IMG/VR virus record: IMGVR_UViG_3300034071_001262
Length of the DNA stretch: 64,000 nucleotides
Direction: 5' to 3' (one strand)
Source of the DNA: a virus
Shown here piece by piece: positions 1 to 64,000 of the stretch. Below the pieces are notes generated by a model. It saw nothing but the letters and a program-made list of their open reading frames with translations, was not told where the DNA came from and did not search any database. Position 1 is the first letter of the stretch; each line of letters starts with the position of its first letter. The translations under genes and the position numbers were made by a program.

Positions 1-5
1 ACCCC

Positions 6-33
6 TTGACATGGACGATATACATGGTATGAT
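6..33 (+). promoter_or_regulatory. sigma70-type promoter TTGACA-16-TATGAT with CGATA in the spacer
   Basis: TTGACA 6-11, TATGAT 28-33; shares 16 identical nt (CTTGACATGGACGATA) with the rIIA promoter. Confidence 0.75.
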
Positions 34-51
34 CGTGGAAAAGGAGTCGTT

Positions 52-291
52 ATGGTTGCTGCAAATACTGCTGTTTTTGACATGGTTTTGGAAGCGGATT
101 GTCGTCTATGTTATAAGACGTATCTTATCTTCCTTCGTCGTGAAGATTATACGTCATGGATGTCTGGTTCTGGATTTGTTCAAGACCTTCTTCCATATCT
201 TACTGCCGGTGAGCGTGAGTTGCTCATCAGTAGCACTTGCTCCGATTGCTTCGATAAACTTTTTCCGCCCGATGTTGACAACGACGCCTGA
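52..291 (+). CDS. hypothetical protein, possible Zn-binding (CxxC...CxxC)
   Basis: AAGGAG RBS just upstream of ATG 52; CRLC and CSDC motifs. Confidence 0.65.
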   Translation: MVAANTAVFDMVLEADCRLCYKTYLIFLRREDYTSWMSGSGFVQDLLPYLTAGERELLISSTCSDCFDKLFPPDVDNDA

Positions 292-302
292 CGCTGTATA
301 AT
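275..302 (+). promoter_or_regulatory. sigma70-type promoter TTGACA-16-TATAAT
   Basis: consensus hexamers upstream of the AGGAG RBS of the 332 gene. Confidence 0.75.
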
Positions 303-331
303 ACGAGAAACCTTCCCACTACTAGGAGATA

Positions 332-1537
332 ATGATGAGCGATTATAACCGTTTGACGATTGCTTCCGATAAGGACACTGGTTCGTTTGTTCGTAATTTG
401 CAGGGTGCTACTGGCACTGGCTTTGCAGATGGTACGCATGTTCATAAGGATTGGTGGTCGAAAACCAAGTCTTACGAAGATGTCATGCAGGAAGCACAGA
501 CTGCCGTTGATAATCGTGAGGATATTCTGACTGAAATCAAGAATATTTCTTGCGTTGTTCACAATAACGAGTTCCGTTTCCGCGTTGCGGATGGTCGAAC
601 GTTTCGTCCTACTGACCATTGCATCGAGCAGTTCAGCGTTCGAACGGGCGTGACTTCCTCGTCGTTCCTTCGTGAGATGCGAAACATCGAGGGGTTTGAT
701 GATAACGATGCGTCTACGATGGTCGCCGTTGGCAATAATGCCATGCGTCGAATCGAAGCGGATAAGAAGTTCCGCATCCGCACCTATACCGATGGTACTG
801 CTAGGGCATTCGTGACTGAGCAATACGCCCCAGTGGATAACCGTTGGTATCTCGACGTTGTTCGTGAGTTTATTCCCGATGGTCGATTCAGCCATTGGAA
901 GGGCGACGAGGATACCATCTATGGTAACGTTCTTATTCCCGATACCATTATGGACTACGGGCAGGATGATGATACGGATTATGGTGGAATGATTAGTGTC
1001 GGAAATTGTGAGGTTGGCACTCGCCGTATCTCGCAGGTTCCTAGCCTGTTTCGTGCCATCTGCTTGAATGGTTGCATTTGGGGTCAGACTGCGGGCGAAA
1101 AGATTCGTCGTGTTCATCGTGGCAATATTGATCTCGCCAAACTGAAGTTGGAAATCGCTGAGAATATTCAGCAGCAGATTCCTCTTCTGTCGCCGGGTAT
1201 CAAGCAGTTCCTCGCCACTCGCTCGTTGCAGATTGGCAAGAGCAGCACGAAGGGTGTCATCGCCGCAGTGTCGTCGGATTATAAACTGTCGAAGCGTGAG
1301 GCTACGGAGTTTCTGGAACAGTATGTGACGCATGAAACGCATGAGTCAAACCTGTTCGGAATCATCGCGGGCGTCACCCGTGCGGGACAGAAGTTTGATA
1401 ATAAGACTTGGGTCCGCATGGATGAGATTGGCGGATCGCTGATGGCTACTTCTGCGGATCGTTGGGCTACGCTTCTGCGTCGTGCAGATACGTTCAATGA
1501 TAAGGACTACGAGAAGATTTTCGCCCTAACGGCTTGA
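332..1537 (+). CDS. DUF932-like phage/plasmid protein
   Basis: ARAFVTEQYAPVDN, ISVGNCEVG, FRAICLNG, RRVHRG resemble DUF932-family motifs; strong RBS. Confidence 0.6.
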   Translation: MMSDYNRLTIASDKDTGSFVRNLQGATGTGFADGTHVHKDWWSKTKSYEDVMQEAQTAVDNREDILTEIKNISCVVHNNEFRFRVADGRTFRPTDHCIEQFSVRTGVTSSSFLREMRNIEGFDDNDASTMVAVGNNAMRRIEADKKFRIRTYTDGTARAFVTEQYAPVDNRWYLDVVREFIPDGRFSHWKGDEDTIYGNVLIPDTIMDYGQDDDTDYGGMISVGNCEVGTRRISQVPSLFRAICLNGCIWGQTAGEKIRRVHRGNIDLAKLKLEIAENIQQQIPLLSPGIKQFLATRSLQIGKSSTKGVIAAVSSDYKLSKREATEFLEQYVTHETHESNLFGIIAGVTRAGQKFDNKTWVRMDEIGGSLMATSADRWATLLRRADTFNDKDYEKIFALTA

Positions 1538-1552
1538 TATATGTGGGAGGGA

Positions 1553-1593
1553 AGGGTTGGCGGGCATCATATATAAGTTATCCCGCCAGCCCT
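1553..1593 (+). other. 12-bp GC-rich stem-loop with an AT-rich 17-nt loop and no U-tract
   Basis: AGGGTTGGCGGG / CCCGCCAGCCCT. Confidence 0.6.
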
Positions 1594-1618
1594 CTCTACA
1601 CACTACATAGGAGTATAT

Positions 1619-1876
1619 ATGCCAAAATATAAAGTTCGAATGAATTACGTGGAAGCAAAAGCGGCAGAGTTTGTGGTCGAGGCAAAAGACCCTGACGAAC
1701 TTCATGATCTTATTGGTGAACTGGATCTAGACTTTGTTGAGGAAAACGCTGGATTCTTCACCGCAGATTATGAGCCGCCAGTAATCGAAGATTATAAGAA
1801 AGTGAATAAGGATACGCCTGTGCATCGTAAGATTCAAGATGCGATGGATGAAATCAAAACTGCTTGGGAAGCGTAG
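1619..1876 (+). CDS. hypothetical protein
   Basis: AGGAG RBS; 85-aa acidic ORF. Confidence 0.75.
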   Translation: MPKYKVRMNYVEAKAAEFVVEAKDPDELHDLIGELDLDFVEENAGFFTADYEPPVIEDYKKVNKDTPVHRKIQDAMDEIKTAWEA

Positions 1877-1891
1877 CGAAACCGTGGTCGC

Positions 1892-1971
1892 CGTAAGTCC
1901 TTATTGGCAAAGGATTTACGTGCGGCCCGGCCCGCCCCAGTTTCTATAAGTCATTGCCACGAAAGGACTTA
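1892..1971. repeat. two imperfect palindromes TAAGTC(C/A)TT-N7-AAGGA(C/T)TTA
   Basis: copies at 1892-1920 and 1947-1971, separated by a GC-rich linker. Confidence 0.75.
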
Positions 1972-1973
1972 GG

Positions 1974-2001
1974 TTGACATCCCATCAGTACGTGGTATAA
2001 T
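1974..2001 (+). promoter_or_regulatory. sigma70-type promoter TTGACA-16-TATAAT with extended -10 TG
   Basis: consensus hexamers directly after the second palindrome. Confidence 0.7.
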
Positions 2002-2081
2002 GGATGGTATAGGAGTAATATTTCTAATGCACCACCCGAGTAGGGGGGTATGGGCTGGGCCATATGTCGTATCTTATCTTT

Positions 2082-2582
2082 TAAGATTGCTCCAGATGCC
2101 CACAGTCAGCTAAAGTGCCTATATGTGGCATTTTGTTTCTACTGTGTATATTGCCCAATTTGACATTCAATAGGACTGTCCAACCAAAATATATAAGATT
2201 GCTCCCTGTGCTGGTAGTCAGCTAGTTTTGTCTTTGCTAAATATATAAGATTGGTTCTTGTGGTGGTAGTCAGCTAAAATTAACTGATGTACTAGTAGTA
2301 TTTTTGACGATAATATAGTATGTGATAGATGTAAATCATAACACCCTCTTGGTATATAATTTATGCATAAGATGAAGTATATCATAAGACGTATAGACGG
2401 GGCCAATGGTAATGATTTTTACTATGGTCCATTTGATAGTTCAGAGGCCGCGTGGGCTTGGGTGGATGAGGAGCTTAGTATACATCTCACACATAGTACA
2501 TTTACTTTATTAACTATGCGGCTTGCCTCATGATTGTCTTACTTAATCTACTAAGATTGCTGGTCATGTTGACAGTCAGCTA
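2082..2582 (+). repeat. four direct bipartite repeats TAAGATTG-N14-AGTCAGCTA
   Basis: copies at 2082-2112, 2194-2224, 2246-2276, 2552-2582; arms invariant, spacer always 14 nt. Confidence 0.9.
2372..2533 (+). CDS. small hypothetical protein (53 aa, MKYIIRRIDGANGNDFYYGPFDSSEAAWAW...)
   Basis: below the ORF-track cutoff; YGPF.S.E.A pattern typical of small phage proteins. Confidence 0.55.
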   Translation: MKYIIRRIDGANGNDFYYGPFDSSEAAWAWVDEELSIHLTHSTFTLLTMRLAS

Positions 2583-2608
2583 GATTGCCCCTATATAGGA
2601 GATATATA

Positions 2609-2824
2609 ATGAAGGATAGATTTGACCTTGAACAAGAAATTATGAGCCTGTCTAATTATGTTGATCAAATTAGTCTTATTAGGATGGCCGTAGATAATGG
2701 AGATATAGAAGTAGCATCAAAAGCCCTAGAAGGATTATCTGCTACGCTTGATCTACATAGAGAGAGACTATTTGATACAATGTGTCAAGTGCTACATATA
2801 GACGAATACAACTCTGAGATTTAG
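2609..2824 (+). CDS. hypothetical protein
   Basis: AGGAGA RBS before ATG 2609 (MKDRFDLEQEI). Confidence 0.7.
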   Translation: MKDRFDLEQEIMSLSNYVDQISLIRMAVDNGDIEVASKALEGLSATLDLHRERLFDTMCQVLHIDEYNSEI

Positions 2825-3144
2825 TCTTGAGCGCCTTCGGTATATCTTTCCACGATCAGTCTAACAATGTAGGATATAATCTGACCGGCTAGAAATATCC
2901 ATATAAATGATGGTATAAAATAGGATCTTTTTGCATCCTGTAAATCCACTCGATCCATTATGTATTTCTTAAGGTCTTTTCTTAGTTCCCTCTTATTCTT
3001 GAATGGAAAGTCGCCAGCTTGTTGTAGCCATTCTTCAGCGTGTTTCATACACTCAGATGCTAACAGACTAGTCTCTGTAGAGTAATTTGGGTTACTAAAC
3101 TTAGACTCAACCTCGTCGTATATCTGTTTCTTGTCAATTTTCAT
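2821..3144 (-). CDS. hypothetical protein with C-terminal hydrophobic segment
   Basis: only convincing minus-strand gene; converges on the 2609 gene. Confidence 0.7.
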   Translation of the reverse strand: MKIDKKQIYDEVESKFSNPNYSTETSLLASECMKHAEEWLQQAGDFPFKNKRELRKDLKKYIMDRVDLQDAKRSYFIPSFIWIFLAGQIISYIVRLIVERYTEGAQD

Positions 3145-3636
3145 AAGTCACGTTTTTCCCAGAGTTAATACACTTTTACACCATAGAGGAATACACATTT
3201 ATCATTTAGGCAAGAGTAAATCCCAACACTTTTACTTCTTTCTGCTAAAATTGTCTAGATTAACGGTCCTATGAGTAAAAAAGCCATACAAAACATACAA
3301 CATACACTACAATCAACTCTGCTAAAGCAGTTTATTATCAAGCAAAAATGGCGTTTTTGACAAACAAAAATTTGGGTATTGTGGGTTTAACATCCCAATT
3401 GCACAAAAAATGTGGCAAAATTGTGGGTTTGTGGCCCTCTTGTTACTTATTGTGAGCCGCGCACGTTGTAAGCATAAAATCCAGACATAGACATTCTCTC
3501 TTCCTTATGTTGTATGTAGTGTTTATATATGTATATTTTCTATATATTATGTATGTATGTGTGTTTTTGTACGTTCCAATCCCTACTATCTAGTACAGTC
3601 TAGTTAGGGAGAAAAAAATATCTTTTGGGAGAAAAA

Positions 3637-3738
3637 ATGATTTTAAATTACATTCTCATACTTTCTTCTATATATTTAACTCTTGGTCTTATACCAATTG
3701 CTTATTTAATTTGTTTACTAGCGAATAAGAAAAAATAA
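3637..3738 (+). CDS. small membrane peptide (33 aa)
   Basis: GGGAG RBS; MILNYILILSSIYLTLGLIPIAYLICLLANKKK. Confidence 0.45.
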   Translation: MILNYILILSSIYLTLGLIPIAYLICLLANKKK

Positions 3739-3739
3739 C

Positions 3740-3925
3740 ATGGCTAAAAAACAAACTCCAAAAATTAAATCAGTAAAATGTGTAGACTGTAATAAGAAGA
3801 CTACAAACTATTATACCTCGTCAATCAATTCTGGCAAGATCAGTAGATGTAGCAATTGTCATGAATTATGGATAATAAGATCCACTAGATATGATTCAAG
3901 ATATATAGAGATTGGCGAAAAGTAA
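3740..3925 (+). CDS. small Zn-finger-like protein
   Basis: CVDC...CSNC. Confidence 0.6.
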   Translation: MAKKQTPKIKSVKCVDCNKKTTNYYTSSINSGKISRCSNCHELWIIRSTRYDSRYIEIGEK

Positions 3926-3930
3926 TGAAA

Positions 3931-3958
3931 TTGACTTACATGTAATTCATGCTATAAT
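3931..3958 (+). promoter_or_regulatory. sigma70-type promoter TTGACT-16-TATAAT
   Basis: near-consensus hexamers in an intergenic position. Confidence 0.6.
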
Positions 3959-4078
3959 GGGTATACATCATGAAAGAACCTCAAAAAATATCAATGAGTA
4001 ATATTACAGCAAAAAAAGTACCATTGAGGCGTCTTTTACCACTAAACAGCGAGCAAGAAGAGAATAAAAAAGAAAACC

Positions 4079-4513
4079 ATGAAGATAATCAAAAGGGCAA
4101 TAAAGTTAAGTTATGACAGATTTAGACCAAATGCTTATCAACGTAGGTATCATTTTGCTATTGCTTTCGATGGAAACAGACCAATATTGATATCTGAAAA
4201 TAATCCAATTAAAGTAAACTGTAAAGCTTACAAAATTGGTCAAAGATTTAACATAAAAACCTATGTAGAATTTCCATATATACATGCTGAAAGCCATCTT
4301 GTTTCTAAATTGCTTGATATGTATAATGCCATTGATCCTAATTGGTCGATTGTTGTTACTAGAATTAATAGGCAAGGACGATTACTATTAAGCAAGCCAT
4401 GCATAAATTGTGAAAAAATATTGAGAGCAGTAAATATCAGCAATATTTATTGGAGTATTGATAAAGACACATTTGGTTCATATGATATGGGGGGACTTGT
4501 TCATACTTTATGA
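4079..4513 (+). CDS. cytidine/deoxycytidylate deaminase-fold protein
   Basis: HAE and PCINC zinc-binding motifs. Confidence 0.75.
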   Translation: MKIIKRAIKLSYDRFRPNAYQRRYHFAIAFDGNRPILISENNPIKVNCKAYKIGQRFNIKTYVEFPYIHAESHLVSKLLDMYNAIDPNWSIVVTRINRQGRLLLSKPCINCEKILRAVNISNIYWSIDKDTFGSYDMGGLVHTL

Positions 4514-4887
4514 ATGGAATAAATATACAATATCCTTGGTCAAAATTATTGATTGATCAAGAAAAATGCGTTGAAACTAGATCATATCCACTTCCAAAAA
4601 AATACATAGGTATAGAACTAGCACTAATAGAGACACCCGGAAGAAAAGAAAAATTTAAATCCAGTATAATTGGTACAATAACATTTAGTCATAGTTTTAA
4701 ATATGAAACCATATATGATTTTGAATCTGATTTTAATAGACATTTGGTGCCTATTGATGATAAAAACTACGGTTGGAAAAATGATAAAGATAAATATGGC
4801 TGGGTTGTATGCAATATAAACAAATTTGATGAATCGATAAAGTTAAACTCTATAGGTGGAATAGTCTTTAGAAAGAACGTACTTTGA
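4510..4887 (+). CDS. ASCH domain protein
   Basis: INIQYPWSKLLIDQEKCVETRS matches the ASCH I.QPW...GxKxxExR pattern. Confidence 0.75.
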   Translation: MNGINIQYPWSKLLIDQEKCVETRSYPLPKKYIGIELALIETPGRKEKFKSSIIGTITFSHSFKYETIYDFESDFNRHLVPIDDKNYGWKNDKDKYGWVVCNINKFDESIKLNSIGGIVFRKNVL

Positions 4888-5111
4888 TGAATAGACTTAG
4901 TGATCCAATTACATATATACTAGATAGACTAAAAAGCGGCCACTCTATAGAAAAATTTGATGTGCTAAACGCGGCTGATCATTGGGATAAGTTAAAGAAT
5001 AAAGCCCCAGTTGCTTATGCGAAAAGGGCAAAAGATGGTCAATTATATGACCTCAGATTAACTTTTAACCCATATGAGAACCAAAACTATGTCGTGCCGT
5101 TGTTTGATTAA
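4884..5111 (+). CDS. hypothetical protein
   Basis: coupled ORF within the operon. Confidence 0.6.
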   Translation: MMNRLSDPITYILDRLKSGHSIEKFDVLNAADHWDKLKNKAPVAYAKRAKDGQLYDLRLTFNPYENQNYVVPLFD

Positions 5112-5280
5112 GCATCTACCAATATACCTAATATTTTGTGGATTATTTGCCATATCTCTTGGAATGAATATCATCCATATTAATAGATTACAAGTACAGT
5201 CAAATATGATTAATAGAATGATGACATATATTACTTACATGAATATCATCAATAATGATACATATAAAAATAACAGATAA
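5074..5280 (+). CDS. hypothetical membrane protein
   Basis: one hydrophobic segment; start uncertain. Confidence 0.45.
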   Translation: MRTKTMSCRCLIKHLPIYLIFCGLFAISLGMNIIHINRLQVQSNMINRMMTYITYMNIINNDTYKNNR

Positions 5281-5434
5281 GATAGATGCTAATTTACTTA
5301 TTCAAAAAATTCAAGATTTAATTTCAAAATCAGACACTGATAAAGATTCATTCCTTCAAATAAGAATTGTTAATATTGCATACGATAATACTGCTTCAAT
5401 ACCCAAACTAGAACAAAAGTAACTAAAGTTCTGC

Positions 5435-5463
5435 TTGACAGATGACGATAACTATGGTATACT
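5435..5463 (+). promoter_or_regulatory. sigma70-type promoter TTGACA-17-TATACT with CGATA in the spacer
   Basis: hexamers plus GACGATA spacer motif. Confidence 0.7.
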
Positions 5464-5489
5464 CTAAAGAACCCATAGGAGCTGTATTC

Positions 5490-5834
5490 ATGGCAAAATT
5501 AAGAAAACAAGTTTCTTTAGATTTTTTAGATTACTCAAAAACAACAATTAATAATTTACTAGCCAGCAATATTCCACAATCTTGCAAGCAAAAACTTTGC
5601 ATAATGATGGAAAAACTACTAAGAGATACTAAGTCTTACAATGGTTTTTCATATTTGTATTGGAGTAAGTTTGGTTTCTTAGATTGGAATGAACAAAAGG
5701 GTGGTATGTTTTCTAAAATGAACATGGGGCAGTCTGTCAATGTGCCTCAAGAGTTTATTACTGGTCCAGATTATAAAGATGATCCAAATTTTGTGAGCGA
5801 TATTCAAGGCGAGTTTTCCAGAAACTATAAGTGA
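5490..5834 (+). CDS. hypothetical protein
   Basis: AGGAG RBS before ATG 5490. Confidence 0.7.
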   Translation: MAKLRKQVSLDFLDYSKTTINNLLASNIPQSCKQKLCIMMEKLLRDTKSYNGFSYLYWSKFGFLDWNEQKGGMFSKMNMGQSVNVPQEFITGPDYKDDPNFVSDIQGEFSRNYK

Positions 5835-5841
5835 GGTAATA

Positions 5842-6249
5842 ATGCCAAAAGGTAAGAAATCCTGTAAAAAGTGTGGTGCTTTGTGTGGTGCTAGAGCATA
5901 TGTTTGTGCTGAATGTGGCTCAAACTTCACATTTAAGGATAGTGTAAAGACTAAGAAAAACAAGAGATTTATTAAAATAGATTGGAAGTCACTTGAAAAG
6001 GGCGATAGAATAAAAGTTAAGGGTGGTCCATATTATAGTAATGGACAAGAATCAATATCTATGGGCCATAAAGGATCATTTATGGTTGAATCTTTAGACG
6101 AAAATGGTATTAGGGCTTTTGGTGTAGATAAAAATAGTGGCTTTTGTCATATTTATATGGGGCCAGATACATATCATAATGATACTGGAATATATAAAAC
6201 AAAACATAAGTTAATAAAATTACAGAAGCATCAACCTTCCATCACTTAA
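5842..6249 (+). CDS. hypothetical protein with N-terminal zinc ribbon
   Basis: CKKCG...CAECG. Confidence 0.7.
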   Translation: MPKGKKSCKKCGALCGARAYVCAECGSNFTFKDSVKTKKNKRFIKIDWKSLEKGDRIKVKGGPYYSNGQESISMGHKGSFMVESLDENGIRAFGVDKNSGFCHIYMGPDTYHNDTGIYKTKHKLIKLQKHQPSIT

Positions 6250-6285
6250 TGTGTATACTATGTATGGAATTTGGAATACACTAAT

Positions 6286-6711
6286 ATGTTTTTTAATTTT
6301 CACAAAGATCTATTTGGAAGATCGTCATCTTGGAAAAAGGTCAGAGATGAATTTCTAAAAAACAACAAACAATGTGCTGCATGTGGAAGAAAAACAAGAC
6401 TAGAAGTTCATCATATTATACCATATCACGTAGATAACACCAAGGAATTAGATACTAGTAATTTAATAACTTTATGTGATGATTATTGTCATTTTATTTT
6501 TGGACATTTGGGCGATTGGAAGAGTTGGAATACTGATGTTGTTAATGACTGTAATGAATACTATAATAAAAGGGTCCATCGTCCACATTTAATAAAATTC
6601 AAACATATGCAGCTACCAAAGGAGTATAAAAATGAAAATAATCATATTCATGGTAGCAATTTTATTAAATCAATGTGCAATTGGTGGCACAATTTTACCA
6701 AAAGTCGATGA
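6286..6711 (+). CDS. HNH endonuclease
   Basis: CAACG...LEVHH...NLITLC...CH. Confidence 0.8.
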   Translation: MFFNFHKDLFGRSSSWKKVRDEFLKNNKQCAACGRKTRLEVHHIIPYHVDNTKELDTSNLITLCDDYCHFIFGHLGDWKSWNTDVVNDCNEYYNKRVHRPHLIKFKHMQLPKEYKNENNHIHGSNFIKSMCNWWHNFTKSR

Positions 6712-7420
6712 TACAAAGTATACTAACTATGGTGAAAAACATGAATGCGTACTTAAAATTAAATGTTATGTGTTAAAAGATGGGGTAAAGTATCACTATA
6801 TCGCATCGTGTGTATTAATTAAACCAACAATAATATTGACTGCTGCACATGTAATATCTGAAAGTAATAAGTCAGTTATCATTCATGAAAACGAAGAAAT
6901 AGAAATTGATTTGTCACTATATCCATCTTCTTTTGATGAAGATGAAAAATCTAACAAGATATCTCCAAATGACATAGCAATAGGACATTTGACTAAACCA
7001 ATAGAAATATCATACTATCCAGAACTATATGAAAATCAAGATGAATTAAATAAAATATGCAGTATTAGCGGCTTTGGAAATAGTGGAACACATGATATTG
7101 GATGTTTTCGTGTAGATGGAAAGAAAAGAGCCGGATCTAATAGAATTAGCTCAGTGACAGATGGTATGCTAGAATGCTCATTACTAGATAGACCAAATAC
7201 AGAATTAGAATTTTTAATAGCAAATGGTGATAGTGGTGGTGGTTTGTTTATAGCAAATAGGTTAGCTGGAATCAATTCATCAATTTATACTTCACATAAG
7301 GATAAAAAACTAAACTCTGATTATAATGATCGATCTCTACATACTAGAATAAGTACGCATAAGAATTGGATAGATAGGATGACAAAAATTATTGAAACTA
7401 CTATGGATAATAAGGAATAA
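6632..7420 (+). CDS. trypsin-like (S1) serine protease with signal peptide
   Basis: LTAAH, DIAI, GDSGGG catalytic motifs; hydrophobic N-terminus. Confidence 0.9.
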   Translation: MKIIIFMVAILLNQCAIGGTILPKVDDTKYTNYGEKHECVLKIKCYVLKDGVKYHYIASCVLIKPTIILTAAHVISESNKSVIIHENEEIEIDLSLYPSSFDEDEKSNKISPNDIAIGHLTKPIEISYYPELYENQDELNKICSISGFGNSGTHDIGCFRVDGKKRAGSNRISSVTDGMLECSLLDRPNTELEFLIANGDSGGGLFIANRLAGINSSIYTSHKDKKLNSDYNDRSLHTRISTHKNWIDRMTKIIETTMDNKE

Positions 7421-7422
7421 TT

Positions 7423-7614
7423 ATGAATGACATTGATCAATGGTTGAATAAAATAAGAAAAAATAAATCTCAATATGCTATAGCATTAAAAAATATTGAC
7501 AATCATCAAGTACTAAAATTAAGAAGAGAAGCGGCAGAGGCTGGTTTTGAAATGACTCCATCAGAAGTATACTCATATTTAAATATTTTACGAGATATAG
7601 TGCTGGACAAATAA
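7423..7614 (+). CDS. hypothetical protein
   Basis: AAGGA RBS; in operon. Confidence 0.6.
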   Translation: MNDIDQWLNKIRKNKSQYAIALKNIDNHQVLKLRREAAEAGFEMTPSEVYSYLNILRDIVLDK

Positions 7615-7618
7615 ATAT

Positions 7619-7987
7619 ATGGATCATTTCTTTATTAAAGATATGTCTAGATTTTGTGAAATCCTTAGAAAGGAAGCCGTATTTTCGCTATCTGATAACA
7701 TATCAGAAAAAACCAATATAGATGAATTTATAACACTTCGACAATGCGAAGAAATAGTTAATAGAAAATGTAAAACTCATGATGAATCTGGTGTAAAAAT
7801 ACTTAATGAAGATATATATGCGAATATGTTATACGAAATTGCAGAACAAATATATCAGTCCGCGTTGTCAAAACTGGCAGCAAGCGACATAATAGAATGT
7901 GCTTGGGACGACAAGTCTCAAAAAATGATATTTTGGACGTATAAAGATAATAATCTACATAATATAAATTATACACCATTACAATAG
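7619..7987 (+). CDS. hypothetical protein
   Basis: in-operon ORF. Confidence 0.7.
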   Translation: MDHFFIKDMSRFCEILRKEAVFSLSDNISEKTNIDEFITLRQCEEIVNRKCKTHDESGVKILNEDIYANMLYEIAEQIYQSALSKLAASDIIECAWDDKSQKMIFWTYKDNNLHNINYTPLQ

Positions 7988-8054
7988 TATGATATTTTGA
8001 GTAGTGGCAAACTCAGAATGTCTTGATTTTAGTGCCACAATTTTGGAGGTTAGA

Positions 8055-8279
8055 ATGTCAGCAATGCTAAGTAAGCAGGACAAGGTTTTTAATTATCTAT
8101 CTAGTGGTAGAACACTATCGGCCGATAGTGCGTTTGGTATGTTTGGTGTTTCTAATCTACGTGCTACTGTTAGCGACATCAAGGAACTAGCTCATAGTTC
8201 TGGATTTAATGTTGTAAGAACAGTTGGCCGTAGCGGCGAAACAAGATATGGTTTTGCTAATCGTAGGCGTAGAGGTTGA
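8055..8279 (+). CDS. small basic winged-helix-like protein
   Basis: GGAGG RBS; KVFNYL...TLS...FGVSNLRATVSDIK resembles small phage HTH proteins. Confidence 0.6.
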   Translation: MSAMLSKQDKVFNYLSSGRTLSADSAFGMFGVSNLRATVSDIKELAHSSGFNVVRTVGRSGETRYGFANRRRRG

Positions 8280-8307
8280 TATTTGGTTTAATTAGCCATA
8301 GAGTTTT

Positions 8308-8353
8308 TGCGTCATTTTTCTGTATACTGAAAAAGACGCATTTTTTATTTTTT
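8308..8353 (+). terminator. intrinsic terminator
   Basis: TGCGTC..TTTTTC / GAAAAAGACGCA hairpin followed by a T-tract. Confidence 0.65.
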
Positions 8354-8355
8354 GA

Positions 8356-8383
8356 TTGACATTTTTGATTTGCGTGGTATCAT
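8356..8383 (+). promoter_or_regulatory. sigma70-type promoter TTGACA-16-TATCAT
   Basis: right after the terminator, just before ATG 8390 (possibly leaderless). Confidence 0.55.
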
Positions 8384-8389
8384 GGTAAT

Positions 8390-8611
8390 ATGACTTGGAA
8401 AGAAATAAAACTTTGGGCTGAAAAGCATTCTTACGAAGTAAGTAAGACACAAGATGAAAATAATCAAAGGGTGTATTTTTGGAACAAGGGTAGCGATCAT
8501 CAATCCGCAGATAGTACTTCATCATTGATAAGATCAATATTTAATCACATGACTGATAATAAATTTCTAGATCATCAATCCAGTTATAAAATAGATGAGT
8601 TTCAATTTTAG
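8390..8611 (+). CDS. hypothetical protein
   Basis: ORF behind a promoter. Confidence 0.65.
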   Translation: MTWKEIKLWAEKHSYEVSKTQDENNQRVYFWNKGSDHQSADSTSSLIRSIFNHMTDNKFLDHQSSYKIDEFQF

Positions 8612-8621
8612 GGAGAAATTA

Positions 8622-8846
8622 ATGAATAATATGACATGGCTAGACCTATATAATTTATTGCATAAAAAAGCAAATGATATACATAATCTAGATCAAAAAC
8701 TATGGAGTAGTCCTGTTATAGTACACAATGCAGCAAGTGGTGATGAATATAATTGTGATACATGGCTAATAGATGATCCAGAGGGCGATGATCAATTAGT
8801 ACTTGTTATCAATTCCGAATCTATCTTTAATGAAACTTCTGAATAA
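8622..8846 (+). CDS. hypothetical protein
   Basis: GGGAG RBS. Confidence 0.65.
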   Translation: MNNMTWLDLYNLLHKKANDIHNLDQKLWSSPVIVHNAASGDEYNCDTWLIDDPEGDDQLVLVINSESIFNETSE

Positions 8847-8858
8847 AAAGAAGACCAT

Positions 8859-9455
8859 ATGCTTACTATAATTGGTGATGTTCATGGTAAATACAAAAAT
8901 TATCATGAAATCATTCAAAAAAAGGATTGTTATCCATATACAGTTCAATTAGGCGACTTTGGATTCAATTATGAAATTCTAAAAGATGTTGATCCACAGT
9001 GTCATAAAATTGTAGCTGGAAATCATGATAATTATGACCAAATAATTAATTTTCCACATTATCTTGGTGACTATGGTTTATTTAAACTTGGCGATGTAGA
9101 GTTTTTCTTCTATCGTGGTGCTTACTCGATAGATCACAAAACACGAACCATTGGTATTGATTGGTGGCAGAATGAACAGCTTTCTATTGATGAATTTAAT
9201 AAAGCTATGGAATTGTATGCGAACATAAAACCAAATATAGTGATTACACATGATTGCCCTAGTAGTATGGTCACAACAATGCTTCGTCCAGATCAAAGAG
9301 TATATCAAAATATGACAGGCTGGGCGTTGAATGAATTACTTCATATTCATCAACCAGATATTTGGATTCATGGACACTATCATGTAAGTAAAAAAACTAC
9401 ATATGGTAAGACAAAATTTATTTGTTTAAATGAGTTAGAGATATACAAGATTTAA
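8859..9455 (+). CDS. calcineurin-like metallophosphoesterase
   Basis: GDVHG, LGD, GNHD, THD, HGHYH. Confidence 0.9.
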   Translation: MLTIIGDVHGKYKNYHEIIQKKDCYPYTVQLGDFGFNYEILKDVDPQCHKIVAGNHDNYDQIINFPHYLGDYGLFKLGDVEFFFYRGAYSIDHKTRTIGIDWWQNEQLSIDEFNKAMELYANIKPNIVITHDCPSSMVTTMLRPDQRVYQNMTGWALNELLHIHQPDIWIHGHYHVSKKTTYGKTKFICLNELEIYKI

Positions 9456-9457
9456 TC

Positions 9458-9925
9458 ATGAATCAAGAATTACAAAATACCATATTCGAAAAATATCCAC
9501 AACTATTTTCCAATACGAGCAAATCTTGTATGGAATCATGTATGTGTTGGGGTATTGAATGTAACGATGGATGGTATGAACTATTATCGTCTGTTTGTTG
9601 GAGAATATTTCAGCATGAACAAAATATTTCTGAAAGAATAGCGGTAAGAAATAAATATGGCACACTAAATGATCAATCAGACTTAGACTACGTTCCTGTT
9701 AAGTTTGATCAGATAAAGGAAAAGTTTGGTGGACTTAGAATATACTTTAGTGGCGGCGACGATTATGTTGAAGGTATTATAGACATGGCAGAAGAAATGA
9801 GTTATAAAATCTGTGAAGTTTGTGGTAATAGCGGAAAACCAAATAAAGGTGGATGGATAACCACACTATGTAATAGTTGTAGGAATAAAGACAACAAGTG
9901 GACTCCTCCAGAATTTCCCGGCTAA
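9458..9925 (+). CDS. conserved phage hypothetical protein
   Basis: QIKEKFGGLRIY...CEVCG...TLC pattern common in large phages. Confidence 0.75.
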   Translation: MNQELQNTIFEKYPQLFSNTSKSCMESCMCWGIECNDGWYELLSSVCWRIFQHEQNISERIAVRNKYGTLNDQSDLDYVPVKFDQIKEKFGGLRIYFSGGDDYVEGIIDMAEEMSYKICEVCGNSGKPNKGGWITTLCNSCRNKDNKWTPPEFPG

Positions 9926-9954
9926 ACAGGTAATATTGAAACATTTTGGAGCAA

Positions 9955-10098
9955 ATGATGAGGGCTATATTTGAATTCGATCTTATAGAAGATCAAAGAG
10001 AATATGAGATAATGAGCAAGTCATTAAAGACTCAATCATTTTTATATGAGTTTAGTCAGCAATTACGAGCATGGTATAAGTATGATCATAGAGTATGA
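9955..10098 (+). CDS. short, possibly 3'-truncated phage hypothetical protein (47 aa)
   Basis: GGAG RBS; MMRAIFEFDLIEDQREYE...QQLRAWYKYDHRV*. Confidence 0.5.
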   Translation: MMRAIFEFDLIEDQREYEIMSKSLKTQSFLYEFSQQLRAWYKYDHRV

Positions 10099-10218
10099 AG
10101 TTAATATAGATCTTTAACACAATTCTAACATAATAATTTTGATTTTTTAATCTACTATCATATAGTTGGTTTATTGTAAACCAATCCCGCCATATATCCT
10201 TCCTATGTGAGAAATATA

Positions 10219-11139
10219 ATGAAGAAAAAAGGATTTACACTTATTGAATTATTGGTTGTTATTGCAATCATAGCTGTTCTCATTGGATTACTTTTACCAG
10301 CGGTACAAAGTGCCAGAGAAGCGGCCAGACGAAGTTCATGTCTAAATAATGCTAGACAACAAGGATTAGCGTTCCATAATCATATGTCTATTCGCAAATC
10401 TTTTCCGCGATCAAGACCATTAGACGGCACAAATAGTCCAACAAGTTGGTGCATTTCTTTACTACCATTTTTTGAAGAAGGATCATTAGCAGAATTATAT
10501 GATATCAATCAAAGATGGGATTCACTAGTTAATATCACCAATGGACAAAAAACCATACCATTATTTATATGTCCTAGTAGTAAAGGTTATCCACGAATAG
10601 TGGCCGATGCCACGGCACCAGCAAACATAATTGGTAAATCACTTGGGCCTTCTGATTATATTGTTATGCATAGAATACGTCGAGCATTTTATACTGCTAA
10701 TGGATTGCCCGATCCCGGTGCAGATATTGAGGGTTCTTTAAATAGAACGGGACCAACTAGAGAATCAGAAATGGTTGATGGCATGTCTAAAACAATACTA
10801 ACAATGGAAAGTGCTGGAAGGCCAGAATGGTTTGTGCTTGGCAAAAGTAGAGGCATAGTTTTACCAAGGCCAGAAGGTTATGGTTGGATTGATCCAGATG
10901 GTGGTGCTGGTTCTCTTGATGGATCAGATAAAACTACTGGTAATTTAAATACCACCGGAAGTACCGGTACCTGTATTATGAATTGTAATAATGATAGTGA
11001 ACCAAATAGTTTTCATGCTGGTGGCATGGTTGTTGTAATGGCAGATGGGTCGTCGAGATTTATTAATGAAAATGTATCCGCCTCAACTTTCGCTGCCTTT
11101 ATAAGCAGGAATAATAACGACGTTATTCAATATGAATGA
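10219..11139 (+). CDS. DUF1559 family prepilin-like protein (N-terminal methylation site, H-X9-DG C-terminal motif)
   Basis: KKGFTLIELLVVIAIIAVLIGLLLPAVQSAREAARRSSCLNN...SFHAGGMVVVMADGS. Confidence 0.95.
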   Translation: MKKKGFTLIELLVVIAIIAVLIGLLLPAVQSAREAARRSSCLNNARQQGLAFHNHMSIRKSFPRSRPLDGTNSPTSWCISLLPFFEEGSLAELYDINQRWDSLVNITNGQKTIPLFICPSSKGYPRIVADATAPANIIGKSLGPSDYIVMHRIRRAFYTANGLPDPGADIEGSLNRTGPTRESEMVDGMSKTILTMESAGRPEWFVLGKSRGIVLPRPEGYGWIDPDGGAGSLDGSDKTTGNLNTTGSTGTCIMNCNNDSEPNSFHAGGMVVVMADGSSRFINENVSASTFAAFISRNNNDVIQYE

Positions 11140-11797
11140 TGCTATCATAATTAGCGATATTCACTTGGGTAGTGATGTTTGTGAAAGTAAAAAACTATAT
11201 GATTTTTTAGAGTTGATAGATTCTAAAACAAATAGATTGATTATCAATGGCGATCTGTTTGATAATTTAGATTTTCGCAGACTAAAAAAGAATCATTGGA
11301 ATATACTATCTTTGCTTAGAACATTGAGCAAACATACGGAAATAGTCTGGATAAGAGGAAATCATGATGGTGACGCGGAGATTATTTCTCACTTAATAGG
11401 AGTAGATTTTAAAGACGAATACTCTTTTGTTAGCGGAAATAAAATAGTATTATGTTTACATGGTGATAAATTTGATGATTTTATATATAAGTATCCTAAA
11501 ACCACAAAGGTAGCAGATTATTTATATAGAACAATCCAAAGATTCGATAAAAGATTCCTACCTAAACTTATAAAGAATCGATCCAAAATCTATTTAAGAT
11601 GCACAGAAAATATGATTAGTAGTTCTCGCAAATATGCTATATCAAAAGGCGTTGACGTTGTATGTTTAGGGCATACTCATCATCCGATCATTGACAAAAG
11701 CCATTCTGTGTGGTATACTAATAGTGGATGCTGGACAGAAAAAGATTGTTCTTATTTGACTTTAAAAGATGGTCAAGTGGAGTTAGAGTTTATATGA
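11132..11797 (+). CDS. LpxH-like UDP-2,3-diacylglucosamine diphosphatase / metallophosphoesterase
   Basis: SDIHLG, NGD, GNHD, HGD, GHTH, NSGCW. Confidence 0.8.
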   Translation: MNDAIIISDIHLGSDVCESKKLYDFLELIDSKTNRLIINGDLFDNLDFRRLKKNHWNILSLLRTLSKHTEIVWIRGNHDGDAEIISHLIGVDFKDEYSFVSGNKIVLCLHGDKFDDFIYKYPKTTKVADYLYRTIQRFDKRFLPKLIKNRSKIYLRCTENMISSSRKYAISKGVDVVCLGHTHHPIIDKSHSVWYTNSGCWTEKDCSYLTLKDGQVELEFI

Positions 11798-12687
11798 AAT
11801 ATTTAGTAACTGGTGGGGCCGGATTTATAGGAAGTCATATAGTTGACCAATTAATACAGAATGGTCACGAAGTTATTGTACTAGATAATCTATCAACTGG
11901 ATCATTAGAAAATATTAATGCGTCTTGTTCTTTTATTAATATTGATCTATCATTAACTCCGATCAAAGATCTATCACAATACTTTAAAGAAGTCAATGCT
12001 GTATTTCACTGTGCTGCTTTACCAAATGTTCAATTTTCGATAGACTATCCGTATGAATCAAATAACAGTAATGTTGATACCACTATTAAAATTTTAGAGT
12101 GTATGAGACAAAATAATGTTACTAAAATTATTTATAGTAGTTCATCATCAGTATATGGAAACTGCGAACATTTTCCAACCAACGAAAAAGAAAATATTAA
12201 ACCAATTAGTCCATATGCTCTACAAAAATACATAGGCGAAGAGTACATTTATCTGTATAATAAACTATACAATATAAATTATGTGATACTAAGATACTTT
12301 AATGTTTATGGCGAAAGAATGACCTCTACTGGCTCTTATGTTAGTGTATTGAGTCATTTTTATAGATCATTAAAGAACAATCAACCACTAAATATTTGTA
12401 ATGATGGTAATCAAGAAAGAGATTTTATTTATGTAAAAGATGTTGCTAATGCCAATATATTATCTCTTAATAATTATGCTAATAATAGTATTCTAAATAT
12501 TGGTAATGGAAAAAGTTATAGTATAAACACTATTGCTAATTGGCTTAACGCTGAAAAACAATACAATGAAACTAGAATAGAACCTAAAATAACATTAGCA
12601 GATATTTCATTAACAAAAGTTAAATTAAACTGGCAACCAAAACAAGATCTAAAAGAATGGGTATTATCATTTTATGGTTTGTCCTAA
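11794..12687 (+). CDS. NAD-dependent NDP-sugar epimerase/dehydratase
   Basis: VTGGAGFIGSH, YALQK (YxxxK), RYFNVYG, RDFIYV. Confidence 0.92.
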   Translation: MKYLVTGGAGFIGSHIVDQLIQNGHEVIVLDNLSTGSLENINASCSFINIDLSLTPIKDLSQYFKEVNAVFHCAALPNVQFSIDYPYESNNSNVDTTIKILECMRQNNVTKIIYSSSSSVYGNCEHFPTNEKENIKPISPYALQKYIGEEYIYLYNKLYNINYVILRYFNVYGERMTSTGSYVSVLSHFYRSLKNNQPLNICNDGNQERDFIYVKDVANANILSLNNYANNSILNIGNGKSYSINTIANWLNAEKQYNETRIEPKITLADISLTKVKLNWQPKQDLKEWVLSFYGLS

Positions 12688-12877
12688 TTGTGTTAGTCCA
12701 TATAAATGTAATGGCCCCCATGTTTTTGCTTTGAGCGACAAAGTTTACAAATGTGAATACGGATATTTTATTTTAAAAGACGAATGGGTTTTTGTGCCAA
12801 TAGAAACTGAGTTCTCTTCTGATACTTTATTTACTATTACTAATACTTTGAGAAATTTAAAGGAAAAAATAAAATGA
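12674..12877 (+). CDS. hypothetical protein
   Basis: coupled ORF with CPNC. Confidence 0.55.
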   Translation: MVCPNCVSPYKCNGPHVFALSDKVYKCEYGYFILKDEWVFVPIETEFSSDTLFTITNTLRNLKEKIK

Positions 12878-13491
12878 TTAAATATTACATATTATCGCTT
12901 CTTAGGGCAGATCGAAAACATATTGTAGAAAACAACATACAAAAATTTCCATGTTTTGAAGTAATCAAATCTATTAACGGATACGATGTTGATGAAACAT
13001 TGAGGGCTTTCAAGGCTAGTGGTCTTGTATATCATAGACTACATTATCCGACATATGGTACTCTAGCTAACTTTCTAACAAAATATAATGCCATTAAACA
13101 TCAAATAGAAAACAATATTCCATTTATGTGCTTCATAGAGGACGATCTTGAATTACATGATGAGTTTGTTTCACATATAGAGGATTGTATTTCTCTTTTT
13201 ACACCAGATATAGACGTAATCAGATTGGCATTATTAGGAGATGGTTATGTAACTTCATTAAATGGGGCAATCAATATTAAGAATAATATTGATAAAAAGG
13301 GTATAGTATGTAATATAGATAATCAGATACGTTTTAATTCTGGTAATGAGTTATATTATCCAAATTCTCCTTGGAAATTATTAGTTCCATGTAATAAGGG
13401 TGATTGTCTAAAAACTAGTGAAATTTCTATAGCCGATCTAATGAATAGAATTAATTCTAAATGGATACTTGACAATGGTGTAAAGTCGTGA
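12874..13491 (+). CDS. glycosyltransferase family 25-like
   Basis: YILSL..ADR, ING, IEDD motifs. Confidence 0.65.
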   Translation: MIKYYILSLLRADRKHIVENNIQKFPCFEVIKSINGYDVDETLRAFKASGLVYHRLHYPTYGTLANFLTKYNAIKHQIENNIPFMCFIEDDLELHDEFVSHIEDCISLFTPDIDVIRLALLGDGYVTSLNGAINIKNNIDKKGIVCNIDNQIRFNSGNELYYPNSPWKLLVPCNKGDCLKTSEISIADLMNRINSKWILDNGVKS

Positions 13492-13492
13492 C

Positions 13493-13520
13493 TTGACAGT
13501 AGACGATGATAGGGTAGAAT
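13493..13520 (+). promoter_or_regulatory. sigma70-type promoter of the tRNA cluster, TTGACA-16-TAGAAT
   Basis: GACGAT in spacer; 13 nt upstream of tRNA-Leu. Confidence 0.7.
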
Positions 13521-13533
13521 GAATCTGTAGTTT

Positions 13534-13606
13534 GGGAGTGTAGACCAACGGCAGAGTCAAAGGACTTAAAATCCTTAAAGTGTGGGTTCGAATCCCACCG
13601 CTCCTA
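13534..13606 (+). tRNA. tRNA-Leu(TAA), short variable loop, no encoded CCA
   Basis: GGGAGTG/CGCTCCT acceptor; AAGGA-CTTAAAA-TCCTT anticodon arm; GTGGG-TTCGAAT-CCCAC. Confidence 0.9.
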
Positions 13607-13611
13607 TTATT

Positions 13612-13682
13612 GCCCGCATAGTATAATGGTATTACAGTTGATTTGTAATCATCGGAAGGGGGTTCGATTCCCTCTGTGGGCT
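13612..13682 (+). tRNA. tRNA-Thr(TGT)
   Basis: GCCCGCA/TGTGGGC acceptor; loop TTTGTAA; one T-T mismatch in the anticodon stem. Confidence 0.85.
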
Positions 13683-13753
13683 TCCGGGATGGTGAAACGG
13701 TATCACAGTTGACTTTGGATCAACTTTTCTACGTTCGAATCGTAGTCCCGGAA
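13683..13753 (+). tRNA. tRNA-Gln(TTG)
   Basis: TCCGGGA/TCCCGGA acceptor; GTTGA-CTTTGGA-TCAAC. Confidence 0.9.
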
Positions 13754-13816
13754 CTTAATGGTTCGATACATAATTCTCAGTTTTTGTGTATATAGATATA
13801 TCAAAGGAGGGTTATC

Positions 13817-14251
13817 ATGAAGACAAAAAAAGAACAAATATTAGAATTAAAAGAGAAAGGTTGTTCATATAGGGAAATACAAAAAATTGTCGGATGTTCT
13901 AAAGGAACAATAGCGTATCATCTTGGAATAGGTCAAAAGGATAAAGCAAAGAAAAGAACCAATGAGTGTAGAACTAAGGTGATGAGATTTCTACAGGAAT
14001 ATAAATCAAATAAAGTGTGCTATGATTGTAAAGAAAATTATCCATATTGGATGCTAGAATTCGATCATCTTGGGAATAAAAATTTTACTATATCTGAATT
14101 CAGAAATAGCACTATTGATATAGAAAAAATAAAAGAAGAGATAGATAAGTGTGAAGTTGTATGCTGCAATTGTCATAGAAATAGGACTTTTATGAGACAA
14201 ACAAAAAATGCAAGATATGTTGGTTTAGAATTTTGTAATTATCCAGAATAG
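13817..14251 (+). CDS. HTH + HNH endonuclease (probable free-standing homing endonuclease)
   Basis: N-terminal HTH (SYREIQKIVGCSKGTIAYH); CYDC...EFDH...CEVVCCNCHRNRT. Confidence 0.85.
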   Translation: MKTKKEQILELKEKGCSYREIQKIVGCSKGTIAYHLGIGQKDKAKKRTNECRTKVMRFLQEYKSNKVCYDCKENYPYWMLEFDHLGNKNFTISEFRNSTIDIEKIKEEIDKCEVVCCNCHRNRTFMRQTKNARYVGLEFCNYPE

Positions 14252-14257
14252 TATTTT

Positions 14258-14329
14258 ACACAGGTAGCATAATGGTAGTGCCGCAAACTGTTAATTTGCT
14301 CTGTGTAGGTTCGACTCCTACCCTGTGTG
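14258..14329 (+). tRNA. tRNA-Asn(GTT)
   Basis: ACACAGG/CCTGTGT, G73; GCAAA-CTGTTAA-TTTGC. Confidence 0.9.
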
Positions 14330-14332
14330 CTT

Positions 14333-14419
14333 GGAATCTTGGCAGAGTGGTCTAATGCAGCTTTTTACTAAAGAGCCGAGGGTTAAAATCCTCCGGGGGT
14401 TCGAATCCCTCAGATTCCG
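14333..14419 (+). tRNA. tRNA-Ser(ACT), long variable arm
   Basis: GGAATCT/AGATTCC, G73; GCTTT-TTACTAA-AGAGC with anticodon ACT at 14367-14369. Confidence 0.85.
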
Positions 14420-14431
14420 CTAAAGAAAAAC

Positions 14432-14460
14432 TTGACAACTATCGATAACTGTTGTATACT
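14432..14460 (+). promoter_or_regulatory. sigma70-type promoter TTGACA-17-TATACT with CGATA in the spacer
   Basis: hexamers plus spacer motif. Confidence 0.7.
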
Positions 14461-14488
14461 ACCATTTATGACACATTGGAGTAATGAA

Positions 14489-14683
14489 ATGAATCAAAAA
14501 ACCAAGAAAATTATCACTGATTTAATATGTTGGTCAGAAGAATATTTAGAAGGTCTTGTTCTTGAATTGGAACATGGAGATATGGACTGTGAAGACGAAG
14601 AGCGTTTATCAAGTCTAATAGAACAGGTTACTCAAAGTATTGAAGAGGCAAAAGATCATTTATCTACAAGCACAAAGAGGTAA
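14489..14683 (+). CDS. hypothetical acidic protein
   Basis: GGAG RBS. Confidence 0.65.
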   Translation: MNQKTKKIITDLICWSEEYLEGLVLELEHGDMDCEDEERLSSLIEQVTQSIEEAKDHLSTSTKR

Positions 14684-14687
14684 AATA

Positions 14688-14900
14688 ATGATTAATTGTT
14701 TTAGTAATGTAATTGGTCATAAAGAAGCACAAGACCTAGTTATTGATCTTAACCAGATGAAGTCATCAAAGTCTGAAGATTTTTATATCGACTACAATAT
14801 GTCTGATGATGATAACTATTTGGTAGTTGGAAATGTTACACAAGAGGATTGGGACGAACTCAATCTTGATATGGACTTTATGGAAGCCGGTATTATTTAA
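14688..14900 (+). CDS. hypothetical acidic protein
   Basis: GAGG RBS. Confidence 0.65.
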   Translation: MINCFSNVIGHKEAQDLVIDLNQMKSSKSEDFYIDYNMSDDDNYLVVGNVTQEDWDELNLDMDFMEAGII

Positions 14901-14913
14901 TTGGAGAAAAGAA

Positions 14914-15186
14914 ATGACAGTACAAGATTTACGCAATGCTGGATATAAAGTAAGAGTTCTACATAGTCGCATATATGATGGAAAATTGTCTTATCAAAAA
15001 TTACTATTTAAGTTATCTGATCCAGAACCAAAGGGTGGATATACAAAAGTAGTTATTGATTCTCCAAATGGTGAACATTTTGTTGGTGATGCTACGTGTA
15101 GTAGTAATGATAACTATAATAAGAAGCTTGGTTTAAGAATTGCTATTGGTAGGTCTGGAGTTTTAAAGTCTATTACCAGCATATGA
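14914..15186 (+). CDS. conserved phage hypothetical protein
   Basis: GGYT...ATCS..DNYNKKLGLRIAIGR. Confidence 0.7.
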   Translation: MTVQDLRNAGYKVRVLHSRIYDGKLSYQKLLFKLSDPEPKGGYTKVVIDSPNGEHFVGDATCSSNDNYNKKLGLRIAIGRSGVLKSITSI

Positions 15187-15356
15187 ACATGCTAAAAATG
15201 GTTTTATTTGAGATAACTTATTTTACAATTGTCTGTGTGTCTGGTCTGTTTTTAGGTTATCATAGCATTAGAATTGGAAAATATTATATCATTGAACAAG
15301 CTGGAATTATGTTGAATATGATATTTAATATAGAAAACGGCTATTATGAGCTTTAA
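15183..15356 (+). CDS. small membrane protein (57 aa)
   Basis: fills the gap; ATGA overlap with the upstream stop. Confidence 0.5.
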   Translation: MNMLKMVLFEITYFTIVCVSGLFLGYHSIRIGKYYIIEQAGIMLNMIFNIENGYYEL

Positions 15357-15361
15357 ATGAT

Positions 15362-16078
15362 ATGAATATACAAACTTTTTTATTTAATTGGCCCAATCAA
15401 ATTCAAAATACGAAATATAAAATTGAACAACTAAAAAAAATAGATGTAAAACCAATCATCATAAATAGCGATGATACATATAATCACATAACTGAGTGGT
15501 ATAACATTGGTAATGAATGTTATTTTGGTAAACAATTTGAAAAGGCTATAGAGTTATTTGATGGAGATGTTCTTTTCCAGATTTTAGCTGATGCTTCATA
15601 TGAAGAATGGTCAAGGCTATATACAGATGCAGAAAAATACTTTAATGATATCAATTGTGGAATATACGCACCAAATGTTGACTATACTTGGTGGCATTCC
15701 GATAGATCGGATATAGAAAATCTATGTATAGATAATGATAAAGTCAAAATTGTTATCAATACTGATTGTATTTGTTGGTTCATACATAAAGATATTATTG
15801 ATCTATATAAAGAAAGAAATCTAAATTTAGGTCAATATAAATTTGGCTGGCCTTGGGATGGAACATTATGTGCAATATCTCATCTCAATCAGAGATATGT
15901 GTTGCGAGATTATAATCATATAATTAATCATCCAAGATCAACAAATTATAATACAAAGGAAGCATTGAATGAAATGCTTGATTCTTGGAACTCACTACCA
16001 AAAGATATAAAGTATGCATTTGACTGCATGAGAAATGATCAACATTTATTAAAAAAATTATACCTTGGAATCAAATAA
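15362..16078 (+). CDS. putative glycosyltransferase-related protein
   Basis: weak GT-A-like pattern; neighbours a GT. Confidence 0.45.
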   Translation: MNIQTFLFNWPNQIQNTKYKIEQLKKIDVKPIIINSDDTYNHITEWYNIGNECYFGKQFEKAIELFDGDVLFQILADASYEEWSRLYTDAEKYFNDINCGIYAPNVDYTWWHSDRSDIENLCIDNDKVKIVINTDCICWFIHKDIIDLYKERNLNLGQYKFGWPWDGTLCAISHLNQRYVLRDYNHIINHPRSTNYNTKEALNEMLDSWNSLPKDIKYAFDCMRNDQHLLKKLYLGIK

Positions 16079-16080
16079 GC

Positions 16081-16764
16081 ATGAAACAGGCTATCGTCAC
16101 TGTGGCACTTAGAGATAAGTTTTTAGAAGTTTTAGATATGACTAAAGATAGTCTAAAAAAATATGCCAATAAATGTCATTCAGATTTTCATATAATTACA
16201 GACGCAAGAATAACAACTGGAGACACTTGGAATGATGCTACTTTTGAAAAATTTCAAGTAAAAACATATCTAGAAGAATATGATAGAGTTGCATTTATTG
16301 ATTGTGACTGTTATATTCCTGATGGCTGTATTAACTTATTTGAATTTACACCAAGAAATCATTTTGGCGTTTGTGTTTATTATTACAATGACTTTGGAAA
16401 TAACTATGAACATTACAAAAAATGTAAACCACAATGGGAATCCATAACCGGAATAGATTTTGTTGGAGGAAATTCTGGAATTTTTGTTTTAGATAAAGAG
16501 CATACACGTATCTTCAATCAGTCAATATCTATTGATGATCTAAGAAAAATCCATCTAGGAGAACAATCGTATATATTATCTATGCCAAAATATATGAATA
16601 TTGATTATTTTAATTTTGCATCTAGTGCAAATAAAAAACATCATATTAATATTTGGGATAAATCACTCAATGGTACTGTTCTTAATAATGGTATCATACA
16701 TTTTATGGGTGGCATGAATAAGATTGATAGAATTAAGAATTATATACAAGCAACAAAAAACTAA
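16081..16764 (+). CDS. glycosyltransferase family 8-like
   Basis: YDRVAFIDCD (DxD), NSGIFV, EQ, IHFMG. Confidence 0.7.
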   Translation: MKQAIVTVALRDKFLEVLDMTKDSLKKYANKCHSDFHIITDARITTGDTWNDATFEKFQVKTYLEEYDRVAFIDCDCYIPDGCINLFEFTPRNHFGVCVYYYNDFGNNYEHYKKCKPQWESITGIDFVGGNSGIFVLDKEHTRIFNQSISIDDLRKIHLGEQSYILSMPKYMNIDYFNFASSANKKHHINIWDKSLNGTVLNNGIIHFMGGMNKIDRIKNYIQATKN

Positions 16765-16773
16765 ACTATCTGC

Positions 16774-16801
16774 TTGACATGGACGATAACCATGTTATAA
16801 T
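16774..16801 (+). promoter_or_regulatory. sigma70-type promoter TTGACA-16-TATAAT with CGATA in the spacer
   Basis: upstream of rIIA. Confidence 0.8.
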
Positions 16802-16842
16802 CACGGAAGTTCGACAAATAAATTTTCTCTGAGGACGCGATA

Positions 16843-18969
16843 ATGAAACTTCATGCTGGTATTAACACGATTGAAAAGTCTGGTGATTTTGAGGAAAGCC
16901 AGTTCAGTATCGAGGCATCTGCCAAGGCTTTCTTTATTCTTTCTGATGGTCTTTATTCTAATAAGATCCTTGCAGTAGTTCGTGAGCTTTCTACTAATGC
17001 TTACGATTCTCATGTAGATGCTGGCAAGAAAGATGTTCAATTTGATGTTCATCTTCCAACTAGGCTTAATCCTATATTTTATATTCGTGACTACGGCACC
17101 AGCATGAGTCATGAACATTGCATGGAACTTTACACTACTTATTTTCGTAGCACACGTAATAATAGTAATGACGCTGTTGGTTGCTTGGGTCTTGGCAGTA
17201 AGGCACCATTTGCATATGGTGACAGTTTTACTGTTGAAGCATATCTTGATGGTACTCGCCGTCTTTATAATGCTTATAAGAATGAGGACGGTAATCCCAT
17301 ATTTTCTTTGATGGATACCAGCGAAACCAATGAAGCAAATGGCATTAAGGTTTCAATTAGTGTTAATGAATATGACATAGATCGTTTTGTGCGTGAGGCA
17401 CGTAAGGTTTATGAATTCTTTAATGTTAGGCCAAATTTTATTGGCGAAGAAATTTATTACGATGCTGAGAATAAGACTCTGAGTGGTGATAATTGGTACT
17501 TTGATGATAACGATGATAAGAACTATATCATCATGGGGCAAATTGCATATCCTATCGACCATAATCAAATTATAGTTGATGGAATTGATTCATCCAAGAA
17601 GAACAGTAGATTTGTTGAATATTCTAGTGGTCTTAGGATCATTGTTAATATTGGAGATGTTGATATCACTCCAAGTCGTGAGTCTCTTTCTTATAGCAAG
17701 CAGACTAAGATCAATATCAATAATATTATCTCTAAGATATTGGACGATATTGCAACACAGATTGAACATGAAATTAAAAGTCAGCCTACTCTGTTTAAGG
17801 CACGAAGTAAGTATGTGCAGATTTCTGATCAGTGCATGTCTATAAAGACTGCTATGGAATCTCTCATGAAGTCAATAGTTTGGAATGATCAAAAACTGTT
17901 TGACAATATTGTGTCTGAAAGTATTGACATTCCAAATATGACAGTTAAACTTTTTGAGAAGTCGTCATATCGTTCTAAGATTGATATGAAGATAGACACT
18001 AACCGTATACATTTTACAGATGCTGTTAAGTTTGTTGTCGATGATCTTCCACGCGGAGGAATTAGTCGTACAAAGCAATATATCAAAGAATTTAATAACA
18101 ACGTAGCCTGTTATTTTTATAAGTTAGGACATGGAGAAACGATTGACAACTGTAGATTGTATGATATACTTGGTGGAGCGACAAAGGATGATGTTGTATT
18201 TACATCTAATCTTCCAAAGGTAGAATATAATCGTAATTCTTCTGGTGGAAATAGCGGGCCAATGATTCAAGCCCGAGTTTTTAATGAAGAGTCTGGTTGC
18301 TTTGAAGAGTGTGCGATGAGTGTAAAATATGAAAATGCATATTATTTTACAGAGTCAAAGGGTGAGGTTCATATTTCTTCTTCATCTTATGGTGTTGTAC
18401 AGATTTATTATCTTGAAAAGATCTTGTCTTACATGCATGATCATCACAATGATGAAGTGGAAGGAAAGACATTTTATATTGTCAAGCCATCTGTTGCAAA
18501 GAATAGGAAGCTAGACGAGAGATCGAATTGGCATTTGGGATATGAATTTATTAGAAAGATTTTGACCGATATTATTGCTTATAATCATCAAGATATTTAT
18601 GATATAATGAATCGTCAGAGTCTTTCCAGAAATTTTGCAACTAGATGGATTGAGATTATTAATATGACTAAAAATCCATCTGCTGTAAAAAACGTAATTT
18701 CTGAGTATAATGAATACGTATCTCGATTGGACAACATTTGTGAGAAGGTTGAAGTCATAAGGCAAATGGCTAGTTCTTTTAGATTTACGTTTCCCGGTAG
18801 AGATAGTAATTTTGTGGATGATCGTTTTGCTCCACGATTTGATAAGGAAATGTCTAAGTATAAGATTTTGCAGGTAATTCGTAATGCGCCTTACTCTGAT
18901 GAGGATAGGCAAATTATTGCCGACTATATTGATAGCATTGAACAAGTTTCTGTTCTTAATAAGGAGTGA
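16843..18969 (+). CDS. rIIA: rIIA-like protein (GHKL ATPase N-terminus)
   Basis: LYSNKILAVVRELSTNAYD, RDYGTSM, GCLGLGSKAPFAY, PSRESLSY. Confidence 0.88.
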   Translation: MKLHAGINTIEKSGDFEESQFSIEASAKAFFILSDGLYSNKILAVVRELSTNAYDSHVDAGKKDVQFDVHLPTRLNPIFYIRDYGTSMSHEHCMELYTTYFRSTRNNSNDAVGCLGLGSKAPFAYGDSFTVEAYLDGTRRLYNAYKNEDGNPIFSLMDTSETNEANGIKVSISVNEYDIDRFVREARKVYEFFNVRPNFIGEEIYYDAENKTLSGDNWYFDDNDDKNYIIMGQIAYPIDHNQIIVDGIDSSKKNSRFVEYSSGLRIIVNIGDVDITPSRESLSYSKQTKININNIISKILDDIATQIEHEIKSQPTLFKARSKYVQISDQCMSIKTAMESLMKSIVWNDQKLFDNIVSESIDIPNMTVKLFEKSSYRSKIDMKIDTNRIHFTDAVKFVVDDLPRGGISRTKQYIKEFNNNVACYFYKLGHGETIDNCRLYDILGGATKDDVVFTSNLPKVEYNRNSSGGNSGPMIQARVFNEESGCFEECAMSVKYENAYYFTESKGEVHISSSSYGVVQIYYLEKILSYMHDHHNDEVEGKTFYIVKPSVAKNRKLDERSNWHLGYEFIRKILTDIIAYNHQDIYDIMNRQSLSRNFATRWIEIINMTKNPSAVKNVISEYNEYVSRLDNICEKVEVIRQMASSFRFTFPGRDSNFVDDRFAPRFDKEMSKYKILQVIRNAPYSDEDRQIIADYIDSIEQVSVLNKE

Positions 18970-18972
18970 GTA

Positions 18973-19848
18973 ATGAAGTATATTATAGCAAATGATGGTA
19001 ATGTTAGTGCGATTGTTAGTAATCAGAGTTACTTTTTTGGTAAGTCTCATCCTAACTATGATAAGCTTGTAAATTGTCTGAAGAAGAATAATATTGAGAT
19101 GTTTGAGGCTTACTATGATGTTGTTTCTCATATTAATAATTTCTGTGAAGGATATATTGCTTGTGATGGTAATAATCTAATGTGGGATGGTATTAAGATG
19201 CCAAATATGTTTGGTGATACTATCATTGATATGATTAAGCAGGGATTTCCGTTTGAACCAATGCTTAATTTCCTTGATAATATGAGTCAGAATCCATCTG
19301 ATCATGCTATTGTTGAACTGTTTGACTTTATGAAGAATAAGAATATGCCAATTACATCTGATGGATGTTTTCTAGCATATAAGGCTGTTAAGAATAATTA
19401 TAAAGATATGTATTCTGGAACGTTTGATAATAGTGTTGGTAGCGTTTGTTCTGTTCCTCGTAGTAAGGTAGATAGCAATCGTGAAAATGGTTGTGGTCAT
19501 GGTCTACACGTTGGTGCAATTGATTATGCAAAGAGGTATGGTGGAATTAAGATTGATGATGAAGACGATGATAATGATGGTGGAAATCGCCTTATGATTT
19601 GTAAGGTTAATCCGCGTGACGTTGTGAGTGTTCCATCTGATTCTAAGTTTCAAAAGCTTCGTTGCTGTCGATATGAAGTGGTTGCAGAATTTACGTCTGT
19701 ATTTGATAAGGTTGTTCATCTTACGACAGAAGATATTCAGTATATGAATACCAAGAAGCGTAATCGTGAATGGGTTGAGGAAATTACTGCAAAGATTAAT
19801 AAGGTAAATACTGTCATCAAAAAGAACAGGGATGTTGTTTGTATTTGA
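18973..19848 (+). CDS. rIIB: rIIB-like protein
   Basis: PITSDGCFLAYK, CGHGLHVG, KVNPRDVVSVP, KLRCCRYEVV; follows rIIA. Confidence 0.88.
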   Translation: MKYIIANDGNVSAIVSNQSYFFGKSHPNYDKLVNCLKKNNIEMFEAYYDVVSHINNFCEGYIACDGNNLMWDGIKMPNMFGDTIIDMIKQGFPFEPMLNFLDNMSQNPSDHAIVELFDFMKNKNMPITSDGCFLAYKAVKNNYKDMYSGTFDNSVGSVCSVPRSKVDSNRENGCGHGLHVGAIDYAKRYGGIKIDDEDDDNDGGNRLMICKVNPRDVVSVPSDSKFQKLRCCRYEVVAEFTSVFDKVVHLTTEDIQYMNTKKRNREWVEEITAKINKVNTVIKKNRDVVCI

Positions 19849-19856
19849 TAAAGATA

Positions 19857-19889
19857 AAATCAGTGGGGTCTAAATGGCCCCATTGATTT
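19857..19889 (+). terminator. hairpin after rIIB (probable terminator)
   Basis: AAATCAGTGGGGTC-TAAAT-GGCCCCATTGATTT. Confidence 0.6.
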
Positions 19890-19939
19890 GTCTTACCCAT
19901 ACTACGCGGATTGATTATGGAAACTCGGACGAATGAACA

Positions 19940-21067
19940 ATGAAAATACAGACAGATATTAAATTAGATTTTGATGATGTTTTACTAGTTCCACAACGAT
20001 CTAGGGCAGCATCAAGAAAAGAAGTAAGTATTGATAGAACATTCTCATTCTATCACTCTACAAGGCAGTGGACAGGCTTACCAATAATGTCTGCAAATAT
20101 GGATTCCACTGGTACATTTGAAATGGCTGATAAATTATCAGAATATAAAGCCATAACATGTCTACATAAACATTATACTAAGCAAGATTATCAAAATCAT
20201 TTTTGTAACGTCCATTCTCAATGGTTAAGTGTTGGTATTAAAAATGAAGATCTAGATAAGATAAGATATATCATAGATGATGTTGGATTTATACCAAATA
20301 TTTGTATAGATGTTGCAAATGGATATACTGATGACTTTGTAAATTATTGTAGAAAAGTTAGGGATACTTTTGGCACTCAACCAATTATTATGGCTGGTAA
20401 TGTATGTACACCAGAGATGGTGCAGGAACTTATTTTACATGGTGGAGTAGATATAGTTAAAGTTGGTATTGGCCCCGGCTCTGCTTGTACTACAAGATTA
20501 AAAACTGGAGTGGGTTTTCCACAGTTATCTGCAATATCTGAATGCTCACACGCTGCTCATGGTTTAAAAAGCGAAGACAGGCGTCTAGGATTGATTTGTG
20601 CAGACGGTGGATGTAGAACACCCTCAGACGTTGTAAAGGCTTTTGCGGCAAACGCAGACTTCGTGATGCTTGGTGGTATGCTTGCTGGAACTGATCAGTG
20701 CGAGGGAGAATGGGAATATGAATATCGCTGTGCTATCATAGATAATGATAGAAATGTTGTTAATGAGTGGTGGCAACAAAATGATCCGGGTTACAATCCA
20801 CCAGAAAAAAGAAAAAAATCATTACTATTTTATGGAATGAGTTCACATAAGGCACAAGAAAAATATGGTGGAATAAAAAATTATCGTGCCAGCGAAGGAA
20901 GAGTAATTAAAATTCCATATAAGGGTTGTGCATCTGAGATTATGAATGATATAATGGGTGGTATAAGAAGTGCTTGTGCTTATATAGGAGCAACATCACT
21001 TAAAGATTTACCAAAGTGTGCAGAATTTATTATGGTCAATAGAACTCATTTTGATAAGAGTATATAA
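19940..21067 (+). CDS. guaC: GMP reductase
   Basis: KLDFDDVLL, IDVANGY, KVGIGPGSACTTR, GFPQLSA, FYGMSS, ASEG. Confidence 0.92.
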   Translation: MKIQTDIKLDFDDVLLVPQRSRAASRKEVSIDRTFSFYHSTRQWTGLPIMSANMDSTGTFEMADKLSEYKAITCLHKHYTKQDYQNHFCNVHSQWLSVGIKNEDLDKIRYIIDDVGFIPNICIDVANGYTDDFVNYCRKVRDTFGTQPIIMAGNVCTPEMVQELILHGGVDIVKVGIGPGSACTTRLKTGVGFPQLSAISECSHAAHGLKSEDRRLGLICADGGCRTPSDVVKAFAANADFVMLGGMLAGTDQCEGEWEYEYRCAIIDNDRNVVNEWWQQNDPGYNPPEKRKKSLLFYGMSSHKAQEKYGGIKNYRASEGRVIKIPYKGCASEIMNDIMGGIRSACAYIGATSLKDLPKCAEFIMVNRTHFDKSI

Positions 21068-21234
21068 TGGGACCAACTTGTGTAACAATATCTACAATAC
21101 TATATTTATGTGTGGCTATTTCTTGTTTTGTGCAAAAGGATTATTCACATGGAGTAATGTGGTCTGGATATACATTTGCTAATCTAGGATTACTTTGGTA
21201 TGAATTAAATAAAATTGGCTGGTGGACATTATGA
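21067..21234 (+). CDS. small membrane protein (55 aa)
   Basis: two hydrophobic segments; overlaps the flanking start and stop codons. Confidence 0.6.
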   Translation: MGPTCVTISTILYLCVAISCFVQKDYSHGVMWSGYTFANLGLLWYELNKIGWWTL

Positions 21235-21764
21235 ACAATCTAAATGGTATGAGAACCTATCTTGTCGGTCCTATGGATAGAGTGGCTGATGGTGGCAAAG
21301 GTTGGAGAGATATGATTACTCCACCATTAAAATATCTAAATATAAATGTAATTAATCCATGTAATAAGCCTATTAAACTCATAAAAGAAGATGAGACTAC
21401 AAGATCTGTTATAGACCACTATAAAAATACTGGACAATTTAATAAGATTAAACAAGAGTATGGACATATAAGAAATGCTGACTTAAGATGTGTTGACGTA
21501 TCTGACTTTATTATAGCCAGAATAGATATGAGTGTTCATATGTGTGGTTCATATGAAGAAATTGTCACAGCTAATAGGCAAAAAAAACCAGTATTGGTTT
21601 GGTGCGAACAAGGCAAGCATAATGCCCCAAATTGGTTATTTTTTATGTTGCCACATGAACATATATTCAGTAGAATGTACGAAATTCTAGATTATTTACA
21701 TGAAGTTAATGATTCAATAAATATTGATCTACTAGATAGATGGATATTCTTCACTAAAGAGTGA
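21231..21764 (+). CDS. nucleoside 2-deoxyribosyltransferase-like protein
   Basis: YLVGPM, GWR, INP, DL..V..SD, GSYEE, KPV. Confidence 0.7.
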   Translation: MNNLNGMRTYLVGPMDRVADGGKGWRDMITPPLKYLNINVINPCNKPIKLIKEDETTRSVIDHYKNTGQFNKIKQEYGHIRNADLRCVDVSDFIIARIDMSVHMCGSYEEIVTANRQKKPVLVWCEQGKHNAPNWLFFMLPHEHIFSRMYEILDYLHEVNDSINIDLLDRWIFFTKE

Positions 21765-21824
21765 CACATTAATAAATTGTGTATATTTATATATGATTCT
21801 ACTACAAAAAATAGGAATTTATAT

Positions 21825-23114
21825 ATGAATAGAAGACATTTTTTATCAATAGGATCATTATGTTTTAGTAGCTATACCCTTGCTTTGCCAGATATATTGA
21901 AAGCAGATACAATCAATGGAAAAAAAAAGAATTTAATCAATATATTTTTGGCTGGAGGACCACCACATCTCGATTTGTGGGATTTAAAACCAGACGCTCC
22001 ATCAGAAATAAGGGGATTATTTAAGCCAATTTCTACCAATGTAAATGGAATACAAATTTGTGAAGTATTCGATAAACTATCGAAAAGGATTGATAAATGT
22101 TCTATCATAAGATCAATAATTAATTCTCATGGAGATCATGCTGCATTTCAATGCATGACAGGATGGAAGCCAGATAATTTAAAAAATATTGGTGGTAGAC
22201 CATCTATAGGCTCTGTTATATCTAGACTACATGGCTCAAACGATCCATCTATACCAGCATACATTGGTCTAGCAGCACCAACGCAGCACATGCCTTGGAG
22301 TGATTCTGGTACTGGAGGATTTTTAGGCCAGACTTATAATCCATTTAAGCCAAGTGGGGATAGTATTAAAGATATGACTCTTCATATTGATGCTAAAAGA
22401 TTGTATGATAGAAAAAATCTATTATTACAATTAGATCAACTTAAGCAAGATATTGATTTTAATCTAAGATTTAATAGTTATGATAAACATGTTGAAAAGT
22501 CATTTGAAATATTGACAGATAATAAGTTATTACAAGCACTAGATATATCTAAGGTAAACAAAGACATATTAGAAAAATATGGAGATGGTAAGCCTTATAA
22601 ATATCAATATGATGGAGCGCCCACAGATAATAGTCAATTATTAATAGCAAAAAGACTGCTTGAAGCAGGGGCTAGAGTTGTATCTTTGAGTTATGGTAGA
22701 TGGGATAGTCATGGTGCTAATTTTGATTTAGTTAAAGATCATGGATCTAAATTAGATCAATGCTTATCGGCTTTAATAGATGACTTACAGACATCAGATA
22801 TGCTTGATAATACATTAGTTATAGTTTGGGGAGAGTTTGGACGAACACCAAAAATTAATAAGGACGCAGGAAGAGATCATTGGCCTCAAGTAAATAGCGC
22901 TTTATTATTTGGTGGCGGATTGAAACATGGACAGGTTATTGGATCAACGAATAAACTTGGTGAATATGCTGTAGATAGACCTGTTGATTTTCAAGAAGTG
23001 GTAGCTACAATATATAACACTCTTGGTGTAGAAACTTCCTCAACTACTATTATTGATACAACAGGAAGACCACAATACTTAGTAGACCATCCATATATGA
23101 AAGAATTGATATGA
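21825..23114 (+). CDS. DUF1501 family protein with Tat-like signal
   Basis: MNRRHFL; GGPPHLDLWDLKP; WDSH; GEFGRTPKIN; GRDHWP. Confidence 0.93.
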   Translation: MNRRHFLSIGSLCFSSYTLALPDILKADTINGKKKNLINIFLAGGPPHLDLWDLKPDAPSEIRGLFKPISTNVNGIQICEVFDKLSKRIDKCSIIRSIINSHGDHAAFQCMTGWKPDNLKNIGGRPSIGSVISRLHGSNDPSIPAYIGLAAPTQHMPWSDSGTGGFLGQTYNPFKPSGDSIKDMTLHIDAKRLYDRKNLLLQLDQLKQDIDFNLRFNSYDKHVEKSFEILTDNKLLQALDISKVNKDILEKYGDGKPYKYQYDGAPTDNSQLLIAKRLLEAGARVVSLSYGRWDSHGANFDLVKDHGSKLDQCLSALIDDLQTSDMLDNTLVIVWGEFGRTPKINKDAGRDHWPQVNSALLFGGGLKHGQVIGSTNKLGEYAVDRPVDFQEVVATIYNTLGVETSSTTIIDTTGRPQYLVDHPYMKELI

Positions 23115-24355
23115 ACAGAAGACATTTTTTATCGCATCTCAATGGAACAATTGCACTTACATCAAGTACAGTTTTATTGCAGAATTCTATTTTAGCAAAT
23201 GCTGAAAAACTTAAAAAACAAAACAAAAGTACAATATTATTATGGATGAGCGGTGGTCCTAGTACTATAGATATTTGGGATTTAAAACCAAATAGTCCAA
23301 GCGGTGGACCATTTAAACCAATATCTACTAATGTCGATGGAATACAAATATGCGAGCATTTACCATTATTATCTAAAAACATGGATAATCTTAGTATTGT
23401 TCGCAGTATGAGTACAAGGGAAGCTGATCATGGCAGAGGTAGATACTATATGCATACTGGATATGTGCCTAATCCTAATGTGGAATATCCAAGTTATGGA
23501 TCAGTTATATCTCATGAATTGTTAAAAAATACTACTAATCAGATAGGAATACCACCTTTTATTAGTATAGGTGGTGCCAGTATTGGTCCGGGGTTTTTAG
23601 GTGCTACATATTCCCCACTTGTTGTTGATTATAATGGAACAATTAGAAATTTACAATCAAGTGTAGATTATCAAACCGTGCAAAGAAGATTAGAAGTTCT
23701 ATCAGTAATAGAGAACAAATTTATTCAAGAAAAACGAGGAGAATTAGCAAGCGATCACGCTAAAATGTTGAATAAAACTGTTGATTTAATGTTTGGTCCA
23801 CATACTCAAGTCTTAAACATAAATAAAGAACCACAAAACATTCGTGATAGATATGGCAACACTTCATTTGGTAAAGGTTGTCTCATGGCAAGAAGACTAG
23901 TAGAAATTGGCGTACCATTCATAGAAGTAGATATGGGTGGATGGGATAATCATATGGATATTTTTACAACACTACCAGATAAACTATCTCAAATGGATAT
24001 TGGAATGAGTGCATTAATTGAAGATCTAGTAAGTAGGGGATTGTATGACAATACCACCATTATATGGATGGGGGAATTTGGTAGAACTCCAGATATAAAT
24101 AAAAATGCTGGTAGAGATCACTGGGCTAGAAGCTGGAGTGCTGTAGTTGGTGGTGGAAAATTAAACAAAGGCATAGTTGTTGGTGAAACTGATGATGATG
24201 GAAAAAAGGTAATAAGTGAAGCTTATTCTTCAGAAGATTTAATGGCAACTATACTAAAAAGTTTGGATATTTCACTTGAAACTACATTTACCTCTAAAAA
24301 TGGTCGTCCAATGAAGATTGCTAATTCTGGACGAGTAATTAAAGAACTATTCTAA
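23111..24355 (+). CDS. DUF1501 family protein with Tat-like signal
   Basis: MNRRHFL; GGPSTIDIWDLKP; GWDNH; GEFGRTPDIN; GRDHW. Confidence 0.93.
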   Translation: MNRRHFLSHLNGTIALTSSTVLLQNSILANAEKLKKQNKSTILLWMSGGPSTIDIWDLKPNSPSGGPFKPISTNVDGIQICEHLPLLSKNMDNLSIVRSMSTREADHGRGRYYMHTGYVPNPNVEYPSYGSVISHELLKNTTNQIGIPPFISIGGASIGPGFLGATYSPLVVDYNGTIRNLQSSVDYQTVQRRLEVLSVIENKFIQEKRGELASDHAKMLNKTVDLMFGPHTQVLNINKEPQNIRDRYGNTSFGKGCLMARRLVEIGVPFIEVDMGGWDNHMDIFTTLPDKLSQMDIGMSALIEDLVSRGLYDNTTIIWMGEFGRTPDINKNAGRDHWARSWSAVVGGGKLNKGIVVGETDDDGKKVISEAYSSEDLMATILKSLDISLETTFTSKNGRPMKIANSGRVIKELF

Positions 24356-24370
24356 ATATAAAGGATGTGG

Positions 24371-24398
24371 TTGACTCTCAAGCCAAATCGTGTAGAAT
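24371..24398 (+). promoter_or_regulatory. sigma70-type promoter TTGACT-16-TAGAAT
   Basis: intergenic, upstream of a GGAG RBS. Confidence 0.55.
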
Positions 24399-24429
24399 GA
24401 CGATATAACAGAGCTTATGGAGATAAACA

Positions 24430-24729
24430 ATGAAAAAAAGAATTGCTACTAAGCAAAAAACCCACAAACGATCAGACAAAATGGAAGTTATCGATCTAAA
24501 ATCTACATCCATACCACAAAATGAACTAGAAAACTTTGTAGGATATATAAAAAATCTACACAAGATAGATTGTATACGGATATGGGAAAATCATTTTAGA
24601 ATCAATGTTTGGATAGAAAAATATTGTGATAATTCAGTTTATCCAAAATATTCTATTACAAAATCATTTTTTGTATTTTATGATGGATGGCATATCGTAG
24701 ATAAAACAGATAATAAAATACTAACATGA
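24430..24729 (+). CDS. hypothetical protein
   Basis: GGAG RBS. Confidence 0.7.
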   Translation: MKKRIATKQKTHKRSDKMEVIDLKSTSIPQNELENFVGYIKNLHKIDCIRIWENHFRINVWIEKYCDNSVYPKYSITKSFFVFYDGWHIVDKTDNKILT

Positions 24730-25166
24730 ATAGAACATTAAAATGGGATATTAGATTTCTTGAGCTAGCTAAGTTGATTTCAACTTGGTCTAAAGATCCA
24801 TCAACGCAAGTTGGAGCAGTAATTACAGATGGCATCAAAGTAATATCTATTGGATATAATGGTTTACCAATGTCTGTACGTGACGATGTAAACATCCTCA
24901 ATAATAGAGAAGAAAAATATAAGTACATTATACATGCAGAAATGAATGCTATACTAGCTGCGAAATGTAATTTACATAATTTTACATTATACACATATCC
25001 ATTTCTTCCATGTACTAATTGTGCATCTATGACGATCCAAGCAGGAATAAAGAGAGTAGTATCTATAGTATGTCAAAATGACAGATGGAAAGAAAGATTA
25101 GAGCAATCTAAAGATATTTTTAATCGTGCAAATATTGATGTAGTTGAACTTGGTGTGTATATATAA
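24726..25166 (+). CDS. dCMP deaminase
   Basis: WSKDPSTQVGAVI, GYNG, HAEMNAI, PCTNC. Confidence 0.92.
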   Translation: MNRTLKWDIRFLELAKLISTWSKDPSTQVGAVITDGIKVISIGYNGLPMSVRDDVNILNNREEKYKYIIHAEMNAILAAKCNLHNFTLYTYPFLPCTNCASMTIQAGIKRVVSIVCQNDRWKERLEQSKDIFNRANIDVVELGVYI

Positions 25167-25192
25167 TTGCATATATCACATGGAGTATCAAT

Positions 25193-25498
25193 ATGTTCTA
25201 CAAAGAAGAGTTATGTGCAATAATGAATTTTGCATACGACTATCCAATAGACATAGAAGCCGCTTGGGCCGCTTATAATAGATTCAATCGACACATTCAA
25301 AGTGCTGACTTACATACAATTAAATATTTTCTGAAGATAATTTGCTACACAGACAATGAATTACTTTCTTTAAGAAATATTATGGCTGAAAGTGGAAAAG
25401 AATTAACGCCAAGTGAACTATCTCAGTATATTTTTATACTAAGCATATGTTTTTTTGATAGACTACATCAAACAATAGATACTCAAAAACATGAATAA
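25193..25498 (+). CDS. hypothetical protein
   Basis: GGAG RBS. Confidence 0.65.
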   Translation: MFYKEELCAIMNFAYDYPIDIEAAWAAYNRFNRHIQSADLHTIKYFLKIICYTDNELLSLRNIMAESGKELTPSELSQYIFILSICFFDRLHQTIDTQKHE

Positions 25499-26114
25499 AG
25501 TACAATTGATTGGATATTATGGTGGCGATGAAACACACGCATTATCAGCATGGACAAGCACATCAAGAGATTTAACAGAAGATAAAAGAAATAGAATAGA
25601 CAAGTTGCTTTATATGCTAGCATCTGAGGGACATCATACGCCATTTGAAAAGTCTTCACTACATTTCTTGATATGTACAGACATAGCAACACACATACAT
25701 ATATTAAAGCATCGCATTGGAATTTCTGTTAATGCAGAATCAGCCAGATATAAAGAAATCAAAGAGGATTGTTTTTATATACCTTCTGATTTTCCAGACA
25801 CTTGGCAACAAAAACTAGAAACATATACTAAGGCTGGGTTAGATTTGTATCATGAGTGCATCAAGGATTTAGTGGATACTCATGGTTTTAGTAGAAAAAG
25901 GGCTAAAGAGGCAGCAAGATTTTTTAGAACCTATAATACTCAAATTTCAGCAGATGTTATGTTTAACTTCAGAAGTTTTGCTCATTTTCTTGGGCTACGT
26001 AACACAGAAAATGCTCAATTAGAAGTCAAAAATATTGCAAAAGAAATGCTAGAATTAATAAAAAATATAGATGGTAATCCATTTAAGTATAGTTTAGAAG
26101 GTTTCAATCTATAG
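25491..26114 (+). CDS. thyX: flavin-dependent thymidylate synthase
   Basis: HHTPFE, KHR...ESARY (RHRx7SxR variant), NFRS, LRN..NAQLE. Confidence 0.9.
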   Translation: MNKVQLIGYYGGDETHALSAWTSTSRDLTEDKRNRIDKLLYMLASEGHHTPFEKSSLHFLICTDIATHIHILKHRIGISVNAESARYKEIKEDCFYIPSDFPDTWQQKLETYTKAGLDLYHECIKDLVDTHGFSRKRAKEAARFFRTYNTQISADVMFNFRSFAHFLGLRNTENAQLEVKNIAKEMLELIKNIDGNPFKYSLEGFNL

Positions 26115-26117
26115 AAA

Positions 26118-26467
26118 GGGCCGGTAAAGGTATCGATTGGATCGTAGTTATTATGGTTAGCAAGTAGTGGTTGATCGACAGGCCACTTTAAAAGTCGATT
26201 AAACGCTTTAACTGGCGTAACACAGTTAGCTCTTGCTGCTTGAGAAAGTAGCAACAATCTTAGGAAGCGATGAAGGTAGCGTCCAAAAGATTGTCGTTAA
26301 ATCCTTCTGCTGCTAGAATAGCCAACGGGTTCTAGCTAAGATTTGTTGGTACGGAAAGATGAATGTTGATTGTTCTTTAATCTTTCTTAAGAATTTATGA
26401 ACAACTAAACTTGTAGAAGCTATATTAACACTATCACAAGACATGGGTTCGACTCCCATCCGGTCCA
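26118..26467 (+). ncRNA. ssrA: tmRNA; tag ORF 26214-26243 encodes GVTQLALAA
   Basis: GGGCCGG/CCGGTCC-A acceptor with G3:U70; T-arm ATGGG-TTCGACT-CCCAT; PK1 (AGTGG/CCACT, ATCGAC/GTCGAT); TTAACT then GGC resume codon; LALAA*. Confidence 0.93.
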
Positions 26468-26478
26468 CTTAAATAATA

Positions 26479-26727
26479 ATGATCAAAAAATCAATCAAAC
26501 ATTTAAAAGAAAATAACATGCATTATGGTGAACATTTATTGTTTGCTTGGTCGCATGGTATAATGTGTATTGTGTCTGGTGCATTATTGATCATACATGG
26601 CATAATACCATCTTTATTTCCTAAGATTGGCTCTAGATTGATAGAAATATTAAACTATAGTTTCACTAATCGTAGGGGGTTTAAAAATGGCACTACTATC
26701 AGCAAGAACACTGATCGCGTTAACTAA
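26479..26727 (+). CDS. conserved small hypothetical protein
   Basis: HLKENNMHYGEHLLFA...IHGIIP.LF. Confidence 0.65.
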   Translation: MIKKSIKHLKENNMHYGEHLLFAWSHGIMCIVSGALLIIHGIIPSLFPKIGSRLIEILNYSFTNRRGFKNGTTISKNTDRVN

Positions 26728-26776
26728 AATTATTTTCTTTGGAAGAATGTTGTTTTCTGCTATATATCAAGTACTA

Positions 26777-27169
26777 ATGAAAACTAAAAAATGTATATAT
26801 TGTGGCATAGAAAAAACTGTTGTTCATTTTCCTAAACATATTATGTATAAGGATAAATTGGACATGAGATGTAATACATGTATTAAAAGTCAAAGAAAAA
26901 TAAGAAACTATCTTCATAAGACGGCGCCACCAAAACCAGAAGTGTGTTCGTGTTGTGGTAAACAGCCAATAAAATGGTGTTTGGACCATGACCATATATC
27001 TAACGAATTTCGTGGTTGGATATGTGAAAAGTGTAACACTGGAATTGGTAAATTAGGAGATGATGTTAATGGTTTAGTAATGGCATTAAATTATCTTTTA
27101 AGCTACGAATTAGAAAGAAAAAAAATAGACATGTTGACTGAATCAGAGTCTGATGCTATAATAGAGTAG
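26777..27169 (+). CDS. endonuclease VII-like His-Me finger protein
   Basis: CSCCG...CLDHDH...FRGWICEKCNTGIG. Confidence 0.85.
   Translation: MKTKKCIYCGIEKTVVHFPKHIMYKDKLDMRCNTCIKSQRKIRNYLHKTAPPKPEVCSCCGKQPIKWCLDHDHISNEFRGWICEKCNTGIGKLGDDVNGLVMALNYLLSYELERKKIDMLTESESDAIIE
27134..27162 (+). promoter_or_regulatory. sigma70-type promoter TTGACT-17-TATAAT
   Basis: upstream of ssb. Confidence 0.6.
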
Positions 27170-27212
27170 ACTTAGAGAAGTCTAGGGTTTTGATTAATTT
27201 TTAGGAGGTATT

Positions 27213-27542
27213 ATGTTAAACAATAGAATTATACTGAAGGGAAATTTGACTAAAGATCCAGAATATAAGACTGTTTCCGATAAGGAACTAGTCACATTTA
27301 GAATTGCTGTTAATGAATCTCTTGGAAATGGTAAAGAGGAAACCGTTTATCTTGATGTAGATGGATGGGGTAGTCATGCAGAGTATTCTAGAAATGTGGA
27401 GCTATCTAAGGGCGATAGAGTAATTATTGATGGTCGCCTAAGACAGCGTGATTGGGAAGACAAAGAAGGAAATAGCAGAACATCATATAGCGTTCTACCA
27501 AGTACCTTCTCTAAAGTTGTAAAGCCAAGTTTATCAAAGTGA
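27213..27542 (+). CDS. ssb: single-stranded DNA-binding protein (no acidic tail)
   Basis: NRIILKGNLTKDPE, FRIAVN, KGD.V..DGRLRQRDWEDKEG; AGGAGG RBS. Confidence 0.9.
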   Translation: MLNNRIILKGNLTKDPEYKTVSDKELVTFRIAVNESLGNGKEETVYLDVDGWGSHAEYSRNVELSKGDRVIIDGRLRQRDWEDKEGNSRTSYSVLPSTFSKVVKPSLSK

Positions 27543-27548
27543 GTTCAT

Positions 27549-27585
27549 TGAGGTTCGTTGCCGCCTTCGGGCGGCACGAACTTCA
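27549..27585 (+). terminator. C(UUCG)G hairpin after ssb
   Basis: TGCCGCC-TTCG-GGCGGCA with extended TGAGGTTCG/CGAACTTCA. Confidence 0.75.
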
Positions 27586-27593
27586 TTATTAAT

Positions 27594-27797
27594 ATGAGCA
27601 TTAATAGTATAATTTCAAAATTAAACGCTATAGATCAACAAATGTCGGTTCTATCAGAACGACAATATCAACCACAAATTAGTGCTTCTGATCAAAGAGA
27701 GATTCTGAAAAGAAAAAAGAAGCTAGAAAAAGATCAGAAAAAATTACTTAAAAGACTTCAAGCAATAAAAAATGGAAATAATGATAACTATGAATAA
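27594..27797 (+). CDS. hypothetical coiled-coil protein
   Basis: ORF after the hairpin. Confidence 0.55.
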   Translation: MSINSIISKLNAIDQQMSVLSERQYQPQISASDQREILKRKKKLEKDQKKLLKRLQAIKNGNNDNYE

Positions 27798-28047
27798 GAA
27801 TCATCGACAAGCGAAACATGAAAGAAGGCGTAGACTAGCACTAAAGAAAAGAGCAGAAAAAGATACTAATAAACTAGAGAGAGAAATAGAAAAAATCCAA
27901 AATAAAAATACACATATTGTAAAAGAAAGTTCTGAAAAGGAACATAGAAGAATTGCACTCTCTATGTTGCCTAAAGAAAAGATACAAATTACCAATATTA
28001 AAGAATATAGAAAAACACGAAAAAAGAAATTTAAGGGCGTAAAATGA
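27772..28047 (+). CDS. hypothetical basic protein
   Basis: K/R-rich ORF; start uncertain. Confidence 0.55.
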   Translation: MEIMITMNKNHRQAKHERRRRLALKKRAEKDTNKLEREIEKIQNKNTHIVKESSEKEHRRIALSMLPKEKIQITNIKEYRKTRKKKFKGVK

Positions 28048-28436
28048 GTAATGCTGGCTTTGCAAATTCTAGTGGTGCTATTATATATTTAATTTTATTA
28101 TTGCTGCCAACCACCCTATGTTTGGCTACACCATTAATTAATAAATTATATTCTAGAAATTATATTCGACAGACATGTAATGCTTCAAATACAGTCTATA
28201 AGACGATATATGTTGAAAAACCAGCTAAGATCAACAAAACTGTAAGACTTAATAATGAAAAACAACTAGAAACTTCTGCTGAATTACTTACAAATACTAG
28301 GCAGGCATTAGTAAAATTGGGATATAGGGTTAGAGATGCGAAGTCTGTAATAGAAAAAATGTGTAAAAATAAATGCTACACAGATGAGGTAAGTCTGATA
28401 CGTGACTGTGTATCATATACACACAAAAATAAATAG
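28044..28436 (+). CDS. membrane-anchored protein with RuvA C-terminal-like domain
   Basis: N-terminal hydrophobic helix; QALVKLGYRVRDAKSVI. Confidence 0.55.
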   Translation: MSNAGFANSSGAIIYLILLLLPTTLCLATPLINKLYSRNYIRQTCNASNTVYKTIYVEKPAKINKTVRLNNEKQLETSAELLTNTRQALVKLGYRVRDAKSVIEKMCKNKCYTDEVSLIRDCVSYTHKNK

Positions 28437-28445
28437 GAGAAAATC

Positions 28446-29360
28446 ATGCCACTACCAAAAAGAGGGGAAAAAGAAACAAGGGAACAATTCATGTCAAGAT
28501 GCATGAGTGATGAAACAGTACAAAAAGATTTCCCAAATCAAGACCAAAGAGTGGCAGTTTGCATGAGTAATGCTGGATTTAATGCAAAGTCTATGGATAC
28601 AGTAGATTTTGCATATAATTATGAAACATTTGGCTTTACTGAAGACTTAAATGAAGATAATTTTTATACCCCACTAGAGTGCGAATATGTTGATTTAGGC
28701 GAACAAACACAAGAATGGGATATTTCTAAAGAAAATGCAAGTTTATGGGAAAATATACGTAAGAAAAAGGAAAGAGAAGGAAAAAACTATAAGCCAGCAC
28801 AACCCGGAGATAAAGATAGACCAACTAAACAAGCTTGGAAGCAAGCAAAGTCTGACAGCGGAGATGCAATGGCTATAGAGCAATTGCAAAAAATGCATGA
28901 CCAATTGATGGGCATAGTATCAAAAATAAAAATGATGGATATTAAATTTCAAGATTGGACCAAAGATATGATATCTAAGGCAGAAATATATGTACAAAAT
29001 GTTTATGATTTTGTTTCATATTATGAGCCGGGTAAATATGAAGATGAATATGTGGAAGAGCCTTCAGAGCTTGAGGATGAGGATGAGGATATGGAAGATG
29101 ACAGTGCATATGCCTCTGAGTATCAAGGAAGAAAAGTCACATTAAATAAACCATTTAGAACACCAAAAGGTCCAAAAAAGTTTAGTGTTTATGTCAAAAA
29201 TGATAAAGGTAATGTAGTCAAAGTAAATTTTGGTGACCCAAATATGGAAATTAAAAGAGATATTCCAGCTAGGCGTAAAAGCTTTAGAGCAAGACATCAA
29301 TGCGATACTAATCCGGGTCCAAAGTGGAAAGCAAGATATTGGTCATGCAAAATGTGGTGA
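28446..29360 (+). CDS. modular phage protein (possible head-associated)
   Basis: MPLPK..E..EQFMSRCM, LWENIRKK, EYQGRKVTLNKPFR...ARYWSCKMW modules recur in large phages. Confidence 0.7.
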   Translation: MPLPKRGEKETREQFMSRCMSDETVQKDFPNQDQRVAVCMSNAGFNAKSMDTVDFAYNYETFGFTEDLNEDNFYTPLECEYVDLGEQTQEWDISKENASLWENIRKKKEREGKNYKPAQPGDKDRPTKQAWKQAKSDSGDAMAIEQLQKMHDQLMGIVSKIKMMDIKFQDWTKDMISKAEIYVQNVYDFVSYYEPGKYEDEYVEEPSELEDEDEDMEDDSAYASEYQGRKVTLNKPFRTPKGPKKFSVYVKNDKGNVVKVNFGDPNMEIKRDIPARRKSFRARHQCDTNPGPKWKARYWSCKMW

Positions 29361-29363
29361 CAT

Positions 29364-29783
29364 ATGAAAAAAAGAAATATACTTAAAGCAGTAGAAAATC
29401 AAATAGTTTGTCCAAAATCTACACAAGATATTAGCATCAATCTACAAAATAGACAAATATGTGTGGATAAGGCTAATTATGGTCCAGCAAATCCATCATT
29501 AAATGATGAACAGTTTTGGCAAAAAAAGGCTTTATTATTTAAAACATCCATTGAAAATGCAAAAACAATGAGATGTGCAAATTGTGCAGCTTTTATAAAA
29601 ACAGAAAAAATGTTAAACTGTATACATAAAGGAATAGCTGAACTATCCGAAGAAGAGCAAGAACTAAAGATAGCAGAGGAAATAACAGATAAAGCTAATC
29701 TTGGATACTGTGAACTATTTGATTTTAAATGTGCTGGTGATAGAACTTGTGATGCTTGGATTACTGGTGGTCCAATAACCTAG
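29364..29783 (+). CDS. conserved phage hypothetical protein (Cys-rich)
   Basis: CANCAAF...GYCELFDFKCAGDRTCDAW. Confidence 0.7.
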   Translation: MKKRNILKAVENQIVCPKSTQDISINLQNRQICVDKANYGPANPSLNDEQFWQKKALLFKTSIENAKTMRCANCAAFIKTEKMLNCIHKGIAELSEEEQELKIAEEITDKANLGYCELFDFKCAGDRTCDAWITGGPIT

Positions 29784-29809
29784 TATTAATTATAGAAATA
29801 AATATAAAA

Positions 29810-30259
29810 ATGATTAACAAGTTTATTCAACTAATGTCAGAATATAACAAGTCTGATGCTTTACAATATGGGAAACCCGGCCCAAAAGATCCAAGAAAAA
29901 CACCAGCACCTAAGAAGGATCAAAAAAGGGGTTCCAAAAAAAATCCACCAAAGAGTGCTGATAAACCAAATACCAAGATAGATTTTAGTAAGGATGTTGA
30001 AGATCAACTTAAAAGTATGGTAGCAGAGCATAATAAAAAGAATAAAGGTAGCAAAGCCACCCTTGGTATGTTAAAAACAGTATATAGAAGAGGAGCAGGA
30101 GCGTTTAGTACAAGCCATCATCCAAAGATGAGTAGACATGGATGGGCTATAGCAAGAATAAAAGCCTTTCTTTATCTCTTAAGAAATGGTAGACCGTCTA
30201 ATCCAAACTATAAACAGGATAATGATTTATTACCAAGTGGACATCCAAAGAAAAAATAA
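29810..30259 (+). CDS. basic phage hypothetical protein
   Basis: LKTVYRRGAGAF...WAIARIKAFL...DNDLLP.GHP. Confidence 0.7.
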   Translation: MINKFIQLMSEYNKSDALQYGKPGPKDPRKTPAPKKDQKRGSKKNPPKSADKPNTKIDFSKDVEDQLKSMVAEHNKKNKGSKATLGMLKTVYRRGAGAFSTSHHPKMSRHGWAIARIKAFLYLLRNGRPSNPNYKQDNDLLPSGHPKKK

Positions 30260-30280
30260 TATATACGTGGAATATATATA

Positions 30281-31111
30281 ATGCTTAATATCGGCTCTAA
30301 TGAAATAAAAAAAATATACTTTAGCTCTCAAGAAGTGCAAAAAATATATGGTGGCTCATTATTAATTCCAACACAATCAACCACCACTACAACAACCACT
30401 GCTGCTCCAACAACCACAACCACAACCACTGCGGCACCAACCACCACAACAACCTCAACTACTACTACCACTGCGGCACCATTTTCACCAATGGCAGTTA
30501 TGCTAACAACTGGTTCTTCATATACAGTACCAACTGGTGCCACCACTATGAAAGCATGGGCTATTGGAAGTGGTGGAAACTACGAAAAGGGGGCTGGTGG
30601 AACAGCATATAAAACTTGGAATGTTAATGGCGGCTCTTCTGTAGCTTATACAGTTGGTGCTGCTGTTAATAATGCTAATTATGGCTCATTTGGTAATAAT
30701 ACAACAATAACATATGATAACACAACCATTACCGGCTGTGGTGGAGGTAGGTTAATTAGTGGATTTGGATTCAATGGTGGTGACGGTGGCGCTAACGGTG
30801 GGGGTGGAGGATATCAAGGTGGTGGAGAATACGCTAACGGAGCAGTTGGTGGAAATACTCCACAGGGTGTGGGTAGGCCAGTATTTAAAGCAACAGATAT
30901 AGACGGCCTATTTGCCGTATTAAATCTATTAGGAATAGATCCAACTACATACGTTAATTATAATTATGATATGACTAATCCAAATGTATTTGGTGCTGGT
31001 ACTAAATTTGATAAGTATGGAAGTTTTGCCTCTGGCGGTATAGGCGGCGGTAATGGATTCGGCACAGTAGAAACTAGAGAAACTGGAGCAGTAATACTTT
31101 ACTTTACATAA
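30281..31111 (+). CDS. Thr-rich, Gly-rich protein (putative virion fibre/decoration)
   Basis: (T)nAAP mucin-like repeats followed by a glycine-rich domain. Confidence 0.65.
   Translation: MLNIGSNEIKKIYFSSQEVQKIYGGSLLIPTQSTTTTTTTAAPTTTTTTTAAPTTTTTSTTTTTAAPFSPMAVMLTTGSSYTVPTGATTMKAWAIGSGGNYEKGAGGTAYKTWNVNGGSSVAYTVGAAVNNANYGSFGNNTTITYDNTTITGCGGGRLISGFGFNGGDGGANGGGGGYQGGGEYANGAVGGNTPQGVGRPVFKATDIDGLFAVLNLLGIDPTTYVNYNYDMTNPNVFGAGTKFDKYGSFASGGIGGGNGFGTVETRETGAVILYFT
30378..30480 (+). repeat. coding tandem repeat, three Thr-run+AAP units
   Basis: ACN codon runs with GCN GCN CCA. Confidence 0.85.
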
Positions 31112-31113
31112 TC

Positions 31114-31590
31114 ATGCCAAGCATATTAACAAGCCCGAATGGAAATAGTATAATTCTAATTCCTCGCAGTGGATCGCACTCAATAGCAATGGCTATGTTA
31201 CAGTCCTTTTATCCAGATATAGAAATAACAGATTCATATCATCCTGCTTATTTTTATCCAATTAGCCAAGACAATGGTCAAAAATGTGTTATTGTTAGAA
31301 ATCCAATTGAAAGATTTCGATCTATGGTGGCTCATGGAAATAGAACAGTTGAAGAACAATTAGAAAATCCAATATACGGCTGCGAGTTCTGCCATATTAC
31401 AAATTATGACAGAGCATTTTTATTTGAAACGCAATTACAAGATTGCGCAAATTGGCTTGGAATTACAGTGCCATTGCCACATTTGGATGCTAGTGAAAAT
31501 AAACCTATTTTAACGCCAGAACAAGAAAATAGAGTTCGTGAAATATATGCAATAGATATTGAATTATGGGAGTCATTGATGAATCCATAA
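31114..31590 (+). CDS. sulfotransferase-like protein
   Basis: IPRSGSHSI (5'-PSB loop) and VRNPIERFRS (3'-PB motif). Confidence 0.7.
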   Translation: MPSILTSPNGNSIILIPRSGSHSIAMAMLQSFYPDIEITDSYHPAYFYPISQDNGQKCVIVRNPIERFRSMVAHGNRTVEEQLENPIYGCEFCHITNYDRAFLFETQLQDCANWLGITVPLPHLDASENKPILTPEQENRVREIYAIDIELWESLMNP

Positions 31591-31594
31591 TTTT

Positions 31595-32464
31595 ATGAGT
31601 CAAAAATTATTAACAATTGGTATGGCAACATATGATGATTATGATGGAGTATTTTTTACAATACAAAGTTTAAGAATGTATCATGAAATCTGTAACACAG
31701 ATTCTGTAGAATATATTGTTTTAGATAATAATCCAAATAGCGAAAGCGGAAAAGTTACAAAAAAATTTGTTGAAAACGGATTAAATCAACTTGGTAAATA
31801 CATACCAAAAGAAGATAAAAGTTCTAGTTTTAACAAATATGAAATAGTAAAACATGCTATTGGAAAATATGTTCTTATTATTGATTGTCATGTTTTATTA
31901 GTTAAAGGCGCTATTAATTCGTTATTAAATTATTATGCAGAAAATAAGGATTGTAAGAACTTGATACAGGGACCGTTGATTTATGATGATCTAAAAAATT
32001 TTTCTACTCATTTTGATCCCAATTGGAGCGGAGATATGTACGGAACATGGGCTACTGATCATGAAAAATATAAATCTAATAAACCATTTGAGATACTAAT
32101 GCATGGTATGGGTTTGTGTTCTTTTGAAAAGAAAAACTGGCCGGGAATATGTGAACACTTTAAAGGATTTGGTGGAGAAGAAGGATATATAGCAGAAAAA
32201 TTTAGAAGAAATGGTGGCAAAAATATATGCTTGCCACAACTTGGATGGGTACATAGATTTGGAAGACCGCTTGGTGTAAAATATCCATTAATACTTGAAG
32301 ATAGGATATGGAATTATTTTGTTGGATGGCTAGAATTAACTCAAGATCCAGATCATGAAATGATAAAACAAATTTTCTCATATTTTAAATCAAGAATACC
32401 AGAAAGCTCTATAGAAAACATATTTAATTCCGCTCTAAATATAATCAAACTAAAAAATGAATAG
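31595..32464 (+). CDS. glycosyltransferase family 2-like
   Basis: LTIGMATYDD, IVLDN, GKYVLIIDCH, GFGGEE. Confidence 0.8.
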   Translation: MSQKLLTIGMATYDDYDGVFFTIQSLRMYHEICNTDSVEYIVLDNNPNSESGKVTKKFVENGLNQLGKYIPKEDKSSSFNKYEIVKHAIGKYVLIIDCHVLLVKGAINSLLNYYAENKDCKNLIQGPLIYDDLKNFSTHFDPNWSGDMYGTWATDHEKYKSNKPFEILMHGMGLCSFEKKNWPGICEHFKGFGGEEGYIAEKFRRNGGKNICLPQLGWVHRFGRPLGVKYPLILEDRIWNYFVGWLELTQDPDHEMIKQIFSYFKSRIPESSIENIFNSALNIIKLKNE

Positions 32465-33728
32465 AAGAAATATATTACAGCTTGGCGCATTGAGTTGTAT
32501 TGGTATTAATAATACTAATTATTCAATGTTAATTGCAGATGATAACATTGCTACAGAAGCAAAAGCAAAATCTGTAATTTACATATATTTACCCGGTGGA
32601 TTTTCTACCCAAGAAACATTTGATCCTAAACCATTTGCCCCAGCAGAATACAGGGGGCCACTATCATCAATAGATACTTCAATTACTGGAATTAAATTTA
32701 GCGAATTATTGAAAGATACTGCCAAGATTGCAGATAAGATAACAGTAATACGATCTATGAACCATAATGAGGCAGCACATGAACGTGGAACACACAATAT
32801 GTTTACCGGATGGCGACCATCGCCAGCAATACAATACCCCAGTATTGGTTCTATAGTGGGTCATGAATTAGGTGGAAAAAACAATCTACCACCCTATATT
32901 ACAGTACCAAATGTACCTAATGAATTCGCTGGTGCCGGTTATTTAAGTCATTCATATTCTTCTTTTAGTCTTGGTGGAAATCCAGAAGATCCCAATTTTA
33001 AAGTAAGAGATCTAAGATTGCCAGAAGGAATATCGATACAAAGATTTGATAAAAGAAAAAAAATGTTGGAGGTCGTCAATAAAAATTTTGATGCAACACA
33101 AAAATCTGATGCTTTAGTTGCCATGAATTCATTTTATGAAAATGCTTTTGAGCTAATGGATTCTAATGCGGCTATAGAGGCATTTGATTTATCATTAGAA
33201 AAAGATGAAACAAAAGAAACATATGGCAAGAATTCTGCTGGCATGAGGATGTTATTATCAAGAAGGCTAGTAGAAGCTGGAGTAAGATTTATAACAATGA
33301 CATATGGTGGATGGGATCATCATGATAATATTGCTACTAATATGCAAACTCAATTACCACCTTTTGATAAAGCATTTTCAAGTTTAATACTTGATTTAGA
33401 ATCAAGAGGATTATTAGAATCTACATTGGTAGTAGTTGGAACAGAGTTTGGAAGAACACCAAAAATAAATCCAACTGCCGGAAGAGATCATTGGCCCAAG
33501 CTATATAGTGGAATAATGGCTGGTGGCGGTATAAAATCTGGAATAGTATATGGATCTAGCAATGATACGGCCACTGATCCACTAGATAATCCTGTGTCAG
33601 TAGAAGATTGGGCCTCGACTATATATACACTACTTGGTATTAATCCAGAAAAACATATTATGGCTCCCGGCAATAGACCTGTAAAAATAGTAGATGGCGG
33701 AAAACCAATATTAGAAATAATTGTATGA
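32457..33728 (+). CDS. DUF1501 family protein with Tat-like signal
   Basis: MNRRNIL; AKSVIYIYLPGG..QETFDPKP; GWDHH; EFGRTPKIN; GRDHWP. Confidence 0.93.
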   Translation: MNRRNILQLGALSCIGINNTNYSMLIADDNIATEAKAKSVIYIYLPGGFSTQETFDPKPFAPAEYRGPLSSIDTSITGIKFSELLKDTAKIADKITVIRSMNHNEAAHERGTHNMFTGWRPSPAIQYPSIGSIVGHELGGKNNLPPYITVPNVPNEFAGAGYLSHSYSSFSLGGNPEDPNFKVRDLRLPEGISIQRFDKRKKMLEVVNKNFDATQKSDALVAMNSFYENAFELMDSNAAIEAFDLSLEKDETKETYGKNSAGMRMLLSRRLVEAGVRFITMTYGGWDHHDNIATNMQTQLPPFDKAFSSLILDLESRGLLESTLVVVGTEFGRTPKINPTAGRDHWPKLYSGIMAGGGIKSGIVYGSSNDTATDPLDNPVSVEDWASTIYTLLGINPEKHIMAPGNRPVKIVDGGKPILEIIV

Positions 33729-34060
33729 CACTTGTTAGATTCTTAAATACTTTTCTTTGTATATTAGTATTTGCTGGCTTGACATCAAAATATTGTATTG
33801 CGGATGATTTATATATTTTTAGTGCCAAATGGTGTCCTTCCTGTGTTAATTTAAAAAAATTTCTAGATGATAATACAGATCTACATGACATATACAATAT
33901 TGTGATTATCGATATAGATGAATCACCAGATCTAAAAAAACATTTTAAAATTAGAGTTGTGCCAACTACTATCATTCTAAATGATGATTCTTTAGAAGTA
34001 GCAAGAATAACTGGATACGACAATTCTTATCAGAACAGACTAAAAAAATTAATGAAATAA
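33725..34060 (+). CDS. thioredoxin-like protein with signal peptide
   Basis: WCPSC; VPT cis-Pro loop; hydrophobic N-terminus. Confidence 0.85.
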   Translation: MTLVRFLNTFLCILVFAGLTSKYCIADDLYIFSAKWCPSCVNLKKFLDDNTDLHDIYNIVIIDIDESPDLKKHFKIRVVPTTIILNDDSLEVARITGYDNSYQNRLKKLMK

Positions 34061-34071
34061 GGGAAAATAAA

Positions 34072-34935
34072 TTGGATATTGAAATCTTTGCTATCAATGA
34101 AACCAAGAAAAATAATCAACCAAAACAACTAGTACTAAATAATAAACAATATAAATTAGCTATTGATAGTTTTAAACACGAAATATCATATTACGAATTA
34201 TCTGCTCAAATACATAAAATAAGTATTGATGATTTACCTAGCCAAGTAAAATCTAGTATTGTTATTATAGTTGATAATACATTTTATGTAGAAGATGATT
34301 ACTTAAATAAGATCATTTCTATTAATAATTTATTAAGAGATGGTGGTATATTCTGTGGCCCAACTAATACACATACACACGCCTCACTTAATAATGGTAT
34401 CCATAAGATAAATCAAAAATATCAAAGATATAATCTTGATAATGGTCATAATGTTATATCAGATCTTACTGAAGAAATACATCTATATCCAGATTTATTA
34501 TACTGTGCCATATCTGGAAGAGCCTATAATGATTTTTCCTATAGGCCAGTAATTTCATATAGACATAAAAATATAAGTAATAAATTATTTATAGCACAAA
34601 TGGCTAATAGATATCGTGTTTATTATTGTAGTACACTGAGTAAAATAAAATATCTAGATGAAATAGATTTTTCAATGGAAAAGATATCTGATTTTTATTA
34701 TGATTCTGGATACCAAGATGGATTATTAGTCAGCAATAAAAACTTAGATGAAAAAAGAAAAGAATTGTGGCATAGATTTGTAGAGTCTCCAGAAATGCTA
34801 GATAATGAAATGCCAAGATGGCTATTAGATTCAAATCCAGACATGGATGGTGATTATTTGGAAAATTTGGTTATATGTAAGTGTAAATATCAAATAGGAT
34901 TTTATGAGGGGATGCTATCTAGAAAACTGATATGA
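34072..34935 (+). CDS. hypothetical protein, possibly a degenerate GT2
   Basis: IVD..FYVEDDYL in a glycosylation cluster. Confidence 0.5.
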   Translation: MDIEIFAINETKKNNQPKQLVLNNKQYKLAIDSFKHEISYYELSAQIHKISIDDLPSQVKSSIVIIVDNTFYVEDDYLNKIISINNLLRDGGIFCGPTNTHTHASLNNGIHKINQKYQRYNLDNGHNVISDLTEEIHLYPDLLYCAISGRAYNDFSYRPVISYRHKNISNKLFIAQMANRYRVYYCSTLSKIKYLDEIDFSMEKISDFYYDSGYQDGLLVSNKNLDEKRKELWHRFVESPEMLDNEMPRWLLDSNPDMDGDYLENLVICKCKYQIGFYEGMLSRKLI

Positions 34936-35897
34936 TTACAATTGATTTATCTAAGTCATCTGGATTTATACATCATAGATCTGGATGGCAGTTTTGTTTA
35001 AGCCAATTAAAAACACTACACTCACGTAGTGGTATTTTTTGTGATGACTTTATTGAAAGATCTTTTTCTTGGTATTTATACGATCATTTTCGTGGAAAAA
35101 GTATTCATAAAATACCATATAAGCATAAATGGATAGGTTTTTTGCATAACCCGCCAAATATGCCAAATTGGTTTAATTATTTTGATTCCCCAAATGCTAT
35201 ATTGAGTCGTCCAATTTTTCAAGAATCTTTAAAAACATGTAAGCTTTTAATTGTACTATCTAAGTATTTGAAAGAATGGCTTTCGTCGCGTGTTGATGTT
35301 CCAATAATAGATCTTAAGCATCCAACACAGATTCCAAAGTTAAAATGGTGTCCAGATAAATTTATACACCAGCGTTGCAAGCCAGTAATACAACTAGGAT
35401 ATTGGTTAAGAAAATTAGATTCACTACATAAATTAAATATAGGAACAGATTATACAAAAATCTGGCTTCCTAGTTCGTATGATTATACTTTAACTATGCT
35501 CGATGTATACAACAAAACAAATCCAGACGCCCATCAATCTAGATATATGTGGGCTGGAGTATCAATGTTAAAATTTCTAGAAGCCGATCAATTTGATGAA
35601 CTATTAACTAGGGGTGTAGTATTTTTGGATCTATATGATAGTTCTGCTAATAATGCGATCATAGAATCTATGTCTAGAAATACACCAATAATAGTAAATA
35701 AATTACCAGCAGTAGTTGAATATCTTGGTGCTGATTATCCATTATACTTTGATAATCTTTCTGAGGCTGAATCAAAAATAAGAAACACAGATTTAATCAT
35801 CGAAGCCCATGAATATCTAAAAAATATGCCTAAATACTTTTTAAGTGGCAGATATTTTGTCAATGATTTTAAGAAAAAGTTAGAGAATATATTATGA
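34932..35897 (+). CDS. putative glycosyltransferase (GT-B-like C-terminus)
   Basis: SSANNAIIESMSRNTPIIVN..PAVVEYLG. Confidence 0.55.
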   Translation: MITIDLSKSSGFIHHRSGWQFCLSQLKTLHSRSGIFCDDFIERSFSWYLYDHFRGKSIHKIPYKHKWIGFLHNPPNMPNWFNYFDSPNAILSRPIFQESLKTCKLLIVLSKYLKEWLSSRVDVPIIDLKHPTQIPKLKWCPDKFIHQRCKPVIQLGYWLRKLDSLHKLNIGTDYTKIWLPSSYDYTLTMLDVYNKTNPDAHQSRYMWAGVSMLKFLEADQFDELLTRGVVFLDLYDSSANNAIIESMSRNTPIIVNKLPAVVEYLGADYPLYFDNLSEAESKIRNTDLIIEAHEYLKNMPKYFLSGRYFVNDFKKKLENIL

Positions 35898-36622
35898 AGT
35901 TAATTTTTTCACCAGTTCCAAGATCTGGTTCAACAGCTTTATGTGAGTATATAGCATATTCATCTGAAAGTACTTTGTCTGTGGAACCATATAATCCAGA
36001 GTGCAATGAAAATAGACAAGTAACATTAAAAGATAAGTTCGAAGAAATACAAACATATGATATTATAAAAATATTAGGCTGGCCTCTAGATATATTAGAT
36101 AATTTTGAAATAATAGATGTGGCTGAAAAGATTATTTTTTTATATAGAGAAAGTGTCTTGGATACTATGCTATCTAATATTGTATCGATGACCTATTCTG
36201 GAGACTATAAAATATACGAAAAGCATAGACTAAAAAATAGTTTTCAAAATGATGTAGCTCAGTCTTTATTAAATGATTTTTATTCTGAAGTAAGACCACC
36301 AATCGACTTAAAAGAATTTGCTGTCTGTTATTTTGATTTCATAAAAAATATTCAATGTTATTACAATTATGTAAAATTTTATCATAGCAATAAAACCTTA
36401 ATAGTGAAATATGAGGATTTATATTCTGAAAATCAATCACTAGAACTAGATAAAATAATGCATTTTTTGAATTTGCAAGCAAAAAATATTGACAGTTTAT
36501 CGCTGATGGACGCATCAAATAAATTAAATAATTATGATACATATAAAAAAATTATACCAAATCTGGATGAAGTGATGAATTGGCATAAATGTTTAAATGA
36601 AAATGAGTGTTTATCAAAATGA
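35894..36622 (+). CDS. sulfotransferase (Stf0-like)
   Basis: PRSGSTAL, IFLYRE...S, YEDL. Confidence 0.7.
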   Translation: MKLIFSPVPRSGSTALCEYIAYSSESTLSVEPYNPECNENRQVTLKDKFEEIQTYDIIKILGWPLDILDNFEIIDVAEKIIFLYRESVLDTMLSNIVSMTYSGDYKIYEKHRLKNSFQNDVAQSLLNDFYSEVRPPIDLKEFAVCYFDFIKNIQCYYNYVKFYHSNKTLIVKYEDLYSENQSLELDKIMHFLNLQAKNIDSLSLMDASNKLNNYDTYKKIIPNLDEVMNWHKCLNENECLSK

Positions 36623-37470
36623 AAAACTCAATATATACATCATATGGATTTGGAGTATTGAATAATAAAGAAAATATAGATTGGGTTAACTTGCAAAAAA
36701 ATAAGATGATAGAATATTGCAAGAAACATGGACTTGCTTTTAATGTAATAGATGAAAAAAATAAATTCATGCAAATTATACTCAATAATTTTCAGACAGA
36801 TAAAAAACCTTCTTGTAAAGATTACAGTGTATATACATTAAGTGCAATAGCTGCAATATTGGATTTTTGTGATTCTGGTTATGACAATTTTTATTGGTTA
36901 CATTTAGATATGGCTATTAACTTAGATAATATTAATATCTTTGATATACTTAACATTGATAATAATCACGTTTATTGCTGGTCAAATAAAAAACCAACAC
37001 AAGAAGACAAGATTGGTTGGGCAAATACAAAAATCGAATGGCTAAAATACCTCATATCTAAAATCAATTTATCGCAAGATGAAGAATTTTACACATTATC
37101 TAATGCGTCTCTAATTTTTGCAAACAAACAATCAGCTATGTCGTTTAAGCAAATATTGCTAGAACATCTTGATATATTAAATATCAAAATAGAAACAAAA
37201 TGCATTGAGGAAACTATTTTAGAATTAGTGTATTACATATGTAAAAAGAAAAATTTAAATCTAAACATTAAGGAGTTTTGGGGGGCTAGAAAAACAGGTC
37301 CATATGCCCCAGCACAATTTTATGAAGAGTCATTTGATAATCTCTCCATAGATGAAACTGTAGACAAATATAAGAATGCGATATTTATACATTTTTGGGG
37401 TGAGAGCAAAAAACATATACCAGAATTTTATAGGCGAAAAAATGAAAATAATAATAACACTGTCTGGTAA
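36619..37470 (+). CDS. putative GT-A glycosyltransferase
   Basis: EYCKKHG, WLHLDM, FIHFWG. Confidence 0.5.
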   Translation: MKNSIYTSYGFGVLNNKENIDWVNLQKNKMIEYCKKHGLAFNVIDEKNKFMQIILNNFQTDKKPSCKDYSVYTLSAIAAILDFCDSGYDNFYWLHLDMAINLDNINIFDILNIDNNHVYCWSNKKPTQEDKIGWANTKIEWLKYLISKINLSQDEEFYTLSNASLIFANKQSAMSFKQILLEHLDILNIKIETKCIEETILELVYYICKKKNLNLNIKEFWGARKTGPYAPAQFYEESFDNLSIDETVDKYKNAIFIHFWGESKKHIPEFYRRKNENNNNTVW

Positions 37471-38275
37471 AAGTGAAAGATTTACTAAAAATGGATATCC
37501 AGAAAAATCATTCATAAAAGTTGTAAATAAATACATGATTGAACATGTAATCAATATGTTTGATGGCATCTCACATGATAATATATATTTGATCACAAAA
37601 AATTGTAATGTTGCTAGTAATAGAATTCTACAAAAACTATTTCCAAAAATAAATATTAATCCAATATCGCCAAATTCAGATGGTCCAGTTGTATCAATAT
37701 TATCGGCAAATTTAGATATCAATCCAGAAGAAGAAATTATTGTAAGCTATTGTGATCTAGTAAGTATCTTTAATTTAGACAAACTAATTTCATATGTTCA
37801 TACAAATAATGCTGATGGATGTATATTGACACACTGTGGATTACATCCGCATAAATTTTACAATACTAATTTTGCACATGTTAGACATGATAGCAATAAT
37901 AATGTATTAGAAATTAAAGAAAAAGGATGTTTTACAGCACATCCAATATTTGAACACGCATCTAATGGAATATATTATTTCAAATCATTCCAAATGATGA
38001 ATCATTATTTTAGAAAATTGATAGAATCTGGCAACAGAGTCAATAATGAATTTTATGTAACAATGCCATATAATTTAATTATTAACGACAATCTAAAGAT
38101 ATTGATGTATGAAACAGAACAATATATATGTCTTGGCACACCAAGAGATGTAGAATTAATAAATGCGTGGAATGATATCATAGTAAAGTCTAATATACAT
38201 CAAGATGAAGATTTAATTATGGTATATAACTATTGGAAGAAAATATTCAATGATAAATTTTATAGCTCCAATTAA
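37442..38275 (+). CDS. sugar-phosphate nucleotidyltransferase family protein
   Basis: LSGKSERF..GYPEKSFI, YCD, EIKEK, GIYYF, EFYV, LGTP. Confidence 0.8.
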   Translation: MKIIITLSGKSERFTKNGYPEKSFIKVVNKYMIEHVINMFDGISHDNIYLITKNCNVASNRILQKLFPKININPISPNSDGPVVSILSANLDINPEEEIIVSYCDLVSIFNLDKLISYVHTNNADGCILTHCGLHPHKFYNTNFAHVRHDSNNNVLEIKEKGCFTAHPIFEHASNGIYYFKSFQMMNHYFRKLIESGNRVNNEFYVTMPYNLIINDNLKILMYETEQYICLGTPRDVELINAWNDIIVKSNIHQDEDLIMVYNYWKKIFNDKFYSSN

Positions 38276-39323
38276 TAATCTCGGCTATGGTATAGCTGGA
38301 TATAATCTACTGAAAGAATTATATCAAATAGATAATACAATTGCATTATATCCAATTTCAAGACCAGAAAATATGGATGATACCCATATTATATCTATAA
38401 GTATTAATAATCAACTTTATTTTGATAAACATAGACCGTGTATAAAATTATGGCATCAACATGATTTACAGACCAAAGTTGGTAATGGTACATATTTTGG
38501 TTTTCCAATATTTGAATTAACCAAATTTAATTCTCATGAAATAGTCAGTTTATCTCATTGTGATAAAATTATGGTATGTTCTAACTGGGCAAAAGAAGTC
38601 GTAATGAATAATGTGAATAAATTTGATCAATCAGACATTCATGTAATTCCGCTTGGTGTAGATGCTACTGTATTTAGGCCATGTACACTGCCAAATAAAA
38701 GGTCAACTACAGTCTTTCTCAATTGTGGAAAATGGGAAATTAGAAAAGGTCACGATATTATTGTTGAGTGTTTTAATAGGGCATTTACCTATCATGACGA
38801 TGTAGAACTATGGATGTTATGCGATAATCCTTTTATAGGCGAACAAAATAATGAATGGAAAAGCCTATATAAAAACTCACAGCTGGGTGAAAAAATAAGG
38901 ATAATACCTAGACAGCAAACCCAAAAAGATGTGTATAATATTATGAGGCTCTCAGATTGTGGAATATTTCCATCTAGGGCTGAAGGGTGGAATTTAGAGT
39001 TACTTGAAATGATGTCATGCGGAAAACATGTAATTACTACCAACTATTCTGCACATACAGAGTTTTGCAATAATCAAAATGCCATGCTTATAGATGTCGA
39101 TAATCTAGAGACAGCGTTTGATGGAGTATTTTTTGATGGTAAATGTGGTTTTTGGGCTGAGTTGTCTGATAATCAAAAAGAAGAAACTATAAGTCATATG
39201 AGGCTGGTGCATAAGAAAAAACAGAACGGTGAACTAAATATTAATGTAGATGGTATTCAGACAGCAGAAAAATTTTCATGGCAAAACTCAGCTAAAGGAA
39301 TATTAAATGCAACTCGACTTTAG
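38250..39323 (+). CDS. glycosyltransferase family 4
   Basis: PLGVD, GKWEIRKG, PSRAEGWNLELLEMMSCG. Confidence 0.88.
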   Translation: MINFIAPINNLGYGIAGYNLLKELYQIDNTIALYPISRPENMDDTHIISISINNQLYFDKHRPCIKLWHQHDLQTKVGNGTYFGFPIFELTKFNSHEIVSLSHCDKIMVCSNWAKEVVMNNVNKFDQSDIHVIPLGVDATVFRPCTLPNKRSTTVFLNCGKWEIRKGHDIIVECFNRAFTYHDDVELWMLCDNPFIGEQNNEWKSLYKNSQLGEKIRIIPRQQTQKDVYNIMRLSDCGIFPSRAEGWNLELLEMMSCGKHVITTNYSAHTEFCNNQNAMLIDVDNLETAFDGVFFDGKCGFWAELSDNQKEETISHMRLVHKKKQNGELNINVDGIQTAEKFSWQNSAKGILNATRL

Positions 39324-40236
39324 TACTCCATCAAAAATTCTAAAGACGTACAAGGATGGATTCGTCGGTAGCATTTGTGATCCAGAAGATACTGATAAAT
39401 TATTGGGTGAATTAAGACATCCATTATTCGGTGCTGCTGCATATAAATTATATGGAACAGGAAAAGGAAAATTATCTCTTCCATTTAAAAATCTATTAAA
39501 ATTCGATCCTAATTTTGGTCCTTCAGAAAGACAAGTAGTTGGTGATTGTGTCTCACACTCTACTCGTAATGCAATAGATATCACTAGAAGCTGTGAAATT
39601 ATCAATGGAGAAAATGAAGAGTTTGTTGCTCGCGGTGCTACAGAAGGCATATATGGTTCACGCGGACACGGTGGTGAAGGCATGACATGTTCTGGTGCGG
39701 CAAGATTTGTCAAACAAACTGGTGGTGTATTAATTAGACAAAAATATGACAATATTGATTTAACATCATATCAAGGTAAACTTGCATCGTCTTGGGGACG
39801 AAGCGGGCCACCTAAGACGCTTATAGAAGAAGCACAAAAGAGGCCAGTAAGAACAGCCAGTTTAATAACAACCGTAGAAGAGGCCAGAGACGCTCTGGCA
39901 AATGGATATGGCATAAGCGTATGTTCAATGTTTGGATTCAGTTCTCGTAGAGATAAGTATGGTATAGCCGCCCCATCTGGATCTTGGGCGCACGCTATGG
40001 CTTGGATAGCCGCAGATGATACCCATGAAATATATAATGAAACTCTTTTCTTGGTTCAAAATAGTTGGGGAGTTTGGAATAATGGCCCAAAACGACACGA
40101 TCAACCAGATGGAAGTTTTTGGATTAGAGAATCTGTAGCCCGTGATATGTTAGGCTCTAGTGGATCATGGGTGTTTAGTGATGTTGATGGCTTTCCAGCA
40201 AGAAATATAGATTGGACTCTTGATGAGGTATTTTAA
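39307..40236 (+). CDS. papain-like (C1) cysteine peptidase
   Basis: QVVGDCVSH, WAHAM, QNSWG, GSFW. Confidence 0.8.
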   Translation: MQLDFSTPSKILKTYKDGFVGSICDPEDTDKLLGELRHPLFGAAAYKLYGTGKGKLSLPFKNLLKFDPNFGPSERQVVGDCVSHSTRNAIDITRSCEIINGENEEFVARGATEGIYGSRGHGGEGMTCSGAARFVKQTGGVLIRQKYDNIDLTSYQGKLASSWGRSGPPKTLIEEAQKRPVRTASLITTVEEARDALANGYGISVCSMFGFSSRRDKYGIAAPSGSWAHAMAWIAADDTHEIYNETLFLVQNSWGVWNNGPKRHDQPDGSFWIRESVARDMLGSSGSWVFSDVDGFPARNIDWTLDEVF

Positions 40237-40237
40237 T

Positions 40238-40561
40238 ATGAGAAATCTTAAATTTGTAGCTTTATCACTTACATTATTATTGCCATTTATATTTCATGGA
40301 GTAATACAAACTCAAGATTCTAACTTTAGTTCATCAAAAATAAACATAGAAGATCTTGTGTATAGTGCTAATAATGCTTTTAGTAAGGCAGAAAAAGAAA
40401 TATTTGAAATTAAGCCAAAACCAGATGACAATATAATTAGACCAAATCCAGATCCTAAAAAGTGTCCATGCAAAGGAACTGGAAGAATAATACACGGTGA
40501 TGGACATACAACAGAATGTCCATTTCATGGCGCGGGGTTAATAATCAAACAACATCAATAG
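40238..40561 (+). CDS. secreted or membrane-anchored hypothetical protein
   Basis: N-terminal hydrophobic helix; CPCKGTG...CPFH. Confidence 0.65.
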   Translation: MRNLKFVALSLTLLLPFIFHGVIQTQDSNFSSSKINIEDLVYSANNAFSKAEKEIFEIKPKPDDNIIRPNPDPKKCPCKGTGRIIHGDGHTTECPFHGAGLIIKQHQ

Positions 40562-40570
40562 GAGCGAAAA

Positions 40571-40747
40571 ATGAATAAAGTCAAATCTTTACTCACTTCA
40601 AGACGTTTTTGGGTTGCAGCAATTGGTTTAGCAACAGTAGTTTCATCTGAATTATTTGGTGTTCAACTTGATCATGAGCAACTTTTAGCGGTTACCAGTA
40701 TTGTTGTAGCATGGGTAGTTGGAGATACTATTAGAGAGACAAAATGA
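40571..40747 (+). CDS. putative holin (58 aa, two hydrophobic segments)
   Basis: GGAG RBS; MNKVKSLLTSRRFWVAAIGLATVVSSELFG...VTSIVVAWVVGDTIRETK; not in the ORF track. Confidence 0.6.
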   Translation: MNKVKSLLTSRRFWVAAIGLATVVSSELFGVQLDHEQLLAVTSIVVAWVVGDTIRETK

Positions 40748-41061
40748 TGAAAGATATTTTAGGTTTATTAACTCCTACTCAATGGATTGTCTTGGGGTGT
40801 GGTGTATTGATGCTAATACTTGGTTCTAAAGATTATGTAGTATCAAATGTAAAAAGTTTGTTTGATAATAAACAGGAAGTAACACCCAAACCAACTACTA
40901 ATACAGATTTAACATCTATAGTAGCAAAGTGGGAAATATTATCAAATGCCTGTAAACAAGCTAATTTACTTGATGCTTACAATAAATTACAAGAAGTATT
41001 TCCAATGTTGGTATCTGTATATACACTAGAAAAAAATAGGAAAACTATTGATGAAAAGTAA
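40744..41061 (+). CDS. membrane-anchored hypothetical protein
   Basis: N-terminal TM. Confidence 0.65.
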   Translation: MMKDILGLLTPTQWIVLGCGVLMLILGSKDYVVSNVKSLFDNKQEVTPKPTTNTDLTSIVAKWEILSNACKQANLLDAYNKLQEVFPMLVSVYTLEKNRKTIDEK

Positions 41062-41491
41062 TTATTTGCTTATTGCTGGATTAGCTCTGGTGGTTTTTGT
41101 ATTTCTAAGCAAAATATCTGGAGTAGAAAAGGATGTCACTCCAAGCCTTGGTATACAAAAACCAACAGATGCTATAGCACAACAAGTGTCTAAGATCACT
41201 AATATAGTCACAAATGATACTGATAGATTAAACCTAGCAGTGTTTAATAAAGTATTTGCTGATAGAATTATATCATATGATATAGATACGCAAAAATTAA
41301 ATCATTTATACACACTGGCTGGTAAATATTTTTTTGGGGATTCGCTCAAAGATAAATATGCAGATCTTGACATTTTCTTAATCAATAGTATAATAGACAC
41401 GGTTGGAGATAAAAATCATATACTATCTGATAATGAAAAGTTACTACTACAAGAAAAATTCTATGGAATTGCTTGGTACTTGAATAATTGA
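41051..41491 (+). CDS. membrane-anchored hypothetical protein
   Basis: N-terminal TM. Confidence 0.65.
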   Translation: MKSNYLLIAGLALVVFVFLSKISGVEKDVTPSLGIQKPTDAIAQQVSKITNIVTNDTDRLNLAVFNKVFADRIISYDIDTQKLNHLYTLAGKYFFGDSLKDKYADLDIFLINSIIDTVGDKNHILSDNEKLLLQEKFYGIAWYLNN

Positions 41492-41501
41492 AAGGAAAAT
41501 A

Positions 41502-41729
41502 ATGGATATTTTAGGAGCGGCTGAAAGCAGATTACAATCTATTATAGACGAAAATTCTTTTATTATCAATGTCTTAGTTAAAGATCAATCTAAGAATAAT
41601 TCTTTAAATGAATTATTGAATGCTATTAGACAGTATCAAAGTGCGGCATCACAATTAGAAATTGTCAAAAATCTAAAATCACAAGTCCAATATACTACAA
41701 CTAATTCTGATGCAAAAGAACCAACATGA
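41502..41729 (+). CDS. hypothetical protein
   Basis: AAGGA RBS. Confidence 0.6.
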   Translation: MDILGAAESRLQSIIDENSFIINVLVKDQSKNNSLNELLNAIRQYQSAASQLEIVKNLKSQVQYTTTNSDAKEPT

Positions 41730-42094
41730 AAGTAGCATTGACACTAATTGTCGTGCAACAAAATCCTAATGTACAGTATTCGCACGATGATTTTTTCAAA
41801 TTCTTGCTCACAGAAGAAGGTCAATTTCCTAGTAAATATATCTCTACCAAAGATATAACAGATACCGCGAGGGACTTATTTTCTGAATATGTTAGTGTGT
41901 ACTTTGATTGGACTTCAATTGAGTTGATGGACTTTAGAAAAGTAAATACCACAGATTGTGAAGTAGTTTATGCAATAAAATTACCTAATTTGCTTGGTAT
42001 AGAAAAACGTGGAAAATTTGTTTCACACAACAATAAGCCAAATTTCGAAAGTTTTTATGGAAGAATTCTATCAAGAAAATTCAGAATATTCTAA
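41726..42094 (+). CDS. hypothetical protein
   Basis: coupled ORF. Confidence 0.6.
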   Translation: MKVALTLIVVQQNPNVQYSHDDFFKFLLTEEGQFPSKYISTKDITDTARDLFSEYVSVYFDWTSIELMDFRKVNTTDCEVVYAIKLPNLLGIEKRGKFVSHNNKPNFESFYGRILSRKFRIF

Positions 42095-42386
42095 GCTAGA
42101 TGTGTTAGCACAACTATCTCTATACATTGAAAAAGAAACTAATGAATTAATGTTTGTTTGTGATTGGGACAATACACAAGATGGGGTAAAATATATATCA
42201 CAGATCATATTTGAGTTAAAGTATGGAGATATTCTAGAAAGAATATTACAACATTTATACTCCCAATGTGTAGAAAATAATAGGCTTGATGAGTTTAATG
42301 AAATCAAGAATAATTTATCACAATTACATAAAAACAAAATATCGAGCAATAATAGTATTGTAGTGCGCCCAAGAGATATCAAATAA
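42057..42386 (+). CDS. hypothetical protein
   Basis: in operon. Confidence 0.6.
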   Translation: MEEFYQENSEYSKLDVLAQLSLYIEKETNELMFVCDWDNTQDGVKYISQIIFELKYGDILERILQHLYSQCVENNRLDEFNEIKNNLSQLHKNKISSNNSIVVRPRDIK

Positions 42387-42407
42387 TTCATCCAGTGAGG
42401 GATAATT

Positions 42408-43031
42408 ATGCACAAAATAAAAAAAATAGCTTGGGAAAGTTGGAATTCTAAAGTAGAAGAATCTTTATCTGATAATGCCCTTAGTGAGGCAAGCGTAAGC
42501 TTGCTAGAAGATTCGGATGACGAGTATCCATTACTTGCACATGATTTGTTATTTCAGAACAAAATAGTTCATACCCCTATGGGTCCATACCCACAAGATT
42601 CTCTATTAAAACCTTCTGATAGATGGGATTGCTGGATCGGACATACAAATTTTGATGTAACAGTTAATATTGCAGAAATAATTGAAAAAATAGAAGGAGT
42701 TGAAGCCTTAAAAATTATGGGTAGATATTCTTTTTTTATAGGGGTTGCTAGACTATTTAATATTAAGCACGTAAGAAAAGATATAGAAAATGCTATCTGT
42801 AATTATACAGAAGAAGAAATATTATCAGATAATGATCTACGACAAACCGTAGATTTGGTCAAGAAACAGTTGCAATCTGTCGATTACTGGTCTATACTAG
42901 TGTCTCCAGACGGTGAAGTAGAATACATAGCTTCTGATAAAATGGATAAAACTTACTTAGACGGACTAAATAAGTTAACGGTTATGAAAAATAAAAAGGG
43001 TGGAATTATCTTAAGAGGTACTAATGGATAA
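42408..43031 (+). CDS. hypothetical protein
   Basis: GAGGG RBS; 207 aa. Confidence 0.7.
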   Translation: MHKIKKIAWESWNSKVEESLSDNALSEASVSLLEDSDDEYPLLAHDLLFQNKIVHTPMGPYPQDSLLKPSDRWDCWIGHTNFDVTVNIAEIIEKIEGVEALKIMGRYSFFIGVARLFNIKHVRKDIENAICNYTEEEILSDNDLRQTVDLVKKQLQSVDYWSILVSPDGEVEYIASDKMDKTYLDGLNKLTVMKNKKGGIILRGTNG

Positions 43032-43485
43032 AAATATTGAAAACTATTTGAAAGACAGCAACATACGTAATATAATAAATTCTGTGTCCAATAAGTTCAT
43101 GTATGCATTAGACCATAATGACATATCTTCTATTGCTATGGTAACATTATGGAAATGCATAGAAAAGTATGACCCAACAAAGGGTGCAAAGTTTACATCT
43201 TATCTATATCAACAGCTTTTATATGCTCTTAAAAATGAACTAAAAAAGAAAAATATAGAATATGCTTCGGACAGCATAGAACAACCAATAAGTTTTTCTA
43301 TTAAGAATGAAGTATTTGACATATTAGAGAGCCTGCCTAGCGGTATGAAAACTCTATTAGAGCAAAGATTTTTTCATAATATGACCATGACTGAAATTGC
43401 TGACGAGAATGGCTATAGTAGAGAAACAGCAAGAAGAAGATTAAAAAAAGCTATTAGGATGTGTAAAAATCTAGTTAAAAGTTAA
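43024..43485 (+). CDS. small RNA polymerase sigma factor (regions 2 and 4)
   Basis: LWKCIEKYDPTKGAKFTSYL; MTMTEIADENGYSRETARRR. Confidence 0.85.
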   Translation: MDKNIENYLKDSNIRNIINSVSNKFMYALDHNDISSIAMVTLWKCIEKYDPTKGAKFTSYLYQQLLYALKNELKKKNIEYASDSIEQPISFSIKNEVFDILESLPSGMKTLLEQRFFHNMTMTEIADENGYSRETARRRLKKAIRMCKNLVKS

Positions 43486-43571
43486 TACCATTTTGTGTAT
43501 ATAGCTATGGACATGGATTGTATTTAGGATAATTAGGATTATGTTATATTCAAATTACATGGAGCATAATT

Positions 43572-44252
43572 ATGCCAGTTCCTACATCTAAAGCTAATTA
43601 TCTAAAAAATACAACAGGTGGCGCTTATAGTAGTACCAGACAGGGTGGAACTATCCTTGGCAATACTACAACAAGCACTGAAAGAATTACCAAAGCTCTT
43701 GCACTCAAGGATAATGCCACAGAATATACAGATGGCACTTTACCAAGAGTGAAAGATAATGGTCTTAGTCACAATCGTAAACCATACTCTAGTGGCACAT
43801 TTGCCTATAGCGAAGCTGGTAAATATGTAATTGCAGCGAGTAGTGCTACACTATCTGGTGCTGCTAATACTAATATTCTAATTACTGGTAGGGGTGATAA
43901 TACTAGATCTATTGCTCAATTTGAGCATGATTTTGGTGCTACTACTACTAGCTTTATTAGAAGTAATAGATTTGCCAGAAGTGGATATCTCAACAATGGT
44001 ACTAAGCTTCAGTCGCGTAGACTATTCCTTAATGCTGCTGGTACAGCATCTGCTAAACCCACTGCTCTTAATACATTTAGTAGTGGTTATATGTGGAGTC
44101 CAGTTAATGATAATAAAGCTCGTCATATAGATAATGCCGCTAATCCAACCAGAGCAGTTCCCGGTGAACTAGTTATGAAGGTAGACTTCGTAACATTATC
44201 TGTGGCTAGTGGTGGCGACTTCTTCAATTATAAAGCAATAACTGGTATGTGA
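43572..44252 (+). CDS. hypothetical protein, possibly virion structural
   Basis: Thr/Ser/Gly/Asn-rich; own GTGTATA motif, RBS and terminator. Confidence 0.6.
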   Translation: MPVPTSKANYLKNTTGGAYSSTRQGGTILGNTTTSTERITKALALKDNATEYTDGTLPRVKDNGLSHNRKPYSSGTFAYSEAGKYVIAASSATLSGAANTNILITGRGDNTRSIAQFEHDFGATTTSFIRSNRFARSGYLNNGTKLQSRRLFLNAAGTASAKPTALNTFSSGYMWSPVNDNKARHIDNAANPTRAVPGELVMKVDFVTLSVASGGDFFNYKAITGM

Positions 44253-44258
44253 TTTATG

Positions 44259-44302
44259 TTGGTGTGACATAGGGGGTATTAAAAGCCCCCTGTGTCTACC
44301 AA
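44259..44302 (+). terminator. hairpin (probable terminator)
   Basis: GACATAGGGGG / CCCCCTGTGTC with outer TTGGT/ACCAA. Confidence 0.65.
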
Positions 44303-44328
44303 AATAATATCCTATAAGGAGTGCTATA

Positions 44329-44661
44329 ATGAACGATGCTTTAAATATTTGGTCACTATTTCACAATATCATAGAAGTACTTGGTATTATATTTATACCA
44401 TTCATTGCTTGGGTTATGTTAACATTGGTTAATCATGGCAAACAAATAATTATTCTTGAAGAAAAAGTCAATGATTCATTAAATAGAAGAATGCTGTCTT
44501 TAGAAGATAGGGTTGTTGGAATGGAAAGCAGACTAGAATCTAAAATAGATGCAATAGAGAAAAATGTAATTGATTGTAAGATATCAATAAATGAAAAGGC
44601 ATCTTCGTTAAATCATATCATACAAAAAATTGAAATACTACTCAATAAAGTAACACACTAA
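44329..44661 (+). CDS. membrane protein with coiled coil
   Basis: TM followed by heptad-like region. Confidence 0.65.
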   Translation: MNDALNIWSLFHNIIEVLGIIFIPFIAWVMLTLVNHGKQIIILEEKVNDSLNRRMLSLEDRVVGMESRLESKIDAIEKNVIDCKISINEKASSLNHIIQKIEILLNKVTH

Positions 44662-44664
44662 CAT

Positions 44665-44847
44665 ATGATACAAATCTTAGTTAATTCTATTATCAAAGAG
44701 CTTGGAATTAAAAAGAGTTTAGTTGACAAAATCACTACTTTGGCCGATAATGTAAATATCTATCAAAGGGATGATAAGACAGTAATTGAAATAAATCTCA
44801 ATAAGATAACTATCACACTAGAAAAAGATCCATCAGAGAAAGATTAA
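44665..44847 (+). CDS. hypothetical protein
   Basis: in operon. Confidence 0.55.
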   Translation: MIQILVNSIIKELGIKKSLVDKITTLADNVNIYQRDDKTVIEINLNKITITLEKDPSEKD

Positions 44848-44849
44848 AT

Positions 44850-47048
44850 ATGTCACTTAAAGCTCTTATGAATTATACGTTTGTGTCTAAGTACGCTAGA
44901 TGGTGTCCAGAAAAAAAAAGAAGAGAAACTTGGAATGAGGCAGTAGACAGAGTAAAGCAAATGATGATTGACAAATATATTGATCAGTCTAATCCGGCCC
45001 ATAAAGAACTTCAGCAAGAAATTGAATGGGCTTATGAGATGATGAGGAAGAAGAGGGTGCTTGGTTCACAAAGAGCTTTACAATTTGGCGGAAGTCCTAT
45101 CTTTAAACACAACGCTAGAATATATAATTGCATTGCCTCATACGTAGATCGCGTTAGATTCTTCCAAGAGTGCATGTATCTATTACTATGTGGATGTGGT
45201 ACAGGATTCTCAGTACAAAAACACCATATTAATAAACTTCCTAATTTAGTAAAAACTAAATCTGGAAATAAAAAGTTTACTATATCTGATTCAATCGAAG
45301 GATGGTCTGATGCTATTGGAATATTAGTCTCTAGTTATTTTGAAGATACAGACTTATTTCCAGAATATAATGGTAAAAATATAACATTCGATTTTTCTGA
45401 AATTAGACCGGCTGGAGCATTTTTACAATCTAGTGGTGGTAAGGCTCCGGGTCCAGAGCCATTACGCAAAGCCTTAAATAATATTAAAAAACTATTAGAT
45501 AAGAGTATGAAGTCTGGAATAGGAAAATTACTTCCAATAGAAGCATATGATATAGTTATGTATAGTGCTGACGCTGTAATTAGTGGTGGAGTCAGACGTA
45601 GTGCTACTATTTGTGTTTTTAGTCCAGACGATCAAGATATGGCAAAGGCCAAAACTGGTAATTGGTTTATTGAAAATCCACAACGCGGTAGATCAAATAA
45701 CTCAGCATTATTATTGAGAAAAGAAACTACTAAAGAACAATTTAATGAGTTAATGCAATCTGTCAAAGATTTTGGAGAGCCGGGATTTGTATGGTCAGAT
45801 TCAACTGAGTTAATTGTTAATCCTTGTGTTGAAATTGGTATGTGGCCCGTAGATATAGAAACTGGACAAACTGGCTGGCAGGCATGTAACCTAAGTACAA
45901 TCAATTGTGCCAAAGTAAAAACAGAAAATGATTTTTATGATGCATGTAGGGCCGCATCTATAATTGGAACACTACAAGCAGGATTTAATAAATTTGATTA
46001 TTTGGGTTCTGTGTCAGAAAGAATTATCTCAAGAGAAGCACTACTTGGTGTTTCTATGACCGGAATCATGGAACAATATGATATATGTCTTAATGATACC
46101 ATACAAAGCGCTGGAGCAAATATTGTTAGAGATACCAACGCTAAAATAGCTAATATGATAGCAATTAATCAAGCCGCAAGAACTACATGTGTTAAACCAG
46201 AAGGTACATCAAGTTGCATTTTAGGCACATCCAGCGGTATACATCCTCATCATGCTAAAAGATATATTCGTAAGGTCCAAGCAAATAAAATGGAACCAAT
46301 ATATCAATACTTCAAATCAGTTAATCCAAGGGCATGTGAAGATAGTGTATGGTCAAATAATGATAGTGATGATGTCATTTCATTTTGCGTAGAAGTTCCA
46401 GATGGGTCTAAAATAAAAAATCAAATTGACGCCATACAATTATTAGAGCATGTAAAAAATACCCAAAAAAACTGGGTATTAAATGGTACAAACAAGCATT
46501 TATGTACACAACCTTGGCTGGTACATAACGTATCAAATACGATAAATATTAAGCCAGAAGAGTGGTCTATTGTTACTGACTACATATATAATAATAGAGA
46601 ATACTTTTGTGGGATATCATTATTGCCAATTACTGGAGATAAAGATTATCCACAGGCACCATTTACAACAGTTTATACTCCACACGAACAAGTAAAACAT
46701 TATGGAGATGCTTCATTGTTTGTGAGCGGCTTAATAGAAGTGGCATTAGAACTATGGGAAGATAATTTATGGGCCGCTTGTGATTCCTTGCTTGGAATAG
46801 GACAAAAAATCAAGGGATCAGAAAAGAAAGAATTTGCAAATAGATGTAAAAAGTTTGCAGGTAAATATTTTGATGGGGATTTACGAAAATTAACATACTG
46901 TATGAAGGACGTATTTAACTGGAAAGAGTGGGTAGATCTAAATCGTGAATATCAAGATATAGATTTCACCAGCGTCATAGAAGAAACAAACAATACAAAA
47001 GCAGAACAGGAATGGGCTTGTTCTGGCGGAACATGTGAACTAGTATAA
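44850..47048 (+). CDS. nrdJ: class II (B12-dependent) ribonucleotide reductase
   Basis: NC, GCGTGFSV, VRRSA, NPCVEI, TCVKPEGT, C-terminal CSGGTCE; no beta subunit adjacent. Confidence 0.85.
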   Translation: MSLKALMNYTFVSKYARWCPEKKRRETWNEAVDRVKQMMIDKYIDQSNPAHKELQQEIEWAYEMMRKKRVLGSQRALQFGGSPIFKHNARIYNCIASYVDRVRFFQECMYLLLCGCGTGFSVQKHHINKLPNLVKTKSGNKKFTISDSIEGWSDAIGILVSSYFEDTDLFPEYNGKNITFDFSEIRPAGAFLQSSGGKAPGPEPLRKALNNIKKLLDKSMKSGIGKLLPIEAYDIVMYSADAVISGGVRRSATICVFSPDDQDMAKAKTGNWFIENPQRGRSNNSALLLRKETTKEQFNELMQSVKDFGEPGFVWSDSTELIVNPCVEIGMWPVDIETGQTGWQACNLSTINCAKVKTENDFYDACRAASIIGTLQAGFNKFDYLGSVSERIISREALLGVSMTGIMEQYDICLNDTIQSAGANIVRDTNAKIANMIAINQAARTTCVKPEGTSSCILGTSSGIHPHHAKRYIRKVQANKMEPIYQYFKSVNPRACEDSVWSNNDSDDVISFCVEVPDGSKIKNQIDAIQLLEHVKNTQKNWVLNGTNKHLCTQPWLVHNVSNTINIKPEEWSIVTDYIYNNREYFCGISLLPITGDKDYPQAPFTTVYTPHEQVKHYGDASLFVSGLIEVALELWEDNLWAACDSLLGIGQKIKGSEKKEFANRCKKFAGKYFDGDLRKLTYCMKDVFNWKEWVDLNREYQDIDFTSVIEETNNTKAEQEWACSGGTCELV

Positions 47049-47063
47049 CATTGGAGACATATT

Positions 47064-47552
47064 ATGTCAATTGATTTAACAACCTTGATAGATTGTTCAG
47101 CTATAAATATATCAAATACTACCTATAATCATAGTATCCATTTTAAGAAGCTAGATAAAAATGCTATAGCTCCATCTAAGGCTAATCATACAGATGCTGG
47201 CTATGATTTATATGCCCTAGAGGATTGCATAATACCATCACAGAATAGATTGATGATTAAAACTGGAATATCTATGGCAATTCCAGATGGCTATGTTGGT
47301 TTAATATGGCCTAGATCTGGATTGGCTGTTAAGCACGGGCTTGATACTATGGCTGGAGTGGTTGATAGTGGTTATCGTGGCGAAGTGTGTGTTGTGTTAC
47401 AAAATCATGGATATGAACCATATAATGTTAAGGCTGGGGATAGAATAGCACAAATATTATTTCAATCTATTTTATCTGTACAAATGATAGAGACTGAGGA
47501 ATTAAATAATTCTGACAGAGGACAGTCTGGTTTTGGCAGTAGCGGAAATTAA
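47064..47552 (+). CDS. dut: dUTPase
   Basis: DAGYDL, PRSGLA, GVVDSGYRGE, GDRIAQ, RGQSGFGSSG. Confidence 0.95.
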   Translation: MSIDLTTLIDCSAINISNTTYNHSIHFKKLDKNAIAPSKANHTDAGYDLYALEDCIIPSQNRLMIKTGISMAIPDGYVGLIWPRSGLAVKHGLDTMAGVVDSGYRGEVCVVLQNHGYEPYNVKAGDRIAQILFQSILSVQMIETEELNNSDRGQSGFGSSGN

Positions 47553-47554
47553 AT

Positions 47555-48652
47555 ATGTCTCAAAATAGAGTTTTCTATGCCTGTCAGGCTGTACTGTATA
47601 GAAAACGAAATACTAAATCTGGTGGAACTTATGCATACTTAGATGGCGCTCAGTCAGTTGGCGTAAGTAGCACTAGCGAATCTTCATCTATAGTAGACAT
47701 TGGTAGATTTCAAAGAAGGTTTCGTTTTGAAAATAAGAACCGTACTCATGAAATTAATATTTCTAGAATAATACCAAGGGGTGGACAATTATTCTACTAT
47801 GATGAAAGTTCTAGTACTAATTATAATCAGTGTCATCTACTATCTAATACAAATCTAGGATGTCAAGGATCAGACACATATACTAATAGTAGTGGATTAA
47901 AAAATTATGATATTATAATAGTATATGGAGAAGATGATGTATCTTTAATACAAGATAGTGCAACACTGACAAAAGTGTCATATAAAAATTGCCTACTAAC
48001 AAATATATCATATGATATTGGTGTTGATCAAATCACAGAAACAATTACACTTATTAGTAATATTGTAAAATATGATGATGGCGATATTGATGCTTTACCC
48101 GATTCAGCTCAAGATGGAGATATTCTAAAAAGACAGCATATTAAAATGTCTTCTACTATCTTGCCAGAAGAAGCCAATCAAATTTTTAAATTGAATAGTC
48201 CACTATCTATAGACAATAAAGATGTATTTGGTTTACAGTCAATACAAATTGAAGCTACAATAGATTATACAGAACTAAATGATATTGGTATTTGGAGAGG
48301 GGCAAATGATGAAACAGATGTCAATCTCTGGAAGTTTGTGAACTTACCAATCAGTATAACCTGTTCATTGGTAGGTGTTATTAGAAGTATATACCTATAT
48401 CAAGATATATTGCGCTTAGATAAAACATTCGAAGAAAACAAACAAATAAAAATTGTAGCTGATGCTTTAGGCAGTCAATATTTTGTGTGGGATTTAGGGA
48501 CGAAAAACTACCTAGATAATATCTCTACTTCTGGTGGAGATACCGGTGGAGGTAATGTGGAACTAACACTGTCATATAAAAATGATTATAGTGATTTAGT
48601 ACAATACAAAGGTGCTACTATTCGTTCAATCTCAAACACTGGGCCATATTAA
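47555..48652 (+). CDS. hypothetical protein, possibly tail-tube-like structural
   Basis: beta-rich composition; no enzymatic motif seen. Confidence 0.5.
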   Translation: MSQNRVFYACQAVLYRKRNTKSGGTYAYLDGAQSVGVSSTSESSSIVDIGRFQRRFRFENKNRTHEINISRIIPRGGQLFYYDESSSTNYNQCHLLSNTNLGCQGSDTYTNSSGLKNYDIIIVYGEDDVSLIQDSATLTKVSYKNCLLTNISYDIGVDQITETITLISNIVKYDDGDIDALPDSAQDGDILKRQHIKMSSTILPEEANQIFKLNSPLSIDNKDVFGLQSIQIEATIDYTELNDIGIWRGANDETDVNLWKFVNLPISITCSLVGVIRSIYLYQDILRLDKTFEENKQIKIVADALGSQYFVWDLGTKNYLDNISTSGGDTGGGNVELTLSYKNDYSDLVQYKGATIRSISNTGPY

Positions 48653-48653
48653 A

Positions 48654-49325
48654 ATGAGAAAAAAAAGAACAACAGATTCTAATAAAGAAAAAAAGCCACC
48701 ATTAAGAAAAGTATTCAAACCTAAAACACAAAATCAAGTAGACTATATTAGAACAATGTCTGAATGCGATATAACTTTTTGCGTAGGACCAGCTGGTAGT
48801 GGTAAAACAGCTGTGGCCGTTGGATTGGCATGTGAATATTTACTAACTAATAGAATTGAGAAAATTATTATTACTAGACCTGTTGTAGAATCTGGTCGTG
48901 GTTTAGGATATTTGCCGGGAACATTAACAGAAAAGGTATTACCATACTTAATACCCACGTTGGAAGAAATGAAACTATATTTAAGTACTGACACATTTAA
49001 TAATTACAAGAATACCAATGCCATAGAATTATGTCCACTAGAATATATGAGAGGAAGAAATTTTCATAATTCATTTATGATATTAGATGAAGCACAAAAT
49101 GCTACATATGAACAGATAAAAATGTTCTTAACAAGAATTGGAACACAATCTAAAGCGGTAATTAATGGCGATATCACACAAACGGATTTGAACGAACAGT
49201 CTGACGGCGGTTTAGATGACTGCATAGAAAGACTTAGGGGCGTTGAAGGTGTTGGGATATGTAAACTATCATCAGAGGATATTGTAAGAAATAAAATTAT
49301 TGCTAGAATTATTGCCAGACTTTAG
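48654..49325 (+). CDS. phoH: PhoH-like ATPase
   Basis: GPAGSGKT, RPVVE, LGYLPG, YMRGR, ILDEAQN, GDITQTD. Confidence 0.95.
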   Translation: MRKKRTTDSNKEKKPPLRKVFKPKTQNQVDYIRTMSECDITFCVGPAGSGKTAVAVGLACEYLLTNRIEKIIITRPVVESGRGLGYLPGTLTEKVLPYLIPTLEEMKLYLSTDTFNNYKNTNAIELCPLEYMRGRNFHNSFMILDEAQNATYEQIKMFLTRIGTQSKAVINGDITQTDLNEQSDGGLDDCIERLRGVEGVGICKLSSEDIVRNKIIARIIARL

Positions 49326-49392
49326 TATGTTGTGTGTTTTTTGATTATGATCTATCTATAATGAAGGACAAAGGAAGGTTACGGAGAGCTAT

Positions 49393-49734
49393 ATGCCAAC
49401 ATACGATTTTGAGTGTGAGCCATGTGCGTTTTATATAGAAATTAAACAGGGATTTAATGATCCCTCTACTCATACTTGCCCAATCTGTGGAAAAGAAACA
49501 TTAGTTAAAGTTTTTATTAATCCACCAGCAATCATGATAAGGGGAGAACCTGTAACAATTGCACAACTAGCAGATAGAAATACCCAAAAAATGGGAAAAT
49601 ATGAGTTACAAGATAAGAATGCTAAAAATAATATTCATCAAGCATCAGAAATCACAGAACAACGTAAACTTAATAGAAGAATTAATAAAATGACCCAACA
49701 AGAAAAAGTACGTTGGATTAAAGATGGTGACTGA
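49393..49734 (+). CDS. FmdB-like zinc-ribbon protein
   Basis: MPTYDFECEPC...CPICG. Confidence 0.8.
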   Translation: MPTYDFECEPCAFYIEIKQGFNDPSTHTCPICGKETLVKVFINPPAIMIRGEPVTIAQLADRNTQKMGKYELQDKNAKNNIHQASEITEQRKLNRRINKMTQQEKVRWIKDGD

Positions 49735-49964
49735 TGAATCATAATTTGAGTAATAGAAAAGAACACCCACATCATGTCACTATTACAATGAAAATTGATA
49801 TTAGAAAGATATTACCAGATGGAACGCTTGATCAACAAGTATTAGGAAATAAACTTCTATCTGATTATGGTATATCAAATAAAGCACAATTTTATTTTTC
49901 TGCCGTGTCAGAGGCAGAAGCAATTAAATATCTTAAACAAAAATTGGAGAGATTAAATGGCTAG
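49734..49964 (+). CDS. hypothetical protein
   Basis: coupled ORF. Confidence 0.6.
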   Translation: MNHNLSNRKEHPHHVTITMKIDIRKILPDGTLDQQVLGNKLLSDYGISNKAQFYFSAVSEAEAIKYLKQKLERLNG

Positions 49965-50298
49965 GTGGGAAAATGAAGATGTAAGTGATCTAAATTTACC
50001 AGATCCAGTACATCTTGTCAGGACTTTCTTTGACAAAAACGCCAAAGAGACTAATAATGAAGAAGTAGCATTCGCCAAAAAAACAATTAATGACGATAAA
50101 GAATTATATTATATTAAATATGCGCGTGGAGAGATTATAGATCCACATCATATAGATAGTAGCATACGCAATACTACATATCCAAAAATATTCAAAAAGG
50201 TTAATAAACAGGCATTCGATTCATATATAAAATTTCTTCAAACAAAAAATCGTTTATACTTTACAATGGCAAGAAGAATAGTAATGGAGCAAATATAA
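49957..50298 (+). CDS. hypothetical protein
   Basis: coupled ORF. Confidence 0.65.
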   Translation: MARWENEDVSDLNLPDPVHLVRTFFDKNAKETNNEEVAFAKKTINDDKELYYIKYARGEIIDPHHIDSSIRNTTYPKIFKKVNKQAFDSYIKFLQTKNRLYFTMARRIVMEQI

Positions 50299-50612
50299 TG
50301 AGAAAAGGACCACTATCTAAAGCAGATAAAGAATTTATTGACGCTAATAGATCTAATATGACACTAGTTGAACTAGCCTCTAAATTACAAAGATCAGATA
50401 AGGTTGTTGAGACATATTTGAAAACACTTACTCCTACAACTGATACCAATAATGGTGGTTCAGATATAAATCTATACGCAAGAAACAAAGAGCGTGGTGT
50501 AGTTGTTATGACAGAATCTGCTTCAATGTCAGCGGATGAAAAAAAGACTAAATTAGATGTATACTCATCTAGAAAATATAGAGATGTAATTCATAAAATT
50601 CGGGAGGATTGA
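50298..50612 (+). CDS. hypothetical protein, N-terminal HTH-like
   Basis: DKEFI...MTLVELASKLQRS. Confidence 0.6.
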   Translation: MRKGPLSKADKEFIDANRSNMTLVELASKLQRSDKVVETYLKTLTPTTDTNNGGSDINLYARNKERGVVVMTESASMSADEKKTKLDVYSSRKYRDVIHKIRED

Positions 50613-50613
50613 T

Positions 50614-51120
50614 ATGATTTGCAAAAGTATAGATGGATACATGGAAAAATTATGCTATCATGATCTTATGATCAGTTGGCAAATTACTCTTAATGATGGC
50701 ACAAAAGCTTATGGAGATTATGACAGAGAAGGATTTGATAATCCTTGGATTAGACTTAAAAGATATTGTGCAGAGAATGATGTATATCCAGTAAAGGTGG
50801 AATTACATATGTTTGGTGCGCCTCATGAGATTTTCTTTGAAGATGAAGAAGGTCTAGATGGCGTGTTTGTTATGCGTGGCATGGCTAAAGATCAAGCAAT
50901 GGATGGAAGTCATTCACAGTCTTTTCAAACAATAACAGTTGGACTTTTAAGAGATGACTGTTCTTGTATAGATGTTGCAAAATATACTTGGCCTATTAGT
51001 CAGTTTGAAAAAAGACATAGTACTAGAGTATTGACAGAAGAAAATGTTGCAAGCATGTTATTTAAAAATGGATCAAAAAAACGAGAACATCCAGAAATAC
51101 AAAAGTTGCTCAACGGGTGA
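50614..51120 (+). CDS. hypothetical protein
   Basis: GGGAGG RBS. Confidence 0.7.
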   Translation: MICKSIDGYMEKLCYHDLMISWQITLNDGTKAYGDYDREGFDNPWIRLKRYCAENDVYPVKVELHMFGAPHEIFFEDEEGLDGVFVMRGMAKDQAMDGSHSQSFQTITVGLLRDDCSCIDVAKYTWPISQFEKRHSTRVLTEENVASMLFKNGSKKREHPEIQKLLNG

Positions 51121-51547
51121 ACCCTGTACCGCAGCACAATATATAGCTGAATTGGTGTGTATTAGGAAAAGAGAAAAAGATAATACTGGTAATCTAGAAT
51201 ATAAATTTTGGAATAAATCGCAAAAGGACGAGTATCAGATACAAATCCGAGTTGCCAATAAATTAATAAATAAATATTCAATAGAAGCAGTATTACATTA
51301 TTTAAATACGGCACACGGTAAAAAAACATACTCGTTAGGTTTTTTACATTCATCTAAAAAATTTGTATTGATTTCTAAATATGTTGAAGATTATATTAAA
51401 ATCAGTTTTGAAATAACAGAAGCTGAAAAACAAAAACCAAAAAAGACTCTTGACACAGCAAACATTGACAAATTAGAATATACAACCAGACCAAAAAATT
51501 TAAAAACTACACTCTTGAATAAGATTAGGAAAGCACAAAATGGCTAA
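51068..51547 (+). CDS. hypothetical protein
   Basis: precedes recA in the operon. Confidence 0.65.
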   Translation: MDQKNENIQKYKSCSTGEPCTAAQYIAELVCIRKREKDNTGNLEYKFWNKSQKDEYQIQIRVANKLINKYSIEAVLHYLNTAHGKKTYSLGFLHSSKKFVLISKYVEDYIKISFEITEAEKQKPKKTLDTANIDKLEYTTRPKNLKTTLLNKIRKAQNG

Positions 51548-52619
51548 AGAAAAAGATCCAGAATATCTTACAAAGATTCTAAAACAGTATGGTAATATTA
51601 TATCTAATGGTCAGCAGATCCTAGAGGAAAAACGTAACTACAAAGTTATATCTGTGAGTCCAGCCATAGATATTGCTTTAGGTGGAGGTATTCGTGAAGG
51701 AACTTGGCTCACACTTACTGGAGATCCAAAAAGCGGTAAGACAACAACTGCAATGCAAATAGCATCTAATTGCCAAAAGGAGGGAAGACCGGTTATATAT
51801 TTAGATGTTGAGGGCAGATTGAAAGATATGAACTTTGAAGTAAGAGATTTAGATGCCTCAAAAATGAAAATTATACATCCAGAAGATAAACCACTACCAG
51901 CAGAGGATTTTTTAGATGTGGCACATAAGTTAATGAGTCATCCAGATTATCATGGTGCGGTACTTATTATAGATTCTATATCCTCATTAATGCCAGCAAA
52001 AGAATTAGATGGAGATATGACCCCCGGTAGGGCTGGATTACCAAAGATTCTATCTATCTTTACTAAAAAGATGGGTCAGCTCTTACCAAGACAACGTGGC
52101 TTAATAATAGCAATTACACACTTCATAGCAAACACAGCTGGATTTGGTGCCACTAAAATGGCTGATGGTGGTACAAAAATTCAATATCAAGCAGATACAA
52201 GAATGGAAATCAAGAGTGGTGGAGAAAAGCTATCCGCTGTAACTCCTTGGACTAATAATAATCAAGAAAGAATTGGTCAGGTTGTGAACTGGAAAATTTT
52301 ATGTTCATCGATGGGGCCACCCGGTGGACAAGTACAAAGTTGGATTAGATATGGTCATGGAATTGATAAAGTGCAAGAGGTATTGATTCTTGCTCTGGAT
52401 CTTGGTATGATAGATAAGGCCGGTGCATGGATGACATGTTCCTTTATGGGGCAGCATAAAGACTTAATTAAGAAGATAAAACCAGATTTGGATATCGAAG
52501 ATAGCGAAGCGATAGAAAAGGCTTTTAAGTTTCAAGGACAAGATAACCTATATCAATTTTTAGTATCTAATCCAGAAGTAGTGTCAATATTGGAAAATAA
52601 TATTAAGTGTGTGATATGA
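51540..52619 (+). CDS. recA: RecA/UvsX-like recombinase
   Basis: DIALGGGI, GDPKSGKTT, YLDVE, IIDSISSL, GGTKIQY. Confidence 0.9.
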   Translation: MAKEKDPEYLTKILKQYGNIISNGQQILEEKRNYKVISVSPAIDIALGGGIREGTWLTLTGDPKSGKTTTAMQIASNCQKEGRPVIYLDVEGRLKDMNFEVRDLDASKMKIIHPEDKPLPAEDFLDVAHKLMSHPDYHGAVLIIDSISSLMPAKELDGDMTPGRAGLPKILSIFTKKMGQLLPRQRGLIIAITHFIANTAGFGATKMADGGTKIQYQADTRMEIKSGGEKLSAVTPWTNNNQERIGQVVNWKILCSSMGPPGGQVQSWIRYGHGIDKVQEVLILALDLGMIDKAGAWMTCSFMGQHKDLIKKIKPDLDIEDSEAIEKAFKFQGQDNLYQFLVSNPEVVSILENNIKCVI

Positions 52620-53020
52620 ACATATTAGGACTAGATGGTAAAAACTATAGTTGGAACCCGTCTGCAAATCAAGCAGACACAGAAAATAGATCATCATTAC
52701 ATATGATGGCAAAAGACTTATTGAATGAACTATTTCCACATGATAGAGTTTTAGAAGAGGTATCTTTACCCGGAAGTAAGACAAAGTACAGAAACACTGT
52801 ATTGAGAGCCGATTTTTTCATACCAAATAGAAATTTGATCATAGAAGTTCATGGAGAGCAGCATTACAAATTCAATAAATTCTTCTTCAAAAACAAGTTA
52901 CATTTTTATCGTGCAAAAGCCAGAGATAATGATAAAAGAGAGTGGTGTGATATTAATTCCATCAAGTTAGTTGAACTAAATTATAATGAGGATATAAATG
53001 AATGGAGAAGAAAGATTTGA
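52616..53020 (+). CDS. PD-(D/E)XK (Vsr/DUF559-like) endonuclease
   Basis: ADFFIP...IEVHGEQHY...RDNDKREWC. Confidence 0.75.
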   Translation: MNILGLDGKNYSWNPSANQADTENRSSLHMMAKDLLNELFPHDRVLEEVSLPGSKTKYRNTVLRADFFIPNRNLIIEVHGEQHYKFNKFFFKNKLHFYRAKARDNDKREWCDINSIKLVELNYNEDINEWRRKI

Positions 53021-53468
53021 AGTATTCAAATCTTCTATTGAAGATTGGATTAATTTGCATGGCATTCAAGCTGTCAAACCTAATCCCGCGATAGATGAAA
53101 TATTGAATATTGGTAGGGATCAACTCAGAAAATTAACTCATAATCAATGCCTAGAGTATGCATATGAATTATATGCATATAGTGAATATTTAGATAGTTT
53201 ATTGTGCAAAGAGCAAATTGCCTTCGATTGGGCTGATGATAGCATATGGTATGTGATTGCAGACAAGATAGATCAGTACGGAGATAAATATACAAAATGG
53301 CAAGAGAAGTACTTTAAAGCAGTTAAGGAAAATCCATTAGCAACACAAATTGTTAAAGTAAAAACTTATTCTAGTGCTAGAATCAAGGTATTACAAAATA
53401 AAATCAGCACTATCAAAAAGATGTCAGAAATATTATCTAGTTTAGCTAAGAGGAAATATAATGAATAA
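52998..53468 (+). CDS. hypothetical helical protein (UvsY-like position)
   Basis: helical, located near recA; similarity unverified. Confidence 0.55.
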   Translation: MNGEERFEVFKSSIEDWINLHGIQAVKPNPAIDEILNIGRDQLRKLTHNQCLEYAYELYAYSEYLDSLLCKEQIAFDWADDSIWYVIADKIDQYGDKYTKWQEKYFKAVKENPLATQIVKVKTYSSARIKVLQNKISTIKKMSEILSSLAKRKYNE

Positions 53469-53862
53469 AACAGAACACATAAAGAACCTATTAAAAAAAG
53501 CAATAGAAACAAATGACGAAGAACTAATTGCACTAGCAAGTTCTTTAATGTCTGAACAAGACATAGCAGCACCAATAGAGAAAAAAGACGACAATAATGA
53601 ATTCATCTTCACTATGCCAAAATCACAGAATGACAACAAAAGAGGGGTGCCTGTAAATGCCATCAAGAAACGTGTAAATACGTTTCAAGATGATGGAATA
53701 GAAGCCAAAGATATTACTACACCAGATATAAAGCCAACAGAAAGAAAGCGACCAAGGTTTCAACCAATATATCAAACTTGTCAAAAGTGCAATAAATCAA
53801 TTCAGACTCATCCAACACATAAAAGAGATTTCTTTATCTGCGATAGATGTATAGGTAAATAA
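53461..53862 (+). CDS. hypothetical protein with C-terminal Zn ribbon
   Basis: CQKC...CDRC. Confidence 0.65.
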   Translation: MNKTEHIKNLLKKAIETNDEELIALASSLMSEQDIAAPIEKKDDNNEFIFTMPKSQNDNKRGVPVNAIKKRVNTFQDDGIEAKDITTPDIKPTERKRPRFQPIYQTCQKCNKSIQTHPTHKRDFFICDRCIGK

Positions 53863-55322
53863 TGCAAAAGAAAAGCTTGCTAGAAAATGCTGCATCTGAA
53901 AGAGCCGTATTGGCTGGATTATGCCAATATGGCTTAGATGTGTATCTCAATATAGACTTTGTTGATACCGACCATTTTCATAATAGCACCAATCAACTTA
54001 TATTCAGTTGCTTAAAGGCCATAATAAACAATAATATCAAAGTTGATTTAACATCAATTCTATCTGCCGCTAGTGATCTAGGTATTTCTGAAAAGATTAA
54101 TACTAAAGATGAAATAGGTTTCATTAGATCATTATTTAATTTCCCTATTCATAAAGAAAATGTTTCCATACATGCAGCTAAAATCGCTAAATTAAAATTA
54201 GCTAGAGATCTAAAGCAAACTCTTAAAGTTTGCTCTGAGAGACTAGAGACTATAAACGGTGAAGAAGATATCATGGATATGATATCTAGTATAGAAGAGC
54301 CAATATTAGATGCAACGTCTAGTATTTATCAATCATCTAATAAGTCTACTGAAATCATAGGATCAAATATAGAAGAGTATATTACATACCTATGCGACAA
54401 TCCATCAGATTTTGCAGGTATTCCAACAGGCTTTAGTAGATATGATTTAGCCATAGGTGGTGGCTTGCGTAGAAAATGCGTAGATTTAATTGCCGCCAGA
54501 CCAAAAATTGGTAAATCAATGTTTGGTGATGCTGTAGCTTTAAATGTATCCAAAGGACTTAAAATACCAGTTCTTATGCTCGATACTGAAATGTCAAAGG
54601 AAGATCATCTCAATCGCATGATAGCAAATTTGAGCGGTGTAGAAATTAATAAGATATCTACTGGAAAATTTGGACAATGTGAATTAGATAAAGAGAAGGT
54701 ATATAAGGCAGCAGAAGAACTTAAAAGTATTCCATATCACTACATCAGTATTGCTGGTCAGCCATTTGAAAATATAATATCAATCATGAGAAAATGGATA
54801 TATCAATATGTAGGATTTAATGAGGATGGCTCTACTAAAGACTGTTTAATAATATATGACTATCTAAAATTAATGGGATCAGAAACAATAAACAATTCTA
54901 TGCAAGAATATCAAGTTCTTGGTTTTCAAATTACTAAACTACATAATTTTTGCGTAAAGTATGATGTACCATGCCTTAGTTTTGTACAATTAAATAGAGA
55001 TGGTATTACTAAGGAATCTACAGATGTAGTTTCTGGATCAGATAGATTAATTTGGCTATGTACAAGTTTCTCAATATTCAAGCTAAAATCAGATGAAGAA
55101 ATTGCTGAAGATAGGCAAGAAAATGGAAATCGTAAACTTGTACCAATCGTGTCAAGGCATGGTGGAGGACTAGATGATGGCGATTATATTAGCATGAAGA
55201 TGTTTGGCTCTATTGGTAAAATAGAAGAAGGCAAGACTAGAAACGAAATACATCAAAAGGCAAAAAATAAACAAGAAGGATTTGAGATCGATGGAGAAAT
55301 TGACTCAGAAACAGATATATAG
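53862..55322 (+). CDS. dnaB: replicative DNA helicase
   Basis: SERAVL, GIPTGF, AARPKIGKS, DTEM, YDYLKL, QLNR. Confidence 0.92.
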   Translation: MQKKSLLENAASERAVLAGLCQYGLDVYLNIDFVDTDHFHNSTNQLIFSCLKAIINNNIKVDLTSILSAASDLGISEKINTKDEIGFIRSLFNFPIHKENVSIHAAKIAKLKLARDLKQTLKVCSERLETINGEEDIMDMISSIEEPILDATSSIYQSSNKSTEIIGSNIEEYITYLCDNPSDFAGIPTGFSRYDLAIGGGLRRKCVDLIAARPKIGKSMFGDAVALNVSKGLKIPVLMLDTEMSKEDHLNRMIANLSGVEINKISTGKFGQCELDKEKVYKAAEELKSIPYHYISIAGQPFENIISIMRKWIYQYVGFNEDGSTKDCLIIYDYLKLMGSETINNSMQEYQVLGFQITKLHNFCVKYDVPCLSFVQLNRDGITKESTDVVSGSDRLIWLCTSFSIFKLKSDEEIAEDRQENGNRKLVPIVSRHGGGLDDGDYISMKMFGSIGKIEEGKTRNEIHQKAKNKQEGFEIDGEIDSETDI

Positions 55323-56331
55323 TATCTGTGTTAAATTGATAGACAATATTCCCAAAATATTGAATACATTTCAAATTGACTACATAGAATATCCAAATAG
55401 ATTTTCATTTCCTTGTCCTGTGCATGGTGGTGATAATCCAGAGGGATGCAGTTTGTTTGTTGATGGCGATTCAGCTAAAGGTAATTGGAGATGCTGGACA
55501 CATAATTGTCAAGAAGAATATACTAGTAATATTTTTGGATTTGTTAGAGGGGCTATGTCTCACACACGAAGAAAAAAAATCTCATTAAATGAAACTCTAT
55601 CATTTTGTGAAAATATACTTGGCACAAAATTGAACCACTCTGATATAGAAATACCAACCAAAAATTTAGACATACTAGAAGTCTTTACAAAAAAACCACA
55701 AGATATAGGTAGTGAATTATCTAGATCACAAGTTAGATTAAAACTAGATATACCATGCAAATACTTTATCAATAGAGGATTTCTACCAGAAACGTTAAAC
55801 ACATTTGATGTTGGTATTTGTAAAGAAAAAAATAAACCTATGTCTGGCAGATCTGTAGTACCAATATATGATCAATCATATAAATATGTTGGATGTGCTG
55901 GTAGAGCATTGAACAATGATTTGCAACCTAAGTGGTTATACAGTAAAGGCTTTAAAAAAGCTGTGTTATATGGTATGCATATAGCTAAATATGATATATT
56001 ACAAACTGGTAACATAATTTTGGTAGAAGGTCAGGGTGATGTATGGAGGATGCACGAAGCTGGATATAAACAAACAGTAGGTATTTTTGGTTCCAGTATC
56101 AGTGATGATCAACTATTACTAATGGAAAATAGTGGAGCATGTAATGTAATTATATTAACGGACTCAGATGATGCTGGTGATATGGCCTATAAACAGATAG
56201 TCAAAAAATGCGGTCGTAGATTTAATTATTATCGACCACGAATTTCAGCCAAAGATGCTGGCGATATGAAAATATCAGATCTACAGAAAGAACTAGCACC
56301 CCAACTAAAAGGAGTAATTGATGCAAACTAG
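55291..56331 (+). CDS. dnaG: DNA primase (Zn finger + TOPRIM)
   Basis: CPVH...WRC..C, VEGQGD, DSDDAG, KDAGD. Confidence 0.9.
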   Translation: MEKLTQKQIYSICVKLIDNIPKILNTFQIDYIEYPNRFSFPCPVHGGDNPEGCSLFVDGDSAKGNWRCWTHNCQEEYTSNIFGFVRGAMSHTRRKKISLNETLSFCENILGTKLNHSDIEIPTKNLDILEVFTKKPQDIGSELSRSQVRLKLDIPCKYFINRGFLPETLNTFDVGICKEKNKPMSGRSVVPIYDQSYKYVGCAGRALNNDLQPKWLYSKGFKKAVLYGMHIAKYDILQTGNIILVEGQGDVWRMHEAGYKQTVGIFGSSISDDQLLLMENSGACNVIILTDSDDAGDMAYKQIVKKCGRRFNYYRPRISAKDAGDMKISDLQKELAPQLKGVIDAN

Positions 56332-57205
56332 AATTTTAGCTTTTGCTGGTCATAAACAGGCTGGAAAAACCACATGTTCTAATTTTTTACATGGCTATCA
56401 ACTTAGGGCTAATGGCGTGATTGATGGATTTGATATTACTACAGATGGAAAGCTAGTTATAAAAACGGCCATCATAGACGATGACGGCAAAGAGAAAGAA
56501 GGATTGGGATTATTAGAGACTAACAGATTAGATGCAGAGTTTGCAGAGTGGGCGGTATATAATATGTGGCCGTTCATTAAGAACTATTCATTTGCCACTC
56601 CGCTCAAAGATATTTGCATTGGTCTATTTGGTTTGCAACAAGAAAATATATATGGCAATAATTCCATGAAGAATGCGAATACATTCTATAGATGGGAAGA
56701 TATGCCATCTGTTATTACAGATAAAGATTTACTTACCAATCCAGAAATAAAGAAATTAGTAGATAGTGGAATATTACATTACCATCAAAAAGGCAAGATG
56801 ACACACAGAGAATTTTTACAATTCTTTGGCACAGATATATGTAGGAAAATATATGAAGATATTTGGTATAGTAGATTATTGAATGACATTAATCATGAAC
56901 AACCATTAGTAGCAATTGTAGATGATTGTAGATTTATCAATGAAGTGAATGCTATACAGAATGCTGGTGGTAAAGTGATATATTTAACTAGAAATTTATA
57001 TGACGATAGTCATAGTAGCGAAGCGGAACTAAAGGAGTGTAATCATTTTGATGCAACTATAGATAATCAAGATTTATCTATACACGAAACCAATATTAAG
57101 CTTATTGAAATATTAGATAGCTGGGGTTGGCTAGGTAAAGAAATAATACCAAATAATAAATCAATGCTACAAAAGGTTGGTGGCATACATAAAATAAAGG
57201 AATAA
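56321..57205 (+). CDS. deoxynucleoside monophosphate kinase
   Basis: FAGHKQAGKTT, SFATPLK, REFLQFFGTD, DDCRF.NE, HSSE. Confidence 0.85.
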   Translation: MQTRILAFAGHKQAGKTTCSNFLHGYQLRANGVIDGFDITTDGKLVIKTAIIDDDGKEKEGLGLLETNRLDAEFAEWAVYNMWPFIKNYSFATPLKDICIGLFGLQQENIYGNNSMKNANTFYRWEDMPSVITDKDLLTNPEIKKLVDSGILHYHQKGKMTHREFLQFFGTDICRKIYEDIWYSRLLNDINHEQPLVAIVDDCRFINEVNAIQNAGGKVIYLTRNLYDDSHSSEAELKECNHFDATIDNQDLSIHETNIKLIEILDSWGWLGKEIIPNNKSMLQKVGGIHKIKE

Positions 57206-57206
57206 A

Positions 57207-58229
57207 ATGATTATTACATATATTCGATCATCGAGCTATAACAATTATGAATATTGTCAGATGCAGTATTTTATTACATATGTTTTGGGACATCAAAGCA
57301 TATCTGGAAAGAAAGCACAGCTTGGTACGATTGTACATAAGGTTATGGAATGTTTAGCTAAATGCAAACAGGCATTACAATCCAGTAGTACAAAAAAATC
57401 TTTATCTATTAATGATGACGCGATTGGAGATCTGTCATTTACTGCCAACTCTTTATTTACTAAGTCTTTTGTAGATAAGCTTATTAGTAAAAGCTATGAT
57501 CATTACACAAGTAAATGCACTCATGACTATCATTCAGCAGATCTTGCTTTCTGTAAAGACTTAGTTAAAACAGCGTTAGAATATAATGATGGACAATTTG
57601 ATCCACGTAATAGAAAAATTATTGCCGCAGAACCACAATTTGATATTCCAATAGAAACTGGATGGGCTAAATACGAATATAAATTACCAAATGGTAAAAT
57701 TGTTAAAGGTCAATTAGCTATTAAGGGTACTATTGATCTTGTAACAGAAGTAGATAAAGATGTGATAGAAATCATAGATTGGAAAACAGGAAAAAGACTT
57801 AATTGGGCAACAGGGGAAGAAAAAACATATGATAAATTATGTCAAGACCCACAGCTGATGTTATATAATTATGCCACATCTAAACTTTTTCCAGAATATA
57901 AACAATCAATTATGTCTATCTTCTTTATTAAAGACGGTGGACCATTTAGTATGTGTTTTGATGAACAGGATCAAAATAATTTCTTGTCCATGCTAGAATC
58001 TAGATATAAGCAAATTCAACATAATGATTTTCCTAAGCCTATTTCTAATGATAGATCTAATTTTAAATGTACTAAATTATGTCACTTCTATAAGAACAAT
58101 TGGCCGGGAACAAATAAACCAATGTGCAATTATGTTGAAGATCATTTAAGAGCTTTTGGATATGATGAAACAATAGAAAAATGCACTAATGATAATTTTG
58201 ATATAGGATATTATTCAGCGCCGGGTTAA
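57207..58229 (+). CDS. PD-(D/E)XK nuclease (Cas4/AddB-like exonuclease)
   Basis: YC, GTIVH, KGTIDL, IDWKTG, QLMLY, CTKLC. Confidence 0.85.
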   Translation: MIITYIRSSSYNNYEYCQMQYFITYVLGHQSISGKKAQLGTIVHKVMECLAKCKQALQSSSTKKSLSINDDAIGDLSFTANSLFTKSFVDKLISKSYDHYTSKCTHDYHSADLAFCKDLVKTALEYNDGQFDPRNRKIIAAEPQFDIPIETGWAKYEYKLPNGKIVKGQLAIKGTIDLVTEVDKDVIEIIDWKTGKRLNWATGEEKTYDKLCQDPQLMLYNYATSKLFPEYKQSIMSIFFIKDGGPFSMCFDEQDQNNFLSMLESRYKQIQHNDFPKPISNDRSNFKCTKLCHFYKNNWPGTNKPMCNYVEDHLRAFGYDETIEKCTNDNFDIGYYSAPG

Positions 58230-58231
58230 TT

Positions 58232-58714
58232 ATGTTAGAAGTAAAAATTACAGAACAGATGAAAGAGCGAGCTTTTCAAAAGGCCAAAGATATGGGTAAA
58301 TTGGTTAATTCTATCACTAATGGTGATGGTAATTTGGCTGGATTTTTAGGAGAAGAAATAGCCAATTCTGTTATTAATGGCACGATTAATAATACTTATG
58401 ATTATGATATAATTAAAGAAGGAAAAAAATATGACGTAAAAACAAAAAGATGTACAAGTAAACCAAAAGAATATTACGAATGTTCGATAGCGGCATATAA
58501 TACTAAACAAAAATGTGACACATATGTATTCGTGCGAATAGAATACAAAAATAATAACTGGGGTAGGGCTTGGATTCTAGGATATTTTCCTAAAACAGAA
58601 TATTTTCAAAAGGCAAGATTTCTAAAACAGGGGGATATAGACCATAGTAATGGCTTTATTGTAAAAGCTAACTGTTATAATATGGCAATCAAGGATCTTA
58701 AACAATATGGCTGA
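58232..58714 (+). CDS. conserved phage protein, possible restriction-endonuclease-like fold
   Basis: GFLGEE, YDYD, YDVKTK. Confidence 0.6.
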   Translation: MLEVKITEQMKERAFQKAKDMGKLVNSITNGDGNLAGFLGEEIANSVINGTINNTYDYDIIKEGKKYDVKTKRCTSKPKEYYECSIAAYNTKQKCDTYVFVRIEYKNNNWGRAWILGYFPKTEYFQKARFLKQGDIDHSNGFIVKANCYNMAIKDLKQYG

Positions 58715-59615
58715 ATTACTCGACTTACATAAAGAATTTCATCTTGGTAATATGTTTACATATAACGTTGGAAAAAAATTAGCCAACTTATTATGTAATA
58801 AATTCAGAGTAATTCTAAAGTATGATAATGCAGAATTGCCAATATTTAATGATGATTTACTAAATATTGAAATAGCGACCTCAAGAGAAACACACTCTAT
58901 ACCTAATAATTTTTTTAGAGATGATGTTTACGCTATTTTTCAAAACTATTTTATGCTAGATAGATGGGAATATCCTATATATAATCCACTAGCATATCCA
59001 ATGCCAATAGGAACATTTGTCGATTTTGATCAGTTGAAATCTATAGAAATCAAACCGATTCCAGAAAGGAAATATGATTTTTCTTTTGTGGGGCAAATAC
59101 CACACACTGGTACTAGAGATTCTTTTAAAAGAAATATAGAACAATTAATATTAAAAACTGGCAAGAAGTTTAAATATGTATTAGAATTTACTAATGGTTT
59201 TAATAATGGACTATCACATACAGAATATGTTGAGCTATTAAACGACTCAAAAATAGCATTGTGTCCACCCGGCGCTTATAGCTTAGAAACATTTAGATTT
59301 TTTGAATGCATTAAAATGGGCGCAATTCCAATGGTTGAAAGATTGCCCAAGCTGTGGTATTATGAGAATGCACCATTCTTCAAGTGTAGGTGGCACGAAT
59401 TAGATTTTTATTTATCAACATCTTTGAATTATCTAAATAGCACTATATCCAGAAACACATTTGAAAAATTAGCTATATATAATATGAACATACTAGATGA
59501 GCAACAACTCGCACTACATTTATATAAAGTATTACAAAATAGAAATAATATAGATAAAACAATTATACAATCAGAAATACAAAAAATAAGAAGAGAGCTA
59601 GAACAATATGTCTAA
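58707..59615 (+). CDS. exostosin/GT47-like glycosyltransferase
   Basis: YDFSFVG, SKIALCPPG..LETFRFFE....GAIP. Confidence 0.75.
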   Translation: MAELLDLHKEFHLGNMFTYNVGKKLANLLCNKFRVILKYDNAELPIFNDDLLNIEIATSRETHSIPNNFFRDDVYAIFQNYFMLDRWEYPIYNPLAYPMPIGTFVDFDQLKSIEIKPIPERKYDFSFVGQIPHTGTRDSFKRNIEQLILKTGKKFKYVLEFTNGFNNGLSHTEYVELLNDSKIALCPPGAYSLETFRFFECIKMGAIPMVERLPKLWYYENAPFFKCRWHELDFYLSTSLNYLNSTISRNTFEKLAIYNMNILDEQQLALHLYKVLQNRNNIDKTIIQSEIQKIRRELEQYV

Positions 59616-61203
59616 TATTGCATTAAATTGTAAAACACATTTTAGTTTACTAAATGGCTTATCACAATGTGACGACTTAGCAAAGAGATGTAATGAGTAT
59701 GGATATGATGGCTGTGTTATAGCAGATAAAAAAACCATATCTGGAGCAATAGAGTTTCATCAAGCCTGTAAAAAAAACAACATTAAACCAATTATAGGAT
59801 GTGATTTTGGCGAATTTATATTGATTGCAAAAAATAAATCTGGATGGTTTGAACTAATGAGAATAGTTTCAGATATTGATCATATCATGCTAGAGGATAT
59901 TGCTAAAACCAACAATATATTATGTATGTCTAACGATCTAAATATAGAAAAAATTTTTCTAGACAATTTTATTCAATGTAATATAAAGCAATATGCTATC
60001 TACTATGTAGATCAAAAGGACGTAGAGTGTCATCGTATTTTGTTATGTGCGGATCAGAAAACAACATTGCCAAATATAAAGAAAAAGATCAGAAACAATG
60101 AAGAATTTGAGCATATGGAATTTTTTACTAGAAATGATTTCTACTTAACTATTCCGCCAAGTGATACTATTTATCAATCAATTTCTGATAAGTTAAACAT
60201 ATTATGCGAGTCATATGATATAACAGAAAAACCACGACTACCAAAATTTCAATGCCCAAATGATATTAATGAAAATGATTATTTGAGGCAGTTATGTAGA
60301 ATTGGGTGGATGGATAGATTAATCAAAACTGGTAAAATATTGAATGAAGATAAAAAGACGGAATATACTAATAGAATAAAACATGAACTGGATGTAATAC
60401 TAAATGCAAATCTCGCCGGATATTTTCTAATTGTGCAAGATATAGTCAATGAAGTCAAGCGTAGAGGATGGTTAGCTGGTCCCGGTAGAGGTTCAGCCGC
60501 AGGGTGTCTGGTATCGTTTCTAGTAGGAATTACAGATGTGGACCCAATCCAACATGGTCTACTTTTTGAAAGATTCTACAACGAAGGTAGAAACACTAAA
60601 GACCACATCTCGTTACCAGATATTGATGTCGATGTACCAGCTGAATATAGAGATAACATTATTGACTATATCAAAACAAAATATGGACATGAAAATGTAT
60701 CTCAAATGATTACATTCGGTAGACTACAAGGTAGAGCAGCATTAAAAGAGGTTTTAAGGATTAATGATGCCGTGTCATTTGCTGAAATGAATGAGATAAC
60801 TAAAAGAATACCAAACGAGGCAGAAATCTCTGATCAGCTAGAATTAATGGGTGAAAAATCTATCATTAATTGGGCATTAGATAATGACGCTGAATCATTA
60901 AAGAATTGGTGCTATAAAAACGAAAATGGCACATTAGAAGGACCGCTAGCAGATATATTTAAACAGGCAATCGACATTGAGGGTACTAATAAGTCGCAAG
61001 GCAAACATGCGGCTGGAGTATTAATCTCTCAACAAAAACTTCTAGATATATGTCCAATGGTTAAAGACAAAAACGATCAAATGATAGCCGCATTTGAAAT
61101 GAACGATTTAGAAAGCCAAGGACATATCAAGTTCGATATTCTTGGAATTGATTTATTAAGTAAGATCATGGAGATTATTGGAGACGAAAATGACAATAAC
61201 TAA
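59608..61203 (+). CDS. dnaE: DNA polymerase III alpha, N-terminal half (degenerate PHP + palm/thumb)
   Basis: GPGRGSAAG, LLFERF, PDIDVD, GKHAAGV, KFDILG. Confidence 0.93.
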   Translation: MSNIALNCKTHFSLLNGLSQCDDLAKRCNEYGYDGCVIADKKTISGAIEFHQACKKNNIKPIIGCDFGEFILIAKNKSGWFELMRIVSDIDHIMLEDIAKTNNILCMSNDLNIEKIFLDNFIQCNIKQYAIYYVDQKDVECHRILLCADQKTTLPNIKKKIRNNEEFEHMEFFTRNDFYLTIPPSDTIYQSISDKLNILCESYDITEKPRLPKFQCPNDINENDYLRQLCRIGWMDRLIKTGKILNEDKKTEYTNRIKHELDVILNANLAGYFLIVQDIVNEVKRRGWLAGPGRGSAAGCLVSFLVGITDVDPIQHGLLFERFYNEGRNTKDHISLPDIDVDVPAEYRDNIIDYIKTKYGHENVSQMITFGRLQGRAALKEVLRINDAVSFAEMNEITKRIPNEAEISDQLELMGEKSIINWALDNDAESLKNWCYKNENGTLEGPLADIFKQAIDIEGTNKSQGKHAAGVLISQQKLLDICPMVKDKNDQMIAAFEMNDLESQGHIKFDILGIDLLSKIMEIIGDENDNN

Positions 61204-61426
61204 GCAAGATATTAAAGCTGTTGTTTTTGCTGGATGCGCTGTAGATTGTGGTGGTGTGTCTATATGTAACATAGAAAATCATCTCAAGAACAAATTGATA
61301 TCCAGAGCAGCAAAGTACCAAGTTTGGTCAGATAAGCATCATTGTTATAATATGTATCATAATATTGATGAAGCTGTAGATAAATTTTTTGCATTAACCA
61401 GAGGAAAACTGAATGGCAAATCATAG
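61190..61426 (+). CDS. hypothetical protein
   Basis: GGAG RBS; between the dnaE halves. Confidence 0.65.
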   Translation: MTITKQDIKAVVFAGCAVDCGGVSICNIENHLKNKLISRAAKYQVWSDKHHCYNMYHNIDEAVDKFFALTRGKLNGKS

Positions 61427-62102
61427 AGATTATATTGTGTTCGACTTTGAAACTGGTGGCGCTGATCCAAATACATGTCAACCCACACAGATAGCCGCAG
61501 TAGCCATACATGCGAAGAAGTTGGAACTACAACCAAATGGAGTCTTTAATAGTGAAATTAGACCAATAATTGACGATGAAGAAGCTATTAAAGCTGGAGT
61601 AGGACCGCTTGAGGATAAGGCATTAGAGATTACCAGAAAAAATAGAGACACTTTAGCCAAAGCACCGCTACCAAAAGTTGTATGGAAAAAATTTGCAGAA
61701 TTCTGTAATCAATACAATTTTAAGAAAACATCATATACCGCACCAGTAGCTGTTGGCTATAATATCATTGGATATGATATGGTTATCGTAGATCGCTTAT
61801 GTAAACAATATGGACCATTTGATAAAATCAAAAATGAGCAAAAGATCTTTAATCCAATATTCAAGATAGATCTAATGAATCATATATATTGCTGGTTTGA
61901 AAATAATCACGATGTAAAAGGTTATAACATGGATTATTTAAGAGATTATTTCGGAATATCTTCAGAAAATTCACATGACGCCTTACAAGACGTTAAAGAT
62001 ACAGCAAATATACTGATAAAATTTCTAAAGCTACAGCGTAATCTATTAAAGAAAATCAAGTTTGAAAAAGCCTTTGCAAATAGCGAACTCTATATACAAT
62101 AG
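61413..62102 (+). CDS. DEDDh 3'-5' exonuclease (DnaQ/epsilon-like)
   Basis: FDFETGG, GYNIIGYD, HDALQD. Confidence 0.9.
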   Translation: MANHRDYIVFDFETGGADPNTCQPTQIAAVAIHAKKLELQPNGVFNSEIRPIIDDEEAIKAGVGPLEDKALEITRKNRDTLAKAPLPKVVWKKFAEFCNQYNFKKTSYTAPVAVGYNIIGYDMVIVDRLCKQYGPFDKIKNEQKIFNPIFKIDLMNHIYCWFENNHDVKGYNMDYLRDYFGISSENSHDALQDVKDTANILIKFLKLQRNLLKKIKFEKAFANSELYIQ

Positions 62103-62111
62103 ACAATTAAC

Positions 62112-63659
62112 ATGAAAACATTTAACATAAATGATTTTGATGACGACGAGGTTTGGGATTTGATTTGTACTGGAAAAACCAAAGGAGTTTTTCAATTAGA
62201 ATCTAATCTTGGACGACATTGGGCTAAACAGCTAAAACCTAGAAACCTATCAGAACTTGCAGCTTTGATTAGTTTAATTAGACCGGGATGTCTAAAGGCG
62301 TATGTAGATGGCAAATCTATGACGCAACATTATATTGATAGAAAACATGCCAAAGACCCAGTAACATATCCTCATGACTCATTGGAGTCAATTTTAAGTG
62401 AGACATATGGTGTATTGGTATATCAAGAACAATCCATGATGATTGCACAAAAACTAGCAGGATTTTCACTAAAAGAAGCGGATTCACTGCGTAAAGCGAT
62501 TGGCAAGAAAAATGCAGCACTCATGAATGAAGTCAAAGAACAATTTATTCAAGGATCAGAAAAACTAAATATAGTCACGAAAGAGTCAGCAGAAGAAATT
62601 TTCTCTTGGATAGAAAAATCTAATAGATATGCATTTAATAAATCACATGCAGTCTCCTATGCTATCAATGCGTATTGGAGTGCGTATTGTAAAAAATGGA
62701 AACCACTAAGCTTCTATAAAACTTACCTAAATCATGCACATAGAAAGCCAGACTCACAAAAAGAAATAAAGGAATTAATCACTGATGCAAAATCAAACGA
62801 TATAGATGTATATCCACCAAGGCTAGATAATCTATATACAGATTTCACAATCAAGAATGGTAAGATATTTTTTGGCTTAAATCATATTAAAAATGTTGGA
62901 GAAGCAGAGTGCAAAAAAATCCAAGAAATCAAATATAATCATGATATAACTAGATATACATGGCTAGATTGTTTGATAAATATTATTCATAGATACAACC
63001 TTAATAAGAGATCCGTTATAGCTTTAATATCTGCTGGAGCATTTAATGGTAAATATAATCTAGAACATAGAAAAAAGATGTTATATGAATATGATAGTTG
63101 GAAATTACTTTCTAATAGAGAGCAAGATCATATAGCTAATAATTATGCTGGTAAAAAATCACTACATGACTGTATAATAGACTTATTATCAACACTAAAA
63201 ATAGTACAAAGTAGACAGCAAATCGTATTAGATATTAGTAATTCACTGAAAAATCCAATGTACAACTTGGAAGATTCAATCGTAACTATAGCCGAAGAAG
63301 AATCGAAATATTTTGGATGTTCTTTAACATGCAATAAGACAGATGCTTCTGACCAATTTCTTGCTGCTAATATGTGCAAAGATATATCCAATGGCTTGAT
63401 AACAGGTAAGGCAAATATAGTAGTGAGTATTAACTCTGTTCGTCAATACAAAACAAAAAAGGGTAAAAATCCCGGTCAGATAATGGCTTTTTTGTGTGCT
63501 GAAGACAGTAGTGGAATGCTAGACTCTATTACCATTTTTCCAGAGACTTATTCAGAATATAAAGATTTATTGACAGAAGGCAATACAGTATATATTAATG
63601 GAGAAATCTCTAAAAAGGAAAACACATCATTAATTGTAAATAAAGTTACACAAGTTTGA
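62112..63659 (+). CDS. dnaE: DNA polymerase III alpha, C-terminal half (fingers, HhH, OB)
   Basis: GKTKGVFQLES, LIRPG, TYGVLVYQEQ, LRKAIGKK, YAFNKSHA, OB fold MAFL..ED. Confidence 0.93.
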   Translation: MKTFNINDFDDDEVWDLICTGKTKGVFQLESNLGRHWAKQLKPRNLSELAALISLIRPGCLKAYVDGKSMTQHYIDRKHAKDPVTYPHDSLESILSETYGVLVYQEQSMMIAQKLAGFSLKEADSLRKAIGKKNAALMNEVKEQFIQGSEKLNIVTKESAEEIFSWIEKSNRYAFNKSHAVSYAINAYWSAYCKKWKPLSFYKTYLNHAHRKPDSQKEIKELITDAKSNDIDVYPPRLDNLYTDFTIKNGKIFFGLNHIKNVGEAECKKIQEIKYNHDITRYTWLDCLINIIHRYNLNKRSVIALISAGAFNGKYNLEHRKKMLYEYDSWKLLSNREQDHIANNYAGKKSLHDCIIDLLSTLKIVQSRQQIVLDISNSLKNPMYNLEDSIVTIAEEESKYFGCSLTCNKTDASDQFLAANMCKDISNGLITGKANIVVSINSVRQYKTKKGKNPGQIMAFLCAEDSSGMLDSITIFPETYSEYKDLLTEGNTVYINGEISKKENTSLIVNKVTQV

Positions 63660-63673
63660 GGATTATAGATCAT

Positions 63674-63970
63674 ATGAATAAGTGTCATTTTCTTGGTAGG
63701 TTTGTAGATACGCCACAATTGCAAACAAATGATTTTGCAAAATTCACTAGATTTCTTCTAGAAATAGAAGAATATAGAAAAGATAAAGATGGAAACAAGC
63801 GTAAAAGAAAAGATATATTAGAATTTGAAGCATGGGATAGTGCTGCAATAGCGATTACCACTCAATCAATGGCTAATGACTATATAGTAGTAGAGGCCGT
63901 AGCTAGAAAAGAAAATAATAATACTGTTTTTAGAATCACAACATTTAAAATATTTGTAAATCAAAATTGA
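63674..63970 (+). CDS. second SSB-like OB-fold protein
   Basis: MNKCHFLGRFVDTPQL...FEAWD..A. Confidence 0.7.
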   Translation: MNKCHFLGRFVDTPQLQTNDFAKFTRFLLEIEEYRKDKDGNKRKRKDILEFEAWDSAAIAITTQSMANDYIVVEAVARKENNNTVFRITTFKIFVNQN

Positions 63971-63971
63971 T

Positions 63972-64000
63972 ATGAAAAAGAAAGTTTTATTCTTATCAGA
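63972..64000 (+). CDS. start of an ORF truncated by the window edge (MKKKVLFLS)
   Basis: ATG just after the previous stop. Confidence 0.4.

Follow-up and report, generated by a model that had tools for sequence, protein, structure and literature searches.

Genes for DUF1501 proteins form a 'conserved genetic module' with those for PSCyt1, PSCyt2 and PSD1 in cellular genomes of Planctomycetes, Verrucomicrobia and Lentisphaerae (Kamneva et al. 2012, PMC3542564; He et al. 2017, PMC5615132). PSD1 and PSCyt2 are encoded in 41 copies each in Rhodopirellula baltica (PMC2754498), and neither DUF1501 nor PSCyt/PSD1 has been assigned a function, substrate or structure in the literature (PMC3542564, PMC5615132). 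Three DUF1501 proteins, termed D1, D2 and D3 (Table 1), are encoded in the stretch of viral DNA analysed here (64 kb, referred to as the window). They have in common with the cellular module the full-length Pfam family, the twin-arginine N-terminus and the invariant residues, and the DUF1501 proteins of the cellular four-gene module are 60 to 66% identical to D3 and D1. In contrast to the cellular proteins, D1 to D3 are phage-encoded, fully AT-ameliorated and placed in phage-only clades; within the window they are detached from PSCyt/PSD1, and three subfamilies are kept together.

Table 1. Coordinates of the DUF1501 genes and of the other features of the window discussed in the text.
Feature	Position	Strand	Description
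D1	21825..23114	+	DUF1501 protein, 429 aa, N-terminus MNRRHFLS; phage 'D1 clade'
D2	23111..24355	+	DUF1501 protein, 414 aa, N-terminus MNRRHFLS; phage 'D2 clade'
D3	32457..33728	+	DUF1501 protein, 423 aa, N-terminus MNRRNILQ; phage 'D3 clade'
Thioredoxin-like protein, putatively exported	33725..34060	+	111 aa; Pfam Thioredoxin_2/Thioredoxin E 1e-9
rIIA	16843..18969	+	phage hallmark upstream of D1/D2; PHROG 612 E 1e-123
rIIB	18973..19848	+	phage hallmark upstream of D1/D2; PHROG 609 E 3e-64
DUF1559 prepilin-like protein	10207..11139	+	Pfam SBP_bac_10 E 1.2e-42, N_methyl; NCBIfam TIGR02532, TIGR04294

All three genes are intact open reading frames, each near the full length of the Pfam model PF07394 (DUF1501; gathering cut-off 27 bits), which was matched by D1 with an E-value of 1.9e-82 (278 bits, model positions 2–382 of 390), by D2 with 6.2e-102 (342 bits, 2–390) and by D3 with 1.8e-109 (367 bits, 1–390). 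With matches over 381 to 390 of the 390 positions and pairwise identities of 32 to 35%, the original prediction of three divergent full-length DUF1501 genes is borne out. D1 most likely starts with the ATG at 21825 (MNRRHFL), as in its orthologues; an alternative frame from the TTG at 21777 adds merely 16 residues. The overlap of D1 and D2 is ATGA. The motifs WDxH, EFGRTP and GRDHW were found in each protein by a motif scan, and the invariant features of the family (GG, RS, H, TG, WDxH, EFGRT and GRDHW) are present throughout. In an alignment of 48 DUF1501 sequences, D1 to D3 included, 40 positions were invariant and 22 nearly invariant, and all of these are retained in the three phage proteins.

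The leaders of D1 to D3 begin with MNRRHFL or MNRRNIL, followed by a mildly hydrophobic stretch, and are predicted to be Tat-type signals; in D2, an ANA motif lies ahead of the predicted mature part. The twin arginine is near-invariant among the 48 aligned members, and a motif of two arginines, any residue and two hydrophobic residues was found in 231 of 256 AT-rich and 99 of 101 GC-rich relatives. The Tat-type N-termini claimed for all three genes were therefore confirmed.

An AF2 model of D3 (pLDDT 81.6) has the predicted core alpha/beta fold of the alkaline phosphatase superfamily, which comprises NPP, PafA-type alkaline phosphatases, type I sulfatases, phosphonate monoester hydrolases and LtaS. 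Alignments to NPP, PafA, sulfatases and phosphonate monoester hydrolase gave VIA-align Z-scores of 18 to 21 (about 20) over 245 to 280 residues, with an rmsd of 3.0 to 4.7 Å and 9–16% sequence identity, while Foldseek returned E-values of 1e-7 for LtaS and sulfatases and 2e-7 for LtaP. Unlike type I sulfatases, which carry the formylglycine signature (C/S)xPxR, none of the three proteins contains [CS]x[PA]xR. The metal-binding Asp of LtaS aligns with the invariant Glu of EFGRTP in weak profile matches (E 0.27 to 1.8), and the neighbouring LtaS His would presumably fall on the Phe of this motif. Because the second metal-binding Asp-His position of the superfamily reads Glu-Phe in DUF1501 in this weak alignment, the metal site appears to be non-canonical, and neither the motif scan nor the weak profile alignments identified the canonical Thr/Ser nucleophile and two-metal site. 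WDxH and GRDHW are putative metal-binding D/H motifs of the superfamily kind. With no known activity or solved structure for any DUF1501 member, what chemistry the proteins perform can only be guessed from their fold.

The third-codon GC content (GC3) of D1 to D3 is 17 to 18%, compared to 22–28% for the core genes of the phage and 67% for a Pirellulaceae homologue; the AT amelioration and the long residence in the phage that had been proposed are both upheld. The genes contain no internal stops and are under strong purifying selection (median dN/dS of 0.036 for D1, 0.109 for D2 and 0.065 for D3), values of 0.04 to 0.11 that refute relaxed selection. In a FastTree phylogeny, the AT-rich phage sequences fell into three monophyletic clades (SH support 100, 97 and 98), each nested in or sister to GC-rich Planctomycetota/PVC sequences, in agreement with IQ-TREE; the D3 clade is sister to the DUF1501 proteins of a Pirellulaceae four-gene module. 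A single phage clade was rejected by the AU test (delta lnL 737, p 1.9e-86). Duplication within the phage is rejected by this test and by the position of the three phage-only clades among GC-rich PVC sequences. The question of capture or duplication, which the original prediction had left to phylogeny, is answered by trees indicating that D1, D2 and D3 were captured separately from PVC-type cellular DUF1501 or at least represent distinct ancient lineages of it.

Relatives are widespread in viral and metagenomic data. D1 has 22 IMG/VR loci, and its orthologues in metagenomes and in the IMG/VR contig 3300042521_002419 are 86% identical. For D2, relatives were found in at least 121 IMG/VR stretches (59–88% identity); its best 120 homologues are all AT-rich and about 414 aa long, and the nearest other clusters formed at 50% identity are at most 47% identical. 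D3 has 24 IMG/VR loci (56–71% identity). Related IMG/VR genomes, among them complete ones, reach 150 to 238 kb, and all 20 of the 20 large related contigs carry one to four DUF1501 genes. In marine relatives, D3-type, D1-type and D2-type genes are located in one island (54 to 60% identity); judged by this sharing among distant relatives, the trio appears to be an old association. No DUF1501-matching family is contained in PHROGs v4, and among GenBank phages D2 had no match, and the single match to D3 was weak and partial, with 28% identity over 39% of the query. Phage-borne multi-copy DUF1501 is described by no paper in the literature searched, so that this part of the claim of novelty stands, but UniProt/BFVD already lists a DUF1501 protein, named automatically, from an uncultured phage.

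The absence of a DUF1549/DUF1553 (PSCyt/PSD1) partner from the window was confirmed: tblastn with phage and cellular PSCyt/PSD1, PPC and VWA queries, covering 64 kb of a phage genome whose length is about 148 kb or more, gave no match below E 0.07, and every window ORF above 500 aa was assigned to something other than PSCyt/PSD1. In related phages and in the nearest cellular kin, PSCyt2/PSD1 does adjoin DUF1501. A cassette of related phages consists of a D2-type gene, VWA, PSCyt1/2-PSD1, a fourth DUF1501 gene, a D1-type gene (86% identical, not present in every such cassette) and thioredoxin; these phages carry the whole pair known from the cellular module, with the CxxCH of PSCyt1/2-PSD1 intact. 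The nearest cellular kin of D1 (about 60% identical) are found in Planctomycetaceae/Pirellulales MAGs, and D3 is 65 to 66% identical to the Pirellulaceae MAG protein P0117; Gemmatales and Aureliella are also among the cellular kin. Those of D3 and D1 are located in DUF1501/PSCyt2-PSD1/PSCyt1-WD40 modules, and one of D2 adjoins PSCyt2/PSD1. Two observations lend support to the proposal that the phage proteins plug into a periplasmic system of the host, which is a reasonable hypothesis: for each of the three types the closest cellular relatives adjoin PSCyt2/PSD1, and related phages encode the partner in their own genomes.

On gene content alone, the host of the phage most likely belongs to Planctomycetota (PVC). 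A further clue is the DUF1559 protein, which has an N-methylation signal and an H-X9-DG C-terminus and belongs to a family typical of PVC bacteria. The GC content of the phage (32%) is far below that of planctomycete relatives (57% in the four P0117 loci), a gap that counts against a PVC host.

The explanation we consider somewhat better than even is that D1 to D3 are host-derived periplasmic auxiliary enzymes feeding the host DUF1501/PSCyt system. The genes are located in a phage genome and combine cellular ancestry with amelioration and purifying selection, as is usual for phage auxiliary genes. The proteins would be made during infection from an early or replication-side gene block and exported in folded form to the host periplasm, where, as catalytic subunits, they might add to the DUF1501 proteins of the host or take their place. 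In the phage studied here they would pair with host-encoded PSCyt/PSD1, and in relatives with a VWA plus PSCyt1/2-PSD1 cassette with phage-encoded partners. The proteins would probably use metal to hydrolyse or transfer a phospho- or sulfo-ester on some substrate in the periplasm, and a host nutrient or envelope process would be kept running for the phage, as with other auxiliary metabolic genes. The cyanophage genes pstS and phoA are auxiliary genes for exported or nutrient-acquisition proteins; like these, D1 to D3 are host-derived, ameliorated, under purifying selection and conserved in their lineage, with a predicted extracytoplasmic action. Unlike pstS and phoA, they belong to the DUF1501 family, of which a genome carries three to four paralogue types, in some cases together with a phage-encoded haem-motif partner.

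Other explanations draw on the surroundings of the genes. On a single strand, the window encodes rIIA, rIIB, endonuclease VII, a split DnaE, DnaB, primase, RecA, RNR and ThyX as well as five tRNAs and a tmRNA. D1 and D2 are set among genes of nucleotide metabolism (GMP reductase, a deoxyribosyltransferase-like gene, dCMP deaminase, ThyX), and phosphate-acquisition genes are common phage auxiliary genes. NPP/PafA-like phosphodiesterases or phosphatases acting alone might release phosphate or nucleosides from external organic esters for phage DNA synthesis, without a PSCyt partner, as would suit the partner-free window and the top structural Z-scores, which were obtained with nucleotide pyrophosphatase/phosphodiesterases and PafA-type alkaline phosphatases. 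We regard such scavenging as unlikely: sulfatases and phosphonate monoester hydrolases score only slightly lower in Z, the canonical active site was not identified, the nucleotide-gene neighbourhood is not conserved in relatives, and the closest cellular kin are linked to partners. An equally low probability is given to remodelling of the envelope, in which the exported enzymes and a thioredoxin would alter a periplasmic or outer-envelope component, leading to a superinfection block, preparation of lysis or phage-directed surface glycans. YejM-type and LtaS-type envelope enzymes are among the fold matches, the phage has the pilin-like DUF1559 gene, and D3 is translationally coupled to a GT2 gene (8-nt overlap) and to the putatively exported thioredoxin (ATGA overlap; hydrophobic N-terminal leader, WCPSC motif) in a block with sulfotransferase-like, nucleotidyltransferase and GT4 genes. 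However, the adjacency of GT2 and D3 is restricted to near-identical relatives; a GT2 homologue was found in none of 104 related loci, 49 of which have D3-like genes, and elsewhere DUF1501 genes adjoin VWA, PSCyt/PSD1 or endonuclease VII genes. Relatives do not conserve the link to neighbouring glycosylation genes. The thioredoxin-like gene is possibly tied to the DUF1501 genes, and thioredoxin genes also flank the DUF1501 cassettes of related phages and one cellular D1-type module.

That the proteins are non-catalytic decoys or inhibitors, which would bind host PSCyt/PSD1 and shut the host system down, is improbable. Such a role would fit a window without the partner and partner-linked cellular kin, but all 40 family-invariant and the 22 nearly invariant positions are kept in the three copies, dN/dS is as low as in enzymes, and related phages carry the partner, for which a decoy has no need; the 'decoy subunits' of the original prediction are accordingly disfavoured. 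Very improbable is an origin outside the phage, either by misassembly of cellular DNA onto a phage contig or because the AT-rich contigs are themselves cellular. Pfam models for the terminase C-terminal domain, the Gp23 capsid and the tail sheath had no match in five complete related records, and some related contigs were placed in MAG bins. Against this, composition and GC3 match the phage, hallmark genes on both sides confirm the phage setting of the three genes, three related genomes end in direct terminal repeats, and the related records are classed as viral by IMG/VR/CheckV. An assembly chimera is excluded because four independent assemblies (two from JGI, one from ENA and one from NCBI) all show the same order of genes.

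Our preferred reading of D1 to D3 as auxiliary enzymes of the host DUF1501/PSCyt system can be extended, more tentatively and with the odds against it, to a so far undescribed clade of planktonic Planctomycetota/PVC phages of 100 to 240 kb. These phages might hold a multi-paralogue DUF1501 toolkit that predates the marine/freshwater split, with or without their own VWA and haem-motif PSCyt/PSD1, and their enzymes might form hybrid complexes with host PSCyt/PSD1, thereby taking over a periplasmic, possibly redox-coupled, ester-processing system central to PVC physiology. Phages keep only genes that pay, and three to four types at dN/dS of about 0.04 to 0.1 across a deep phage clade argue for a rate-limiting periplasmic role in infection and for types that are not redundant. 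DUF1501 and PSCyt/PSD1 rank with the most strongly expanded gene families in Planctomycetota and Verrucomicrobiota, and to our knowledge very few planctomycete phage-host pairs are known. The DUF1501 copies strongly mark the host of uncultured phages that form a large, widespread group. Being compact and located in small cassettes, they also lend themselves naturally to assays, structural work and co-folding, so that the phage offers a compact handle on the orphan DUF1501 system and on its own host. If the proteins do form hybrid complexes, the phage versions would be the minimal natural form of this system and would reveal its substrate.

Each of the three DUF1501 genes (D1, D2 and D3) matches the Pfam model (PF07394) over almost its whole length, with only 32 to 35% pairwise identity among the proteins; NCBIfam holds no model for any of them and PHROGs no family for D3. 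After the start MNRR(H/N)(F/I)L, all three proteins continue with a mildly hydrophobic segment, and they share the motifs WDxH, EFGRTP and GRDHW, which confirms the original prediction of three intact, full-length, leader-bearing and mutually diverged genes. D1 runs into D2 through a shared ATGA, the GT2 gene upstream of D3 reaches 8 nt into it, and D3 in turn shares an ATGA with the translationally coupled gene of an exported thioredoxin downstream. A functional tie of D3 to the glycosylation/sulfation island was rejected, as this adjacency is conserved only in near-identical relatives. The small protein encoded between GMP reductase and D1 showed a weak match to nucleoside 2-deoxyribosyltransferases (E 9e-4, below the cut-off).

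A non-phage origin of these genes is contradicted by their GC3 of 17 to 18%, which lies at or below that of the phage core genes (22 to 28%) and compares with 67% in the closest Pirellulaceae homologue, in line with the AT amelioration originally proposed. It is also contradicted by the gene order, which is identical in four independent assemblies (two from JGI, one each from ENA and NCBI): D1, D2, dCMP deaminase, ThyX, endonuclease VII and SSB, further on GT2, D3 and thioredoxin, then GT1, and finally the sigma-like gene. The same synteny and matching GC3 rule out a chimeric assembly, which had been named as a possible refutation. Protein sequences identical to D3 are recorded in 154 sequence blocks.

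The surroundings of the three genes are those of a phage. All sizeable genes of the window lie on the plus strand, and besides rIIA (PHROG 612, E 1e-123) and rIIB (PHROG 609, E 3e-64) it encodes endonuclease VII, SSB, ThyX, dCMP deaminase, GMP reductase, a class II-like ribonucleotide reductase, RecA/UvsX, DnaB, a DnaG-type primase and a PD-(D/E)XK exonuclease. DNA polymerase III alpha is split in two; both halves and the ORF between them have homologues in 11 to 12 related loci, and the split DnaE shares at most 31% identity with any GenBank phage. The GC content is about 32% except in the first 2 kb (1-2000, 47.8%), where long ORFs overlap on both strands. Since identical copies of the 153-aa ORF in other assemblies match Pfam Sigma70_r2/r4, it is regarded as a phage-encoded sigma-like factor. 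In many relatives a D2-type gene is located close to the tmRNA/endonuclease VII region. The promoter/terminator scan of the window was uninformative (106 promoter-like sites, 89 expected).

Coordinates of features in the window and in related loci
Feature	Coordinates	Strand	Description
ORF in GC-rich start	332-1537	+	PHROG 1362 (unknown function); weak match to DUF932
Overlapping ORF	227-1342	-	
DUF1559 prepilin-like protein	10207-11139	+	SBP_bac_10 E 1e-42; N-methylation signal; H-X9-DG C-terminal domain
Five tRNAs (Leu-TAA, Thr-TGT, Gln-TTG, Asn-GTT, Ser with anticodon ACT) and tmRNA (tag GVTQLALAA)	13533-14420 and 26118-26468	+	
180-aa protein	21222-21764	+	45-48% conserved in five related loci
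D1	21825-23114	+	429 aa; Pfam DUF1501 E 1.9e-82
D2	23111-24355	+	414 aa; Pfam DUF1501 E 6.2e-102
D3	32457-33728	+	423 aa; Pfam DUF1501 E 1.8e-109
Exported thioredoxin	33725-34060	+	111 aa; hydrophobic leader, WCPSC site
Sigma-like ORF	43024-43485	+	153 aa
DNA polymerase III alpha, two ORFs	59608-61203 and 62112-63659	+	
ORF between the halves	61413-62102	+	229 aa
Phage cassette, L231	3579-13244		Thioredoxin 11924-12376
Phage cassette, L034	5076-13988	-	Thioredoxin 5944-6399
Phage cassette, L041	10001-19310		Thioredoxin 18870-19310; also PspC, trypsin-like and M28 peptidase genes
Thioredoxin beside cellular D1-type module, L234	4445-5845		
Marine island, L100	4357-11215		Copy ~34% identical to D3, then D3-, D1- and D2-type
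Marine island, L113	1707-11209		Same order as L100

DUF1501 homologues separate cleanly by amino-acid composition into AT-rich and GC-rich sets, a label used as a proxy for phage and cellular that was checked on a subset of contexts; all AT-rich contexts checked were phage-like, the GC-rich ones cellular and from named Planctomycetota. With FastTree (145 rows), D1, D2 and D3 each fell into an AT-rich clade of their own (support 100, 97 and 98), every one of which either lies within GC-rich sequences or is their sister group. IQ-TREE (47 rows) gave the same picture, and a fourth DUF1501 type, found only in related phages, formed another separate clade. A tree joining all phage rows of D1, D2 and D3 was rejected by the AU test (delta lnL 737.5, p 1.9e-86), a very large margin even though the constrained group was chosen after the first tree. 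The three genes are therefore not in-phage duplicates, and the choice between capture and duplication left by the original prediction falls to three separately acquired lineages. D1, D2 and D3 descend from different cellular DUF1501 subfamilies.

Median dN/dS values (Nei-Gojobori) among phage orthologues with usable dS were 0.036 for D1 (22 pairs), 0.109 for D2 (93 pairs) and 0.065 for D3 (120 pairs); as many pairs are near dS saturation, these values rest on the closer ones. No copy of D1, D2 or D3 contained an internal stop. Relaxed selection and pseudogenes, the former also envisaged at the outset as a refutation, are hence ruled out. In marine relatives (e.g. L100 and L113), D3-type (57 to 59% identity), D1-type (54%) and D2-type (59 to 60%) genes are adjacent, together with a further copy of about 34%; tandem islands of three to four DUF1501 genes occur in these two loci as well as in L085 and L099. 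These three types thus remained together across a deep division within the phage clade, and this joint retention argues that they are not redundant. DUF1501 genes also move between phages, since one IMG/VR contig (3300042521_002419) carries a D1 86% identical to that of the window and a D2 of only 68%.

In IMG/VR, relatives of D1 were found at 22 loci (51 to 86% identity), of D2 in at least 121 stretches (59 to 88%) and of D3 at 24 loci (56 to 71%). The related loci have 29 to 45% GC and replication genes in common with the window. All 20 large contigs reached via relatives of D1 to D3 (65 to 238 kb; ten at least 90% complete according to CheckV, three with direct terminal repeats) encode DUF1501 proteins, one to four each. 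Searches of five complete relatives with the Terminase_6C, Gp23 and sheath Pfam models gave no match, so that no structural phage gene was identified by these three. Among deposited GenBank phages, D3 has one weak partial match (39% of the query, 28% identity) and D2 none. The original prediction that a phage module of this kind had not been described holds for the searched literature, as the full-text search (DUF1501 and phage; DUF1501/DUF1549/DUF1553/PSCyt) returned no paper discussing phage copies; it does not hold entirely for databases, where one BFVD entry bears the automatic name 'DUF1501 domain-containing protein [uncultured Caudovirales phage]'.

The nearest cellular kin of the phage proteins work beside PSCyt/PSD1 partners. 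A D3-type protein from a Pirellulaceae MAG (P0117, 57% GC) is the DUF1501 at the head of a module that continues with a PPC-like protein, PSCyt2/PSD1 and PSCyt1-WD40, the four-gene form of Kamneva et al. 2012 (PMC3542564). The D1-type protein P0197 heads a similar module with a thioredoxin-PDZ gene directly upstream, and the D2 relative P0363 directly follows a PSCyt2/PSD1 gene. Neither such a partner nor a VWA gene was found within the 64-kb window, itself part of the phage genome, which bears out the absence of DUF1549/DUF1553 noted originally. The partner is, however, present in related phages. A genome of 152 kb (G002, CheckV 100%), the 233-kb contig behind L041 and contig 3300042521_002419 have a common cassette of a D2-type DUF1501, a VWA protein (624 aa, nearest Atlas clusters from Planctomycetota), a PSCyt1/PSCyt2/PSD1 protein (about 790 aa, signal peptide, intact CxxCH), a fourth-type DUF1501, in one of the three a D1-type DUF1501, and a thioredoxin. 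With this PSCyt/PSD1 protein, a single-sequence scan of IMG/VR gave no match and a two-sequence alignment three loci. PSD1 was found in only one of the 20 large contigs, which means that the clade, like the window, mostly carries DUF1501 genes without the partner.

No solved structure of a DUF1501 member was found by sequence; the best single-sequence match (E 0.19) was to unrelated proteins, and profile searches gave only weak LtaS/sulfatase stretches. In these, the LtaS strand ending in the metal-binding Asp-His is aligned with the strand ending in the invariant Glu-Phe of EFGRTP; from the motif order, WDxH and GRDHW may supply the other Asp/His ligands. The AlphaFold2 model of D3, the only one of the three modelled (48-sequence alignment, mean pLDDT 81.6, pTM 0.83), is disordered in the first 30 residues, as expected for a leader. 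VIA-align matched it to nucleotide pyrophosphatase/phosphodiesterases (Z 20 to 21), PafA-type phosphatases (Z about 20), and sulfatases and phosphonate monoester hydrolase (Z 18 to 19), with 245 to 280 residues aligned at an rmsd of 3.0 to 4.7 A; Foldseek matched it to LtaS-type enzymes and sulfatases (E 2e-7 to 1e-5). Judged by this model, D1 to D3 are clear members of the alkaline phosphatase superfamily, which supports the kinship proposed earlier, whereas the canonical chemistry of NPP/AP enzymes could not be demonstrated for them. The absence of the CxPxR formylglycine signature excludes a type I sulfatase.

That the phage proteins act as decoys is opposed by the family alignment, in which 40 of 40 invariant columns are kept in D1, D2 and D3; this fits working enzymes. 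Less probably, they might scavenge phosphate or nucleotides on their own, or serve envelope remodelling or superinfection exclusion; the neighbourhood of their cellular kin favours a role beside PSCyt/PSD1.

Gene content alone points to a PVC bacterium, most likely a planctomycete, as host, because the GTDB representatives with the closest D3 relatives (51 to 61% identity) are mostly Pirellulales, Pirellulaceae, Mariniblastus, Planctomyces and Gemmataceae, with some Verrucomicrobiota, and because of the DUF1559/H-X9-DG gene. This family is typical of Planctomycetota/Verrucomicrobiota and forms the second host clue. A homologue was found in one of 104 related loci (99% identical); the DUF1559 model had no match in five complete relatives, nor in any control of the same search.

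A phage carries three DUF1501 genes that are old, intact, leader-bearing and under strong selection, each acquired separately; the phage carrier, the phage-only clades, the joint retention of three types and the detachment from the partner are new here. The thioredoxins next to D3, in the related cassettes and by the cellular module may, speculatively, assist either the enzymes or the Cys-rich partner with the haem motif. In the most probable mechanism, D1 to D3 would be produced during infection and exported folded via the host Tat system. In the periplasm they would then add to the DUF1501 subunits of the host or take their place, working with the PSCyt/PSD1 partners of the host. A phospho- or sulfo-ester processing step may in this way be kept or redirected to the benefit of phage production.
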